DNA of 64,000 nt from Botryllus schlosseri (lineage: Eukaryota), in NCBI GenBank assembly GCA_051294905.1, contig CM119371.1, positions 9,984,001 through 10,048,000 of the forward strand, given 5' to 3'. This document shows positions 1 through 64,000 of the stretch, piece after piece; within the stretch, counting starts at the first letter, position 1, and each line of letters opens with the position of its first letter. The translations under genes were made by a program, and so were the position numbers. A model generated the notes under the pieces. That model saw only the letters and a list, made by a program, of their open reading frames with translations, did no database searches and was not told the origin of the DNA.

Positions 1-1465
1 TTCGATTAAAAGTGCATGAGCCGTAACATATTTTCCACATTTTTGTTTTTGACGACCATTGCTCAAGAAAAAACAAGATTTCGAAACCATTCCGCAGAGT
101 CCAAAGTTGCCCACTCCAAATTTAAACAATTCGCCAGACCTATGAGCTCTTACTGATTCGTTTTGTATTAAAAGCCTTGATAACTTTTGCAGTAGGCTAG
201 ATGCGATATCCTATATATTCAACAGTTTTTTGCTGTTCGTGTACTGACTATTTTAATTTCGTCGTGTTTTTCCGGTGTCTGTGTAAGTATTCGAATCGAT
301 TGGAGCATGCAGGATTGTGGTTGTCGACTTGTTAGCAGGAGATAACAGGTGGTACATATCAATCAGTGAAGCTCAGTAAAAGATGATCAGGGTAAAATTC
401 GAGATTCTGAGTCTGATAAGACGTCAGTAATAATGGTGAAGTCAGTAATAACGTCAGTTATAATGGCTGTGCTTAGTATCCTTCTGCTTTTTCGAAGTCC
501 TTGGAGATGACTTCTGGAAGAATGCAAAAACGTGGTATTCTCATGTAATAATGCCTATATTTAGATTTTTGTGAGGAAGGCCTTGGGAAACAGGTAATCG
601 CAAAAGGTTTGCAACTGAGAAAGTCTAACTGCCGTGACTGATGATGAAATACTTAAAATACTGCTTTGGCATTTGCATCTTATACAGCTACCTATTCCGA
701 AAGTACAATGGTAAGCGCACCGAACATAGTCGAAACTTTATTATCGCTGTTTCAGCTTGAAATAGACTAGCTATACGATTTTTTAGAACAGCTTAGCAGA
801 AGTATAGTGTCGAGCGCAGATACGGAGCCGGATTGATGTAGATATATACGGTTCCGAAAAATATATTTAATCAAGATATTGATTCAAGATATCGACATTA
901 TTGAAACATTATCTCGATTCAATTGTTTATATATGACCTAAACCGCTGATGCAAATGCAGTGAATGTTTAAATAGTACCATGATTAAGAAAGAATTATTG
1001 GAATTAATGTAAATCAAGTTCTGCAATGAAAGTTAAAAAAAATCAGATATTGCAATTGTAGACGAATTTCTCATTTCAGAGTCATCCCAATATTCAATGA
1101 AAGGCGAGTGTTTCTTAATCATCTTCCCATCGTATACCACCAATTTGTTTCTATTGCACTGCGTACCATCTGGTATGATAATGACTTATTTTAGTGAAAT
1201 GCATTTAATAAATTTAGCGTTATTACTATGCCATAACAACGATGAATGGCAAGAAAACAGACTTTTAATGTGATAAAAAAACTGTTTCGTGTCCACAAGC
1301 TTGTCTGCACATCTAGTTGAATGATTTCTTACAAGAACAAACTGCAAATGTAAACTAAAATAATCTAAAAATCGCCTAATTATTCGCGCCACCTCTTAAA
1401 ATGCTCTCGCGTACCCCTAATAGTGTTAGCCTACGTGTACCACAGTGTGAGAACCACCGAAATAA

Positions 1466-4400
1466 GGGTGGGTTTCAAATAGTCAACCTAATCCCGTCGT
1501 CGGGCTTAAGCTACACCCCTCAGCCCTAAGTCAATTTCAAAACTGTGACTTAAGGGGATTTCCCTCCCAGCGTGGTCTTTGTTAAGACAGATATCCAAGC
1601 CTGGTAGGGGGTAGGCTGAAGTCTCCTGTGCTGGTAACTGTTGTGCTGTTTTTTGGAGGAGGTAGGCCATTTTTCTGATGAACAGCTAGTCAAATCAGAT
1701 GATATTATTGTTTAGTGCTGTCAGGCAGTTTGGAGCAATGTTTTATCACATAACGTGATCCATCTTGTCATGAACGTGACAATCTGATATGATATACCGT
1801 TATATAATGGGATTTACAGTGAACAAATGCTGCAGGGTTCTTCATAAGCAGATCTCATTTGAAATGGATAGCCAGAGCCCTGAGCACTGGACACCTCAGC
1901 ACTTCTCCCATAACCGCACCATATTGTATCAAGTAATGTTCCCTATGACCACCGTAACCCTCGTCATCTGACTCCAATCAATTTGGTTACGAATATGATA
2001 TGACTATGGTTACGAGACACGGGAAGTGATATTTGGGGTAAGGCGTAAAGGTGTGCCTAGCGTTGGACTTGCGAATCCCGCCCATTTCGGTAAAGAAAGG
2101 TCAGCGATAAGAATCCGCTACGGGTAATGATGCTGATCAGTGGTCATGGGGAACATCAGTTAATATAGTGCATGTATCGAAGAAGCCCCAAGATGAGATT
2201 TTAGGTTGCGGCAGATCAACAGGTCCTTTATTGATAGCCTACGTCCAACGTCAACTCATCATTATTGTTTTCTCGACTGGTTACGTCTTTTAACTTAGGC
2301 ACGTTGACGTTTTGACAGTTTGCCGTTGCTGTGGTTCTAGTCGAAAAGTTAACACACGACGCGTCACCAGAAAATAGAAAATATGTATCATGCTCATTTC
2401 GTTGAGCCTAATCAATGTTGCACCACTTGCACGCAACTGTGATTGATTTCAGGGTTCCCCTAAATATCCATTTTTGCTCCCCCCTATGAGCATTGTCATG
2501 AATATGATTAACCGCTACCTTCTAGAATAGTGCCGACTACATCGAACTTTGATCAATATGTGTTTTTTCAACCAGCATTGTATTGATATTCCGCTCACTG
2601 CACGCGGACCGAATTTCAGCATAGTGGATAAAGATCCAGAAGTTTCGGAAAGAAAAATTACATGACTAGGCATGAAGTTGTTAGTGAATTGCTATAGATG
2701 TGAAGCAATGTTCCCTCTAATTTTGACGCTATAGATTTGAAGCAATGTTCCCTCTAATTTTTGACGAGTCTGTGCGTACACTCAAGAACTCACTACTCAG
2801 ACCCACGGACAACAGTGCGTAACGACTAAAAAAGGGTCATGACTTCAGATTTTCTGTGTGCATAGACCATGTCAGCACTGCGCATCTGCGCATGTATGCA
2901 GCTTAAAGGGGCCATTGATTTGAAGTGATATATGCCAATAATATTAAAAGTGCAGTACATGCTAACGCTTCAGTAATCCAAATGTTTTGAGATATATGTC
3001 AATCCAACATTGATTTTCACAGATTTGCTACCCAGTCATGGTATCGACATAGTAGCATAATCAGTCAATGTAAAAATTATTATATAGCTGTGCAATGTGC
3101 CACCAGAGTGAGCTGCAGGCTGTGAAACAAATGATAGCACCATTCTTTTGGAACACAGAGAAAATCAAACGAGCAGTGATGTGCCAAGCCATCAAATAGG
3201 TATTTATCTATCTATCCGTATATGAGAGTGTGAATGCGCATACCAATATCCAGTTCCTTTTATATTAAGGTTTTTCTGAAAGCACTTTGCTCGAGCTTTA
3301 TCCAGTTCCTCGCACCGTGATACCAACACTGGGCTGTAAGTATGTCATTTCCATTCATATTTATACCATGCTTGATAAGTTGTTTTGTGATAGATGCTGA
3401 CCCATCTGATCTGCCAACTTATGGAGTAGCAGTTGGGAGCTGCATCTGCTAGTTGTTTGGGCAACATTTCCAACCAAATCAAGGTAAATTTGCATTCATT
3501 ACTAGGCCATCAATTGTCTGTTTGTTATCTCATTATTATTGCTATTATTATTATTATCTAATTATTATTGCTATTAACATTCGTATAGTTTGCTGATGCT
3601 ATGTATTACAATAGACTACTGAGTTTTGTATGGATAGCACCAGTATAAAAATTTAAAAAATTCGTTCGAAATTTATCAGTTATATCTCTACCAACAGCTC
3701 ACCGAAGTCCAGGCCCGAAGTCAAGTATGAAGCAGCGAATATTTGAACATCAGTGATAAAGCAGAAGAGAATGAAGCAAGTTGAGCATGGTCTCAACGTT
3801 AATAATTATAGAAGATGCTGAACAACATTAATTTGACGCTAGCCGAATCTAGAGTCAAAACATGTCTTTTGTACATTTGATTCAATTTTGTTCAGCCGTT
3901 CATGTTCGCCTGCTCCAGTTTTCTAAGCCCCTTGCAATAACTTCGCTATCTTGTTTCCAAATTTATGAACTTGAACTTACTTAAAGCCATAATGCACATT
4001 TTACCTCATTTTAACGTGTCACAAGAAATAAAGCACGAGTATGTTTTGGAATGTAATCGAATGTATTGCAAACAAGAATGCCAGCTAGAAAAAATCTCTA
4101 GATCATGCGTTGTCGTGCAGATTTCTCTGTAGGAGTCGATACTGTGGGAGTGCGGTCAACGCTTCCAGTTGCAGTATGTCATCAAATTCAGCTCCATCTG
4201 CCTTGTCAGCATTGCTATGATTGTAAAGGCAGAAGCAGGCTATTGTCATATCGATATTCTGAGGTTCTTCCTTGAATATAGCCAATGCGTGAGATATTTT
4301 CTTCAACACAAAGCACTGCGCTCTGCCAGAGGGTAACAATATGCATGAAAACAATAGTGACTTTTTTCGGTCAACGTTCTTGGGCATAATAGTGGCGTGA

Positions 4401-4876
4401 GTAATAAGTCCTCAGTGGATATTCAGCATCTCCAAGACCATAATCTTCATCAATTATTACGCCATAATGCTGGGCAGTTGTGTCTTCAAAAATCGGTATC
4501 ACAGCCGCACTATTTCTTCGAATACTTTGCGATAACGTGCTGATCATTTGCCAGATACTTCCTCGGGGTTCCGTTCTGATCATCCGTCCGTAAATTTAAA
4601 CAACTCAAGCAATTCCATATTCCTTCACTGCATCGCTACCATACTTTACGACATCAGCAAGCAACTCAAAACAATAACAACTGGCCTCGGTTCCGTGTTG
4701 AACTCGCTACAGCGACGAAGTAGACAGTAATTACTCGCAACTAACGGACTTGGCCGAGCGCGGCGCCAAATTGACATTTGAAACCGAAGTAAGACCACCG
4801 ACGCCTGGCGTCTTGAGCAAGTCAATCACTGGCCTTAAGCCAGGTCTAAATTAAGACAACTTTTCGAAACCCACCC
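1466..4876. mobile_element. Decayed PIF/Harbinger DNA transposon
   Basis: Terminal inverted repeats (TIRs) GGGTGGGTTTC(A/G)AA at both ends with a TAA TSD (1463-1465, 4877-4879). Degraded transposase-like fragments on + (SVNV...NDSTIL near 3060-3150) and a Myb/SANT-like remnant on - (IWNCLSCLN...RNPEEVSGK near 4540-4630). Confidence 0.75.
2743..2917. mobile_element. Small hAT-type MITE (CAATGTTCCCTCTAA family) nested in the Harbinger element
   Basis: Ends CAATGTTCCCTCTAA / TTAAAGGGGCCATTG; 8-bp TSD ATTTGAAG; related copies near 23604-23777 and 51200-51390. Confidence 0.7.
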
Positions 4877-4909
4877 TAAATGTATGTAATATTGGTCACA
4901 ACACAGTGG

Positions 4910-5215
4910 TGTTTATTGCGTTTTAGGCCTTGTGCTTCACGAGACGAATTTTATAATGAACATGGGTCTTTGCTTTTTGTATTCTTGCGGACGTCTTTCA
5001 ATCTCTCTCGAGGTCATTGTTCAGTCGCTCTCACTCCCATGCGTCACAATCGGGGTCGTTGCTGCCGACTTGTAGCTTGGCTCACTATGCGTCTGGGCTT
5101 TTTACTGCACTGCAGTTGCAGTGCGCTCGGCAAACAGGAGCGTAGATAAAGCTCCGACACATATAAGTTGGTCAGAACCAACCAGGATTCTAAACCACAT
5201 CACACTGGTGTCGTG
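4910..5215 (-). mobile_element. tRNA-derived SINE, copy A
   Basis: Colinear with 16583-16881 over ~300 bp; degenerate reversed B-box near 5185. Confidence 0.6.
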
Positions 5216-6991
5216 ACGCTGGTTTTGATATCATTCTTACAACAAATGAGATCGAAATATAAAATAAATAAATTCTGAATTATTCGCCTACCACATAAAA
5301 ATCTCTCGCGTACCACAAGTCGAAAACCATTGAATTAACTATTTCGAATATTTAACCGGTCATGTCATGGAAAATCAACATAGAACTTCCGGTTGCGCAT
5401 CTATCACACTAGAAATAATATTCATTACAGATATGATATTGTTGATACCTAGGAATCGAATAACATTACGAAAGAATGACCAATGGAAAAATCAAATGAG
5501 CAGAAGATATGCTCGAAATACATGTCATCGGACAGCATGTAATTTTCGTGTCATCACAATACGTGCTGTTAATATTCTATATATATGTATAATGTTACGA
5601 TCATGTGGTCGACGTAACGTTGATTCTGCAAAAGCGACGATGAGTGACAACCAGGAAGTATATGCATGTAGTGTCTCAGAAAATAAAACAAACTATAAAA
5701 AGTCATTTTGTTCTTTCACATGTTAGCATAGGCAGGTAAATAATGAACTCTCCGAGCGAAGCCGTGTACGAAGAGCACCTTTTCGATGTTTACGAAGCCC
5801 CAATGTCAGGTAATGAAAAAAATCGTACGGATTAGCTACGGATGTTCTTATTTCTTTACAATGAAAATCAGTGCAAATTTTACTCGAAATAATTACTTTT
5901 TTCAATCATCCATGTATTATAGAACTGCAGCGACGATTAAATATAGAGTTATATTCACAACAAAAAATAATTTATAAAAAACATGTTTCAGACATAACCC
6001 TTGAATCTTCATTTGTGACGTCACATTGGACATTTTCATATGAATCCTTTAAAATTGGAATTAAAAATGTACGGTCACTATATGTCTTATTTGTAAAATA
6101 GGTCTCTGCCATGTCTTTGCATATTGCATCTAATATTAAAGTGCAAATTGCACGCCACAATTTGGCGGATCAGCAAGGTTAAAACTGTCGAATGGAAGAA
6201 ATTCATAACAAATTCCGATTTCATTTGGATAGTTTTCGGCCTTGCGTTAATATTTCAAAGAGTTTTCTTGTTTGCACTGCAACCCTCTCCATATAAGATT
6301 GTAATCAAAATATTATCGTGGATCACACAACTTAATTGAATTCGACTCTGAGAATTCAAGGCAGATAGACTGTTCACAAATTCTGTTCGCGTTCTTCAAC
6401 ACTACCGAGAAGGTGCCTCGATGATAATAATGACTTATTAGTCGTATACATTACATATGTTAGCTAATTCTTGATAGCTTTGGGACGTAGGCTCCATTTT
6501 TCCTTGAGAAAAAGAATGCGTTTTCACCATATTAGCTATGCTGGTTTGGCCGCAGCGGAAAGTCCGTCACTGACAACCAATGCCGTAGGAAATAGCCTAT
6601 CTTGTATCATGTTCTTTCATTACATTAATGATACATACATCATCTTACTAAATGGACCGTGTGCTTAGAGTTCGATGGTGAATTCGATTTTATTGCCTTT
6701 GTGAAACGAAATCCAGGGACATGAATTTATAGTTATCTCAAAAGTTAATCGATGACAAGAATGACAATACCAAATACCAAACTGAAAAAAAATCATGTTT
6801 AAATGAAATAACAGAAAGAAACACCTGCAACTTATACACTTCCGCAGTATGAATTTCCCTATCTACTAAATTCCTCCAGGAATTTGATATTGATGGCATT
6901 TCTTTCAGCGCGCTACGTTTCGCAACCCATACGATCGCGAAGCCCCGATCGCTCGACTGGCAAACCCCAGCAATCAAATGAGAGTGTGAAC

Positions 6992-7087
6992 ATGAACCGC
7001 AAGCTGTACCTAGTGTGCCTGCTGACATCGTTGATGTTGGCAATATCTGTAGTCGTATTACAGGCGTTCGTGCTCGAGAAACAAACG
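6992..7087 (+). CDS. Intelectin-like exon 1 (signal peptide or signal anchor)
   Basis: ATG at 6992; [32 protein letters not shown]; donor GTAAGT; phase 0. Confidence 0.8.
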
Positions 7088-10000
7088 GTAAGTGGCTATG
7101 TCACCCATCATTTGTACAGTCACTTTAGCGTGATCAATTCACTTGCGAGTAATCCATTCACACTCCACGTAAATGTGCACAGTAAGGTGCATAGTTATTT
7201 GTAATTGCCAGTAGATCTAGTTCCCGATTGCTGTTCTGAATTTTGGTTTGCATCTGAGTTGTCTGAACCAAGACCAATTCTGCTAACGTGAACTCCAAAG
7301 ATATAGGCGTCCAAAATCTGGGAAACACTGTGGCATACGCAGGGGAGCGCGTATTGCCAATGTATTATACTCATCTGTATCATCGGTTCTCTCAATTTTA
7401 TATCCCTATTCGAAAATGCAAAAAGTCTGACGCATCAAATGCATAAAATGTTTGATTGATTGATAGAAATTTGAAATCTATTTTGTTGCATGGTGTCGTA
7501 GTATATATAGTTCATAATCTACTTTGGACTCGATGCAATCCAAAATTGTGCCTGTTTTACAGTGCAGCTAACGGGTTATATCAAACTAAAAGTTGTCTTC
7601 AATACTCCTGACTTGCCAAAGCGATTCGGGTATAAAGTTATCCAAGGTTTCCCTGTTTAGACAATGTATTCGATGTTGGGCGCAGCTGAAGAGCGAACAG
7701 TTAGTTCATGTTTGGACATGAGACAGCTCGGCGTCGTAAACAGCGGCATACATAAAGTGCAGGTGTCAGATGAGAATGTACCAATTGAGGTAATTTTCAT
7801 AACAATATGCCATAATTTCCTTACCAGGACTTCGGAACTTGCTAACCAGATGTAATTTCAAACCCAAGGATATTTCGCCAACAAGTACTTTCGTATACTA
7901 AGCTACATATTCAAGTAGAATATACAGTTTACACTTGTGCGTGATCTCCCGATCTATAAATTGCACATATCCGCGTTTAACAGCGTGCTGATATTGTTGT
8001 GGACTGGACACGCTAATATTAAAATAATAAAACCAACGATGGTCTCTGGCCCCATTGGATGATCAACACAACTTCTAAGGGCGGTCTTCACCACCCAGAT
8101 GTCCTTTCCTTCTACGAGGAATTTCACCGGTACCGTTACATTTTATCGATGCATACGTTTCACACACACACACACACACATACACACACACACACATACA
8201 CACACACACACAAACACACACAAACACACACACACACACACAAACACACACAAGCACACATACTTACACACAAACACACATACACACATACACACATACA
8301 CATACATACACACACACAAACACACACGTTTCGTGTCCCCGTAACGATTGTCGATGGTAATAAAGGTAAGAATCGCTCACACGTACCATATCAAACTAAA
8401 CAAATATTCATTTTGTGAGACGCATGCGGGTCCAAATTCGTATTTCGTCATGGGGAGCAGTATATTTTTATTTGCGGATCGCATTGGTACCTCGAGGATC
8501 ATGTGGCATAGGGTTACCATACGTCCTCCTTTTTCAGGTTTTTGAAAATGTCCTCCGATGACGCCTAAATGTCCTCCATTTTGACAGTTCGTCCTCCTTT
8601 ACAGCTTTTACAGCTAGGATAATGGACAGATTGGACCGAAAATGGGTATAAATGACGCTAAATAGAAAATACGGACGTTTGAGGGGGTAATTCGGGTGTC
8701 GCTTCAAAATGACGACCATTTTATAGGTGAAATTCACTAAATTCAATAAAATGTATTTAAATCGCGAGTCCAACGAAAGTGCTGACCTTTTTTTCCAGTC
8801 CACTCCACATATTTTCCGGCAAAACAGCAAAATCCGCTGATTTCAGAGTTGATCAGCAAACTTTTATGATTTGGTAAAAGTGTCCTTCTTTTCCTATTCC
8901 AAAATATGGTAACCCCGATGTTGCAAGAATAGGATTTTTAGATGCTGAACATTTCTGCGACTGGACATATTATTATCGGAGGCTTTGGTCAACTGGGGTT
9001 GAACATTTCATGCTAACGTTTCATCGTCGTCAATCGATATGGGAGCTCATTTCGCGAAGCCGCAATTTGGTCGAAACCTTATGTGTCCCGGCGCCGAAAC
9101 GCGAGCTCGTAATCGAAAACCAGTTGGTTGCACACAGCGTGTTACGTCTTTAAGCGATATAAAAATTCCTTTCAGCTATGTTAATGAGTACAAGGTAGTA
9201 ATTTCGTCACCAAGTCACAAGGTTTCAAGCCAATCTCACTTTTATAGTCTTGACTTGAGTCAAGTCGAGTCATTTTGAATTGACCACTGAGTCAAGATCG
9301 AGTCCAGGTTGGGGAGCAGAGGTTTGTGTCTGAGTCATTGTGTTATGACCATAGTGTCCAAGTTCAAGTCCTTGTGTTGATTGTTCAGTTTCGTAATAAA
9401 GTCTTCTGAAACCCACTTTTTACAACTCTGCTTTGTGATGACGAATGATTCGCATTCACAATATACAAATTTTACACACTTTTATAAATTTCTGGTCGCA
9501 TTTTCAAGTACCCATACTAATATCTACTCCATCATAAACTGATTTTCATTTATTACGCAATTCTTGGTGTGGTGCAAAAGACCAACAGGTGATAAGCGCC
9601 AAATCTTTCTTTTTAATAAACAACAACAACAACAACCCATACTAATAGACGAAATATTAATTGTGAGGAAACTTTCGCATTCGTCAAATTACATTGAAAT
9701 ATAGGTTCAAGGCGTTCGAGTATAGAGTCAAATGACTTGGTGCATGGCATGTCCAATGACTCACGGACAACTCGAGTCAATACTCGGACTGACTCAAATC
9801 GAGTCGAGTAATTTTCTGCATTTAGAGATGTCTCGAGTCAAGTCGAGTCACCAAAAAAATCGCGACTCGAGTGATACTGATTACAGCCCTGCGTGACACA
9901 CATGAGAACCACAAGAAAGCGTCCGAGAGATAACGTAAAGAATGAAGAAAAGTATCTTATATTTCAGTTGCGCTCGTGATATGATTAACAGACGACTTAT

Positions 10001-13000
10001 TCAGGAAGCAGCACCTTCTCCTAGGAAAGTCGTGACATCTACTCTTTCATATCAATACATCGTTTCCTTTTGCAGGTCTTTTGTGACATGGAAACTGACA
10101 ATGGAGGGTGGACTTTGGTTGCCAGCATCCATGAATCTGATATCAAGAGGAAGTGTACATTTGACGACAGGTGGTCGACCTACGCAAAAAATATTGAAGA
10201 TCACAGAGGTGAACACTGAACATGTTATGCGGACGACAGAAAAAAAGCCATATATATCGTATAAATTTCACTGATTTAATTCAGGGAATTAGACTCATGT
10301 GTATCCATGGTACATGGCAGTCACACAGTTACGATATCTGTAGTTTTGTCGTCGCACTATCACCTCGCGTTGTTCGAGCTGTATGGTCCATTGTCACATG
10401 TTCAGGTGTCAAAATGGCAGGGCTATGGAGTCGGTTCCTTTTACCACCGACACCAACTCGGACACTAGAGTCTAGAGTCTAGACCAGTGGTTCCCAACCT
10501 TTTTGACCTCGCGGCACACTTCGAAAATTAAAAATAGTTCGCGGCACACTAGCACAGTGTTCCGAACTCTTTTGGCTTATACGCACAGGCAACCACCAGA
10601 ATGCGTATATCAGCAACCATAGTTTTACAGAGGTGGTCACTGACTAAATACTGCTACCTTTTCGGAGCACTCAAGTTGGCGTTTCTCTGCTTGAGTTTTC
10701 TTTTATCTCTGCGGACATCTCACAAATACGTCTACGAATGGTATCATTTGACATGGGACTCGTTTTCAATTCTTCCCAAACATTTTTTTACGATTTTTTT
10801 GCAGGCCGGAAGAAGAGCTTTCTCCGTTTCCATGTGAGGTTTTGAATTATCAGCTATTAACTCTGTTACCACATAACTGGCCTGTTGAGATATCGTTCAA
10901 ACTTCAGGTTCAGCTTAATTTCATAAGATTGACTTGACAATGAAGTCTGCCCACTACCGCATTGTCGATGTAATTAACCGTCGCATCGAAGAGTCCATCA
11001 CGATCGCCACTAACAAATACGGAGGTGTATTATACAATATACATGGATGCCAAACGCATTTCCACGCAGATAGTGTAATAGCACCTGTGAGGATAGTATA
11101 CCTCACTTACTCGTAGCCACCCGCAGTTCAATTGTAGTTCCAATAAATCGGGATAATAAACCTCAGCGGAGGGGAAATTTGTAACTGATATAATTTGATC
11201 AACTTTACTTCTCAATTCTCGAATTAATCGCCTGCAACATAATATTGCGCACTGAGCCTTCATTTTAACTGCAGTTCTGGCACGCTACCTAACAATCGAG
11301 ATGTGAATGGCAATGTTGGCAATTCTAATGAGTTCATTTCTCGATGGTGAGAATGCTTTCCTAGGTGTTGGAGGTTTATGTAGGCCCCTACTCGTCCTAC
11401 GATCTGCAAAAGCAGTGTCTTGCATAAAGTGGGCCGTGCTATAAGTTGGCATCTCAGGAATCAAAATATGTAATATCGGCATGGTGTAAAATGATCATCG
11501 ATGACGAAGACATGGCAAGAATACGACTACAAATAGAAACATAAAAAGGTCATCAACCTGCGTCATGTCCCTGTTCTGCCTCCGATTGTGATGGGGGTGA
11601 CAAGTAAAAGGTGAACAGTTCGTCCACATCTCAATATCACGGTCCAATTACCCGAGTTTAGTTATCACCGTCCTAATTGCTACTGATGCTACTATGTGGG
11701 CAAACTAGCATACCACACCCATTGACGGTGGAGGCCCCAGTTTGATTCATGGCAGTGCAGTAGCAAGTAACAAAGCGTTGCAGATTTATTAGATCATCCG
11801 CCCCTATATACGTTGCTGTGCTCAGAACGTCTTTACAATAAAAAGTCCAGAGAAAGACTCAATCCATGACCTAATGGGGATGCCAGATTGAAATACTAGA
11901 TTGAGATACAGTAATTACGGTCGCTTCGGCTTCCTTATATCTGTTCATTGCATCGGATTGTGCATCGCGTGTCTTGATCGGGTAAATTCAATACAAAAAC
12001 CAACAATGACACACTCAAAATTGGGATTTTTGTTATACTTCGACATAGTTTACCACATTTGCTCGCGGCACACCACCGCAGTCCAATTGGCACACTAGTG
12101 TGCCGCGGCACACCGGTTGGGAACCACTGGTCTAGACGATAGACGATAGACGACGTTTTCAATATACCGACTATGGGAATTTTAAATTCAGACTTCGATC
12201 CCTGCTCCGACATCAAACATTTTCTTCGCAGAGCTCCGACTAGGACATTTCCGTACATCATACACTATATTGATGATACAACAGCTATTTTCCACTTTCG
12301 GCCTTCAGATAACAAGTATCATGGTTTTTGTTGTGTCCAGCAAGTTACCATTGGCCGTACTCAGTACTAGACTCTTGGTGGCCGCAGGAATTCTCCATTT
12401 AAATGCTTCCATCGTGAGTGAGCTGTCATACTTAAAGCCGATTAGATGTGAACTATGTATATGAGCAAATCATCTACATACGTGTGTTTCAGGAAAATCG
12501 AACTGGGAGAACTCCATGATATTTGGAGCAGTGAGAAGCTGCTTGCAAGATGACTATAAAAACTATCTTTTTTACAAGTTACGCGTGAGTACCAAAGTAC
12601 ACTGAACCGCATGTGCCACTTATCCTGCTACGATAAAACGTAACCTTCACACCTTGTTCAAAGGCAGGCCTGCTTTCCGAGTATTTATAAGAACTGAACC
12701 ATTTTAGATCGCATCTTAAATTCACGGTGGCATAGCCCTATATGCAGGACCGTAACTGCTGCGCCCCATAGGCTACCCCTCAATTGCGGAGGGAGGTGAG
12801 CTCAAAGGGGGCGTGATTATTTCGTGAATGAACATAAATTATAGACCATATTTTTTTTAAATTTATGCAACTTTAGTCAATTTTTTTTCGCACTACACGC
12901 GATCTATTGTCGCCTAATTTCTTGAATATCGGTTACCGTACCCCAAAGAAAAAATACGCATGATTCATAGAAATGGGCATGTTGTCGTCGTCAATATCGC

Positions 13001-16000
13001 GCCACGATGCACCAAGACATGTTTAATTTTAGGCCATGTAACATGCGACTCCGAGGAGTGTGCCAGAACGATCGGCAGCGGGACAACCTTGACCGAAAAA
13101 GACTGCCATTATGCTGACCGAAAACTTATATATATATACAATACATGTTTTATTCTCCATGGGCGCCTATATATATATATATTTAAGTATACATGTTTAA
13201 TTGGCCATAGGCGCCTAAAGAGCTTGCGCCGAATGTTCATGTCCTGGAACTCTAAAACCCACCTGCCATCTCGCCATCTCGCAGAAAAGAATTAGATGCC
13301 AGTGAAAAAAATATCAATTTGAAATCGTGTGCGTCATTTAGTTCAGTACGTTTGAACGATTTCAATATCTTTCGACATAGCAGACACGAGGTCACGAGAT
13401 AACATGATGTAAGGATGTCATTATACCCACGGTCCGTCCAAATATGTTTAATTAATATTTACGAGGCCTTACATTGTCCAAGACAACACCTCACTCAGCT
13501 TTCACCTTCACAACATATGTTCCAACGTCTGGTATTCAGACATGTTTTTGCCTTATGCGTCAATAATGTGCCACGTCGCCGTTATGAAAAATTGCTCAAG
13601 ATTAGGAGTTTGAAGGGGCACTGCACTCTAAAAATGATATGCTCTCAAATTGAAGGGCAAAACGAAATAAAAATTTTGGCCGCAGCCGTTTTCTTCAGAA
13701 CGCCACCGTAATGGAGCTGCAATTTATTGAAATTTCGATAGCAACTTCACGCTCCAGCAGTCACGCAGAGATCGAACTTTATATAGTTGTCAGCCGATGC
13801 TATGAAGGAAATATGTATAACACGCCTTGTGTCCTAGAGAAATAGAATACACTAGGCCCGACTTTGACATAAATCTCATGACTGAACATCTTCCGTTGAA
13901 CGCGGTATCTAAACCACCTAGGCGTGTACGACATATTTCCTTCCTAACATCGGCAGACAACGATATGAAGTTCGATCTCTGCGTGACTGCTGGCGCGTGA
14001 AGTTGCTATCGAAATTTCAATAAATTGCAGCTCCATTACGGTGGCGTTCTAAAGAAAACTGCTGCGGCCAAAATTTTTATTTCGTTTTGCCCTTCAATTT
14101 GAGAGCACATCATTTTTAGAGTGCAAGGCCCGTTTAAGAGCTGTCAACTGTTATGCATCATGCGATGGGTCCAGGTGTGATGTTCGTTATTATTGTCCAA
14201 TCACTTTCAAGAAAACGGTGGCGGCTAACTAGTTTCAGTTTTCCCGTTTTCTATTGATTGCTCATTAGTTATGTATCGGCTGGGGGCATTGTGACAAAAA
14301 TATGTATCATCGTGATCGATACCGACACTGAATGATAAAAACGAGCTTAGTATGCATATTGCACAATGACTAGAGTATGTTCAAGCAATGAACACGATTG
14401 ACACTTTCAAATTAGCTTAGAAATTGAAAGAAGATACCAGCAGCAGTAATATGGTGACGCCGACATACAGCCTACCGTTTATCGCAATTCAATCGGTACT
14501 ACCGATTCATATAGTATTCGAATGCATGAAATCGATGGTCGGCACCAAATCTATATGGACAGTGTACCCTATTCGTGAACTAGTTTGTAGATGTGATGAA
14601 TGTGTGTATTATATATATTAGCCATATACCAGTTACAATTAAACCAGGGGTCACCAACAGGCGGCCCGCGATGTGGTATTTTGCGGTCCGCGACCTGATC
14701 TGAGATTTCAGAAGAACGCTAAATACATTATTTTAAAAGGCTTGATTCTCAGTTATAAAATGTTACTGTTGTTGTTCAAAATAAGCCATTCTCTCGCGCC
14801 CAACATTACTATTTATCACTTGCTGATACGGCTTCGGCGTTGGTTATAGCATTTCGTGGAGGAAGAATTAGGTGAAATAGGTATATTGAGCCAATGCCGA
14901 GATGCTAAAAAAAACACCTCGGTCTTTGCCATAAGATCAAGCTTTACAAAAATATAGTTTGCTAGCAAGAAGCAACTACCGTGTCTAGCTAACCCTAATA
15001 TCGATTCCTTCGTCGCTGAAAGTGTAGGTAAGTATCGTGCGTAGCTCATAGTTCAAAATAGAATGAATGTGATGATCATGATATTTCTCTTTCCATTTGT
15101 ACTTCGTTATTTAAATATGTTCGCGGGCAAAAGCATTGTACTGACCTAAATATTAAAAAATGCGGTTGTTGTTTAACTGTGTGACCTATTTCATCTCGAT
15201 GTTGAATTTATGCGGTCCGCGGCCTCCATGAAACTTGAAAAGTGGCCCGCGAACAGTTTTGAGCTGGTGACCCCTGAATTAAAAAACTGGATTATATAAT
15301 TTTGATTCTCGCGTGTTTGATGATTCACAGGCATCCAATGTCATGATCTGGCATGTTCCATTCGGACTTTCCATATCTCAGGCAAGAAACGAGACTACAC
15401 TACGATACAGGACGACCAATAACTTTTTGCGGAGCTACGGAGGGAATATGAGAAATCTATTCAATGATTTGAAAATACTCAACCTAGTTAAACGTAGGTC
15501 TAACGTATGTAGTAAGATATGAGAAGAAAATGGATGCTCGATTTGCTCTGATAAGGCAGTTTCTCAGCACATAGTATGCATAATGTAAATACCATGTCGA
15601 GAATAAGGATATATTGGACATTTATTGATTTGATTTCTCGTTACGACATCCTATCAAATTTCTATAACGCTTAAAAACCCACTAAGTTATAAGTTTGACC
15701 CGAAATAATAGTTTCGCTCCACGTCGATTGACTTTATAAATAATAGTAGGGTTACCATATTTTGGAATCGGGAAAGGATGACACTTTTTCTAAATTTTCA
15801 AACTCAGAATTCTGGAGAAAAATCTTCTTCCACTTCGTGGCCGGTTGACTAAATAAAGGTCAACTTTCTCCCTCAGTGCCCAAAATACAGTTTTTTCCTT
15901 CACGCTTACAGGTGGTTGACAAGAAATAGGTCTTCTTCCCGGCTCAGCTCCCGAAAGACCCGCCGGAGCTTTACTTCGGTGCTGATTTACGGTATCTCAG

Positions 16001-19000
16001 TCCAACTTGACAGTAAATTTGACCAAAATTCTCAGAAACGAGGACGAAATTTCGAAAAGGAGGACATTTAGGCGCTCTCGGAGGACATTTTGAAAAACCT
16101 GAAAAAGGAGGACAAATCCTCCTAAAGGAGGACAAATGGTAACCCTACATAAGAGGGCTCTTTAAAAACGTTTTGCTGTTGGATAAACTCTAAGAATTGC
16201 TGGAAAATAATTTGATTAAATCAAGAATGGACGAGGAACCCTAGCTTTGAACGGATTAATCCCTGAACAATATATACACAAAAGTCCTTCAGAGTTCAGA
16301 CCCAATCGGCTATTGTTTGAAATTCAAACTTGAAATAAGCTAGTCTCACATGCCTCGGACGGCATGGTTATATATTTTTCAATTTACCAGCAACAGAAAA
16401 GACTATTCCGCACTTAAGGAGCATAACCGCCTCTCTAATGCGAATAAAACAGGACATCAAAGGGTGGTATGCATACAAGATCGATGCTGGAGATTATACC
16501 ATAAGTGACAGAAAATTTGTCCATGATGATGATAGCAATCGAGTGAGTTTCTTTAAATTCATGATGAACACAACACTGTGGAGCTTATCGCCTTTTTAGG
16601 CCTTGTGCTCCACGACACGAATTTCATAATGTTCAAAGGCCTTTGCTTTTGTATTCTTGGGAACGTCTTTCAATCTCTCTCGCAGTCATTCCTCATTCTC
16701 TCTCGCTCCCATACGTCCCCATCGTAGTCTCTGCGGCCGACTTGCAGCACGGCTCACTTTCAGTCTGGGCTTTCCAATGCACTACCGTAGCAGTGAGGTC
16801 GGCGATGAGGAGCCCAGAGACACCTCCGACTCATAGACATTGGTCAGAACCGGGATTCGAACCCACGTCCATTGGTGTCGCTTCCCAATTTTTTTTATCT
16901 ATAATGCGATATATAATACGCTGAAATCGTGGAATACCAACATGTTGCTTCGCACGGACGTCATATACGATCCTTGTAAGATGTGCTTACGGCTAAAGCG
17001 CTAACACTGGAAAATATCTTCCAAAATCATTGCGTGTATGTCAAATTCGGTGTTACCAAGTAACAGGTACTTCAATTCCCTGCGATGTCCAATCCCGACA
17101 GTCATTCCATTGATGGATCGTTCAACAGAGGAAAATTGCTTATTCAGGTTTTATGCAGATCGATAACAAGAAAAAGTGAAATTCTAAAAAAAAATCCTTT
17201 ACCGACTTTGTGGAGAAGGGTTGTTCAGAAAAAACTGTTTTTTTTCTAATTTAATCGGCTTAGTTGTGAAATCGTCAGGTTACTTAAAAAACGTTGCACA
17301 CCAAGTTTGACTCAATTCCAACCAGTAGAGGCCGAGGTTAGTCAAATTGAAATTTCGGTCATTTTTGAAATAATAGTATTTACGGTGACCAATTTCGTCA
17401 CACGGTCACGATCAAAAATCGTGTTCCTGGTATGCCTGAAGAGGCAGGGATGTCCTTTCTATTTGTTTTTACCTTGACAAGGGCCCATGGTGGAGGTTGG
17501 ATCAAGACATCGCCAATAAACGAGAAAAAGATATAACACGGATTAGCTGGAAATCATTCATTGAAATAGCCACGTTAAAAGGATGGTGACATAATTTTTA
17601 AATAGAGTATTTTGCACACTGAAATTAACGACCACGAAAAGGAAATAGACGGACAAGCTGGTAAAATACGGGTATATATATTTCTCAAGTGATAGTCATA
17701 TCTAGAAGTATTTTTCGTCGGACCAATTTAGATTTCACGAAACCTATCCCAGTTTTGCAGGCATACCGATGTCTCTTTGCCTTAATCCGAAGTTTTTACT
17801 GGTTGCAAAGTCGCCATTCCCAAAATCTCATCCACAGAGACATCAGTTGCATTCCTCAGCAGCTCAGTGTTCGAATATTTCTCTGCTACTTGACATTGAC
17901 TGATCCAGGACGTTAAAAATGATGCCCATTGCAATTGAGAATGGGCTATGCCAATGAATAGTATTTATGAGTTAAAAAGCATTTCTGGTACTTCACATAA
18001 GCATTGATACTAGAGATTTTATGTGCTCGAAACTTTACGACCTTCAAGGAAACTAAATGGTAACCCACTGAGCTTATAAAGCATATTTGTCTTTTTGTGG
18101 TCTTTTAATATTACCCGAACCCCTTTCTTTTCATAGAGTAAGAAAAAGCATTTTTACCACAATATATAAATACAATTAGATGGTATTCACCAAATGTGGA
18201 GGATGAAATGAAGAGAGGACGATGAATTTTGATAGGATTAAGATTTGTCACGATGCCCATTAGCCTTCTAATCCGCCTGTGAGAGTATTATAGCAGTGCC
18301 GCAGAGCAAATGATAGAATATCATATAATATCAAATTGTATCGTGAAGAATTATACATTGGACCGACAAAGAATATAGATATTGACTATCACTTGAGAAA
18401 TATATTTATCCGTATTTTATACGTGCTTATTATTTGTTCATTTTCTTTTCGTAATTTTTAATTTCAGTGTGTAAAGTACTCTATTTGAAAATTATCTAAC
18501 CGTCGTTTATACGTGTCTATATCAATGAAGTTGACTAATTTTCAGCTAATCCATGTCATATCTTTCTTTCGTTTACTGGCAATGTTTCCATCTAAACTCC
18601 ACCATAGGCCCTTGTCAAGATCAGAACAAGTGGAAACACTTCCCTGCCTCTTCGGGAATACCTGGAACACGATTTTGGGTCATCTCGGTGTGACGAAAGT
18701 GGTCACGGTAAATGCTATTATATCAAAAATGACCGAAATTTTAATTTGACTGAGCTCGGCTCCTACTGGTTGCAATCGAGTCAAATTTGGTATGCAAAGG
18801 TTTTTAGGTAACCTGATGATTTGACAATCAAGCCGATGAAATTTGAAAATACAAGTTTTTTTTGAACACCTCTAATGTGGAACCTAGCTTCATGAAAATT
18901 GATTTGTAATATTCCATAGGATGGTAGAATGATAGAAAATGATGATGATAGTTCATACCTGATTTATGGTGGATTTTCACGACCATTGCAAAATTACTAG

Positions 19001-22000
19001 TTGTGTCATCAAACCCCGAATTTCCGAATTTACAATCTGTTGACCGTGAAACAGTAGGGTTACCATATTTTGGAAATCTGAAAAGAAGACACTTTTTCAA
19101 AATATTCAGACTTACAATACCGGAGTGAAATCCGGAAAAATTGTTAATTTACTCCGAGTTTGTAGTTGGTAGTTGGTGGTCTTTCTGGCTCATATCCCGA
19201 AAGAGGCGCCAGACCGTTTCTTGAGTGATGATTTCCTATCTCAGTCCAATTTTACATATATTAAACCAACACTTTCAAAATAGTCAAAAACAAGGACAAA
19301 TCCTCCTGAAAGAGGACGTATGGTAACCCAATGTAACAGAGGCTTTAATTTCAACTTCACATTATCATACAATGATATAATCCATCCAAACACCACGTTC
19401 TACTTGTCAGAATATAACAAAAATGTGGAAAGAAAGTAGTTTGGTTTCAAAAACTCTTAGTAGAAGTGTTCAAAGAAAACATAATCGCGTGAGTAAATGA
19501 TGCATGTAGATAACCCGTGCTTCAGTACTTTCAACCATTAGGTCCGTATACATCGTTACGTAACCTCTTAGCGCATATGTAACGCTGTCGAGGATGGCCT
19601 CATGCTTTAGCGCAGGCACCAATATCAATATTGTAGGCCGTCTCATTTTCTCGACGTTTTTCGTGCCGATTCCTCTCTACGGACTACCTCGGATAAATTG
19701 CACGAAATTGAAGACTTCGTCCAGCAACAATTGAATCCCACTCGGTGAAATTTCATTAATATTCATACTTTGTTGCGCCGATAGCAGACGATATATATAA
19801 ACTAAGATCTTGGTATCTTTCACACTCTATTTAACGTCCACCTGCGAATGAATATAACTAATAAAGTTAGATTCATTCGCAGGTGGACGTTAAATAGAGT
19901 GTGAAAGCTACCAAGATCTTACGTTTATTTATATTCCTGTTATTCATAATTTCTGAATGCATTTAATCAAGTACAATTATCTGTACTGTCCTAAATTTTA
20001 CTCCACGCGATAGTATGACAATGCCGTACGATTCGATTAGCGAATTCCAACGTTGATTTGGAGTCTGAAAATCGCTGTCAAATTTTCAATTTGATGGGAT
20101 TTAATTGATGTAAGATATCATGAACATTTTCCGTAGTTGCCGCATCGAAAGGTTTGCAGGGATGCCGCTATTTGCGAAGGTGAAGCTCAAAATATAAATA
20201 TAAACAAAAAATATTTATAATAGGTCTCATTCATCAGCAGCCCGTATGGATACGTGCGTTACGGCAAGGTCCACAGGTAATGATTATCATTTTCGATATC
20301 ATAAAGCAGACCAATTTATCGCGAGAGCAACAATAGCAGGTGGTAGACCGTATTATTAGACATAATATTATGAATAAAACCATTTTATCGGCCCTTCTCG
20401 CAAATCAAGTTTTTTACTCAACGCAGGTAATCAAATAAAGAGAGGTCAAATATGAAACACGTTCCTAACAATGGAAATGGGAATACGTAATTAAATATAT
20501 GAATCAGGTATGAGTCCGAACATGTTTGCGGCAATGTTGAAAAGTTGAATAGCCAGTACTCTGGGCCACATGAACAAGTTTTCTTCCACTCTCTATCACT
20601 TTGGAACAAGCCAATATCTAGTGATCGTTTCAATTTCCTGCACTGCTACCAGAGTTGTAAACAGGTAACGGGTTCCCGAATCACAAATCAATTATACTTG
20701 TATATTTTGAATTGGAGTCAAGGAGAGTCATTGTCTAGTCACCAGCGAGTCAAGTCCGAGTCCAAGCCATTGTATCCACGGTTCATTTCCTAATTCTATC
20801 CTGTTTAACTCACATTTGTGCAACTCTGTTCGGGAGATATTGAATGCCTCCCATTAATTGACCACACTTAACACGGTTTCGTGCCCTATTTCACAAACAC
20901 CAGTCATGATAGACGAAATACCAACAATGTGATAGCTGACATTATTATTCGAATGAAAACGAAACGCCTGTATTGGCCGTGCGGGTTTCGAGTCATATGA
21001 CGTGTTCGAGTCATGCGCAATGACTCAAGTACAAGTTGAGTCAATACACAAATCGCCTCAAGTCAAGTCGAGTCATTTCCCATTATTTTGAAAAAGTCAA
21101 GTCACCAAAATATCACGACTCGAGTCGAGTCATGACTCAAGACATTACAGCCTTGGTGCTGACACAGTGGTAACTGTAAGTTGGTAATTAATTTCAAAGA
21201 GCGCCGGGCTCAAAGTGATGGCATATAATCGTATGGAGACGGAATGCATTTTGTGGATTTCCTCAGCGTCGTCAAGAGCAATAAGTAAAGAATTTCCGAC
21301 CTAAAAAATCTAACCACACTGATCAAATCGATTTCCACGCTAGGGGACCAAATTTCCAAAGTTTGGACATCGTTTACTTGAAGATAAAATCGACTATTAC
21401 CGGCTCAGACAGGTTGCAAAATGTGGATTTTATTTGGAATTGTGATAATAATATTCGATGGGGAAGATGTTAAGGATGGATAACTATCGGTGTTTAGTAA
21501 CGTCGTAGTTTTTTTTCATTAACCGAGGAGCCGTGATATTGTGGTCAGCTATTGTCATACCACCGTGTCCACGTCCCAATTTGTCGTCAATCAGATTTTT
21601 ACTTTTTTTAGTTGCTTTGGTCAGCCGGGTAATCGGATTAAATTAATCTGCTCAATCTCCAGTGATTTTGCATTTACCAGTAGACACGGTACGAACAAAA
21701 TTGCTTCGTTGCCCACTGACACTGATTAGATTTGACATCTGACTGTTGATTACAACGAGCATAATACTCATGAATGTTTCGAAGTTCCAATTTAGTTGTT
21801 GTCGTTGTTGTTGTTGTTGTTGTTGTTTGTGGCATTCATGATGTTTATCGAATGTAATTGTCATTTACACCAGGGCGATATTATTTACTATGGACTCCGT
21901 AGCTGCCGACTTGAAGCACGACTCTCTTCTATTTTTATAAGTGACCGCTTACGCGGGTCAGATGACAAGAAGGAGCCAAGATAAACTTACCACAATTAGA

Positions 22001-25000
22001 AAGAGATTTAGGAATCGACATCGGCCGGACTCGAACCCGCAACCTATTGGAGGTGCAACTGTGCAGCATATTATCTACGCGTAACTATTGGTCTGTATAC
22101 GGGAAGATAGCGCAGTGCGGGGGTGGCCAACCTTCGGCCGTAGAAGGAGATCTTGAAATTTTCTTCGTGCATCGCAATTTTAAGATAGTAGCGACCTTTG
22201 TATTCTAAGCTCCACAGTAAAGATGCGGACAGCAGAGGAAAATGATGCGCCCCATATAGAAATACCAAATTGGAATCGTGTGCTTCTCACAAAATAAATG
22301 AGTTTATGGTACGTTTGGGCGATTGCAATATATTTCCACAATACCGACAACTCTGGTAGGAGGTCAAGAAATAAAAGCATGCAACATATTGACTAATAGC
22401 AACCTGCCCATCCGAAGATGCATCATCACCATTTTTAACTTGTCCTAAATCTTCAAAAACGCTGCCTCCATCCACTCTACTGGTGAGTCCGATCACACGG
22501 GCTGAGAAACGATAAATATAATACGAACTTCATGAGTGAAATATATTAAATTTTCGCGCTTCGCACGACCATAGCGAATCCCAGTAATTGCTCAGAATAT
22601 GACCACTCGCGATTTCGGTGCGTCTACTAAAGCGATATGAAAGAGTAGATTAGTCCGCAGTTCACCTGAAATGGACATGGACAATTGAACAGTTTAACAT
22701 CGGTATTTGGCGTCCAGTTAGTTCATCACGCCTATGCCCTGGAATGCGGCTGTAGGCTACATAAGTGATCGAAATGCCACCGTGAATAGCAGAAAGGTTG
22801 ACCACCCGTGGCGTAATGATATGATCCCTCTACACTATCTTGTGACTAAAGACCAATAGTTCTGCGTAGATAAGATGCTCAGACTGTTGAAAGAAAGACA
22901 ATTTGAAAACTTTAATAGGTAACTGACCAACCCTTGGAGATACACTACCCGCTGTGCTATACTCGAATTCAAATGTAATAGAAGCTATTGTACAGTTCTT
23001 CTTGAAATCGGCCATTTACAGACATGTAGCCTATCTGTATTCGCGATAATATCAGCTCTATATTTATTCCCATTATAAGATATGGACAAGTCCTCGCAGT
23101 CACCGAAGCTAATACGCCATTCACCGCTCTTGCGATTATTCGAAATGATAATCGTCACTCTCCTGACTATGGGATTCGAGTAAGGTATAGTGGATTCTAC
23201 TAAAGAAAAAAAACGAATGTTAGTATAATCTTCAGGTGCGATCATACACACGACGTGAAAATATTTTGGTCGGTGAACTGGAAAATACGGTGTCAACTGG
23301 AAACTTCCATTTGCAATATCACGCGAAACAGTTTTCACATCCGTCAGCGATAACAGAATGTCAACTTTACTTTTATATCTCAAACGGAAAGGTATATGAA
23401 GTTCAGAGAGTTCTTGAATCTTCTTGGCAAATGTTTAGAGGATAAATAATAAAAGTAATATATTGGTATTGTAATATTTTTGGCTAAAATGATTTGGATT
23501 TCTTTGATGTAGTTAATGCATCCAACATTTCATGTTCATTTCCGAAGTTTCAGTTTAATAACGGCTTTCGTTCTGATGACAAAGATTGAGGTGGAACTCA
23601 ACAGCAATGTGCGCAATTGCGCTGTGCTGACACGGTCTCTGCTCACATAAAATCTAAGCTGCGCACAAAATATCCGAAGTTATGTTTTTTTTTTTAGTAA
23701 TTGCGCACTGTTCTCCAATGGACTGCGCAGTGACTCAGTGCGTGCACGCAGACTCGTCAAAATTAGACGAAACATTGTCCAACGGTATCCCGTATTTAAT
23801 TTATTTATACCGAGCATTGAGGTTATCTATATGAGAGGCTACTTATATTTTACTGACAACAACGTCGTTGGGTACTAATCTGGCATCTAGGAGTCAGACG
23901 TATATGCTTCGTTGTGGTAAGATATGAAAACGCAACCGCAGAAAACATGCGTTACATAGAGGACAATCAAATTATATATCCGAAACATAATAGCCAATCG
24001 AGACCAAATTCAACCAGTAGGCCATGTGATCGCGTCTAGCTGAACCGCGACTAATTTTCTGAAAAACTTGATCGCCGACACAGGTTTACATATCAAAAAG
24101 GTGCAGTATAGGAGAATCACGCCGTTTCAAATAAACCGTGCCTTGTCTACGGACGAACTTCATAAGAGAATTATCGCGACAGCGTTAAACGGTCGTGTAC
24201 AATTATGCATCTTATAGGATTGGAGATCTCGTTTGCCAACATCGGTGACCATACGCTATGGGTACAATGAAGTAAGCTTCACGTTACATGGAGTACCACG
24301 ACGCGTCATGTTCGGTTACATGTTGCTATCAAGGTGATGAACAAGCTTCCCCATAACTAATCAATGTTGACAACCAAATTCTCTATACAATCAGAACTGC
24401 TGGACATAATTACACATTGACAGATTTAAATGGAATCGCATCATCTATAATTACAACTGTGTCGGATTATCCAAATTTGATGGATGGTGAGATATTGATT
24501 TTTTTTTCTTTCCAACTATGCCAGTGGCTCTCAACCGGGGGTTGATTTCAGGACTCGCATAAACAGATGGCCGTCTGAGATGAAATATTCTACTGTGCAA
24601 CCTCATTTTAATTGCCAAATTGCCAGTAACCTGCTGATACGAACATATTGTTGTTTAGAGATGTTTTTTTTTGGTGTTTTGAAAAAAAAAGTTGTTTGAA
24701 AATATTCATTTTACCCTGTAATATACCTACATGACCGCTATTACAGAATAACCTCAAGATGATCCTCTATAAATAATGATGACCAGTCGACTAGACAGGA
24801 CGTTATGTGTCTATTAAAAATCTGTTTTTCACTTATGGTACCATATATGTTGCAATCATACTCAAGGGTGTCGTCGGAAGCGTTACGCGTCATTATTACA
24901 TTCGCCAGCACTACCTATTTTTGCGGAAATGGATTTTCAGCACTGATTCATATCAAATCGACGGCGCGTATTTTCAATAAATTTTAAGAATTGCAGCTAC

Positions 25001-27364
25001 ATAATTAGCTTTTAATAATAAAAGTTTTCACAAATACAGCATAAATAGTATGATGTTATTTTCTGGAGAACTACGATTTAATTGCTCCCTCTAATTGCTC
25101 AAATGCAACAAGACGAACTTTTTTCTTGCTACATTTAATTCGTGTTTTTCTTTACATGTAACCAACGTGGTGTCAAGTTATTTCAACTTACTTCCAGTAG
25201 TTTTGACGGATTTCCATCGTTTTCAAGACTGTAATCGTCATAAAAATCAGGCCATGCATAGGCCTACGATTACGGTAACGAGATATAGTTTTGTACTTCA
25301 CCTATTTATTCATAATTGATCACTCTTGTCCTAATTTATGAATTTGTCAACTCGATTTCCCGGTACATGTATGACGGATGACCCCTTAGCGCAAGGGACC
25401 TTCTGAAGCTATATTTAACTGTATTGATTTCAAGAGTATCGTTTCTATACTTTATGGTGAAGTAATTGTGTCATTGTCTGGAAGTAGCTATTTGTAAGTT
25501 ATTTCACTTGAAATATTTATCAACGGGCAGCGTGAAGGACTATACGTTATAAACCGTTTAAAATAGTAACTAAGTTACTGTTGTTCAATGATTATCGTAC
25601 ATTTTTCACCAATTTCTATGTTTCGGGAATGATACTAAAACGTATCAAATGACGCCAGATCTCGTAGTATTGATGCTGATGACATTTCGTTGATATGTAG
25701 AATTTCATTAACTGCATTTTAACCCAATATAGTCAACGAAATTGTGTTGTTGTAGAATGGATGGACCCAAATCCATTCATAGTGCCAGTAATATTCGATA
25801 AGGGAAATGAAGAAACCGTGTTGGAACACACGCCTGTCAAAATGAAACCGTTCGTCAAACCTGGAAACCTGCAATTTGGAGCGTTAAACATTGATGGATA
25901 TCCCAACGCCATATGCCCAGGTGCAAGGTAAGTGAATGTTGCTTTTAAAAACAAATGTTTTTCCATCTTTTGTTATGGAGAAGAAGCTCATCGTCTCACT
26001 GTATCGGCACGGTGTACGTCAACTCATAGTATCAAATTGATTGCCGAAGTCAACGATTATTCTAATGTATAAGATCCTAGTGGATTTACACGTGACTTCA
26101 CATGATATTTGAGCAAACTTGTGTTCCATTCTGATAAAAACAAAGTAAATATTGGAAAGAGGGTAATGTATAGAGAAGAGAGGATATATAGCATACCCAT
26201 GTAAAAACTTAATATATATACATGTAAATGAATTGTGAATCACGAGTTTGACGAATTAAATCGTAGTTCAGAGAGTACATTTATCATCTATGCAGTTTGT
26301 ATCAGATAATAGCTGCGACCAATGCCAGAGTTCAAGAATACCAGAGTAATGCTTTTGTGGTATTTGTAGGTATGCTGAAAGCACGATTGCACAATCTCAC
26401 ACCAATAAGTCATCTCAAGTCAATTAGAGCTTATTCGAATAAGAAGTACTAAATTTCATTTGAATGCTTTAAGACTTTTAACGCGACTTGAGTGAAGATA
26501 CTAGAAACGTAATGTGGATTTTTCTTCATCCATCCATCCATCCACCCATGCAAATTCAGGTCCATTAAATGAAAACTAACAGAAGACAATATATAAATGT
26601 CATGGGAGGAAAATGAATGACTGTCATGTGTTTATAGCCGATGCTGATACCACAGATCATGGTCCGGTAATCTTGAACGGTGGCTAGTATTTATTCAGAA
26701 GAATCTTCCTATCTATTAACTTCAATGAGTACAAGCTCGAAGATTATCTGATTGCGCACAACATAATGATCCACAGTCGTGGTCGGTCATACACAATACA
26801 TATACTTGATAATGGAGCGATGCGTTATCTTGTAATTCGTGCAAATTACGTGGAAATTATACGGCGAGGACGCGCGTTTGTTCCACCTATTCAATATTGA
26901 TTCCGAAGTGACGATGATATTGAATATGGTGGGGTAGCTACTGCAATGGAGCTGATACAGAAGCGTGGGCTTGCTAGCACTGTCATACTTTGTATGCTTA
27001 AAACACCACATAACTGTCGTACGCCTCTCGATGTTTCAGCGTAAACACTACTTCTCCCGAATATTTGTGCGTCGGCGGGATTTCGAATGACATTGCTGAG
27101 TTTGGAACGTGTGGAGATTTTGCAGGTCGGTGTATTATAATCCAACGTATATGCTGCGTACATAAAATTTCATCATGTTTTCAAATTTATTTGGTAGGGT
27201 GGCAGGGAGTTTTAAAATCGACCGCCTATGGAGGTTTGCTGACATTGGGCATCCGAGAAATATCCGAATTAAAATGCAATATTTTAAACTCAGGTTATGA
27301 ATACATGGACGGATGGGAGCACTCGACGGATTTATCGTCTACTCTTCTGATATTCTACCGATAA
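6992..27364 (+). CDS. ITLN: Intelectin-like lectin gene (fibrinogen-like N-terminus plus intelectin domain with a large internal insertion); 15 coding exons, ~548 aa
   Basis: Exons joined at GT-AG sites with consistent phases give one open frame: 6992-7087, 7661-7789, 10076-10208, 12493-12584, 15331-15493 (alternative donor 15511), 16391-16542, 20224-20276, 23080-23179, 23236-23391, 24218-24333, 24395-24486, 25756-25927, 27040-27125, 27198-27233, 27294-27364. Intelectin motifs: [68 protein letters not shown] and C-terminal LLIFYR*. The symbol denotes the family, not orthology. Confidence 0.88.
7661..7789 (+). CDS. Intelectin-like exon 2
   Basis: Acceptor ccctgtttag; [43 protein letters not shown], the start of a fibrinogen-related domain; donor GTAATT. 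Confidence 0.82.
8161..8327. repeat. Imperfect (CA)n microsatellite
   Basis: Directly visible CA run with TA/AA interruptions; it explains the spurious His/Thr and Val/Cys ORFs here. Confidence 0.97.
8509..8917. mobile_element. hAT-type MITE (TAGGGTTACCATA family)
   Basis: TIR TAGGGTTACCATA / TATGGTAACCCCG; TSD ATGTGGCA / ATGTTGCA; subterminal GTCCTC repeats. Confidence 0.75.
9193..9891. mobile_element. MITE with GAGTCA/TGACTC subterminal repeats
   Basis: Clusters of (C)GAGTCA motifs at both ends; related copy at ~20690-21153; boundaries approximate. Confidence 0.55.
10076..10208 (+). CDS. Intelectin-like exon 3
   Basis: Acceptor tttccttttgcag; [44 protein letters not shown]; donor GTGAAC. 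Confidence 0.92.
10485..12129 (-). mobile_element. Non-autonomous hAT (Buster/Charlie) element with transposase remnant
   Basis: TIR CAGTGGTTCCCAACC; perfect TSD GTCTAGAC; the minus strand near 10690-10855 reads [18 protein letters not shown]...[16 protein letters not shown], a ZBED5/Buster-type transposase segment. Confidence 0.85.
12493..12584 (+). CDS. Intelectin-like exon 4
   Basis: Acceptor tgtttcag; [31 protein letters not shown]; donor GTGAGT. Confidence 0.92.
12940..13480 (+). repeat. Interspersed repeat also present at ~59590-60070
   Basis: Shared colinear blocks such as GCGCCACG..GCACCAAGACAT and GGCCATGTAACATGCGACTCC..GTGTGCCAGAACGATC. Confidence 0.6.
13614..14133. mobile_element. 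Palindromic MITE with ~215-bp TIRs, TTAA-type target (Kolobok/piggyBac-like)
   Basis: 13614-13828 is the reverse complement of ~13920-14133; flanks TTGA / TTAA. Confidence 0.75.
14645..15276. mobile_element. hAT (Buster) MITE
   Basis: TIR CAGGGGTCACCA; TSD AATTAAAC / AATTAAAA; GCGG(C/T)CCGCG subterminal motifs. Confidence 0.8.
15331..15493 (+). CDS. Intelectin-like exon 5 (3' end at 15493 or 15511)
   Basis: Acceptor attcacag; [44 protein letters not shown]; two phase-1 donors (GTAGGT, GTAAGA). Confidence 0.85.
15747..16147. mobile_element. hAT-type MITE (TAGGGTTACCATA family)
   Basis: TAGGGTTACCAT ... ATGGTAACCCTA; GAGGAC repeats. Confidence 0.75.
16391..16542 (+). CDS. Intelectin-like exon 6 (inserted domain)
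   Basis: Acceptor aatttaccag; [50 protein letters not shown]; donor GTGAGT; phases fit both neighbours. Confidence 0.75.
16583..16881 (-). mobile_element. tRNA-derived SINE, copy B
   Basis: GGGATTCGAACCC at ~16852 is the reverse complement of a Pol III B-box; homologous to 4910-5215. Confidence 0.65.
17216..18874. mobile_element. Old DNA transposon with ~520-bp diverged TIRs (Tc1/mariner-like ends)
   Basis: 17216-17740 aligns by eye with the reverse complement of 18342-18874; right end ...TTTTTGAACACCTCTA. Confidence 0.7.
19055..19331. mobile_element. hAT-type MITE (TAGGGTTACCATA family)
   Basis: TIRs plus TSD TGAAACAG / TGTAACAG. Confidence 0.75.
19803..19921. repeat. Near-perfect hairpin (57-bp arms, 5-nt loop)
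   Basis: 19803-19859 versus 19865-19921 in reverse complement, with 2 mismatches. Confidence 0.9.
20224..20276 (+). CDS. Intelectin-like exon 7 (inserted domain)
   Basis: Acceptor ttataatag; [17 protein letters not shown]; donor GTAATG; supplies the required phase 0 to 2 bridge. Confidence 0.68.
21795..22080 (-). mobile_element. tRNA-derived SINE with a (CAA)n tail
   Basis: (TTG)n at 21795-21826; GGACTCGAACCCGCAACCT reversed B-box/tRNA-like head at ~22027-22046. Confidence 0.65.
23080..23179 (+). CDS. Intelectin-like exon 8 (inserted domain)
   Basis: Acceptor ttcccattataag; [33 protein letters not shown]; donor GTAAGG. Confidence 0.72.
23236..23391 (+). CDS. Intelectin-like exon 9 (inserted domain)
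   Basis: Acceptor atcttcag; [52 protein letters not shown]; donor GTATAT. Confidence 0.75.
24218..24333 (+). CDS. Intelectin-like exon 10 (inserted domain)
   Basis: Acceptor atcttatag; [38 protein letters not shown]; donor GTGATG. Confidence 0.75.
24395..24486 (+). CDS. Intelectin-like exon 11 (end of inserted domain)
   Basis: Acceptor ctctatacaatcag; [30 protein letters not shown]; donor GTGAGA. Confidence 0.7.
25756..25927 (+). CDS. Intelectin-like exon 12
   Basis: Acceptor tgttgttgtag; [56 protein letters not shown]; donor GTAAGT. Confidence 0.88.
27040..27125 (+). CDS. Intelectin-like exon 13
   Basis: Acceptor atgtttcag; [28 protein letters not shown]; donor GTCGGT. Confidence 0.88.
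27198..27364 (+). CDS. Intelectin-like terminal exon(s); probable 60-nt intron at 27234-27293
   Basis: [12 protein letters not shown] ... [22 protein letters not shown]; stop TAA at 27362-27364 after the intelectin-type LLxFYR terminus. Confidence 0.82.
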
Positions 27365-28077
27365 TTGTTCGCATTCATCATCCTATTTGAAACGTATGCC
27401 ACACTCGCTCGTTTTCTCCTATAGCCGTTTCTACATTTGACATTGAGCAGGGATGGCAAGTTATGATAAGAATAATATTACATGCAATTTTGGGCGACCG
27501 GCAATTGGTCAGATGTGGCATAAATCATTCTAGCGTTATTTATTTGGGATAATATTCAGAAGTTTGCGTTCGAGCATGAACTTGATAGTTTTACCCTGTG
27601 AATCGTTGAGTATAATGCTAGAAAGGGCTGATAATCTAGCAACACTGTGGGACTTTCAGCTTACTACCAACCTTGTATTACGGTGGCAGTGAATTGTGAA
27701 CTTAATCATCAAACTAGGATGGACCTTGCGTCGTCGAAAAGTATACTGTTGTTTGAGATCTCTGTTTAAAATATCACTCGGTATTGCTTTGGAAAACAAA
27801 ATAACTCGTTTCTGTCAGCGCTACACTGTTTGACCGGGAATCGGGCAAAAGCGAGATCGTGAGCTTATATTCCGCGCGTTGACCGAGTTAGCTCTAAACC
27901 TGATCCAACCACAGATGAGATTTAATTTCCGTTGGGAAATGACGTTTTTGTATGGGCTACAAAGAACCTCTCAAAAGATTTCCTTGGCTGCTCCGCAATA
28001 ACGGGTGAATTAGATGAAAACCAATACAAAATGATATAGATCATATGAAATATTACAACAGAGCTACTATATAAAAC

Positions 28078-28495
28078 ACGGTGGTTCCCAACCTTTTGCG
28101 ACTCATCATCCCGCTATCAAGGTCGAGACAAGTTTTCGCCCCCCTCCATATTTACGGATCCGATAAATGGGGCATATCAACTGGAAATTTATTCACCAAA
28201 CTCTGATCGCTGGTGAATTGACTAAAAAAGAAAGGTAATTTCTCCTAGTAGGTGCTGGGAAAACCGGTATTCGCGTCTACTTACCATTGAGTGTGCTATT
28301 ATTTTAGTCTAGTTTTGCGTCATATGCAGAATAATGCAGAATTTATTTAAGCGTGTTAATTGAATAAATCTCTCTGGACTGCCTTTACATTTTTGCCCAT
28401 CGTCGCCCCCTAATCGCTCCCTTTGGTATTTTTGCCCCCTTATTTCTCAAAATCATCCACCACTGGAGGGAGATATCGCCCAGGTTGGGAACCAC
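28078..28495. mobile_element. hAT MITE (GTGGTTCCCAACC family)
   Basis: TIR GTGGTTCCCAACC / GGTTGGGAACCAC; related to the 59256-60379 element in opposite orientation. Confidence 0.7.
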
Positions 28496-28762
28496 ATATA
28501 TATAATATGTTATGATAATCGTTTACTCCAATAACATCGGTACGACGCATGTTGCGATTGGTACCAAGAGCATTTTGATCATTGAATACCATTGAGACAG
28601 TATCTTATTATAAAGACAGAGGTTGTCAGGTAGGCTGAAGGTCTTTTCCGATATCACATATCCCAAAACAAGATTAAAATAGCGTGAATTCGAAACAAAT
28701 CAGCTGGATTCTTGCTAAAATTGACAAGCGATTTCATTGATGTAATTTATATCGATCTAACT

Positions 28763-31700
28763 CAGAGGTCTCAAACTCAAATGTGCTTGCGGGCCGTTTT
28801 TCCAGTTTTGACGACGCCGCGGGCCGCAGCATTTATAGGGGTATTCTATGTCTTTCCAAGTAGGCCTTATTTGGCGGGAATGAATTGTCCTATTGAAAGT
28901 GAGCCGATCCAGCAGACTGACAGTAAACACACATTGTCAAAATGTGATTTACGTTTGTATCAATTTAGACAATTTAAGTTGAGCATTGTAATTCCAATCC
29001 AGGATTCGTGTATACTTCTGATAAGTAGGCTATTAATCTCATGGCCAAATATCTTCAAATATAGGAGCAGAAAAAATATACAAATATAATATAAATATAT
29101 TAATGAATGTGTCCAACTGATTGAAATGTCGGAACGCCGAACGGCCCATTGCTGTTACATCGTTGGAGCGTACCACTACGGTACTCGGTACCTTTCAGTG
29201 GCCTTAATAGAATGGTTTAGCGACCAAAGATGTAATGGATTGCGAATGGTTGCTATAACTATACTTGCTTAGTTAGCGAAATACGAAGCTGCGACCTTCT
29301 GATCTATTTCCCCTGATACGTGATTAGTTTGTTGCGTCCATATAGGGCAGTGGTTCCCAACCTTTTTTCACCCACGTACCATTTCCAGGTTTTATGCAGT
29401 GCTCGCGTACCACCCACACAAGTTTCGCACGCTGAAGACGGTCAAAAAAAGGTTTCCGTCGTTTATGACGTCATAATGACGTTTTGACGTATGCGAGGCG
29501 TAAAAGGATATACTAATAAACTAGGCATTATCAGCCAGGGTTAATGGGATGCATGGAATTGTTTTTTCACCACCAGTCACAAGAAGCACAACATAATATT
29601 GAATTAAAAGCAAACAACAAACGTCAATTGTTTTAATGCGATGGCTGCATTTGCATATTTTCCACTAGCTCAGCGGTTCTCAAATTTTTTAGACGCACCG
29701 CCGTTTATGATGGTGAAAAATTTCGCGCCCCCACTATCGTTATATCACAAAATGCAACCAGAATGCTAGCAATCCTAATGAATAATTTGATGGCATGGAA
29801 GGTTATCACAGATGATAATAGAATTCTTAAATATGCAGTTAGGACTATTCACAGAGCAAAGACAATGAAATTTAGGTAAATCGCGCGAAGCGCTAAAAAT
29901 TTTTTCGGTTGGCCGCAGCTTCGCGCCCCTCTCTGGTTTGAGAACAACTGCCCTAGCTGGTCAATGCGTGGCATATGTTTGCTCACAGCGCATCGAAAGT
30001 CATGCATGGGCGCAACAAGTCGGTTTTCGATCATTCTTCGACTTGATAGTCATCAGGGATGAAAATACTTGCTCGTACTCCCACGTAGAAGGGGAAATTA
30101 GCAGATGGGGAATAGAGTGAGAAGCTAGAGTCAAGTACGAGCAGGCCACGCTGAGCCTGAAGTTTATTGGAGAACAATCGTTGTGTTCAACCCCACCCTA
30201 ACTAATAACTCCCTTCGGTCGAAAAAATTACAGAATCTACTCGCGTACCACCTGGAAGACCTTCGCGTACCACTAGTGGTACGCGTACCACAGGTTGGGA
30301 ACCACTGATATAGGGTCACCATATTTCTCTGACCCAAATTCCGGACGCTCTTTAGCGCCCACTAGTGGATTTCAAAATGAGTTACGAGCACATTTTCTGT
30401 CAATATTACGTCACACCGGCAAAGCTTTGCTTATAGACCAGAGGTGGTCATGAACCAGCTTCAGGAGAATGTGGCTGTGTGTTGTGTAACCGGGACTGAA
30501 ACCCCATTTTCAGCCCCTTCCCACCCAAATAAGCAATGATTTTGGTCCCACCATAGGGTAATCGACGCTACTTCTTGCATGCTATATGCATCTGGTCGTT
30601 AAATTTTTTTCAATGGCTTCTGTCTATAATATCGGTTCTTACATATTACTAAATAGTTTGAACCTCTCTCCGAAACATGATCAGAGTTAACGGTAGCGCT
30701 GGAGGAGGATAATGACTTCAAAAATACAGGGAGCGTACATCGTTTAGTCATGTTTATGTCACACCGATGAGATTGCTTATAAGCCTTATGCCGGTGCGCA
30801 CCTCGGAGCTTTATAAACACCCCACATCCAGTGGTTTCCAGTCTTTTATGGTCGCAACTCCATCTCCAATTTGAAAATGTTCCGTGACCCAGATCAAAAT
30901 TTGACGAGCTGATTAATAAAAGAAGTCAGCACCTTTGCCCAGACTTACTCACAGGCTATTTTGGAAGCTGATTACGTTCAACATCTTCACGAACCCCAGA
31001 ATAAAGGCAAAGGATCTCCAATTTTCTAACTACTATCTTTGAGTAAAGCATTTAAACGGCCCTAACCATCTCTAGGAATATACCCTTCTCCTATAATTGC
31101 GATTACAATTAGGCTTTTTTCAGTAAATGAAGGTTAATTATATTTTATTGCAGTTTTTGCGAGGGTTGTAGGCCCATATTAAAAACGATAAATGTGACAG
31201 TAAATAGCGCGGAGCGCGAATAAAAATATCATGTAACATATATATTTCCAAAAATAATGTTATTATGTTGATTTACGAAAAAATTATGAGCCTACGCCAA
31301 GCCCTTAAAATTCCGGACATTTAGGCATATTTTAAAAATTCCTCCCGGACGAAAGTTTGAGAAGTGAAATTCCGCACATGTCCGAGAAATTTACGGCAAA
31401 ACAAATTTACGGCATTCCGAGTCACTTCAAGTCCACTCGAGTCATTTTCATTTTGCCATTGAGTTATCCCGAGGCTGAGTAATTCTAAGAAAGGTCGCAT
31501 CCTAGTTCAACTCACAAATTTCAGTCTAGAATCGTCTAAGGGTCCGGTTTTGTCATCATGAATTGGAAATTAGCGAAATAGTGAATGTTCCACTGCATGG
31601 TAGCGTTTGCAATTGATGTGATGGTGAAGTTTGATGAATAGTTTAAGGCTTTCGGAGCAATTTAAGAGGGAATTTTCACTTTATAACCTGAAAAGATATA

Positions 31701-31801
31701 TATTTTGTAAAATTAATAAAAATCTAAAATGTCGTCGCGGGCCGCACAAAATGCACTGGCGGGCCGCATGCGGCCCGCGGGCCGCGTGTTTGAGACCTCT
31801 G
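28763..31801. mobile_element. hAT (Buster) element hosting several nested MITEs
   Basis: TIR CAGAGGTCTCAAAC; perfect TSD ATCTAACT. Confidence 0.85.
29348..30307. mobile_element. Nested hAT MITE (CAGTGGTTCCCAACC)
   Basis: Perfect TSD ATATAGGG; contains a further MITE at 29671-29950 (TSD CACTAGCT / CCCTAGCT). Confidence 0.85.
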
Positions 31802-31839
31802 ATCTAACTAAATACCCACATCGTTTTGTCCGTACTTAC

Positions 31840-34800
31840 ATTTGTAGGCCTACATATGCAGTAAGGGGGGGTTGACGAGTCCAAGGCTGGCTATCCAGAT
31901 TTCGGATGAAGTCATTTAGACATTATATTTTGGAACGACACTATGAGAATCTCATGTTGTCTGAGTTACCTAGAAAATTACTTTATCCCGCATGGTGGCG
32001 TCAGAGATTGGTGTTAATATTTTGCTCATATCCAAATTGTCACTATAGCTCAGGGGTTCTCAACCCGTGACATCTTTCATTATGAACGAATTTACTATTG
32101 GCACGTTATTGTTGCATATTAATTTCGCTGCTTGGCTCTCTTATCGTACCGTCTCTGTGTCGTTGAAATAATCATTATTTGATGTTGTATAGTTTCTCGA
32201 TATCTGCTCGAGTTAATCGGCCTTCCTCTGAACTCTGGTTTAAGATAATCCGGCATCGTAGTACATTAATAGAGAGTGTTTCACTCACCGCAAATGGTTT
32301 GAACAGAAAAAAGAAAAAGGAATGGGAAATTAAACGGCGAAAACGGTGTTTATAACACTGCGCGTGAAACAATAAATTTACTTTCTCAGATATAAATGGA
32401 AAATCGATTTGTCACATTTGTCGAAGAACTATTGTCGCAACGAAGCGTAGACGAAGCTTAAAATGATACAACGAAAGTTTCTTCTGGGGTTATACATATC
32501 ACCTGATCTTGAAAATCGTTGATAGCTAGGTGTCAAGCCCAAGAATCCATATTTCAAGGCATTGTTAAAATTGCCGACGTCGTTACAGGAACATTGGAAT
32601 AGCACTAAACTAGGCTTACCATACGTCCTCTTTTAAGAGGATTTGTCCTCTTTTTTGACTTTTTGGAAAGTGTCCTAGGAGGACGCCCTTTTGTCCTCTT
32701 TGTTAGAGATTTTGTCCTCTTTTTTGAAAATTTAGGTCATATAAAGAGCAAATTGCGAGCGATACGCCGCAAATTAGCACAGAAGTGAAGCTCCGGCGGG
32801 TATTTCGTAGTGAAAAACGGTGATTTTTTTTAATCATCCACCTGGCAATGTGGAGACAAAAACGGTATTTTGAGCTCTGAGCGGAAGAGATGATCTTTTT
32901 TTTTTAGTCAACCGATCACAAAGTGGGAAAAATTCACCGGTTTTTTAGAATTCTACTCCGGTTTTGGAAGTTGCAAATTTCTGAAAAAGTGTCCTCTTTT
33001 TAGATTTCCAAAATATGGTAAGCCTAACTAAACCCAGGAATCTGCTTGGGAAAGTGTAATTTCAATTAAAATTTAACATACTGTGCGAACTTTCGCTGTT
33101 TCTTGAACTTATAGCAGCAGGGACACCATCACATGACAGATTTCGAAGCTGCAGTTGTCTGATGCAACCGCGACCAGAAGAGTAGCAGTAATGTCAGTCA
33201 ATCGTCTATTGCACGTTGCCGCGTATACCACATTAGCCTAGCATCGGACGACTCCACCAAGTCCACAGACGCTGCATAGCATATTATCTGGGTGCATCAT
33301 ATCAGAGTGGACATATTTGCAGAGGAAATGCTGGCAAGGCAAACGTGGGGAGGGGGCCAGCCAAAAGCATCAGCATTACAAAGCTGACTTCTGTAACTAT
33401 TGCTGACCTCGAAACACCAGACTTTTTCTCTTATCACGGAGATCTCAAAGTGATAATGGCCTCTGTAACGAAAATGTTACCGTAATGCGCCGCTGGGAGA
33501 TACATTATTCTAAAAAAAAAACAGCAACTGCAAACTCACGAACACTGCCCATTATTGCTTTAGAATGAGTAAAAGGGTACTAAACGCCCGCATACCGACT
33601 GGTAAATAGGCTATACAGTAGCCTAAATTGAATAGTAGCCCGCAAATACATAGTAATAATGTTCTGCGGCCCGCGGCGTATTTTGCTGGTAAAATGCGGC
33701 CCGTTATCCACGGGAAGTTGAGAACCCCTGCTATAGCTCATGTTCATCAGAACTAGAGCCTCTCACAGGCTCGCGCCATGCTCATTAGTCATTGCCCCGT
33801 TCAGGACATCTATCGTCATATCGAAAAATCGTTAACCGCCATCAGGATCATTCATGCCTCAATGCTAAGAACATACTGGACTGCAATTTTACGATTTCGA
33901 TCGATGTGAATGGCTTGTCTTTGTACATCAGCTATAAACGGTAGTTTGTAGCAGGTAATAGGTCTTCGCATCACTAACCAAGCCTATTGAATCTCATAAC
34001 TTCCAGTGACATTCCTCTGATGACTAAAAGCTTTAGAAAATAAATGCATTACGCGATGATCGATGATATGATATGATATATCATATTGACGGACTCGTTT
34101 CGACGGATGGTTGTTGGTGCCATAAATGTCTACGGATGTAAAGTATTTATCGTCTTGACTCTTTCACGAAATGATGAGATGGTCTACCAAACCAATATTC
34201 AATGTACGTATGCAGAAGGCTATGCTGATGGAATCGATAATGGTTTACGTGATTATCAATCATTCAATTGGATAGGAAGCGACGTATCATGGTTACCTAC
34301 GATTACTTAACAATAAAAGATGCGACCACCCGGCGTGCGATCAATTCTTTGGTAAATCGATGCACGTATTGATCGAGTGGGCCAAGACAGTTTGTTTTTT
34401 TGATATGGTTATAATTACGGTTGCATACAAGGACCTTATTTGAAACATGTTTTTTTATTGTTTTTTTTTTATACCATGACGTCACGAATATTCAGTTGTG
34501 ACGCCATAGTGGATTGACATTGACAATTCAAAATATAGGTCAAATATAGCTCCTTTGACGAACTATATGTACTATAACTGTTCAATCGACTATTTTGAGG
34601 GTTCCAACCATCCCATGTAGGTATACGTCGGCAATATTATGTGGTAATTGTCCGCATACAACATGTATTTACACAATTATGGCATGATTTTATAACTTGA
34701 AAAAAAATTCCCAAAGGCTTTTGTTTAAACACTGTCTAAAACAGGTTTCAAACAAGGTGTTTTAAATAGCCAAGCCCCGACTGAAAGTGAGCCGTGCTAG

Positions 34801-35900
34801 AAGTCGGCAGCAAAGACCACGATGGGAACGAATCGGAGCGAGAGAGACTGAACTGAATGAGAGAAAGAGTGAAAAGTCGTCGCCAAGTTTACAAAAAAAA
34901 AGTTGAGCATTTTAGATTCGACAAGATAGTTTTTGAATTATTGTTCGTTGTTAGGTTTTATATCCTAATTCCATTCGATGATGTGATGACCATATTGTGA
35001 AGTGAACGTTTAAACAATCACAAAGTTTCATGAAGAAATTATCACTGGTAAAGTTCATTCGAACGAAGTTCCAGCTGACACATTTCTCAGCATATAGCTT
35101 AATATCGACCCGACTGCATTGAGTGTTCCAACCATCACATATCGTATACGTTGGCTATATCAAGTGGTAATCGTCCGTAGGCTCATACAATGGCATACCA
35201 ATTTTAATTTTTTTTTCAAGATAGCCTTTGCTCAAATCAGTGTTTTGAAAATCAGTGTTAAACAAAGTGTTTAAAACAACCATTTTTTAAAAATGCAACT
35301 CTATTGACAATATTGATGTTTGCTGAAGCTGTTGATGGCTATACGGATTCCCCATTGCTCTTGTGACAAGCACGTTCGACATCAAAGATGCTAGCCACCG
35401 TGTAGCCGATGACATTGCCGTCGCTTTTCGTCTTTCATGCTAAGGAAACCAATTCTTACGCACACTAGCTGCGCTATCGGTTTTATAACTCCGGCAGCAG
35501 AACCGGACCGAAACATGCCGGCCACTAAGAGTCCAAATATTTCCAACAAAACTCCCATTGTGACCAGTAAAGTGGCGAATCTTGGTCTGGGTGGTCTATC
35601 CGCAGATAGGGTCATGAATATCTTGTGATGTTACAGCGCAATAAAACCATCGAGTAAATCAGTGAACGGAGTAGCAATCTCGGTGTAAGAGCGCGACAGT
35701 CATTTGACTATGCAATGTGTCTTATTGGTATGACATTGTTATCGGGTGTGCTTGATGACATTCGATCTGCATCAAAATTACCGGCTATGATAATGTCTGT
35801 GGATCGAAGGCTTACTCCCCGATGTTTGTATACCAACACCTTGCATGCAATGCCATATACCCCCTATTTACGCGATAAATCGCGACGTTTGTGTGGATGG
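31840..35900 (-). pseudogene. Probable class-A (rhodopsin-like) GPCR pseudogene interrupted by insertions
   Basis: Minus-strand fragments in the correct order, across frameshifts: TM1-like IIIAGN (~35790), TM2-like IATPFTDLLDGFIAL (~35660), TM3-like LLEIFGLLVAGM..AGVIKP (~35500), TM4-like RWLASLM (~35390), TM6-like CYKLPF (~33940), TM7-like WIASLGLVNPP (~31875). Confidence 0.45.
32051..33730 (+). mobile_element. Non-autonomous hAT (Buster/SPIN-type) element
   Basis: TIR CAGGGGTTCTCAAC; perfect TSD CTATAGCT; BED-finger-like transposase remnant NKFTFSDINGKSICHICRRTI near 32370-32435; nested TAGG-family MITE at 32611-33026. Confidence 0.82.
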
Positions 35901-36294
35901 TGCATTAGTATTTTTTCGTGGAAACACAGGGTGTAACATGTTTACTTGAATATTGGTCGTTGGGTCATGAGTGAATATCCGGATCCGGTTGTATACTTCC
36001 TCATGGATTCCGATTTCAAACTGAATGTAGCGACATACATTGACCAATAAAGACACAATATAGTAAGCATGCGGGAGAAAACTCAACCCGGAATTGTTAG
36101 CGCGATGGGGGACATAAATTCAACCGTTTTCCGAACACCATTATCCACGTACCACACAGTTACCAAAATCGAGGGGGTGTATAACAAGTGAATATGTGAT
36201 TACACAAATGTATCGGAGTCGTTGTGGGTGCACATTTTGTCGCTGTTCGTTGTACCAATATACAAAAATATAAAATTGTCGGGTGTGATTTTCA

Positions 36295-36580
36295 GTTTTG
36301 AAAAGGAAAATGGTATTGTTTCTCAGGGAAAAGATAGATTTCCAAGTGAAAATGGTTTGTTACTCCTGGGGAAAAATATATTTCTAAACAAAAAGGGATT
36401 TTTACTCAGGGAAAAAATATATTTCCAAAGAAAAAGGTTTTTTTTAACTCTAGGAAACGATAGATCCGCAAGTGAAAATGTATTGTTACTCTGGGTAAAC
36501 GATAGATCTCCAAGTGAAAATGGTAATTTTACTCGGGAAGGGTAGAGCTCCAAACAAAACATGATAATTTTACACAGGTA
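36295..36580. repeat. ~33-bp minisatellite, array 1
   Basis: Tandem units like TTTCCAAGTGAAAATGGTTTGTTACTC.GGG.AAA. Confidence 0.85.
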
Positions 36581-36599
36581 AACGTCGAGAGTTCAGTGT

Positions 36600-39500
36600 C
36601 GTTGGTCTTGTTATACGTAGTTGTCGAGTTGTACAATATACTTGTCGTGAGTATACAATTACGAAGGGAGAGAATGAAATTGCTATTTTGAGTGTCAGAA
36701 GATTGTTGTATTTAGATTTGATTTGTCATGACAGTAACCCTATCATTCGCATATGACAAGCGAAATCATTACCATCAATACATGTAACCAACTTGTTCGG
36801 TCTCGATCAATGCAAAAGAGATGATTCGTTTTTTGAAACCGATACCGCGCGTTAAGTCGATGTGATTTCTACCTCCTTGCATACAGTCATGCCGAGGAAA
36901 TTTTCATACGGGTCCACAGGTACGAAACACGCGCACTATCACCGTAAACAGAAGACGATGATTTTGATACACATTAATAAACAGATTTTCTCAACTACAT
37001 GTTCAACTAAATCGGAATTACGATGTTGTAGTTTATTGAGTTGTGTGTTTGATGAAAGTGATTGGTTACAAGTATGTGTTGGGGAAAGAAAATTTATTTT
37101 TCTGTGTGTGACAGTTTGGGATAAAATAGATTCGTGGTTTTAATTGAATTGCGCTGTTTTAATGTATGCTTCGACATGGAGACTTGACGCTGAACAACAA
37201 TTCGATTCACAAAACATATCCATTGCAAAGTTTGCCACTGGTGTGCAAAGGGTTAGGGACATTTTAATACAGTTCCGTCTACTGGTTGTTTTATTGTGAG
37301 GACAATCATGTGATGACTCAGCACTTTTCGTTAGCAAAGTAGATTGATCTGTGTGAAAGATGTAGGAACCGTGACTAGAAAACATATGTACTCTGTCGTT
37401 GGAGTAGCTGATTTATTGCTATGACATTGAAAGAACCCTCGGGAAGTGAGTATGCTTTTCTTTCACGAAAGTTTACGTGGCTCCGTTGTAATAAATTTGT
37501 GTTAACTAAACTCGAATGGATACCGCAATTGTGCTGGACTTACACATGGTATTCGCATACTGTACACATACAAACTTTTGTGTAAATAACTCTAATGTTT
37601 CTGTTAGTACTAGTTCTGTGTTGAACTATTTGATTATTAAGATACATGAACATCCATTCAGACAATACAATTCTTGTGATATCGAAACAGTTTGACAGCG
37701 TAGTCGACCATTCTGTAGTATCGTTATATAATAATATCGAGTGACGTCGAATATTTTTGTGACGTAAATATCTTCCATATACCTTTGGTAAGAAATGAGT
37801 TCTGTGGGATATTCATAAACAGCCTACAAAAGTAAAACTTGATGCGTTTGATTATATACTTTTTTATCTAAGTCTTTGTGATGTTGAAAGACGGGTGAGT
37901 TTACATTTTAATATAGTAAGCGGAACAACTCAAGTAATAAATTTTACTCGTTTGAAAATACCGATTAATTGGGTAGCAGTATCAATACGAGCGGTATATC
38001 ATTTTCGTGGTATGCAACCAATCTTCTAAGCATAACTTTTCAAAAATTCGTCATGTCACAGAGAAGTCGGCTAAATTTTTGAATGAATTTTTTTCATGGT
38101 GCTTTTTATAGATTCCAATTACTCCAATTTAGACAGTCAAAAGGTTTTTTTTCACAATAAGGGTTGAATTTCAGGAAAAAAGTTTATTCTCCAAAAAATT
38201 GAAAAAAAATGGCAAATTTTTGACTTCGACGAACCGAAAAGGAGGGACACCTTGCCTGAACGAAAATATAAACCTTTCTAATGTCTTAAACACCCCAAAC
38301 CACTTCAGACTTCAAATTTTCACGTTGATTGGACGATTTTTTCTGTCTCAAAAATGATACCTAACTTTCAAGGTACGAAAAAAGGAAAATTTTGAGAAAA
38401 AGCCACTTTAATTTCGTAACATGTAAAAGTCACAATATCACTCTGAAAATCCGAAATTTCACACAGTTAATAATCTAAAAATCGCCAGGATGCTATATTT
38501 TCCTCCTGCATTGCCATGTTTTCTGCTTTTGACAGCCCTGTACATTCGTTCACAGTTCTGAATGAGTAGATTTCCATTCTTTGACTTACCATTTCCCCCC
38601 CTTGATTTCCCACGTTTTGCAATAGTCGCTCGATAGTCGACCGTAACACGGTGAATGGCTCGAACAAAATCCGATTCCGTGGTCAATTGCATGTCTTGAC
38701 AAATGCCATGACACATCAAATGACACTGTGATAGATGTGACACTCCAATCCAGCTTCTAACAGTGATCAATATCAGCTTTGATTGACAAAAAACAGTCAC
38801 CAAACACAGTCACTGAGAACCCACGAACCACCAGCTGCAAAGTGCTGAGACCGGCATACCGTTTGTTTTGATCTGTTGTAACGCATCGTTGATTACACCA
38901 TAGATATCCTCAAAAGCACTAGATCGACAGCGACGCGCGTAGATAATATTAAATGATAATAATAAATGATTAGTTACTCTAGGTAAAAGTATTTTTCCAA
39001 GTGAAAATGTATTGTTACACTGGGTAAACGCCGGATCTCCAAAAGAAAATGATATTTTTACTCGGGTAAACGATGGACCACCAAGTGAAAATGGTTTGTT
39101 TCTCAGGGAAAAAGGTTTGTTAACCAGAGAAAAAGTATATTTCCAAGTGAAAACGGTATTGGTACTCAGTGAAAATGGTTTGTTATCCAGGGCAAAAAAT
39201 ATGTTTCCAAGCGAAAAAGGTTTGTTACCCGAGGAAAAAAGATATTTCCAAGTGAAAAAGATTTGTTAGCCACGGAAAAAAAGAGATTTCCAAAGGAAAA
39301 GGGGTTTGTTACTCTGGGAAACGGTGGACCCCCATGTAAAAATGTATTGTTACACTGGGTAAACGCCAGATTTTCAAAGGATAATGGTATTTTTACTCAG
39401 GTAACGGCTGATCTCCAGGTGAAAATGGAAATTTTACTTGAGTAGGTATCGTATGTTTAGTGTCGTTGGTATTGTTAAACGTTGTCGCCGGTAGCCGTTG

Positions 39501-42500
39501 GTATACTATTACGAGTGTGAAAAGGATTTGCACGTCCTGTGCAGAGTATCGCGATAGTGAATATATTTTTCCACGTGGCAAAACAAGATCGCTGTTTAAA
39601 TGCTAATGCATGCATTTCGATTACCGAGTTGCTGTACAATAGAGATGACTCTACATTAGACCGTGCTGTGTACTTCGATTAAAACCACAAGACCACATGT
39701 AAATCTATTCGCACAGCTCGATGATGTTGATATAGTGTTACTAAAATTAATTATTACCTATTTACACAACATAAAATAACAATTCATGTCGTAGTAAGTA
39801 AGTTTTTTGAACTCGTGCTTGATGAAATCGAGTGGCGACAAGTAGGTTTTTGTGTTTGAGTGAAAAATAATTATTTAGAGTAGTGACATGTTGCGGTCAA
39901 CGAATACAAATCGATCATGATATTACAATATACGCTTTCGTCAACATAAGGACTTGGTGTAGAAATACTTTCACGTTTTTTGAATAACTAGATTCTCGAG
40001 ACTTGTTACTTGTACGATGTACCATTGGTGTGCAAACTATAACGACCATTTTGTATGATAGTATGTTTTCGTTGTATTGTTGTGAGGACAACCATGTGAT
40101 GACTCAGCACTTTTCGTTAGCAAAGTAGATTGATTTGTGTGTAAGATGTAAGCACCGTAACTAGAAAACATATGTACTCTGTTGTTGGAGTAGCTGATTT
40201 ATTGCTATGACATGGACATATCCTGAAGCCTTGGTTTGTTGTCTTACGAAAGATTAGGCGACCTCGGTATCGTAAATTGTGTTAACTAAACTCGGATGGA
40301 TACCACAATTGTGCTGGACTTACAAATGGTATTCGCATACTGTACACATACAAACTTTTGTGTAAACAACTCTGGTGATTCTGTTAATACTAGTTCTGTG
40401 TTGAACTACTTGATTATTAAGATACGTGACCAACCATTCAGACAATAAAGTTCTTGAAGTATCGAAACAGTTTGTAGAGTCTAACCAACCATTCTTTAGT
40501 TTCGTAATGCGAGAATATCGAGTAAAGTTAATTACTTAGTGTGATGTTAATATCCTTCGTACTTTTGTAAGAGTTGTGGAGTAACATACTAAGTAACTAG
40601 TTGACACAAACAAAATATTGAATGACTGCTAACGCATTGAGTTCATAATCCAAGAGGGTGAAATTTGTTTACTGTTAAACTAACATAACTCGTATCCAGC
40701 AAAACAGATACAATCCGGCGATGTGATGTTGGTCAATATCCATTTTGTAAAGATTGAGTAAATCCTCTTCCGTCAGGTGGGTGTGATTCAAATCAATAGC
40801 ATGTTACACATAAACATCATTTGTATTGAGGGTGATATTGTGAAGATGATGCCGCAACAACACAACAAGTAATATTTTGTATCGGGTGTTTGCGCTTTAG
40901 GAATAGCGAAATGTGCGATATTTTGGATATCTGTGTTCGACTGAAACTAGGGTTGTCCTTGGGTCTTGTGTTGGGTAAATCAGAACTATGCCTAGAATTC
41001 AAGCACGTCCGAGTAACGTCTTTTAGTGACAGAGTATTGTGATGACATTTACTTTAGCGAATGACAAGGGAAAAAATTTCGATTGCATTGTCGGTGTATG
41101 TGTTACACAAATAATTCTAGTACACCTAACTATAGGGTACATTTGCCAAACATCGTACAAATTGTTTCTTTGTTATGGTAACGACTTTCAGCGGCTTGGT
41201 TTCATGTCGGGAATTATTATTTGAGTGTTCAAAAACAATACGACAAATGAACAACGATACAAAACACGTTTAGTGATAGCAAGTACTTCCTTGATATTAC
41301 GATTGTTGTGCACTAGACATTTCTAGCTGAATTGAATGCATCCAGCAAACATATTCCAATTTACTTTTGTAATGATCAAAGTCTTAGAGTGCAACCTCGT
41401 GATATTTTACATTTAGCACATTCTATAGAAAGTGTGAACGGAGTTGACTATTAATCGTATACTTGGGATAATGCTTTGATATCAAAGATATGTTTTCACA
41501 CTGTGTAATGTTTCGATTCTCTGTTGTGAATACCACCAGTAACGACGTTGATGTTAAATCCTCACCCGTGGTTATTGTAAGTGAATCCTAAACATCGCAA
41601 CAGTTGGTATGGAAATCGAACGCGTGCGTACTTTTAGATAGGTGACACTAACAAGTTTATTACATCCGTGAAATACTCTGAAACGTCGATTCGTGATTGT
41701 GTTAGCTATATTCATCTTCCATATCTGTGGACACAAAGATATCTTGACTTTGGTTACAACTCACTCGAAACGAATTGTCGCGGGCAATCTAAAAAAGCAC
41801 AAGTCGAAGACGAATGATTTGATTTCAATGAACTAAAAAAGTCCTTTTGATTTGATGTTGGGTTTAATACAATTTGTACGACTATAACGAATCCGATTCC
41901 AAAAGTGCTATGTTACATTTAACAAAAAGTTTGATGACTTGTATTCTGATATTGATAGATGTGAAAAGTAATATGACTAGTTTACAAAATTCCGATCATG
42001 TTCTTTGTCATGTCTGTGTTCAACAAATATGTGATCAAGTCTTACCATTCGATATTAACTTTCGCAGTCGGTGTAATTTGTTGAAGTAAGAATACCGACG
42101 AGTTCAATAATATTCTCCATCGATGTATTCGAATAATCTGTCAGCTATAAGTGGATTAAAAAACTTGATGCCGTTTTTGTGGTTAACTCAAGTCAGTGGT
42201 CGAGTTTGTGTTGATTTCAGGAATGATCATGACGTGTGGGTAGGGTAAATTAGTTTATGTGGTTGTAACTACGACCGTAAAGAGTTGCTGACATTCCAAT
42301 AAGACGAGTTGGTGGTATATGCCTAAAACCGAACTTGATATGTTTGTTGGTTGTAGTGATTACTTGCGTAGTCTTGTCTACTTTTCGTAAGGATACTTTT
42401 TGTTTTGGTTGGGTAAGTTACAAACGGATTGACTTGACAAGGTTTTTTGTATTTTACTCTTTTGTGTATGGGAAGATGTTGAAATGTTGAGACGTAATAC

Positions 42501-43300
42501 TATTTCCGTTCACTCGATTGCAACAAAAAATAACCCGATAGTTTGTTCAAGGTTTCGACAAATAGATTGAAATATTCCGATTTAACTCATCGCGTCACAA
42601 GTCGATCGCGGTATGCACACGTGGTTGTCAAGTTAGAAATATTTACAACAGGTGTTATTTCATTGATTGATTCTATTGTGTGTAGTAACACATTAAAATA
42701 TCGCGATAGTATTTACTGAAACTCTATTTGACAAATGGAAAACTCAGTCGTGAATACAGTTGTAAGTTTCAAGGATTGTTTCAAAGTGTAATCTTGAAAT
42801 GTGACTGGATCAAAGTTGGTAGTCATGTTTGTCAAACCTATTTCTATTCACACTATGTCAAGTCCAAATATTTCATTCTGGATTATTTGGATTTACCTTT
42901 CTCGCGAATGGATTCCGATACCGTACTATAACATTCTTAATAATACGGGTTCGAGGATTTTCATGATACAGTTGACAAGTGATAAGATGCGTGTTTTTGT
43001 TAAGGGTTTGATTTCAAGTTGATTAAGACAATAACTGTGTAATGCACGTACTTGTGATTATTGATTCTTGTAGAGTTATAGTTGTGAAAACAGCGGCGCG
43101 GGTGTGCGAATAATTCAATGTGGCTGAAAGTCGGCGTCAGTAATATTCGGGTTACGGTCGAATCAAAAGATCACGAAAAGATTTCTCAAAATAATTAGAA
43201 TTGTACCGAATTAACACATTCAGATTCGAATCAACTTGAGCTGTGTAGCAAGTTTCATTTCGAGTTGACAAATTGACACATTGCTTGAATATTCTTATCA
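36600..43300 (+). pseudogene. Block of decayed intron-less ORFs, including a RING-finger-like remnant; virus/Polinton-like
   Basis: Plus-strand frames run ~190-230 codons with only 4-7 scattered stops (36630-37300; 41270-41850). 41874-42089 reads TCILILIDVKSNMTSLQNSDHVLCHVCVQQI...RCNLL, a degenerate C3HC4 RING. No hallmark viral gene recognised. Confidence 0.4.
38970..39440. repeat. ~33-bp minisatellite, array 2
   Basis: Same unit (CCAAGTGAAAA.GGTTTGTTA...) in about 14 tandem copies. Confidence 0.85.
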
Positions 43301-44099
43301 CGCAACTAAAGTTCACCACTATTCCGGAGTGTCAAAACATATAGCGACCACCAGAAAGTGTCAAATTGTTGGTTTTCGAATCACCGTCTGCGATGGTTCT
43401 GTTATTCGTTACTTATTAAATCTTACCAGTGAAATCTAGTTTCGCGACTTACTGATTGTTGGTAACCGAATCGCCGTCTACGCCGGCTCCGTGACAAACT
43501 AATTACCAAAATATTACTTGTGCGTGATTCCTACCTCTGTAAATCCACACCACGAGAGATGGCTATGCCTGATGTGTTATCTTGTCAGCGATCGCGTGGT
43601 TTTACAAATATTTCACACATTTTTAAAGTGTTAGTTTGTGAACGCAGTTATTGTTGATATTCGAATCGCCGTCTACGCTGGCTCTGTGGTAAACTAATTA
43701 CCAAAATATTACCTTGGAAGTGATTCCTAGATTTAGCAAACTATTTCGCACTGAATGGATTAGTGTAATAATCGATAGTAGCGGCTGGACGAGAAATAAT
43801 TCAGCGCACAGGTCATTCGAAATATAGGTCGCACGCACTGCTTAATCCTCACAACAAGCCACGTTTCCGTCCGCGCGGTTATTGTTGGTGACTCGTACAT
43901 ATTCAACACCGCGCGAGAGATGTCTATACTCGAAAGTACGAATCATCGCCGCGTCCATAAGAATAACGATATATCATTGTCGTACTCGCCGTAATTTGGA
44001 ATATACACATTACCTAAGGACCAATCACATGACTATTTACTTGATACATATTCAACACGAAGTACGACATGCCAACAACGAAGCCGCGTGCGAGCTATC

Positions 44100-44470
44100 C
44101 CTATGCTGAAAAGGGTTACCGTGCGACCACAAGACACAATAGCCGCATGCCACCGCCGCCATAAGACACAATAGCCGTGGGCACAACATCGCCACAGCAT
44201 ATATCTGAAAGGGTACCATCATCACCACATAGGCACATCATCACCACACGGCAGTCTGAAAGGGTACCATCATCACCACGAGTTTTCACGGCACATCATC
44301 GCCGCAGCCTATACCAGAAAGGGTACCATCATCACCGCATCAATAAGAACACATGGCACATCACCACCACAAGGGGGGTCAAAAAGGGTACCATCATCAC
44401 CCCGGGTTTTCAGGCACATCACCACCCCGCCCATAAGAAACAATGGCGCATCACGACCGATCTACATAAC
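44100..44470. repeat. Alternating short tandem motifs (AAAGGGTACCATCATCACC / GGCACATCATCACCAC)
   Basis: Motif A at ~44207, 44258, 44317 and 44383, alternating with motif B; AAGACACAATAGCCG occurs twice upstream. Confidence 0.85.
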
Positions 44471-44771
44471 TACTCACCTATCTCAACCTAAGCTATGTAA
44501 AGATGAGGCATGCACAGATTGCACACTGAATGTGGAAAGTAATAATGGGATAGCATAATGGACAACGGCAAAAAAAGGTGGCATTCGACGAAGGGTGTGG
44601 TTGGGAAATGAGATTGTGGTCGGTAATCTCGGGCGCTTACTAGTATTTACGAATTAGAAGAGTCGGGGCTGGTAGTCGATCTGTGATCTACTAGGGGTTT
44701 GAACTGCTGACAACGTCTTTGCTAGAGTTGGATCAATTGTAATTTGTAATTTAGCTGATTGTATATATTAC

Positions 44772-45690
44772 ATTGCATAGTGACGGCAGGCGTCACACGC
44801 TAATATGAGTATGCGTAGACCGCCGCATAATTATAATTATGGTTTTACGGCTGCATGTGGCCGTACCTCCACAGGTTGGCCACCCCTGGCCAAATAGACA
44901 TAAGAATAAGACAGAGCATCTAATACAGTGGTTCTCAAACGCAACAATGAGACCCCCTGGCTACGCCGCCTCTGCAATTATGTGGACTTCGGTCTGCGCT
45001 GTTTATAACCATCTGGCAGGTACCAATTCAAAATATCTGCGCTATCGCGGCGGTTTCCGCGAGCAACATACTAGACAGCAGTTATCGCAAGCTGAACAGT
45101 GAACACACGTTAACTCCATCCTGTTCTACTCCAAAAGGAACCAATATGTCCACTTACCACTACCAACGTTTAAATTATGACGAGAAAATTCGCTGATGAC
45201 ATCCCAAAAGATCTGTAAACATTGTACGATATTGCACATACGGTCATACTGTTCAGAAGCATGAACCTGTATATTTATAGTGATAGCTAGTTATAATGTA
45301 ATGCGTATCTGGTACACCCCAGTACGATTGGCACACACTTTGAATCAGAAGCGGCCAACCTTTTCGGCCAAAAGGACACACGAGATTTGTGAACCATTGC
45401 GCGGGCCACTTGAATGTTGATGACATCTTTTAGTCGTCCAATAGGAGTGAACCGGATTAGGAAACGGTGTAAATAAACAATATTTATCTTACTACCTATA
45501 TCAACATCAATAACAACTAGGTCATGAAAACTCAGTGTGCCGCAGGCGCGAAAATTTTTCAAAGTTTAGGAATAAGTTCGTTCAATAATATTGTCACTTG
45601 CATATATTATGTGTAGCCACCGTATACCTCTGGGCTCGTTTGGCAAGGACAGAATCTTTTTGCTAGTGCAGACGCGAAGTCTGATGTTGG
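44772..45690 (+). repeat. Segmental duplication, copy 1 (copy 2 = 48332-48371 plus 49883-50842)
   Basis: Colinear high-identity sequence from TTGCATAGTGACG.CAGGC.TCACACGCTAATATG to GTGCAGACGCGAAGTCTGATGTTGG. Confidence 0.9.
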
Positions 45691-45734
45691 GCAACACGGT
45701 CTCTAGGGAGAATGTAGCAATACTAAACGCAACA

Positions 45735-46122
45735 TATCCATATGACACTTGGGATCCCCTTCCCGGTAAATGTTTTTTCCCCACATATGTCACATATACG
45801 AGTTTTACCGCCGGCATGTATGTCCATATGACGCGTGAGGCTAGCCTTCTCAGTAAATGCTTTTCCACACATCACATTCATAATTTTTGAGGCCGGCATG
45901 TATATCCATATGAGGCTTTAGGCTACCTTTCCGAATGAGTGCTTTTCCACAGACAGCACAGTTATGATTTTTGATTCCAGCATGCATATCCATGAAAATT
46001 CAGGTTATCCTTTCGTGTAAATGTTTTACTACATACATCACAGTTATGATTGTTAACGCCAGCATGGATATCTACATGACGCATGAGATCTCCCTCCTTA
46101 GTGAATGCACTCCCCATACGTC
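45735..46122 (-). pseudogene. Degenerate continuation of the zinc-finger array beyond the stop
   Basis: The TGA at 46123-46125 replaces the expected Cys codon; about 5 further frameshifted finger units follow (e.g. CDVCSKTFTRKDNL, CAVCGKAL, CDICGKK). Confidence 0.8.
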
Positions 46123-47412
46123 TCAGGTATGATTTGTGACGCCAACATGGATATCCATATGACGCTTGAGGTTTCCTTTCCTAGTAAATGCTTTCCCACA
46201 TACATCACAGGTGTGATTCTTAACGCCAGCATGGATATCCATATGAAGCTTGAGGTGTCCCTTTCGAGTAAATGCTCTCCCACATACATGACAGGTATGA
46301 TGTTTGACGCCAGCATGGATATCCATATGACGTTCGAGGTTATTCGTCATTGTAAATGCTTTACCACATATATCACAGGTATGATTTTTAACGCCAGTAT
46401 GGATAAGCATATGAAGGTTGAGGTGACCTTTCTGTGTAAATGCTTTACCACATACATCACAGTTATGATTCTTAATGCCAGCATGGATATCCATATGAAG
46501 CTTGAGGTCTCCCTTTCGAGTAAATGCTCTCCCACATACATGACAGGTATGATGTTTGACGCCAGCATGGATATCCATATGACGTTTGAGGTTACTCGTC
46601 ATTGTAAATGCTTTACAACATACATCACAGTTATGATTTTTAACGCCAGTATGGATAACCATATGAAGCTTGAGGTCCCCCTGCCGTGTAAATGCTTTAC
46701 CACATACATCACAGCTATGATTCTTAATGCCAGCATGTATATCCATATGACGCTTGAGGACTCCCGTTTGAGTGAATGCTCTCCCACATACATGACAGGT
46801 ATGATGTTTGACGCCAGCATGGATATCCATATGACGTTTGAGGTTACTCGTCATTGTAAATGCTTTACCACATACATCACAGTTATGATTTTTAACGCCA
46901 TTATGGATAACCATATGAAGCTTGAGGTGACCCTGCTGTGTAAATGCTTTACCACATACATCACAGTTATGATTCTTACCGCCAGTATGGATAACCATAT
47001 GACGCTCGAGGTTACCCTTCAGTGTAAATGCTTTACCACATACAACACAGTTATGATTCTTAATACCAGCATGTATATCCATATGTCGTATGAGGTCTCC
47101 CTTTTTAGTAAATGCTTTCCCGCATACATCACATTCATGATTTCTGACGCCAGCATGCATATCCATATGACACTTCAGGTGATATTTTCGTGTAAATGTT
47201 TTACCACATACATCACAGCAGTTATTGTTGTTACCGCCAGCATGGCTATCTACATGACGCATGAGATCTCCCTCCTTACGATTTTGACCGCCAGCATAGA
47301 CATCCATATGAAGCTTGAGGCTACCCTTCCGTGTGAAAGTTTTCCCACATAAATCACAGTGGTAATTTCTGCCAACAGCTTGCATATCAATATGACGTTT
47401 GAAGACCAACAC
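46123..47412 (-). CDS. Tandem C2H2 zinc-finger protein (13 intact fingers plus degenerate ones); 5' end unresolved, possibly pseudogenic
   Basis: 84-bp units CxxC-x12-HxxxH with HAGVKNHxC-type linkers; the ORF starts at GTG inside a degenerate finger. Confidence 0.85.
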   Translation of the reverse strand: MLVFKRHIDMQAVGRNYHCDLCGKTFTRKGSLKLHMDVYAGGQNRKEGDLMRHVDSHAGGNNNNCCDVCGKTFTRKYHLKCHMDMHAGVRNHECDVCGKAFTKKGDLIRHMDIHAGIKNHNCVVCGKAFTLKGNLERHMVIHTGGKNHNCDVCGKAFTQQGHLKLHMVIHNGVKNHNCDVCGKAFTMTSNLKRHMDIHAGVKHHTCHVCGRAFTQTGVLKRHMDIHAGIKNHSCDVCGKAFTRQGDLKLHMVIHTGVKNHNCDVCCKAFTMTSNLKRHMDIHAGVKHHTCHVCGRAFTRKGDLKLHMDIHAGIKNHNCDVCGKAFTQKGHLNLHMLIHTGVKNHTCDICGKAFTMTNNLERHMDIHAGVKHHTCHVCGRAFTRKGHLKLHMDIHAGVKNHTCDVCGKAFTRKGNLKRHMDIHVGVTNHT

Positions 47413-48371
47413 TCAAGTTCAAAGTGTTACAAACAAATTTTGAACAAATATTTTAAACTCTATTCAGCTTAGCTCATGACAATATGGCCATATCTGCCAT
47501 GTATGATAGTGTAAAACTAATCAAAACAAAGATTATCATCAGATTGTATAGCAATTCCCATACAATATTGTACTACATACAAAAATATCAACAGCACAAA
47601 AATTACTGCTCTTCTGATAGTTTCGACTAATTCGACACCTTCCTATCTTTTCACTGTATCGCAATTTTGTGGTGTATTTAACTGATATTAATTGCTAATA
47701 AACTGAACCGAACAACAGTCCGCGTGAGTTCTTTGACAGCTTCAACGAATGCACAACGATAGTCGCCTCTTTCACGTGTATTCATCAGATAAGTATAACC
47801 GCAATAGATTAAATAAGTCTCACGAATGAGCACCAGAGATACGCAGGCCTATACAGCATGTTGGCGAGAGGCATGTAGTAAAATACTATCAATGTTCAAG
47901 ACAAGCACTAGACACAGAGATCGGCACAAATCCGTTTAGACGGAGCGTTCGATTTGTGGTTGGTGCCCCCAATTTGCCAAATGGTTACGTGTAAGGCTGA
48001 CCACAATGATTCGAGCAATCAAATATGAATAGAACATTAATACTCGTTTTTCGAGTCAAATAGTGAGAAACGAATTTTCTGTGCCCCGTGACGAAGCATT
48101 TTCCAATATGAAAGGTTGTGAATCTTGGTCGTATCGTTGCATACGAAACATGCAGTACCAAGCTGGGGACTGGAATCGCTCAGACGTACTACACAAACCG
48201 TCATTCATGAGGCACACACCATTCCAACTTTGTATTTCTTAACCAAAAATCAACCGCATCACTTTTTCAAGCAGTTTACATGTGTACGGATGGGCTCAGA
48301 TTGCAAGGACAATGTTATATTAAAAACGAAATTGCATAGTGACGACAGGCATCACACGCTAATATGGGTAT

Positions 48372-49882
48372 TAGGGTTGTTCAGATTTGGGCATTTTTTG
48401 AAATCTTGTTTTGCGTAATTGCAAATGATAGTTTAGTGGATAAAAACACTTCTAAAAGCGATTTTGGTCATTTTCATCGCGATCTTCCTTGCGCGCAAAG
48501 CCCCCAAAGACCCACGGGCCAATTCTCCTTACTGCAGACTATTCACCATTCCTGGTTTGTAGCTTTAGTGAAGTTTGCGGTAGAAAACGGCTGAGTAGAC
48601 CTGGGAAATATCAGGTTGAATTATCTTTTTGACGATTGAACATACTTACATTCCTATACATTCCAAATGTGGTTCACATTCCCGTATTTGACATAGGTAG
48701 CCGCGTGGTAGGCCTATGTATGAACGAATACAGGCATTTTCAGCTTGTTTTAACTCAGTAAATGTTAATCAAAGACATGTTGTGTATGAATGTAATTTCA
48801 TCTTTATAGTAGCTCCAATTCACCTAATCCGCATCAGGTTTTCAGTATTTAATGCGTCTGAAGGAATGTTGACCCCCCCCCCACCTCCGAACACAAAAAC
48901 TCAGGCCTGTACTGTCCAATGCGTTGTCACAGTAGCGAATACGGCCAGAATACCTAGGTAAATTGTGCAAATGTCAAAAGCTCACGACACTAGGCTTCTT
49001 CTCAAAAGATCATGGCAGTTAAGTCTAAATGGGGTTCCTGATCCTCAACTACCAATGCATTCTCTAAGAAAACGTCCACGGTGTTCTTATGGAAACAAAA
49101 ACAATAATCTCAATACATATTGGTCATTGTCGTCACCCACTATGGTATGTGCTTGCAACTATGTATTGAGATTATTGTTTCTGTTTCCGTAAGAACGCCG
49201 AGGACGTTTTCTGACAGAATGCATTGTTAGTTGAGGATCAGGACCCCCATTTAGACTCAACTACCATGATCTTTTGAGAAGAAGCCTAGTATCGCGAGCT
49301 TTTGACATTTGCACAATGTACCTAGGTATTTTGGCCGTATTCGGTACTGCAGGCCGTTTTTGTGTTCGGAGGTGGGGGGGTCAACTTTCCTTCTGACGCA
49401 TTAAATACTGCAAACCTGATGCGGATTAGGCGAATTGGAGCTACTATAAAGATGAAATTACATTCATATACAATATGTCTTTGATTAACATTTACTGAGT
49501 TGAAACAAGCTGAAAATGCCTGTATTCGTTCATACATAGGCCTACCAGACGGCTACCTATGCCAAATACGGGAAGGTGAACCACATTTGGAATGTATAGG
49601 AATGTAAGTATGTTCAATCGTCAAAAAGATAATTCGACCTGATATTTCCCAGCTCTACTCAGCCGTTTTCTACCGCAAACTTCACTAAAGCTACAAACCA
49701 GGAATGGTGAATAGTCTGCAGTAAGGAGAATTGGCCCGTGGGTCTTTGGGGGCTTTGCGCGCAAGGAAGATCGCCATGGAAATGACCAAAATCGCTTTTA
49801 GAAGTGTTTTTATGCACTAAACTATCATTTGCAATTACGCAAAACAAGATTTCAAAAAAATGCCCAAATCTGAACAACCCTA
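48372..49882. mobile_element. 1.5-kb fold-back (palindromic) hAT-type element
   Basis: TAGGGTTGTTCAGA ... TCTGAACAACCCTA; arms ~48372-49119 and ~49160-49882; perfect 8-bp TSD ATGGGTAT; the empty site is visible in duplication copy 1. Confidence 0.9.
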
Positions 49883-52800
49883 ATGGGTATGCGTAGACCG
49901 CCGCATAATTATAATTACGGTTTTAAGGTTGAATTTGGCCGTACCTACACAAGTTGGCCAACGCTGGCCAAATACACATAAGAATAAGACAGAGCATCTA
50001 ACACAGTGGTTCTCAAACCCGACAATGAGACCCCCTGGTCACGCCGCCTCTGCAATTATGTAGACTTCGGTCTGCGCTGTTTATAACCATCTGGCAGGTA
50101 CCAATTCAAAATGTATGAGCTATCGCGGCGGTTTCCTCGGGAAACATTCTAGACAGCAGGTATCGCAAGCTGAGCACATGTTAACTCCATCCTGTTTTAC
50201 TCAAAAACGAACCAATATGTCCATTTACCACTACCAATGGTTAAATGATGACGAGAAACATTTGCTGATGACATCTCAAAAGAACTGTAAACATTGTACG
50301 ATATTACACATACGGTCATACTGTTCTGAATCATGAACCTGCATATTTATTGTGACAGCTAGTTACAATGTAATGCGTATCTGATACACCCCAGTACGAT
50401 TGGCACACCCTTTAAACAAGGAGTGGCCAACCTTTTCGGCCGAAAGGACACATGAGATTTGTGAACCATTGCGCGGTCCACTTGAATGTTGATGACATCT
50501 TTTAGTCGTCCAATAGCAGTGATCCGGATTAGGAAACGGTGTAAACAATATTTATCTTACTACCCATCAACATCAACAACAACAACTAGGTCATGACAAC
50601 TCAGTGTGCAGGAGGCACGAAAATTTTTCAAAGTTTATGAATAAATTCGTTCAATAATATTGTTACTTGCATATATTACGTGTAGCCTCCGTATACCTCT
50701 GGGCTCATTTGACAAGGTCAGAATTATTGACCCTTGGACCTATCACTATCGAAGATTTTGCAAACATGCATTTATAATTTTGTATAAAGGTTTCATCGCC
50801 GATGTTCTTTTTGCGAGTGCAGACGCGAAGTCTGATGTTGGACGACATAGTTGGATATACAGCTAGACTCATTTCCGTAAATGTAGGGTATTTTTAATTT
50901 TCAGAGGAGGTAGCAATACTAAGAGTAAGAAATCGAGTGACAATCAATCGATCGAAGTGCTTAGAATAATTTCAAGTCAAATAAATCTACCACGAAATAT
51001 TCTACTTCATGGTTATATATGTAGATTTACGAAAAATGTGGCGTTGCCAAAGCGTCGGAACTGATATTTTAGTCATCAACATCCTAAATTTCGTGGTCAG
51101 GTTAATCAAATTTATGGTTGGCCTTGCAAGCTCCTAATAAATTATGTGGATAATTCATCTTAAATTGAACTAATTATAAGAATTACCTCGCGGGCACTGT
51201 TTACTTTAAGCTGCTCATGAGCGCGGCCGCGCACTGCTTTTGAAGTCGCCGCGCACATACAAACGTCTGCCTCGCACAAGAAAGCCGAAGGGAAGACCTT
51301 TTATTAGACGTTACCCACTGTTGCCTTAGGGACTGCGCAGTGAGTTGGTGAGTGCGCGCAGATTCGTGAAAAATCAGAGGGAACATTGCTCGCGGGTCAC
51401 TCAAAACCTTCTCGAGGGTCACATTTGGCCCAAGGGCCACGAGTTAGCCGGCCCTGCTTTCAACATTACGGTACACCCTTGGGTGTACGATAGCATACAG
51501 CCGGTTGAAGAGCCCTGACATAGTTAGCTATTCAACTGTGTGATAATACAGGCTTATGAACAAGCCTAGGTATTTTACAATCAACTAGGTCTCTTACAAT
51601 CAAGTATCAGCCTAAGTATTAGGAAACAGCTTGGTATTTTACCCTTTATAAACTTGTCATACCCACACTAAAATATGCAAGCCTTCGGGAAACTTTAAAT
51701 TTTTGCTAAATTACAAAAAAAATAGTTCTAACACAATACACATCTAATCCATTACTATCAAATACTTGTGCATAAAATGAGCTGTGCAATGTCCATCAAC
51801 AACAGTGTTAGAAGGCAAAACTATTACAACATGATTTTGACATACAGCAAAAAGATGCTGATGAATATTTACTGCAAATCAGGTTGACTTTTGCTGTATG
51901 AGTCAGTTGCATGTTTTGACCTTCAGCCGATCGAGGTTTGGTTCTAGATTTGAAATTTCCCCACGAATACTCAAATTTATTTCAAATGGTGTTCATTCTG
52001 AGAGTCATCGCGTACATTTGGCTTTCATTAACACATGCTGCTTCATAACAGTGGCATTATACAAAATGTGTCAATTGAGCAATTGAGCATACTAACTACC
52101 ATACAAATCTTTAAATCTCAGTTCCAAAAGGCATATTATGCATTACATGCATCTTGATTTCATAGGGAAATATCTACCGAGCTTTCTGTTATTTCGGAAA
52201 ATATCTCTGACTACAAATATCAAAATTTCAGCCTTTTCAAATTAGACTAGAAGCAGAATTATAGCTGTCAGTTTTTTCTAAATTGGACTAGAATTAGATT
52301 TTTAGCCACACTTTTTTCAATATAATTAGGGAATAATTAGAAGGATCGCTACACAGTTTTCTTCACAAATTAGATTAGAATTAGTATTATTGAATCTGCA
52401 AAAACTTGAACTTAGACTCGGGTTCATTTCATAGCAATTCAAAGTTCATTGACATAAGCATGATAATATCAAATGGCTGTACACCGAAATTAATTCGTTT
52501 CTCCTAGCATTTTCAGGAAACCAGAAATTAGATTAGAATTAAAATGAAAGCATAGAAACATTACACAAGTTAGATTAGAATTGGATTAATGGCTTAGTCT
52601 AGTCAGACAACTAGAAATATCTAGTTGTCCAAGTGTGTTTTAGCGCTGATAAGCAAGCAGTTACCGAAGTAGGCCGACCTCATAAGTCGAGTTTAAGACT
52701 CGCTGTGAATGTGTTTGCATTTTAATTCAATATTGTTACAATAATGGTCTTGTCAGCTTGAAAAATATACCATCAAATTAGACAGATTAAACATAAGGAT

Positions 52801-53021
52801 CTGTTTGTATGTTGATAGAAATTCTGCTTACAGTTACAGTAATAGCTGATTGTGTTACATGCAACAAATCCAATCACCGACATATGGCAGTAATAATATA
52901 ACTCTTTGTATCAGAGGACGCATGATTACAGTATTCGAAACAATCATCTCTCATCACAGGACTTAATTTAATCAGTGTTATTGATGTTCGATTAGGATTC
53001 CAGTGCTCGAGTGATTGTGAC

Positions 53022-54312
53022 TGGGGATGGTGTGAACCTCTGAAAGGTTCAGGTTCGCGTCAACGCGAACCTTTTTGAAAGTTTCTGTGTGAACGCGAAC
53101 GTGAACCTCATGACGTCACTTGCCGTCATATTACTAATCCTAACTAGGGCTGGGCACAATGATTCGAGTACTCGAATCTGAATCGAGTATTAATTTTGAT
53201 GATTCGAGTCGAGTAGAAAAGACGATTTTTTCGAGTACTGAAATTTTGCGCTTCTGGCCGCTAAAAGTTAATTTATCTACGAGAATTATAGTGTCGATAC
53301 TAATTTTCGCTGTTGAAGCCTTGAAACCTTGATTCGGGGTATCGTAGCATACGAAACATATAGTACAAACCTACGAAGGTTGCTGGACGTAGCACATTTA
53401 TGAAGTCATGACAATCTCACAACATTGTCATCAAGTGGAATGAAATCGATATGGTCCGAAAAATACCAAAGTATCATTTATGAGATGGATAACAGGCATT
53501 TTATTCTTTGTGGTGGTATAAACGGTGCATATTTGAACTTTGACGCATTATATTCCGTTATGACGTCATAATTATTGGCACTCGATTTCTCGACTCGACT
53601 CGAAGTATATTGCGTGATTCAGAATCGAATCACTCTGGTACTCGATTTTGCCCAGCCCTAATCCTAACCCTACATGTCAGTGAAGTGACAGCCCATATTC
53701 TTGTACACGATACCTAGCGACGACTCAGCCACATAATGCCGCGATGCTGAAGTACATATTGACGTTTTAAACGTCGCCAAATGTATCAACTGGGACAATC
53801 AAGTGATCTAATAATTTATGATACAATAAACATATGAAATCAAGATTGACCCAGTACGCCTGCTAGATTTTTTACATCAGACAACGATATCTATTTCATT
53901 GATTGGTTGAATAAACATGATTCGCTGACTACCTACATGTCGAGTATTCCGCTCTTGATGTTGTGTGATTGCGGATGAAGCTTACAGCAGAGAGTTACTA
54001 AACATTCGCAAGCGGAAAGCTGGATATTTCGAGCAAACTTTTGTTACAAAGCGAGTAAATTTTTTTAGATTTACAAGATGCATGATCGTTTAGTGTTGAT
54101 ATTTTTATGCGGTCAGCGCCATGCACAGAGTGACCTGCGGTTGAAATGCAATAAATTTCAACCAAAGATGTTATAATGAAGCGAAAATTGTAATATATGA
54201 AAAAGGTTCACAGTGCAGAACCTACCAAGGTTCGTTTGTGAACGTGAGCCTCTAAATTCCCAAGGTTCACACACAGAACGCGAACGTGAACCTCACGTTC
54301 ACACCATCCCTA
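53022..54312. mobile_element. hAT-type MITE (GGGATGGTGTGAAC) with a nested element
   Basis: Perfect TSD ATTGTGAC; GAACC/GGTTC subterminal repeats. Confidence 0.85.
53145..53660. mobile_element. Nested hAT-type MITE (TAGGGCTGGGCA)
   Basis: Perfect TSD ATCCTAAC; TCGAGT subterminal repeats. Confidence 0.85.
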
Positions 54313-55342
54313 ATTGTGACCAAACGCACTTGTTACATTAACTAACTGCAAGAGAACACAATAGAACACTGGTATCACAATTTCAGTGTAAAATAACATC
54401 ACATGTGTCGAGTTCTAGTTCAAGTTGTAGGCTATGTTCGCAGGCGCAGCTATATTTTTTAAATGCACAACCAGAACTAGAACTGCTCCCTATTTAAACT
54501 CATGAACTAGAACTACTTGAAAAACAGTATCCAGTTGTTGATCATCAACTAACTAATCACTGAGGTCGTGGCGAAGTTAAAGCATGAAGATATCATAGAC
54601 GCGATTCTACAATCCTGACCGCTTGAATCATACAAGGCATTATTATTCCAATATAAAACATACCACATACTAAGCTATCTGGATAAGCCTGACTAGTTCT
54701 GACCGAGAATGTACCATTATACTCACCTACCAATATAAGTGCTACTGGTATTACTACACGCGCGCTTTCGTATTGCTTTCGGAAGTGCCGCATATCAAGT
54801 TACAATCCGGCACAAACTACAGAAACACCTCCAAGACACCCATGGACTACGTAATACAGCAGATGTTTTAACGGAGTATATTGGTATAACGCCATTTAAA
54901 TATTATTCGATAAGGAGTTGGTAAACCTTACATAATTATCTGAACTGGAACCCGATAAGACCTTTGTAAGTCGTATATTCTATCGTGTGAACGTTGATAA
55001 CAATTTGGCATGTACTCTCTCGTGCCTATGAGAGAGGGTCATTCAATTCATGATATTTCGCGGATTCGGAAGTCCGTTACTTTGTCGTACGTAATTCAAT
55101 AAAGTTACAAGTCGTGGAGACAGAAACAAAATATATTCGTCAGTGTGATCCATCGAATACGTGTCCAATAGACAGGCTTCGTGGTACGTTAGCCAACAAG
55201 GCCGTACGGCGCGGTTACGCCGGTTCGTCGAACGAAAGAAGAAACACGCAGCGAATTGTAAACGCAACCTTCTTGGAGTCAATAATACATCTTGGAGTCA
55301 GATATACAATTATACAACTACAAACATTCGCTCTGCGTTAAA

Positions 55343-55360
55343 TGGTGACCCCGACGTGAT
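55343..55360 (+). promoter_or_regulatory. Primer-binding site complementary to tRNA-Trp
   Basis: TGGTGACCCCGACGTGAT is the reverse complement of the 3' 18 nt of metazoan tRNA-Trp(CCA), and sits immediately after the 5' LTR. Confidence 0.9.
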
Positions 55361-56239
55361 TAATCACGACGACCGGCCGACCGAAGACAATATAAAGATT
55401 CGCCCTGCACGACGGCGAGAAATAGCAAGACCGAGCAACGGACCACGGAAACGATCAATATAAAGATTCGCCTTGCACAGCGGCGAGAAAGAGCATTCAG
55501 AGAAAACGACGAGACGTTATTGCCAGGAAGAAATGCAGTGGGGTTGTGCTTTCGACGATCAATACGCCGTAACAAAGACAACAATGAAGAAGACGTCTGC
55601 AGTGTCAGAAAATGCTCGGAAATCGCAGAAGTTTAGCAGATGTGCGGACAGTGGTGCTCCAAGCATGCATCACACGGATTAGAACAATAAGGTAGATCGA
55701 TTTTATTCTCTTACACTACGACGTTAGTTGGTTACTGTTATTGGGATATTGACAAAGTGTAGTTTTGTAAAGTAACTTGCAATCATTGGTTTCTATACCC
55801 AGATAGGGGTCGCATTTCCTGCGAGTCTGGACGCAGGTGCTTATATAGCATAATGTTTTGATAAGAGATGTGTGCGGGTAAACCCGTAGCAAGAAGGCTA
55901 CCCTATTTATTCGATGCCATGATGCATCCAATAGCTGAATAGCTTGATATGTATGTGTGATGAATAATGATATATTGCAAGCCTTATGAAGAGATATTAG
56001 GCCTCTGCCATACGACGATACCCTATGTTGAGTATATCATTGAGAAAATATGCACCGCGGTAGTGCATGATATTTGCAAACATTGCTTTGCATGTAATAC
56101 AATAAATAGGGCACACTCTCGTTCTGTTGGTATGTACCAATGTTAAATGCTACGTGATATGAATTAGGAAGTTTCATATCAATTTAGGATAAAATGATTG
56201 CAGGTGAATATTCGATTTTTTTAAACCCATAACAGTATC

Positions 56240-56812
56240 TTGCTAATTAGTTGTTGTGCGAGTGATATTATCGGTTTTCTGAATGCCCAATGTAAGGTAT
56301 CCTTTAATGTTACCGTAATATCGTGTATGTATTGTTTTGAGGTATTAAGTCATGTTTGTGTTTTTTTGTTTGATTGCCTAATGTTCTTGATTTGTATGTC
56401 AGTAGTCTGCATAAACAGACCGATGTTACTTTTTCCGCCATTTGATGTAGATAACGACGCGTTCGATGATGTTTTGCAGCAGTTTCCGCCCGTTGAGGCG
56501 GACAAAGTTGTACTAAACTCCGCGGTAAATCCGGGTGACGCAGGTGTAATTTCGTCCGGTAGTGATGACAGCGAGAGCGACTGTCCGGGTAGTGTTAGGG
56601 ACGAATCTAGAGAGCGTGTATCTGATTTCTTACCTGCTGATGTTGATCGCGTAATTCGTAGGCGTGAATCCCGCGTGCGCGATAATGCTAAAACCCAAAC
56701 ATATAATGAAGGCAGGACTCTCAACGAGTCAAGTCCAAGATATACGTCCAGAGGGAGACGAATTGTTAGACCAAGACATTTGAATGATTATGTGTTGCAT
56801 TCAATCGCATAG
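56240..56812 (+). CDS. ORF resembling the C-terminal tail of a Gypsy Pol/integrase
   Basis: Acidic low-complexity region ending RYTSRGRRIVRPRHLNDYV, the R..R...P..L.DY motif typical of LTR-retrotransposon Pol tails; true start unknown. Confidence 0.5.
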   Translation: MLISCCASDIIGFLNAQCKVSFNVTVISCMYCFEVLSHVCVFLFDCLMFLICMSVVCINRPMLLFPPFDVDNDAFDDVLQQFPPVEADKVVLNSAVNPGDAGVISSGSDDSESDCPGSVRDESRERVSDFLPADVDRVIRRRESRVRDNAKTQTYNEGRTLNESSPRYTSRGRRIVRPRHLNDYVLHSIA

Positions 56813-57967
56813 AATAAAGATATGCGTGATGAAAATTGTGCCTTGTGCATTAATATGTTGTATAAATGCAGGATTGCTGCTTCATCGATTGTCGAATCGC
56901 GTAACGTAAAGATGGGCGCGGTTAAATTGCGCTTCGTACAGTGATATATTATGTAAATGCAGGATTGCTGCATCATGTTGTGACTCCCCGTCGTAGAATG
57001 TAACGTGGGATCACCGAAGCTCTTTGCTGGAGTATACGTTGTAGAAATGAATGCTGACATCAAAAGGTTAGTCTCGTGTAGGCCCGGTTGTGGTCACGGA
57101 ACGGTGCGTCATGTTTGAGTTGGTCACTGTAGAATGGTTGTTGGATTGTCATAAGCCCTCTGTTGATGCGCGCGAACAACACGGATTTGGAAAGAATGAT
57201 TGTTGATCCCGTTGGCCAGGGGTTAACAGTAGTGATGAGAAAGTAGAAAAAGTAAGTGAATGACGGTAAATAGCAGGTTCTGTGGGTTTTGAGGCATGAT
57301 TGCTGGATGAATTATAATGTTGGCCTTGCATACACGTTGATGGCAGTCGTCAGTGCACAGACTTTTTCTGTCTATGAATTGTATTGTAGTTACTTTAGCT
57401 GTTTATCTTTATTATTCATTTTCATTACTTTGTGGTTTTGCATGCGAAGTGGCCTTTAATGTCACCGCTGTCCCGGTTTTGTGCTATTGATATTTTAGTC
57501 CTGCATTTGTGTTTTATGATGGTATGTTATTGCAAGCAATGAGATCGTGATTGTCTCTATGGTATCGCTTTTGAGCTAATTTTTATGTTTCTTTTATTGT
57601 ATTGATGATATCATGTTATTATTGCATGCGAAGTGACCTTTAATGTCGCTGATGGTACCGCTTTTGTGCTAGTTAATGTCTTTTATTTCATTAATTGTAT
57701 TTGAACGCTAAATATGGTTGGTTTGCGTTTCAGTTGCCTCTAGGGCGTCATAGTGTGATTTCGTGTCATCCCGAGATGGTTAGGTAAAGTAGGGTTGCCG
57801 AATGCCACGCTTGGATGGTATTTCGTTTCATTAGTTTACTTTTGCCCCTGCATATAAAATTGTTTCCTGTCTTCAGTCCCTATGATTAGCCCCAGTCCAT
57901 ATGTTGTATGACCCTAGGTTTGAGTTATTGACCAATATACTCGTTTTTTTTTACACCAAGTTATTTT

Positions 57968-57982
57968 GGTGGGAAGGGGGAA
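57968..57982 (+). promoter_or_regulatory. Polypurine tract
   Basis: GGTGGGAAGGGGGAA, 2 nt upstream of the 3' LTR. Confidence 0.85.
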
Positions 57983-58465
57983 CTTTTAACGGAGTATATT
58001 GGTATAACGCCATTTAAATATTATTCGATAAGGAGTTGGTAAACCTTACATAATTATCTGAACTGGAACCCGATAAGACCTTTGTAAGTCGTATATTCTA
58101 TCGTGTGAACGTTGATAACAATTTGGCATGTGCTCTCTCGTGCCTATGAGAGAGGGTCATTCAATTCATGATATTTCGCGGATTCGGAAGTCCGTTACTT
58201 TGTCGTACGTAATTCAATAAAGTTACAAGTCGTGGAGACAGAAACAAAATATATTCGTCAGTGTGATCCATCGAATACGTGTCCAATAGACAGGCTTCGT
58301 GGTACGTTAGCCAACAAGGCCGTACGGCGCGGTTACGCCGGTTCGTCGAACGAAAGAAGAAACACGCAGCGAATTGTAAACGCAACCTTCTTGGAGTCAA
58401 TAATACATCTTGGAGTCAGATATACAATTATACAACTACAAACATTCGCTCTGCGTTAAAGATGT

Positions 58466-58790
58466 GTTTCGACTTTAATGTAGACAATGGGCCTGGACAT
58501 GCTCGACGACTGTCGCATAGCCGGCGAGATCCTGCTCCACGAATCAGGTCCGGCATAGCTGATAGAGCGATGTTCTTTTTTGTCCACCATATGTTGAACG
58601 ACGTGGACGCGCGTGTATGGTATTTATGCACTTTCGATACCGAGGTAACGAAGTCATCGAAGTTTTCGGGAAAGTTGCCGCAGTGGAATTGAAAGGCCTA
58701 CATAAACTTGGCAATTTTTAGTCTTCGCATATCTTCTATGTTTAGGACACCGAATCTTTTGAGCAGCCATTGTAAAAACTATTCACAGCT
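58466..58790 (-). mobile_element. L2/CR1-type LINE 3' relic, target of the LTR insertion
   Basis: Minus strand LLKRFGVLNIEDMRRLKIAKFM...FPENFDDFVTSVSKVHKYHTRAS resembles a LINE ORF2 C-terminus. Confidence 0.6.
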
Positions 58791-59255
58791 CAACTGTACA
58801 GTACAGATTTTTCGGGAAAGTAATTCGATTCGGATATTCTTTGATTTTGGATGGCATTGTTCGAATTAGCATCGGTTTTAGTTGAGATTTTCCGGATTCG
58901 GACGGATAGTTCCTCACAGCATGGAAAACTGAAGGGACTCGAGCGCTGTCGGACGGATTCGCATTCCAAGAAATCAATATCAGCTCATCACTTGATGAAG
59001 TCATAGCGACACCTTACGGTCGTGCGTCGCCTACAAAGCATATTTTTGTTTTGTATAGAAATAAGGAGAGAGAGAGAGAGAGAGTCTTTATTTTCATCTA
59101 ACCAAAATACATAAAAACAGACGGCAATGATAATGGTAAAGAAAAAATGCATGCACAGTATTCGGTATCTGATAGGAGTGATCGACACGACCATGAAGGT
59201 CAACTAGTCTGATCACACCAGCATCAAACAGGAAGGCCTATACTTGACTCTACAC

Positions 59256-60379
59256 CAATGGTTCCCAACGTGGGCGATATCGCCCCCAGGGGCGATTTGG
59301 CGGTCTAGGGGAGCGAAAATAACGAAGGGGGCGATAGGGGGCGAAAACATCAAAGGGGGCGATACGGGGGCGATGGCGCGTTAAAACGGCTATATTGGAG
59401 TCGGGACCGTAACTACCGCACCCGAAACCCCCCAATTGGGGGGGGGGGGGCGAAATCGCAGGAAGCCCAAAATTATTTCGTGAATTAACATGAATGATAG
59501 AGTAATTTCTAAGAAATTCATGCGACTTATTCAAAAATTTTCCGCGATGTGCGCGATTTAATATTTTCATGTATCTTGATGTTGGGGTCCCCGTCACCCA
59601 ACAAAAATACGCATGATTTATGGAAATGGGAGACTTCGGCGTCGGCCATTACTGCGCCACGGCGCACCAAGACATATGAAGTTAGCGGCCATGTAACATG
59701 CGACTCCTAGAAGTGTGCCAGAACGATCAGCAGCGAGAAGACCGAAAACTTCGATATATATACAATACATATATGTTTAATTGTCCATAGGCGCCTCAAT
59801 GGCTGGCGTCGAATGTTCCTGTCCTGGCGACCTTAACCCAACAGGACAAATGCCATCCCGCAAAGAAAAATTATTTGCCAGTAAAGAAATACCAATATGA
59901 AATCACGTGCGTCTCTTATTTGGTACGTTTTGACGATTTCCATACCTTCTGGCATAGCAGATATAGGAGGTTACGAAATAGCATCATGTAAAGAAGTCAA
60001 TATAACAACGATTCCGCCCGAAGATGCTTGATTATTATTTAGGGGTCCTACCTTTTCCAACATACCACACGACCATATTGACCGATTCAAACATGAATTA
60101 TATAAATTTGTCGCGCTTGGCGCGTCTAGGCGAAATACAGTGACTCACCAAACAGTACATGAAATAGAGTATAGCTGATATGTAGCGACAAAAAGCCCAC
60201 TGGCGGAGTGGGGTCTGGGGTTCGGGTTATCACCCTATGGGGCCAAAGACTAACGTTTTTTTTTTCGGAGGAGGGGGGGCTGACGAAGTGCTGTTTTTCG
60301 GTTCCCAATATTTGGGGGGCGATGATCGGTGTGGAGCTTCAAAAGGGGGCGATGAGTCGCAAAAGGTTGGGAACCACTG
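59256..60379. mobile_element. hAT (Buster) MITE with an internal insertion
   Basis: TIR CA(A/G)TGGTTCCCAAC; perfect TSD CTCTACAC; GGGGCGA subterminal repeats. Confidence 0.85.
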
Positions 60380-60789
60380 CTCTACACAGTCAGGCTGTAA
60401 AAATGTTGGTTTAAAAAGGAAAATAAAAAGAAAAGTAAACAATGGTAGCAAATGATCAATGAAGCAATGTCTGGACAAGGTAGGACAACAGTGTTATAAT
60501 GACAAGAGGTGATTAAGCAAGTCTTTTTTGAATCTATAATAAGTCAATTCACGAATATCTTGTGGTAATTCATTCCAAATGATAGGAACAGTCGATAGAT
60601 CTCTTAGTTAGGTTGCTATAGACTAGAGAGAGACAGTTGTTATTGAGTAAAAAATTACATTCAAAAATAAAATACAAGTTGCAACGATACGATCCTTAGG
60701 GATCCGCTAGTCAGCTGCATATATGGAGTACAAAATCGTCTTTTAATAGTCTCGCGTCGATAATAAATTAAAAACAGGTACAAAAGTGG

Positions 60790-61716
60790 TTAATTGGAAT
60801 AACACCAAAGTAACAGGCAACAATAATAAAGAAGTAACGAAAGAACGAAATACAATGAAAACAAAAGATAAATAGAAGATGAATAAATGTACAGAGTTGT
60901 CAGTTCAAATTCTAGAGAAAAAAACAAACAATTTGGCAAGAGATTATCATATCCAATAAACGGCAATTACAACGGAACTAACTTCAATATGACATGAGTA
61001 AATGAGATTTAAATTCTCGACAAAAGGCTGAAAAAGACATTTCCTACATGGCTAATGGAATGTCATTCCATATTTTTGGTCCGTGATATATGATTGATCT
61101 CCGGCACTTACTATTCGTGACATTACAAACAAATAAATTATTGGAAGTCGAAGACCGAGTACGATGTATATGTACGATACTAGATGGCGTAAACATTTCA
61201 CTAAACAAACTTGGGAGATCACTTCGATCCTCTACTGTCAAGATGTTCGGGCATTTATATTTAGGGGGAGAGTCGTTCCCGTTCTTTCATGCCAGTGATG
61301 TTTCTAATTGCTAAATTTTGAAGTACTTCAATTTTAGAATAGTACGTTTTGCAGCTAAGTCCCCAGAAGACTATGTCATAACTGAGCTGACTATCAAAGA
61401 GTGGGAAATATAAATTGCCAAGCAGAGGTCTTGGGAGGCTGTGTCTTAGACAAGAAAAAATTCCTTCAACTCTGGAAAGTTATGTGGTAATTTTATCGAT
61501 ATGGAACTTCCATTATAAATTATCGTCAATGTGAATTCCAAGGCAATTCACACAGGTTATGGGGTTCACATTTGTATTATTTAGATTCAAGAATGGAGAG
61601 AAGAATTTAACGGGACTAGGCTTTTGGTTAATGATTAGAATTTGTGTTTTAAACGGATTTATAAGTAGCTTGTTCACATTCATCCAAGAACTGATTCGAT
61701 GCATTTGGGTGTGAAC
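60790..61716 (-). mobile_element. L2/CR1-type LINE relic (end of RT domain and C-terminus); resumes at 63725-63770
   Basis: SWMNVNKLLINPFKT...CLGIHIDDNL and HIHRTRSS...SIIYHGPKIWNDIP; the frame continues across the 61717-63716 insertion (CSYVSASSLPILRELVHTQMHRISSW). Confidence 0.8.
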
Positions 61717-63716
61717 CAGACATGGGGTGATTACTTCATGAATGTAATCGATTGCGATTACGATTACTCCTGAATCATGCGGTTACGATTACGATTACGA
61801 TTACAGCAAAATCAGGAAGTAGTCGATTACGATTACGATTACATTGGAAAAGTAATCACGATTATACACGATTACATTTATTTTGCTTCTTAGAACTAAC
61901 CTTGGAAGATATATTGGTATACAATATAAGGATTGCAATGAAAAGGCCTAATGAGACAACAAGTTTCTTTATAAATGATGCGTCATTTGCTTGTTACGTC
62001 ATAATGTACCCATTGCCCAACTTTATAAGGGACGATTTATCGCGCCCAACGATTTGAATTCTTGCCAGGTCCGTAAATGCCGCACCCCAAACTCCCAATA
62101 TAGGGTGGGGAGCGAGCTCGAAGGGGACTCAAAAGTATTTCGTAAACCAACATTAAGTATTTTCGATAGATTTTATTAACTTGAAAATTTTATTCGAGCT
62201 TGGCGATTTAAATGTCTCTAGATAGCTTGATTCTGAAATGCATACCCCCTTTAAGAAAAAAAGCATGCATAATTTGTAGCAATAGGCATTTCGGTGCTGG
62301 TCGTTACCTCGCCACGACACACCAAAAGATATGCAGTTTCGGCCAACATTCGACTCCACGAAGTGTGATAATAAAGAAAGACCTTGGCTGAAAATTAGGG
62401 TATGTGTGCATTGTCAATAGCAGCGCTGGGTGGGCCTGGCTAATTATCCTGTCCTTCCAATCCGAGCCCACAATCCAAAATCCACATGGGGCACACACAT
62501 AGAAATAAAGACATCACAATTTGTGTGTGCGTCTCACGAAAGTTTTTCTTTTGGCCTGCTACGTTTGGGCGAACACAATATCTTTTGATTTTTAACGGAC
62601 TGAAAATCACGAATTAACAACATACAATAAAGTAATTATAACAACATACCAGATGTTATAATTATGAATTAAGTGCCCCCAGCTCTACAGGTAAATCTGA
62701 CCATCGGGCGATGTGAAAGAATTTGTAACGAATAGTAATATAATGCGATTACGAATATTATAATTGACGAAATTGAGTCTTCAACTTGAAAATTGACCAC
62801 CCTATATGGGGGATCAAGACCAACGCTTGGATTGGGGAACGAATTGCTGTTTTGGTACTGATTCTGATTCCAGCTGCAACCCACGCTAACATTGTATATA
62901 AGCGGATGGCTGCGGCGGCAGGTCCGAATGTTGAGTAAAGAATGATGAAATAACGATTGGCACCCGTTTCAAGTAGAGTCATATGAGAATAGGAAAAAAA
63001 TTCTGCCTTCAACTCAATACAGATACTGTAAGCTGTCGCTACGAGAAACGGCAAAGAACGGCTCGGTTATGATATATATAAGCAGTTGTTGATTTTGAAT
63101 TCTTCGTTGTGGAAACCGTAATGTTTTATTTGACGAGTACAAAATTTCAAATCTTTGCCCGGTGTACGTACGTACAAGGCCTACTGCTCGCCAAACAGCA
63201 ACGGTCAAACTGGGTTTAACTAAGCATAACTAAACATCGATACATAAGTTGGAAAGTAGCCAGTGTGGTGATTATTATTCTGCTGCCAGGTAGTGGCGTA
63301 TGGAGCGTATTAATAACCTGATATACAGCACGGCGGGTGTTCTTACAATCACACTAAAATGTACTGTACATTGAATATCTATTTACTATGTGTGGACACT
63401 TCTTACAAAATGAGAAGCAAAGCTGAATACTTCTGACGTAATAATGACAGTGGTGGTTGAAAATTTGACGTTTGTGCTATCACTAACCTGGTAAAATACA
63501 TCTTCCTTGTTCACGAATATTTAGTTTATGTCATAGTCCTTGAACAAATAAAAAGTAATTGTTCTTTCACAAAGAAATCGATTAGATATGGGAAGTAGTC
63601 GATTACGATTACTTTGGATTTTTTTTCGAATGTAATCGATTGCGATTACGATTACTTGAAAATGCTGTAATCGTCGTAATCGATTACGATTACTAATCGC
63701 GATTACCCCATGTGTG
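61717..63716. mobile_element. hAT-type element with (GATTAC)n subterminal repeats, inserted in the LINE
   Basis: Ends CAGACATGGGGT / ACCCCATGTGTG; perfect TSD GTGTGAAC. Confidence 0.85.
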
Positions 63717-63770
63717 GTGTGAACTAATTCTCGCAATATTGGAAGAGAGGAGGCCGAGACATACGAGCAT

Positions 63771-64000
63771 TAGGGTTGTTCAGAATTGACCGACTTTCAA
63801 AAAGTCCAGGTTTTCAGTCCGATTCCCATGCCTTATACCTTAAAAACATATGCTGGCTACTTTTTTTGTAACTCGTCCCCTGCATCCGTGTGCACATTGA
63901 GCTGGAAGAATAGCAGCTGAAAATAGGGGATTCCCCTAAAATCTGAGTGTCACGATTTTACCTAGCCTAGTTAAAGTGACATATAACATGGATTTATGCA
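63771..64000. mobile_element. Start of another TAGGGTTGTTCAGA-ended element (runs off the window)
   Basis: Same 14-bp terminus as the 48372 element. Confidence 0.5.

Follow-up and report, generated by a model that had tools for sequence, protein, structure and literature searches.

A Botryllus schlosseri intelectin gene with a putative second module nested inside its lectin domain

A gene of the ascidian Botryllus schlosseri probably encodes an intact intelectin in which a loop of the lectin domain (about positions 181-193 of human ITLN1, 4wmq) accommodates a complete module of 222 residues, the product being either anchored in the membrane or secreted. The gene lies in a window of 64,000 nucleotides, the whole stretch of DNA that was analyzed (assembly GCA_051294905.1, contig CM119371.1, positions 9,984,001 to 10,048,000 of the forward strand), whose own numbering is used below. 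Intelectins count as compact lectins with a single domain, which recognize microbial sugars. Their sugar site consists of calcium-coordinating residues and residues that bind exocyclic diols, and their lectin domain is contiguous, with about 280 to 310 residues. In the protein encoded here that domain is interrupted by 222 residues, and it is therefore a variant architecture rather than a canonical member.

The gene model is that of a tunicate-type intelectin (X-type lectin). It comprises 13 exons on the plus strand, from 6992 to 27364 (Table 1), and gives a product of 573 amino acids. All 13 exons are open and bounded by AG and GT sites, there are no stops across the 573 codons, and the protein aligns to Styela clava XP_039258436.1 over 552 columns (36% identity, E 1.8e-115) without a frameshift. 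The two ends of the model are less firm. The start within exon 1, whose donor reads ACG/GTAAGT, is uncertain, as the same open reading frame has a further in-frame ATG 36 codons before it. An upstream exon for a cytoplasmic tail of the S. clava type was sought, with insignificant matches only (E 5-40). The acceptor of the last exon is also uncertain, and an alternative at about 27290 would make the protein 31 residues shorter. The initial annotation had put the protein at about 548 amino acids; the difference from the present figure sits in this uncertain last intron. Its suggestion of a secreted or type II-anchored product agrees with the hydrophobic stretch of exon 1 and with the tail and membrane span of full-length S. 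clava relatives.

Table 1. Exons of the proposed intelectin gene, in window positions
Feature	Position	Strand	Remarks
Exon 1	6992..7087	+	Start codon and 24-residue hydrophobic stretch (signal peptide or type II anchor)
Exon 2	7661..7789	+	Fibrinogen-like part begins (10 letters); acceptor TAG at 7658-7660
Exon 3	10076..10208	+	Fibrinogen/intelectin superfamily motif (16 letters); tblastn to S. clava proteins
Exon 4	12493..12584	+	KSNWEN..DDYKN
Exon 5	15331..15511	+	Segment of 23 letters; phase-1 end at A/GTAAGA
Module exon 1	16391..16542	+	152 nt; N-terminal helix and a stretch of 16 letters; profile positions 1-41
Module exon 2	23030..23179	+	150 nt; segment of 17 letters; acceptor TAG 23027-23029; profile positions ~42-88
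Module exon 3	23236..23391	+	156 nt; segment of 25 letters; best conserved of the module exons; profile positions 83-140
Module exon 4	24218..24333	+	116 nt; segment of 21 letters; profile positions 140-184
Module exon 5	24395..24486	+	92 nt; C-terminal helix (15 letters); phase-1 end at G/GTGAGA
Intelectin exon directly after module	25756..25927	+	Segment of 26 letters; exon 12 of the initial annotation
Intelectin exon	27040..27125	+	Segment of 25 letters
Last exon	27198..27364	+	Ends LLIFYR and stop codon

What identifies the flanks of the module as intelectin? The open reading frame at 15283-15519, which holds exon 5, aligns to solved intelectins (E 1.1e-7 to 2.1e-5 across ITLN1 and XEEL, with XEEL 4wmo at 1.1e-7) and covers positions 132-181 of the human ITLN1 chain 4wmq. 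The reading frame at 25701-25928 aligns to positions 193-248 of the same chain; weak when taken alone (E 0.015-0.017), this match is collinear with that of exon 5. As the 4wmq matches end at 181 and resume at 193, about 11 residues separate the two segments in solved intelectins, much as the initial annotation had said in speaking of a short linker. Exon 3 scores 25.2 bits against Pfam PF00147 (cut-off 22, E 1.6e-5), and the N-terminal fibrinogen-related segment, with its motif of 12 letters, is present. A word-indexed search of longer proteins with the exon 5 reading frame gave 19 candidates, none of them significant. Exon 5 also has an alternative phase-1 donor at 15493/15494.

The module is encoded between these flanks, where the initial annotation had described an insert of about 220 amino acids in six exons at 16391-24486. 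The limits proved exact, as did the reading frame and the phase, and the five motifs quoted from the insert are all present on the plus strand; the exons, however, number five, with 666 nucleotides or 222 codons. Each of them is bounded by an AG acceptor and a GT donor. The block is free of internal stops and has neither a start nor a stop codon of its own. It is in phase 1 both on entry from exon 5 and on exit into 25756-25927, thereby fitting the flanking exons exactly. Is a further exon missing? No candidate for a sixth short exon was found between 16543 and 23029, and none is needed, since the TAG acceptor of module exon 2 gives a phase-0 exon that fills the profile. The intron that would separate the flanking intelectin exons, about 10 kb long, is rich in repeats. 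An antisense open reading frame of 149 codons overlaps two of the module exons.

The completeness of the module was judged against a profile of 208 positions, built solely from 25 copies in 12 proteins of Styela, Phallusia, and Clavelina. The joined five-exon block matches positions 1-206 with 118 bits (E 2.6e-38), a score that is, by this measure, far beyond chance. The unjoined plus-strand reading frames match the same profile collinearly, with E values of 0.008, 6e-4, 3e-12, and 2.5e-5 and a weak fifth of 8.9. In an alignment of nine module copies from four species (A3), 14 columns are invariant, and 12 of these are kept in the window module. In the other two, Y is replaced by I and E by Q, the latter in a column that holds R in the paralogs of this genome. 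Judged by its sequence, then, the insert is a complete member of an extracellular domain family that has no name. Pfam searches with the single window reading frames, the whole relatives, and nine module copies (the last at E <= 5) gave nothing consistent on the module, in keeping with the initial annotation, which could name no domain family for the insert. A sequence search of the PDB with a Phallusia protein of eight copies yielded chance matches only (E > 1), and the ESM Atlas search returned no usable match. Two candidate members were discarded: the rodent protein P0003, whose match to the exon 3 profile (E 5e-6) is taken as false in that it scores -1.5 against the full module profile, and P0002, a fragment with a single module exon. 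The family has so far been seen in ascidian proteins only. Among the matches listed, no description of an insert in an intelectin was found in the literature on ascidian intelectins, and the intelectin passages seen of PMC10980280 and PMC9953650 do not mention one.

The module is not peculiar to this gene. Searching the B. schlosseri genome with module exon 3 returned 10 other matches at E <= 10, half of them at E > 0.1; for 6 of these 10, an intelectin exon follows 2-8 kb downstream on the same strand. Eight regions were examined, and in the six that have both (A-F) the module exons sit between intelectin exons in the same order, with 35-50% residue identity to the window gene per exon. All seven paralog copies of module exon 3 end in K followed by GT. 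At least six paralogous intelectin genes carry the module at the same site and with the same exon order. Together with the complete, in-frame block and its conserved columns, these genes uphold the earlier picture of a chimeric intelectin whose lectin domain encloses a second module. Module-free paralogs were also sought, through equivalents of exon 5 up to 1.5 kb from other intelectin loci within 3-kb stretches, and no such equivalent was found there. C1:10.427 Mb has a copy of a 3' fragment of the window gene (25054 to about 27550) and of no other part of it, which indicates local duplication turnover.

Nor is the module confined to intelectins. Outside them it forms tandem arrays, which is a new observation. 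Phallusia mammillata CAB3263223.1 has eight copies, and Clavelina lepadiformis carries three copies with two CUB domains in XP_076803186.1, four copies in XP_076823361.1, and two copies with VWD, C8, TIL, Sushi, and Trypsin domains in CAK8674588.1; none of these proteins has an intelectin part.

Is the module always included in the protein? The block being phase 1-1, skipping all five exons through a 15511-25756 joint would give an ordinary intelectin of 351 residues (SNVC-K-WMDPNPF), in frame and collinear with the solved structures. The module exons could in that case be an alternative cassette, with the ordinary form made mainly or in addition and the module included in some cells or conditions. 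The S. clava proteins P0011 (isoform X2 of its gene) and P0012, in which the middle of one module copy is absent (profile about 87-137), show a gap that looks like exon skipping inside the module. However, the 25 listed members of the 9 clusters that were consulted include no module-free form, a 289-amino-acid "intelectin-1-like" record is a truncated prediction ending within the module, and at least six paralogs have kept the module exons intact and conserved, so that their inclusion must matter. A cassette seems unlikely. Even less should be expected of the idea that the block lies outside the intelectin altogether, being made up of frames open by chance, of transposon debris, or of a separate gene within the 10-kb intron. 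The intron is repeat rich, a direct joint of exon 5 to exon 11 makes a normal intelectin, and the 149-codon antisense frame runs over two of the exons, yet that frame has no family match in Pfam and no significant match to the module profile (E 9.5). The block, by comparison, matches the profile collinearly and over its full length, lacks start and stop codons of its own, and has phases that suit the flanks; six paralogs and the proteins of S. clava show the same arrangement. This idea is exceedingly improbable, and chance reading frames in particular are ruled out by the paralog arrangement, the collinear match, and the exact phases.

Transcripts bear on whether the gene is in use. Four RNA runs with the same species label, of which 6-13% each was sampled and for which the tissue is not stated, were compared with 9900-27450. 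All 2,871 of the 2,871 reads placed there fit only partly and are repeat derived, and depth was 0 to 0.29 in the bins holding the exons at 22792-27450. No exon-exon joints were seen in these runs over 9900-27450, a stretch without an expressed control gene, so that silence, tissue specificity, and strain divergence are inseparable here. A tRNA scan of a read pile-up at 16.7-16.9 kb found none. Zero read depth on the exons is what would be expected of a silent or decaying copy, a recent family member whose exons are intact merely for want of time to decay, and the duplicated 3' fragment does show turnover nearby. Against this stand the small share of each run sampled and the unstated tissue, the 13 open exons with AG and GT sites, the 573 codons without a stop, the S. 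clava alignment free of frameshifts, and the 12 of 14 invariant module columns that are kept. Moreover, the identity of 35-50% per exon to the paralogs means that the window gene is old. A silent copy is thus improbable, more so than a cassette, and an intact gene with a nested module remains the preferred reading.

What might the module look like? A predicted model of a Clavelina copy, 23% identical to that of the window (pLDDT 83, pTM 0.87), is a beta-sandwich of about 11 strands flanked by an N-terminal and a C-terminal helix. Its best match in VIA-align is the GH65 structure 7fe3_A (Z 9.8, rmsd 4.0 A, 177 residues aligned), and the top of the 50 entries listed consists of N- or C-terminal beta-sandwich domains of glycoside hydrolases, glycan phosphorylases, and polysaccharide lyases, with aldose epimerases lower down. 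The matches span Z 9.8-7.0, 135-201 of 239 residues, and rmsd 3.1-4.9 A, to be read against the Z of 7-8 that is the tool's typical best for models without a clear relative. Foldseek gave seven matches at E <= 0.001 to the same enzyme classes, except for 7q1u_B, where the matched chain is a fusion protein. The fold class of the top matches is, we take it, the galactose-mutarotase-like beta-supersandwich. With modest confidence, the modeled module most resembles supersandwich domains of this kind from carbohydrate-active enzymes, and carbohydrate would be the most likely ligand on the strength of the fold class. A model of a full-length S. clava homolog (9-row alignment) had a mean pLDDT of 42, with the lectin part below 50, and is unusable for the packing of the two halves.

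How could such an arrangement have come about? The five exons sit in what would otherwise be one phase-1 intron, into which the module may have been placed by exon shuffling as a phase 1-1 exon set. A nested domain needs both chain ends on one side, and the two terminal helices, if they pack together, would bring this about. The module would provide a further binding surface, with carbohydrate as its most likely ligand to go by the supersandwich fold, and the protein could serve as a pattern-recognition lectin or agglutinin with two sites. A broader proposal, possible though doubtful, is that the module binds glycans independently, as a second such domain from a family without a name, so far seen in ascidians only, which phase 1-1 exon shuffling carried into mucin-like and CUB proteins as well as the intelectin loop, where it would have created membrane-anchored receptors with two specificities. 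We know of no such two-specificity, membrane-anchored design among vertebrate intelectins.

The interest of the gene lies in several points. (i) A whole folded domain would be held inside a lectin domain, in an arrangement kept in a multigene subfamily of at least two ascidian genera. (ii) The window gene would be a clean natural case of domain insertion by way of an intron. (iii) An extracellular module of about 210 residues, widely used by ascidians and without a Pfam family, is brought to light; to our knowledge, nobody appears to have studied it. (iv) Ascidians have innate immunity only, and if the module binds glycans, two-site receptors would exist in animals that rely on it alone.

Compared with the canonical intelectins (human ITLN1 4WMQ, Xenopus XEEL 4WMO, and the lamprey serum lectin 7E1E), the window protein is alike in its flanking exons, which align to these chains, and in its fibrinogen-like start (13 letters), which passes the PF00147 cut-off. 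It differs in having the 222-residue module in place of the roughly 11 residues of the solved chains, and a long hydrophobic, anchor-like stretch at the N terminus. The C-terminal LLIFYR is an ending shared with the S. clava relatives. These are predicted proteins of LOC120334985 (XP_039258436.1 and XP_039258435.1), LOC120335080, LOC120347880, LOC120347606, and others, in which intelectin and module, in one or two copies, are joined at the same site; the initial annotation had rightly mentioned similar inserts in uncharacterized proteins of marine invertebrates. In the full-length S. clava forms, which are type II, a cytoplasmic tail precedes a membrane span, and some of the genes have two tandem modules at the site (P0001, P0010), whereas the window gene has one. 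All are automatic predictions named "uncharacterized," with no function described. Closer to hand, the paralogs at C1:10.68 and 10.74 Mb have the same module exons between the same intelectin exons, again 35-50% identical per exon.

The best structural likeness of the module model is to supersandwich domains, such as the N-domain of GH65 7FE3, the GH94 phosphorylases, the C-domain of heparinase III, and the aldose 1-epimerases. The module is smaller than these, has two terminal helices, and at 4-12% identity bears no relation to them at the level of sequence. The stand-alone arrays are made of the same module of about 208 residues, their full-length copies scoring 145-234 bits against the family profile, though these copies are only 19-24% identical to that of the window and follow one another along the chain without nesting. 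A DGGxDMYDxGN motif and a GADGxG stretch are kept in the stand-alone copies, while in the copies embedded in intelectins they are lost or degenerate.

The closest protein relatives of the window (G000:C1:9984001-10048000 within a 495-Mb assembly) are ascidian. Two of its forward-strand ORFs resemble solved intelectins. The first, at 15283-15519 (+), matches XEEL (4wmo) with an E value of 1.1e-7 and human ITLN1 (4wmq) at chain positions 132-181; the second, at 25701-25928 (+), matches 4wmq positions 193-248 (E 0.017). Segments that lie about 11 residues apart in solved intelectins are therefore separated by 10 kb of DNA in this gene. Both the donor at 15511/15512 and the acceptor at 25755/25756 are in phase 1, and a direct splice between them would yield normal intelectin sequence. 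What lies between them? Five exons, 666 nt in total, which encode a module of exactly 222 codons free of stops, in a block that is entered and left in phase 1.

Exons of the module nested in the lectin domain
Feature	Position	Strand	Splice signals
Module exon 1	16391-16542	+	AG acceptor, GT donor
Module exon 2	23030-23179	+	AG acceptor, GT donor
Module exon 3	23236-23391	+	AG acceptor, GT donor
Module exon 4	24218-24333	+	AG acceptor, GT donor
Module exon 5	24395-24486	+	AG acceptor, GT donor

The initial annotation had proposed a six-exon insert; its outer limits agree exactly with the reconstruction, while its exon count must be lowered by one. The 6.5-kb gap between module exons 1 and 2 holds no candidate for a sixth short exon, and none is needed, because the TAG at 23027-23029 acts as an acceptor in phase 0, and the exon that begins at 23030 covers the matching part of the family profile. 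An antisense ORF of 149 codons (22985-23434, -) crosses module exons 2 and 3 and has no family hit; it probably exists as a by-product of the coding sequence on the sense strand. The complete gene model has 13 exons (6992-27364) and encodes 573 residues, or 351 if the module is left out; the start codon and the placement of the last intron are uncertain. Intron 2 contains a (CA)n-rich microsatellite of 167 bp (8161-8327). Just 5' of exon 1, at 6733-6850, two neighbouring ORFs in different frames faintly resemble, in collinear order (E about 40), the cytoplasmic tail found in membrane-anchored intelectins of Styela clava; the likeness may be due to chance or to a tail exon that has decayed.

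Are these exons real, or are they chance frames in a long intron, the reading first favoured in this analysis? Evidence comes first from the same genome, in which module exon 3 has 10 further matches at E <= 10 (half of them weaker than E 0.1) and the intelectin exon 3' of the module has 19. For six of the 10 module matches, an intelectin match follows 2-8 kb downstream on the same strand. Eight regions around such matches were fetched; six of them (A-F) hold both parts, with module exons placed between intelectin exons in an unchanged order and at 35-50% residue identity. In each of the seven paralog copies, module exon 3 ends with a K codon, and GT follows. Region H (C17) carries an isolated copy of this exon. 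Region G, 418 kb downstream (C1:10.427 Mb; G000:C1:10426883-10430210, loci L043-L045), copies only the 3' end of the window gene, from 25054 to about 27550: the end of the long intron, the first intelectin exon 3' of the module, and the last exons. The copy is recent and alike at the DNA level, matching in all reading frames, with exon translations 88-93% identical; it is uninformative on the module. Neither upstream exons nor module exons were found in the 20 kb fetched upstream of it, so region G is probably a gene fragment produced by segmental duplication.

Further evidence comes from other ascidians. Module exon 3 was made into a profile from eight loci, and a search of 1.84 billion representative proteins with it gave seven hits at E <= 0.001. 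Three are intelectin-like proteins of S. clava, with two modules (P0001), one module (P0004), and a partial record (P0005). The others are a protein from Phallusia mammillata that carries eight modules in tandem (P0006), one from Clavelina lepadiformis that combines three modules with two CUB domains (P0007), a single-exon fragment (P0002), and a rodent protein (P0003) that fails the full module profile and was taken as false. Further S. clava proteins of this intelectin-plus-module build came from word-indexed searches, as did Clavelina proteins with four modules and another with two modules beside VWD, C8, TIL, Sushi, and trypsin domains. A module profile drawn solely from 12 foreign proteins (25 full or partial copies) matches the forward-strand ORFs of the window collinearly, before any joining, and matches the joined insert over positions 1-206 (118 bits, E 2.6e-38). 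Of the 14 columns that do not vary among nine aligned copies, the window module retains 12; it is 19-34% identical to those copies. Against S. clava XP_039258436.1, the 573-residue model gives an alignment of 552 columns (36% identity, E 1.8e-115). The paralogs, the foreign-protein profile, and the full-length alignment contradict the reading as chance frames.

Four bulk RNA runs under the same species label were read to 6-13% each; the reads placed on this stretch, which has no positive control gene, include no exon-exon joints. All 2871 placed reads fit partially, and all fall on intronic repeats. Skipping of the module exons is possible. Two S. clava predictions (P0011 and P0012) lack profile positions of about 87-137, the equivalent of module exon 3, in the first of their two module copies, which may reflect alternative splicing within the module or mistakes in annotation.

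The introns hold repeats of several kinds. One in the long intron (16600-16900) is heavily covered by RNA reads, at depths that reach about 58x per strand in run X7, and many of these reads run on into sequence that is unrelated. This repeat is dispersed and expressed, and may be SINE-like; ARAGORN found no tRNA in it. Reads also connect 11365-11451 with 21881-22015 on opposite strands (up to 54 in run X10), which points to a repeat, inverted here, that is transcribed from copies elsewhere, and not to a feature of the intelectin gene. The introns flanking the first module exon contain a short element in two direct copies (15742-16155 and 19050-19339, 77-81% alike), which also matches several paralog regions, and inverted arms of about 420 nt (17229-17646 and 18440-18862, 81-84% complementary). 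Both look like MITE-like transposon debris.

What might the module be? Pfam has nothing for it, either in the 1914-residue eight-copy protein or in nine separate copies taken to E <= 5, and neither a PDB sequence search nor the ESM Atlas returned a match. For the S. clava homolog, modelling at full length gave confidence too low for use (pLDDT 42). AlphaFold2 gave a confident model of the first Clavelina module copy from a nine-row alignment (pLDDT 83, pTM 0.87), with a predicted helix at 8-24, about eleven strands, and a second helix at 215-232. Foldseek hits to the PDB were weak (best 7fe3_A, E 1.6e-4, TM 0.42); of the seven that reach E <= 0.001, six fall on carbohydrate-active enzymes and one (7q1u_B) on a fusion-protein chain. 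Independently, VIA-align superposed 177 residues on 7fe3_A (Z 9.8, rmsd 4.0 A); such scores exceed the background given for the tool by a modest margin. At the top of its 50 listed entries stand N- or C-terminal beta-sandwich domains from glycoside hydrolases, glycan phosphorylases, and polysaccharide lyases; aldose epimerases follow lower down. These domains belong to the galactose-mutarotase-like supersandwich fold, the likely fold class of the module. The apparent link to carbohydrate is a lead.

The window protein is most likely an intelectin, surface-anchored or secreted, that carries the module on a loop of its lectin domain. The terminal helices, if packed side by side, would bring the chain ends together. 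The phase 1-1 boundaries are consistent with exon shuffling of a mobile extracellular module, as is its tandem doubling at the same site in S. clava (P0001 and P0010). Most economically, the module would provide a second binding surface, possibly for glycans, and the protein could then act in two-site recognition or as a cross-linking lectin.

How does this compare with what is known? Public databases name the S. clava proteins that combine intelectin and module only "uncharacterized," and the literature searched on ascidian and tunicate intelectins contained no description of the insert. Intelectin expression is reported in the S. clava endostyle, in passages that do not discuss architecture (PMC10980280, PMC9953650). 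New here are the occurrence of the module outside intelectins, as tandem arrays, in three ascidian genera, and a confident model of its fold with a likely fold class.

What the first reader, a model, noticed from the sequence alone, without database searches (positions are those of the whole stretch)
54862..58465. Recently inserted LTR element with non-canonical TT...AA termini
Seen: the 5-bp TSD GATGT (54862-54866, 58461-58465) abuts LTR ends TTTAACG...CGTTAAA. Both LTRs carry these ends, the primer-binding site follows directly and the polypurine tract sits 2 nt before the 3' LTR. Known: retroviral-type integrases almost always act on TG...CA ends. Here the change relative to TGTAACG...CGTTACA is complementary at both ends, so post-insertion decay is unlikely. 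The LTRs differ at only one position seen, so the insertion is recent. Inference: a tRNA-Trp-primed family whose integrase accepts AA-3' ends, which TG/CA-filtered LTR finders would miss.
Basis: partly seen in the sequence, partly recalled or inferred. Interest (0 to 1): 0.7.

Follow-up and report, generated by a model that had tools for sequence, protein, structure and literature searches.

The report
Young retrotransposon copy with TT-AA ends
This is a real, recently inserted, protein-less jumping gene whose terminal repeats begin with TT and end with AA instead of the usual TG and CA; an AA right end is already known in one retrotransposon group, while AA-type tips at both ends look like a new variant that standard search programs would skip.

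Summary
The element is real: two 476-477-bp LTRs with one mismatch, an 18-nt tRNA-Trp-type PBS, a polypurine tract and a duplicated target. The boundary is ambiguous by one base at each end. Public runs point to a multi-copy family: polypurine-tract/LTR junctions starting at 54866 occur in 4 of 4 runs, a high-depth LTR contig about 3% diverged keeps T at 54868, and one contig looks like an empty allele. The TT start therefore looks inherited, not decay. The AA right end was not seen in other copies. No gag or pol was found, so clade and helper integrase are unassigned. AA-3' ends are not new: tRNA-Trp-primed CsRn1-clade elements end TGT...AAA with 4-bp TSDs (PMC2582038), as do two metagenome elements. 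I found no TT...AA family in print. Verdict: new variant of a known kind, moderate interest.

The parts
54862..54866 (+). Left target-site duplication GATGT (4-6 nt within 54861-54866, by register)
   Evidence: an X5 contig stops aligning at 54866 with 28 letters left over (table 8, record 10)
54867..55342 (+). 5' LTR, 476 bp, TTTAACG...CGTTAAA (may start at 54866 or end at 55341)
   Evidence: one mismatch to the 3' LTR at 55014
55098..55103 (+). Only AATAAA in the LTR, candidate polyadenylation signal (copy at 58216-58221); function not tested
55343..55360 (+). 18-nt primer-binding site of tRNA-Trp type, no spacer after the LTR in registers (a) and (b)
   Evidence: same 18-mer after the LTR in retrovirus records; fits the tRNA-Trp PBS pattern quoted in PMC2582038; host tRNA not checked
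55388..55495 (+). Leader with two 40-nt copies (55388-55427, 55456-55495, 90% alike)
56423..56812 (+). 129-codon open stretch ending in a basic motif like the Pol/integrase tails of several LTR-element clades; candidate pol remnant, unproven
   Evidence: similar tails in L026, L033, L038, L064, L088; searches blank; lead-level atlas hit Integrase_p58_C 0.83
56813..57967 (+). Non-coding 3' region with short internal duplications (56803-56885/56895-56976; 57438-57486/57622-57671; 57515-57606/57609-57701)
57968..57982 (+). Polypurine tract, followed by CT before the 3' LTR in register (a)
   Evidence: tract-to-LTR junction seen in 4 of 4 runs
57985..58460 (+). 3' LTR, 476 bp, TTTAACG...CGTTAAA (may start at 57984 or end at 58459)
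58461..58465 (+). Right target-site duplication GATGT (within 58460-58465, by register)

Best explanation
A young copy of a multi-copy, non-autonomous LTR retrotransposon family (LARD-like, 3.6 kb), moved in trans by an unseen autonomous partner. Shown: LTR pair, PBS, polypurine tract, TSD, no intact gag or pol. Inferred: the RNA is primed by tRNA-Trp directly after U5 and by the polypurine tract before U3; reverse transcription copies the U3 tip from the 3' LTR and the U5 tip from the 5' LTR into both new LTRs, so the TT start and AA end are inherited from the parent; the helper's DDE integrase joined two 3' ends that both finish in AA (both CGTTAAA-3' in the preferred register (a)) with a 5-bp stagger. 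The TT start is a family trait older than the roughly 3% divergence between this copy and the bulk of the family. The helper integrase therefore works on AA-3' at both ends, by tolerance or by preference.
For: Anatomy and registers. Register (a) alone places a 7-nt inverted pair symmetrically and fits the rGmr1 motif TGTNANR...CGTNACA of PMC3601003 at 6 of 7 positions on each side, failing only at the G and the C; joint 57983 to 54866 in 4 of 4 runs (X5 depth 1175.9 in 2 contigs; X23 6 raw reads from 4 starts); a variant joint 57979 to 54866 in 2 of 4 runs whose four letters next to the tract differ yet which resumes at 54866; an X5 contig of depth 1600 aligns from 54868 to 55035 with 4 other letters, matching the four listed variants at 54953, 54980, 54995 and 55025, so it keeps T at 54868; at 54995, 55025 and 55036 all listed depth in all four runs shows another letter while both LTRs of the window agree, so this copy comes from a diverged parent that shares the TT start; every internal bin is covered in all four runs; candidate empty allele (X5 record 10, depth 39). 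Precedent for inheritance of a changed tip through the 3' LTR: TARE1 model (PMC3701649, passages). Precedent for AA-3' ends.
Against: No other insertion was read end to end: 1879 loose ends, 192 joints and 442 variant rows were not shown, because a very high-copy repeat at 53660-54312 filled the tables. The AA right end was not seen in any other copy. The reading of the joints assumes the aligner does not run through a mismatch at 54867; that joint is marked 'between: not known'. The depth-1600 contig begins at 54868, not 54867, which could mean that copies differ at 54867. No helper or integrase was found. Ty1 integrase did not use AA ends at physiological metal levels (PMC8487063, passages), so AA is not a neutral change for every integrase.
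Confidence: 0.62

Rival explanations
1. Register (b): a 477-bp LTR with a 4-bp TSD (GATG). The element derives from the known tRNA-Trp-primed TGT...AAA type (CsRn1-like) by one G-to-T change at position 2 that spread through the 3' LTR as in TARE1. The 7-nt symmetry is partly coincidence and the integrase is simply the tolerant kind already described.
For: The maximal LTR match is exactly 54866-55342; T at 54866 is kept in both tract-to-LTR junction variants; CGTTAAA fits the CsRN1 3' motif MSYYAMA at 7 of 7; CsRn1-clade elements have a tRNA-Trp PBS, 4-bp TSD and TGT...AAA ends (PMC2582038); L060 ends in the same CGTTAAA; the depth-1600 contig starts at 54868, as expected if copies differ at 54867.
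Against: The left end fits the CsRN1 5' motif TGTGGYG at only 2 of 7 in register (b) and 4 of 7 in register (a). The five CsRn1-type loci inspected have 5 nt between the G-run and TGT, this element 3 or 4. In L058 and L060 the integrase frame ends at the polypurine tract, here about 1.15 kb lies between. tblastn and tblastx of the element against 110 tRNA-Trp-PBS loci found nothing.
Confidence: 0.22
2. Only a sub-lineage, or this copy and its parent, has both changed ends. Most of the family ends in CA on the right, and a conventional integrase occasionally lets an AA end through.
For: The window's copy differs from the bulk of laid sequence at several near-fixed sites; the right end of other copies was not shown; 92 of 107 measurable tRNA-Trp-PBS loci have CA within 0-6 nt of the PBS; Ty1 integrase takes AA ends only with millimolar Mn2+.
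Against: High-depth contigs and raw reads keep the T-run at the left end; no other letter at 55341 is among the 40 best-supported variants shown (weak: 442 rows hidden).
Confidence: 0.12
3. Not integrase work: an assembly artefact, an integrase-independent insertion, or a Troyka/piggyBac-like reading with CG...CG ends and a TTAA target.
For: Both ends can be read TTAA|CG...CG|TTAA (54868-54873, 58454-58459). Troyka ends in CG...CG (PMC12440569).
Against: TTAA also stands at both internal LTR ends, so it belongs to the LTR; the outer AGATGT duplication would be unexplained; the candidate empty-allele contig stops at 54866, not 54871; Troyka needs a 3-bp TSD and here the three bases are TAA versus TTA; PBS, polypurine tract and TSD are all in place; the tract-to-LTR junction is in 4 of 4 runs.
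Confidence: 0.04

Closest known systems
CsRn1 clade of Ty3/Gypsy (CsRn1, PwRn1, AgCR-1 to -14; PMC2582038, passages read; CsRN1 motif in PMC3601003 Table 3)
   Same: tRNA-Trp PBS; right end AAA; CGTTAAA fits MSYYAMA 7 of 7; a 4-bp TSD is one of the four possible registers
   Different: Left end TTT instead of TGT; long 3' non-coding region; no PBS spacer; no CHCC Gag or pol to test; preferred register has a 5-bp TSD
Gmr1-like Ty3/Gypsy elements (rGmr1 motif TGTNANR...CGTNACA, PMC3601003; reported from Ciona per PMC8220671; L031 here is one with a tRNA-Trp PBS)
   Same: End motif fits 6 of 7 on both sides in register (a); tRNA-Trp priming occurs in the clade
   Different: G2 is T and the penultimate C is A; pol order cannot be tested; polypurine tract of L031, L062, L086 differs
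Non-TGCA plant LTR elements: TARE1 (TA...CA), AtRE1 (TA...TA), Tos17 (TG...GA), lotus groups, TGTT and AACA (10.1101/137141, PMC9804982, PMC3701649, PMC5659011; passages read)
   Same: Changed terminal dinucleotides inherited by young copies; TATA is likewise a symmetric double change
   Different: Mostly Copia in plants; TTAA is not in the lists read, and in lotus the second base was always a purine
Zam/errantivirus group (AGT...AnT; PMC3601003, PMC5408687) and Troyka (CG...CG, 3-bp TSD; PMC12440569)
   Same: Animal lineages in which the terminal signature departs from TG...CA at both ends
   Different: Different letters and TSD; these are defined by their proteins, which this element lacks
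LARD-type non-autonomous LTR retrotransposons (term as used in PMC5659011; details recalled)
   Same: LTRs, PBS and polypurine tract kept, internal region non-coding and multi-copy
   Different: Animal host, 3.6 kb, unusual ends; helper unknown

Membership tests
LTR retrotransposon (integrase-inserted) | Two near-identical direct LTRs | tested here: met
   476-477 nt, 1 mismatch
LTR retrotransposon (integrase-inserted) | PBS after 5' LTR, polypurine tract before 3' LTR | tested here: met
   55343-55360 and 57968-57982
LTR retrotransposon (integrase-inserted) | 4-6-bp TSD | tested here: met
   4, 5 or 6 bp by register; candidate empty allele
LTR retrotransposon (integrase-inserted) | TG...CA termini | tested here: not met
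   TT...AA in all four registers; not obligatory, exceptions are published
Autonomous element | Intact gag and pol | tested here: not met
   Longest frame 195 codons stop to stop; no Pfam family at E below 0.1 for six frames tested
Non-autonomous family (LARD-like) | The non-coding internal region is itself multi-copy | tested here: inconclusive
   All internal bins covered in 4 of 4 runs, one internal contig at depth 590.5 against 39 for a flank contig; the tool warns that depth is no copy number
CsRn1 clade | tRNA-Trp PBS | tested here: met
   not diagnostic, also in BEL/Pao (L033, L064) and Gmr1-type (L031) loci
CsRn1 clade | 4-bp TSD | tested here: inconclusive
   Register (b) gives 4 bp, the preferred register (a) 5 bp
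CsRn1 clade | Ends TGT...A(C/A/T)A | tested here: not met
   Right end fits 7 of 7, left end starts TTT
CsRn1 clade | CHCC Gag signature and RT/IN phylogeny | not testable with these tools
   No gag or pol in this copy; no genome held; helper not found
Gmr1-like clade | Integrase upstream of RT | not testable with these tools
   No pol domains; only the end motif resembles it, 6 of 7 on each side
BEL/Pao | Peptidase_A17, DUF1759, DUF5641 domains | tested here: inconclusive
   None found in the frames tested, but the copy is non-coding; tRNA-Trp PBS and a similar Pol tail occur in BEL loci
Troyka | CG...CG termini with 3-bp TSD | tested here: not met
   Bases beside the inner CG are TAA and TTA, and they recur at both internal LTR ends

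The most novel reading that the evidence does not exclude
An animal LTR-retrotransposon lineage whose integrase has switched its attachment site from CA-3' to AA-3' at both ends (identical CGTTAAA tips, 5-bp TSD), with an autonomous helper and sister families that all end TT...AA. It would be a further lineage-wide terminal signature beside errantiviruses and Troyka, invisible to TG/CA-filtered annotation, and a natural pair for asking what the conserved C does.
Probability: 0.3. Interest if true: 0.62.

Novelty: new variant of a known kind. Interest (0 to 1): 0.4.

Why it matters
The terminal CA is the best-conserved cis signal of retroviral-type integration, and Ty1 integrase does not use AA at physiological metal levels (PMC8487063). 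A recently active family with AA at both transferred ends would mark an integrase with changed end recognition that can be compared with CA-specific relatives. It also marks an annotation gap: TTAA is two mismatches from TGCA and is not in the LTR_retriever motif list quoted in PMC8220671. The surprise is limited because one-sided AA ends (CsRn1 clade; two TG...AA Gypsy rows in the annelid supplement) and several other non-canonical ends are already on record.

Tried and rejected
No genome was held, so copies, termini and TSDs could not be tabulated and the host tRNA-Trp and the helper could not be sought. Laying four runs on 53600-57983 was meant to show other insertions' flanks; a very high-copy repeat at 53660-54312 filled the loose-end table. 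No listed holder was on record as RNA; the RNA run X23 covers the element thinly in both directions and not the unique flank at 54335-54775, which says nothing firm on strand or level. Protein searches with the 129-codon stretch: none at E up to 1 among 295 and 12 candidates, none at E up to 0.001 among 1.84 billion representatives, atlas lead only (0.83). Pfam on six frames of the element: nothing below E 0.1. Rfam on 54500-58900: 0 matches. No tRNA gene in the window. Metagenome scan for TTAAA directly before the PBS: 0. The PBS in viral contigs gave 9 retrovirus records, unrelated to the question. An 18-nt LTR-end pattern gave 5 prokaryote and 1 viral match of at most 23 nt, chance. Earlier findings by sequence: 0 windows for the LTR and for the internal part. 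A Cys/His-rich stretch at about 55600-55680, broken by a stop, looked like a zinc finger; it remains untested. The Troyka/piggyBac reading was rejected (see rivals). Papers opened without bearing: PMC3286476, PMC11656987 (its 'TT..AA' hits are TGTT..AACA), PMC13524379, PMC12477816, PMC10886601 (only notes a tRNA-Trp-primed Gypsy).
Full report
Observation. Two direct repeats match over 477 nt (54866-55342 and 57984-58460) with one mismatch, A55014 against G58132. The 18-mer after 55342 is of tRNA-Trp type: the same 18 letters follow the LTR in retrovirus records and fit the tRNA-Trp PBS pattern quoted in PMC2582038; the host tRNA was not checked. A purine run ends at 57982. One mismatch in 476 gives about 0.001 substitutions per site since insertion (95% range 0.00003-0.006); I assume no rate.

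The boundary. The flanking duplication can be as long as AGATGT and overlaps the LTR match by one base at each end, so four registers fit: (a) TSD GATGT with ends TTTAACG/CGTTAAA, (b) TSD GATG with TTTTAACG/CGTTAAA, (c) TSD AGATG with TTTTAACG/CGTTAA, (d) TSD AGATGT with TTTAACG/CGTTAA. Every register reads TT...AA, so that part is robust. All four predict the same empty site, so the proposed empty-site test cannot decide. Register (a) is preferred because it alone sets a 7-nt inverted pair symmetrically at the tips, as published end motifs are, and it fits the rGmr1 motif TGTNANR...CGTNACA at 6 of 7 positions per side, failing only at the G and the C (PMC3601003 Table 3).

Coding content. The 2641-bp internal region has no gag or pol. 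The longest frame is 195 codons stop to stop; six frames of the element gave no Pfam family below E 0.1. Its last 129 codons end in a basic motif like the Pol tails of CsRn1-type and BEL/Pao loci fetched here, but three protein searches were blank and the atlas gave only a lead (Integrase_p58_C, 0.83). The copy is non-autonomous and cannot be placed in a clade by its proteins. Earlier notes of this scan call the host a tunicate; I did not test that.

Other copies. No genome was held. Twenty listed runs of one organism, from 8 studies, hold part of the stretch; I laid 4 of the 24 listed runs on 53600-57983, which holds the left flank, one LTR and the internal region. X1 may be the source of the assembly; X5, X7 and X23 are other samples and studies. 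Results: (i) a joint from 57983 back to 54866, that is tract to LTR start, in 4 of 4 runs (X5 depth 1175.9 in 2 contigs; X23 6 raw reads from 4 starts); (ii) a variant joint from 57979 to 54866 in 2 of 4 runs, with four letters between that differ from the window at three places, yet resuming at 54866; (iii) an X5 contig of depth 1600 that aligns whole from 54868 to 55035 with 4 other letters and 1 gap; the listed variants at 54953, 54980, 54995 and 55025 account for the four, so it keeps T at 54868, the second base in register (a); (iv) at 54995, 55025 and 55036 all listed depth in all four runs shows another letter while the window's two LTRs agree, so this copy came from a diverged parent; (v) every internal bin is covered in all four runs; (vi) an X5 contig of 171 letters, depth 39, aligns from 54724 to 54866 and leaves 28 letters over, as an empty allele would, though those letters were not shown. 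Together these suggest a family of many copies, an insertion that is absent from some chromosomes, and a TT start shared across copies about 3% apart. Limits: depth is no copy number; 442 variant rows, 192 joints and 1879 loose ends were hidden because a very high-copy repeat at 53660-54312 filled the tables; no other insertion's flank and no other copy's right end was shown; the reading of the joints assumes the aligner stops at mismatches; and the depth-1600 contig starts at 54868, which could mean that copies differ at 54867, the second base in register (b).

How it most likely works. Shown: the cis signals and the TSD. From established retroelement biology: the U3 tip is copied from the 3' LTR and the U5 tip from the 5' LTR, so a changed tip appears in both LTRs of every daughter; this is the model given for TARE1 (PMC3701649, passages). 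Decay after insertion would need four changes in LTRs that otherwise differ by one. Inferred: a helper element supplies Gag, RT and integrase; with no spacer before the PBS the right end needs little or no trimming, while the left end carries about two extra bases from the tract; both joined 3' ends finish in AA. Whether the integrase prefers or merely tolerates AA is open. Ty1 integrase used AA ends only with millimolar Mn2+ (PMC8487063, passages).

Comparison with what is known. AA-3' ends in tRNA-Trp-primed elements are published: CsRn1-clade elements have 4-bp TSDs and ends TGT...AAA or TGT...ATA (PMC2582038, passages; its alignment of termini is an image supplement I did not see), and the CsRN1 3' motif MSYYAMA fits CGTTAAA at 7 of 7. 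Two TG...AA Gypsy rows and one TT...AT row stand in the annelid supplement, with no TTAA motif (PMC8220671, passages and supplement search). My own scan agrees: of 110 metagenome loci with this PBS, 92 have CA within 0-6 nt of it, 15 do not and 3 are too short; two of the 15, L058 and L060, are CsRn1-type elements with TGT left ends and AAA right ends, L060 ending in the same CGTTAAA; they show no TSD. The PBS is not diagnostic: BEL/Pao (L033, L064) and a Gmr1-type element (L031) use it too. Lineage-wide departures at both ends exist in the Zam/errantivirus group (PMC3601003, PMC5408687, passages) and Troyka (PMC12440569, abstract and passages); plant lists hold TGCT, TGGA, TGTA, TGGT, TACA, TACT, TATA, TGTT, TCCA and AACA but not TTAA (10.1101/137141, PMC9804982, PMC5659011, passages; their supplements not seen). 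I found no TT...AA family in the searches; the library lacks most subscription papers, and Repbase and Dfam could not be searched, so this is weak evidence of absence.

Verdict. The element works like an ordinary integrase-inserted, tRNA-primed LTR retrotransposon riding on a helper. It is not filed under CsRn1, whose TGT start is not met, nor under Troyka; Gmr1-like and BEL/Pao cannot be tested. What may be new is AA at both joined ends. If register (a) holds across the family and its helper, it is a symmetric switch of the attachment site; if register (b) holds, it is one change away from a described type. New variant of a known kind, interest 0.4; novel case probability 0.3, interest 0.62 if true.

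Noticed in passing
window 53660-54312: A very high-copy interspersed repeat with sharp ends about 550 nt left of the element: summed depth of several hundred thousand to two million and hundreds of loose ends at 53660 and 54312.
   Followed up: no
window 46123-47412, minus strand: Frame of 429 codons with about 14 tandem C2H2 zinc fingers, set between duplicated blocks at 44805-45655 and 49883-50724 and next to a 1.5-kb palindrome at 48394-49859.
   Followed up: no
window 55600-55680, plus strand: Cys/His-rich stretch broken by a stop in the element's leader; looks like a zinc-finger remnant, could be chance.
   Followed up: partly
window 57979 to 54866 joint: A minor variant of the family has different letters between the polypurine tract and the T-run, beginning with TG (tables 5 and 5c); it may only be a spacer variant, but a longer TG-starting end in that sub-family is not excluded.
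   Followed up: no
L058:1332-1508 and L060:604-812: CsRn1-type elements from metagenomes with TGT left ends and AAA right ends before a tRNA-Trp PBS, independent cases of the published TG...AA type.
   Followed up: partly
L031, L033, L064: The same 18-nt tRNA-Trp PBS serves a Gmr1-type element with a SCAN domain and BEL/Pao elements.
   Followed up: partly
L050:1627-3339, minus strand: A 571-codon frame with a NADAR domain lies 528 nt after a tRNA-Trp PBS-like site.
   Followed up: no
window 13610-14137, 17229-18862, 19803-19921: Several long inverted-repeat pairs, probably MITEs or fold-back elements.
   Followed up: no
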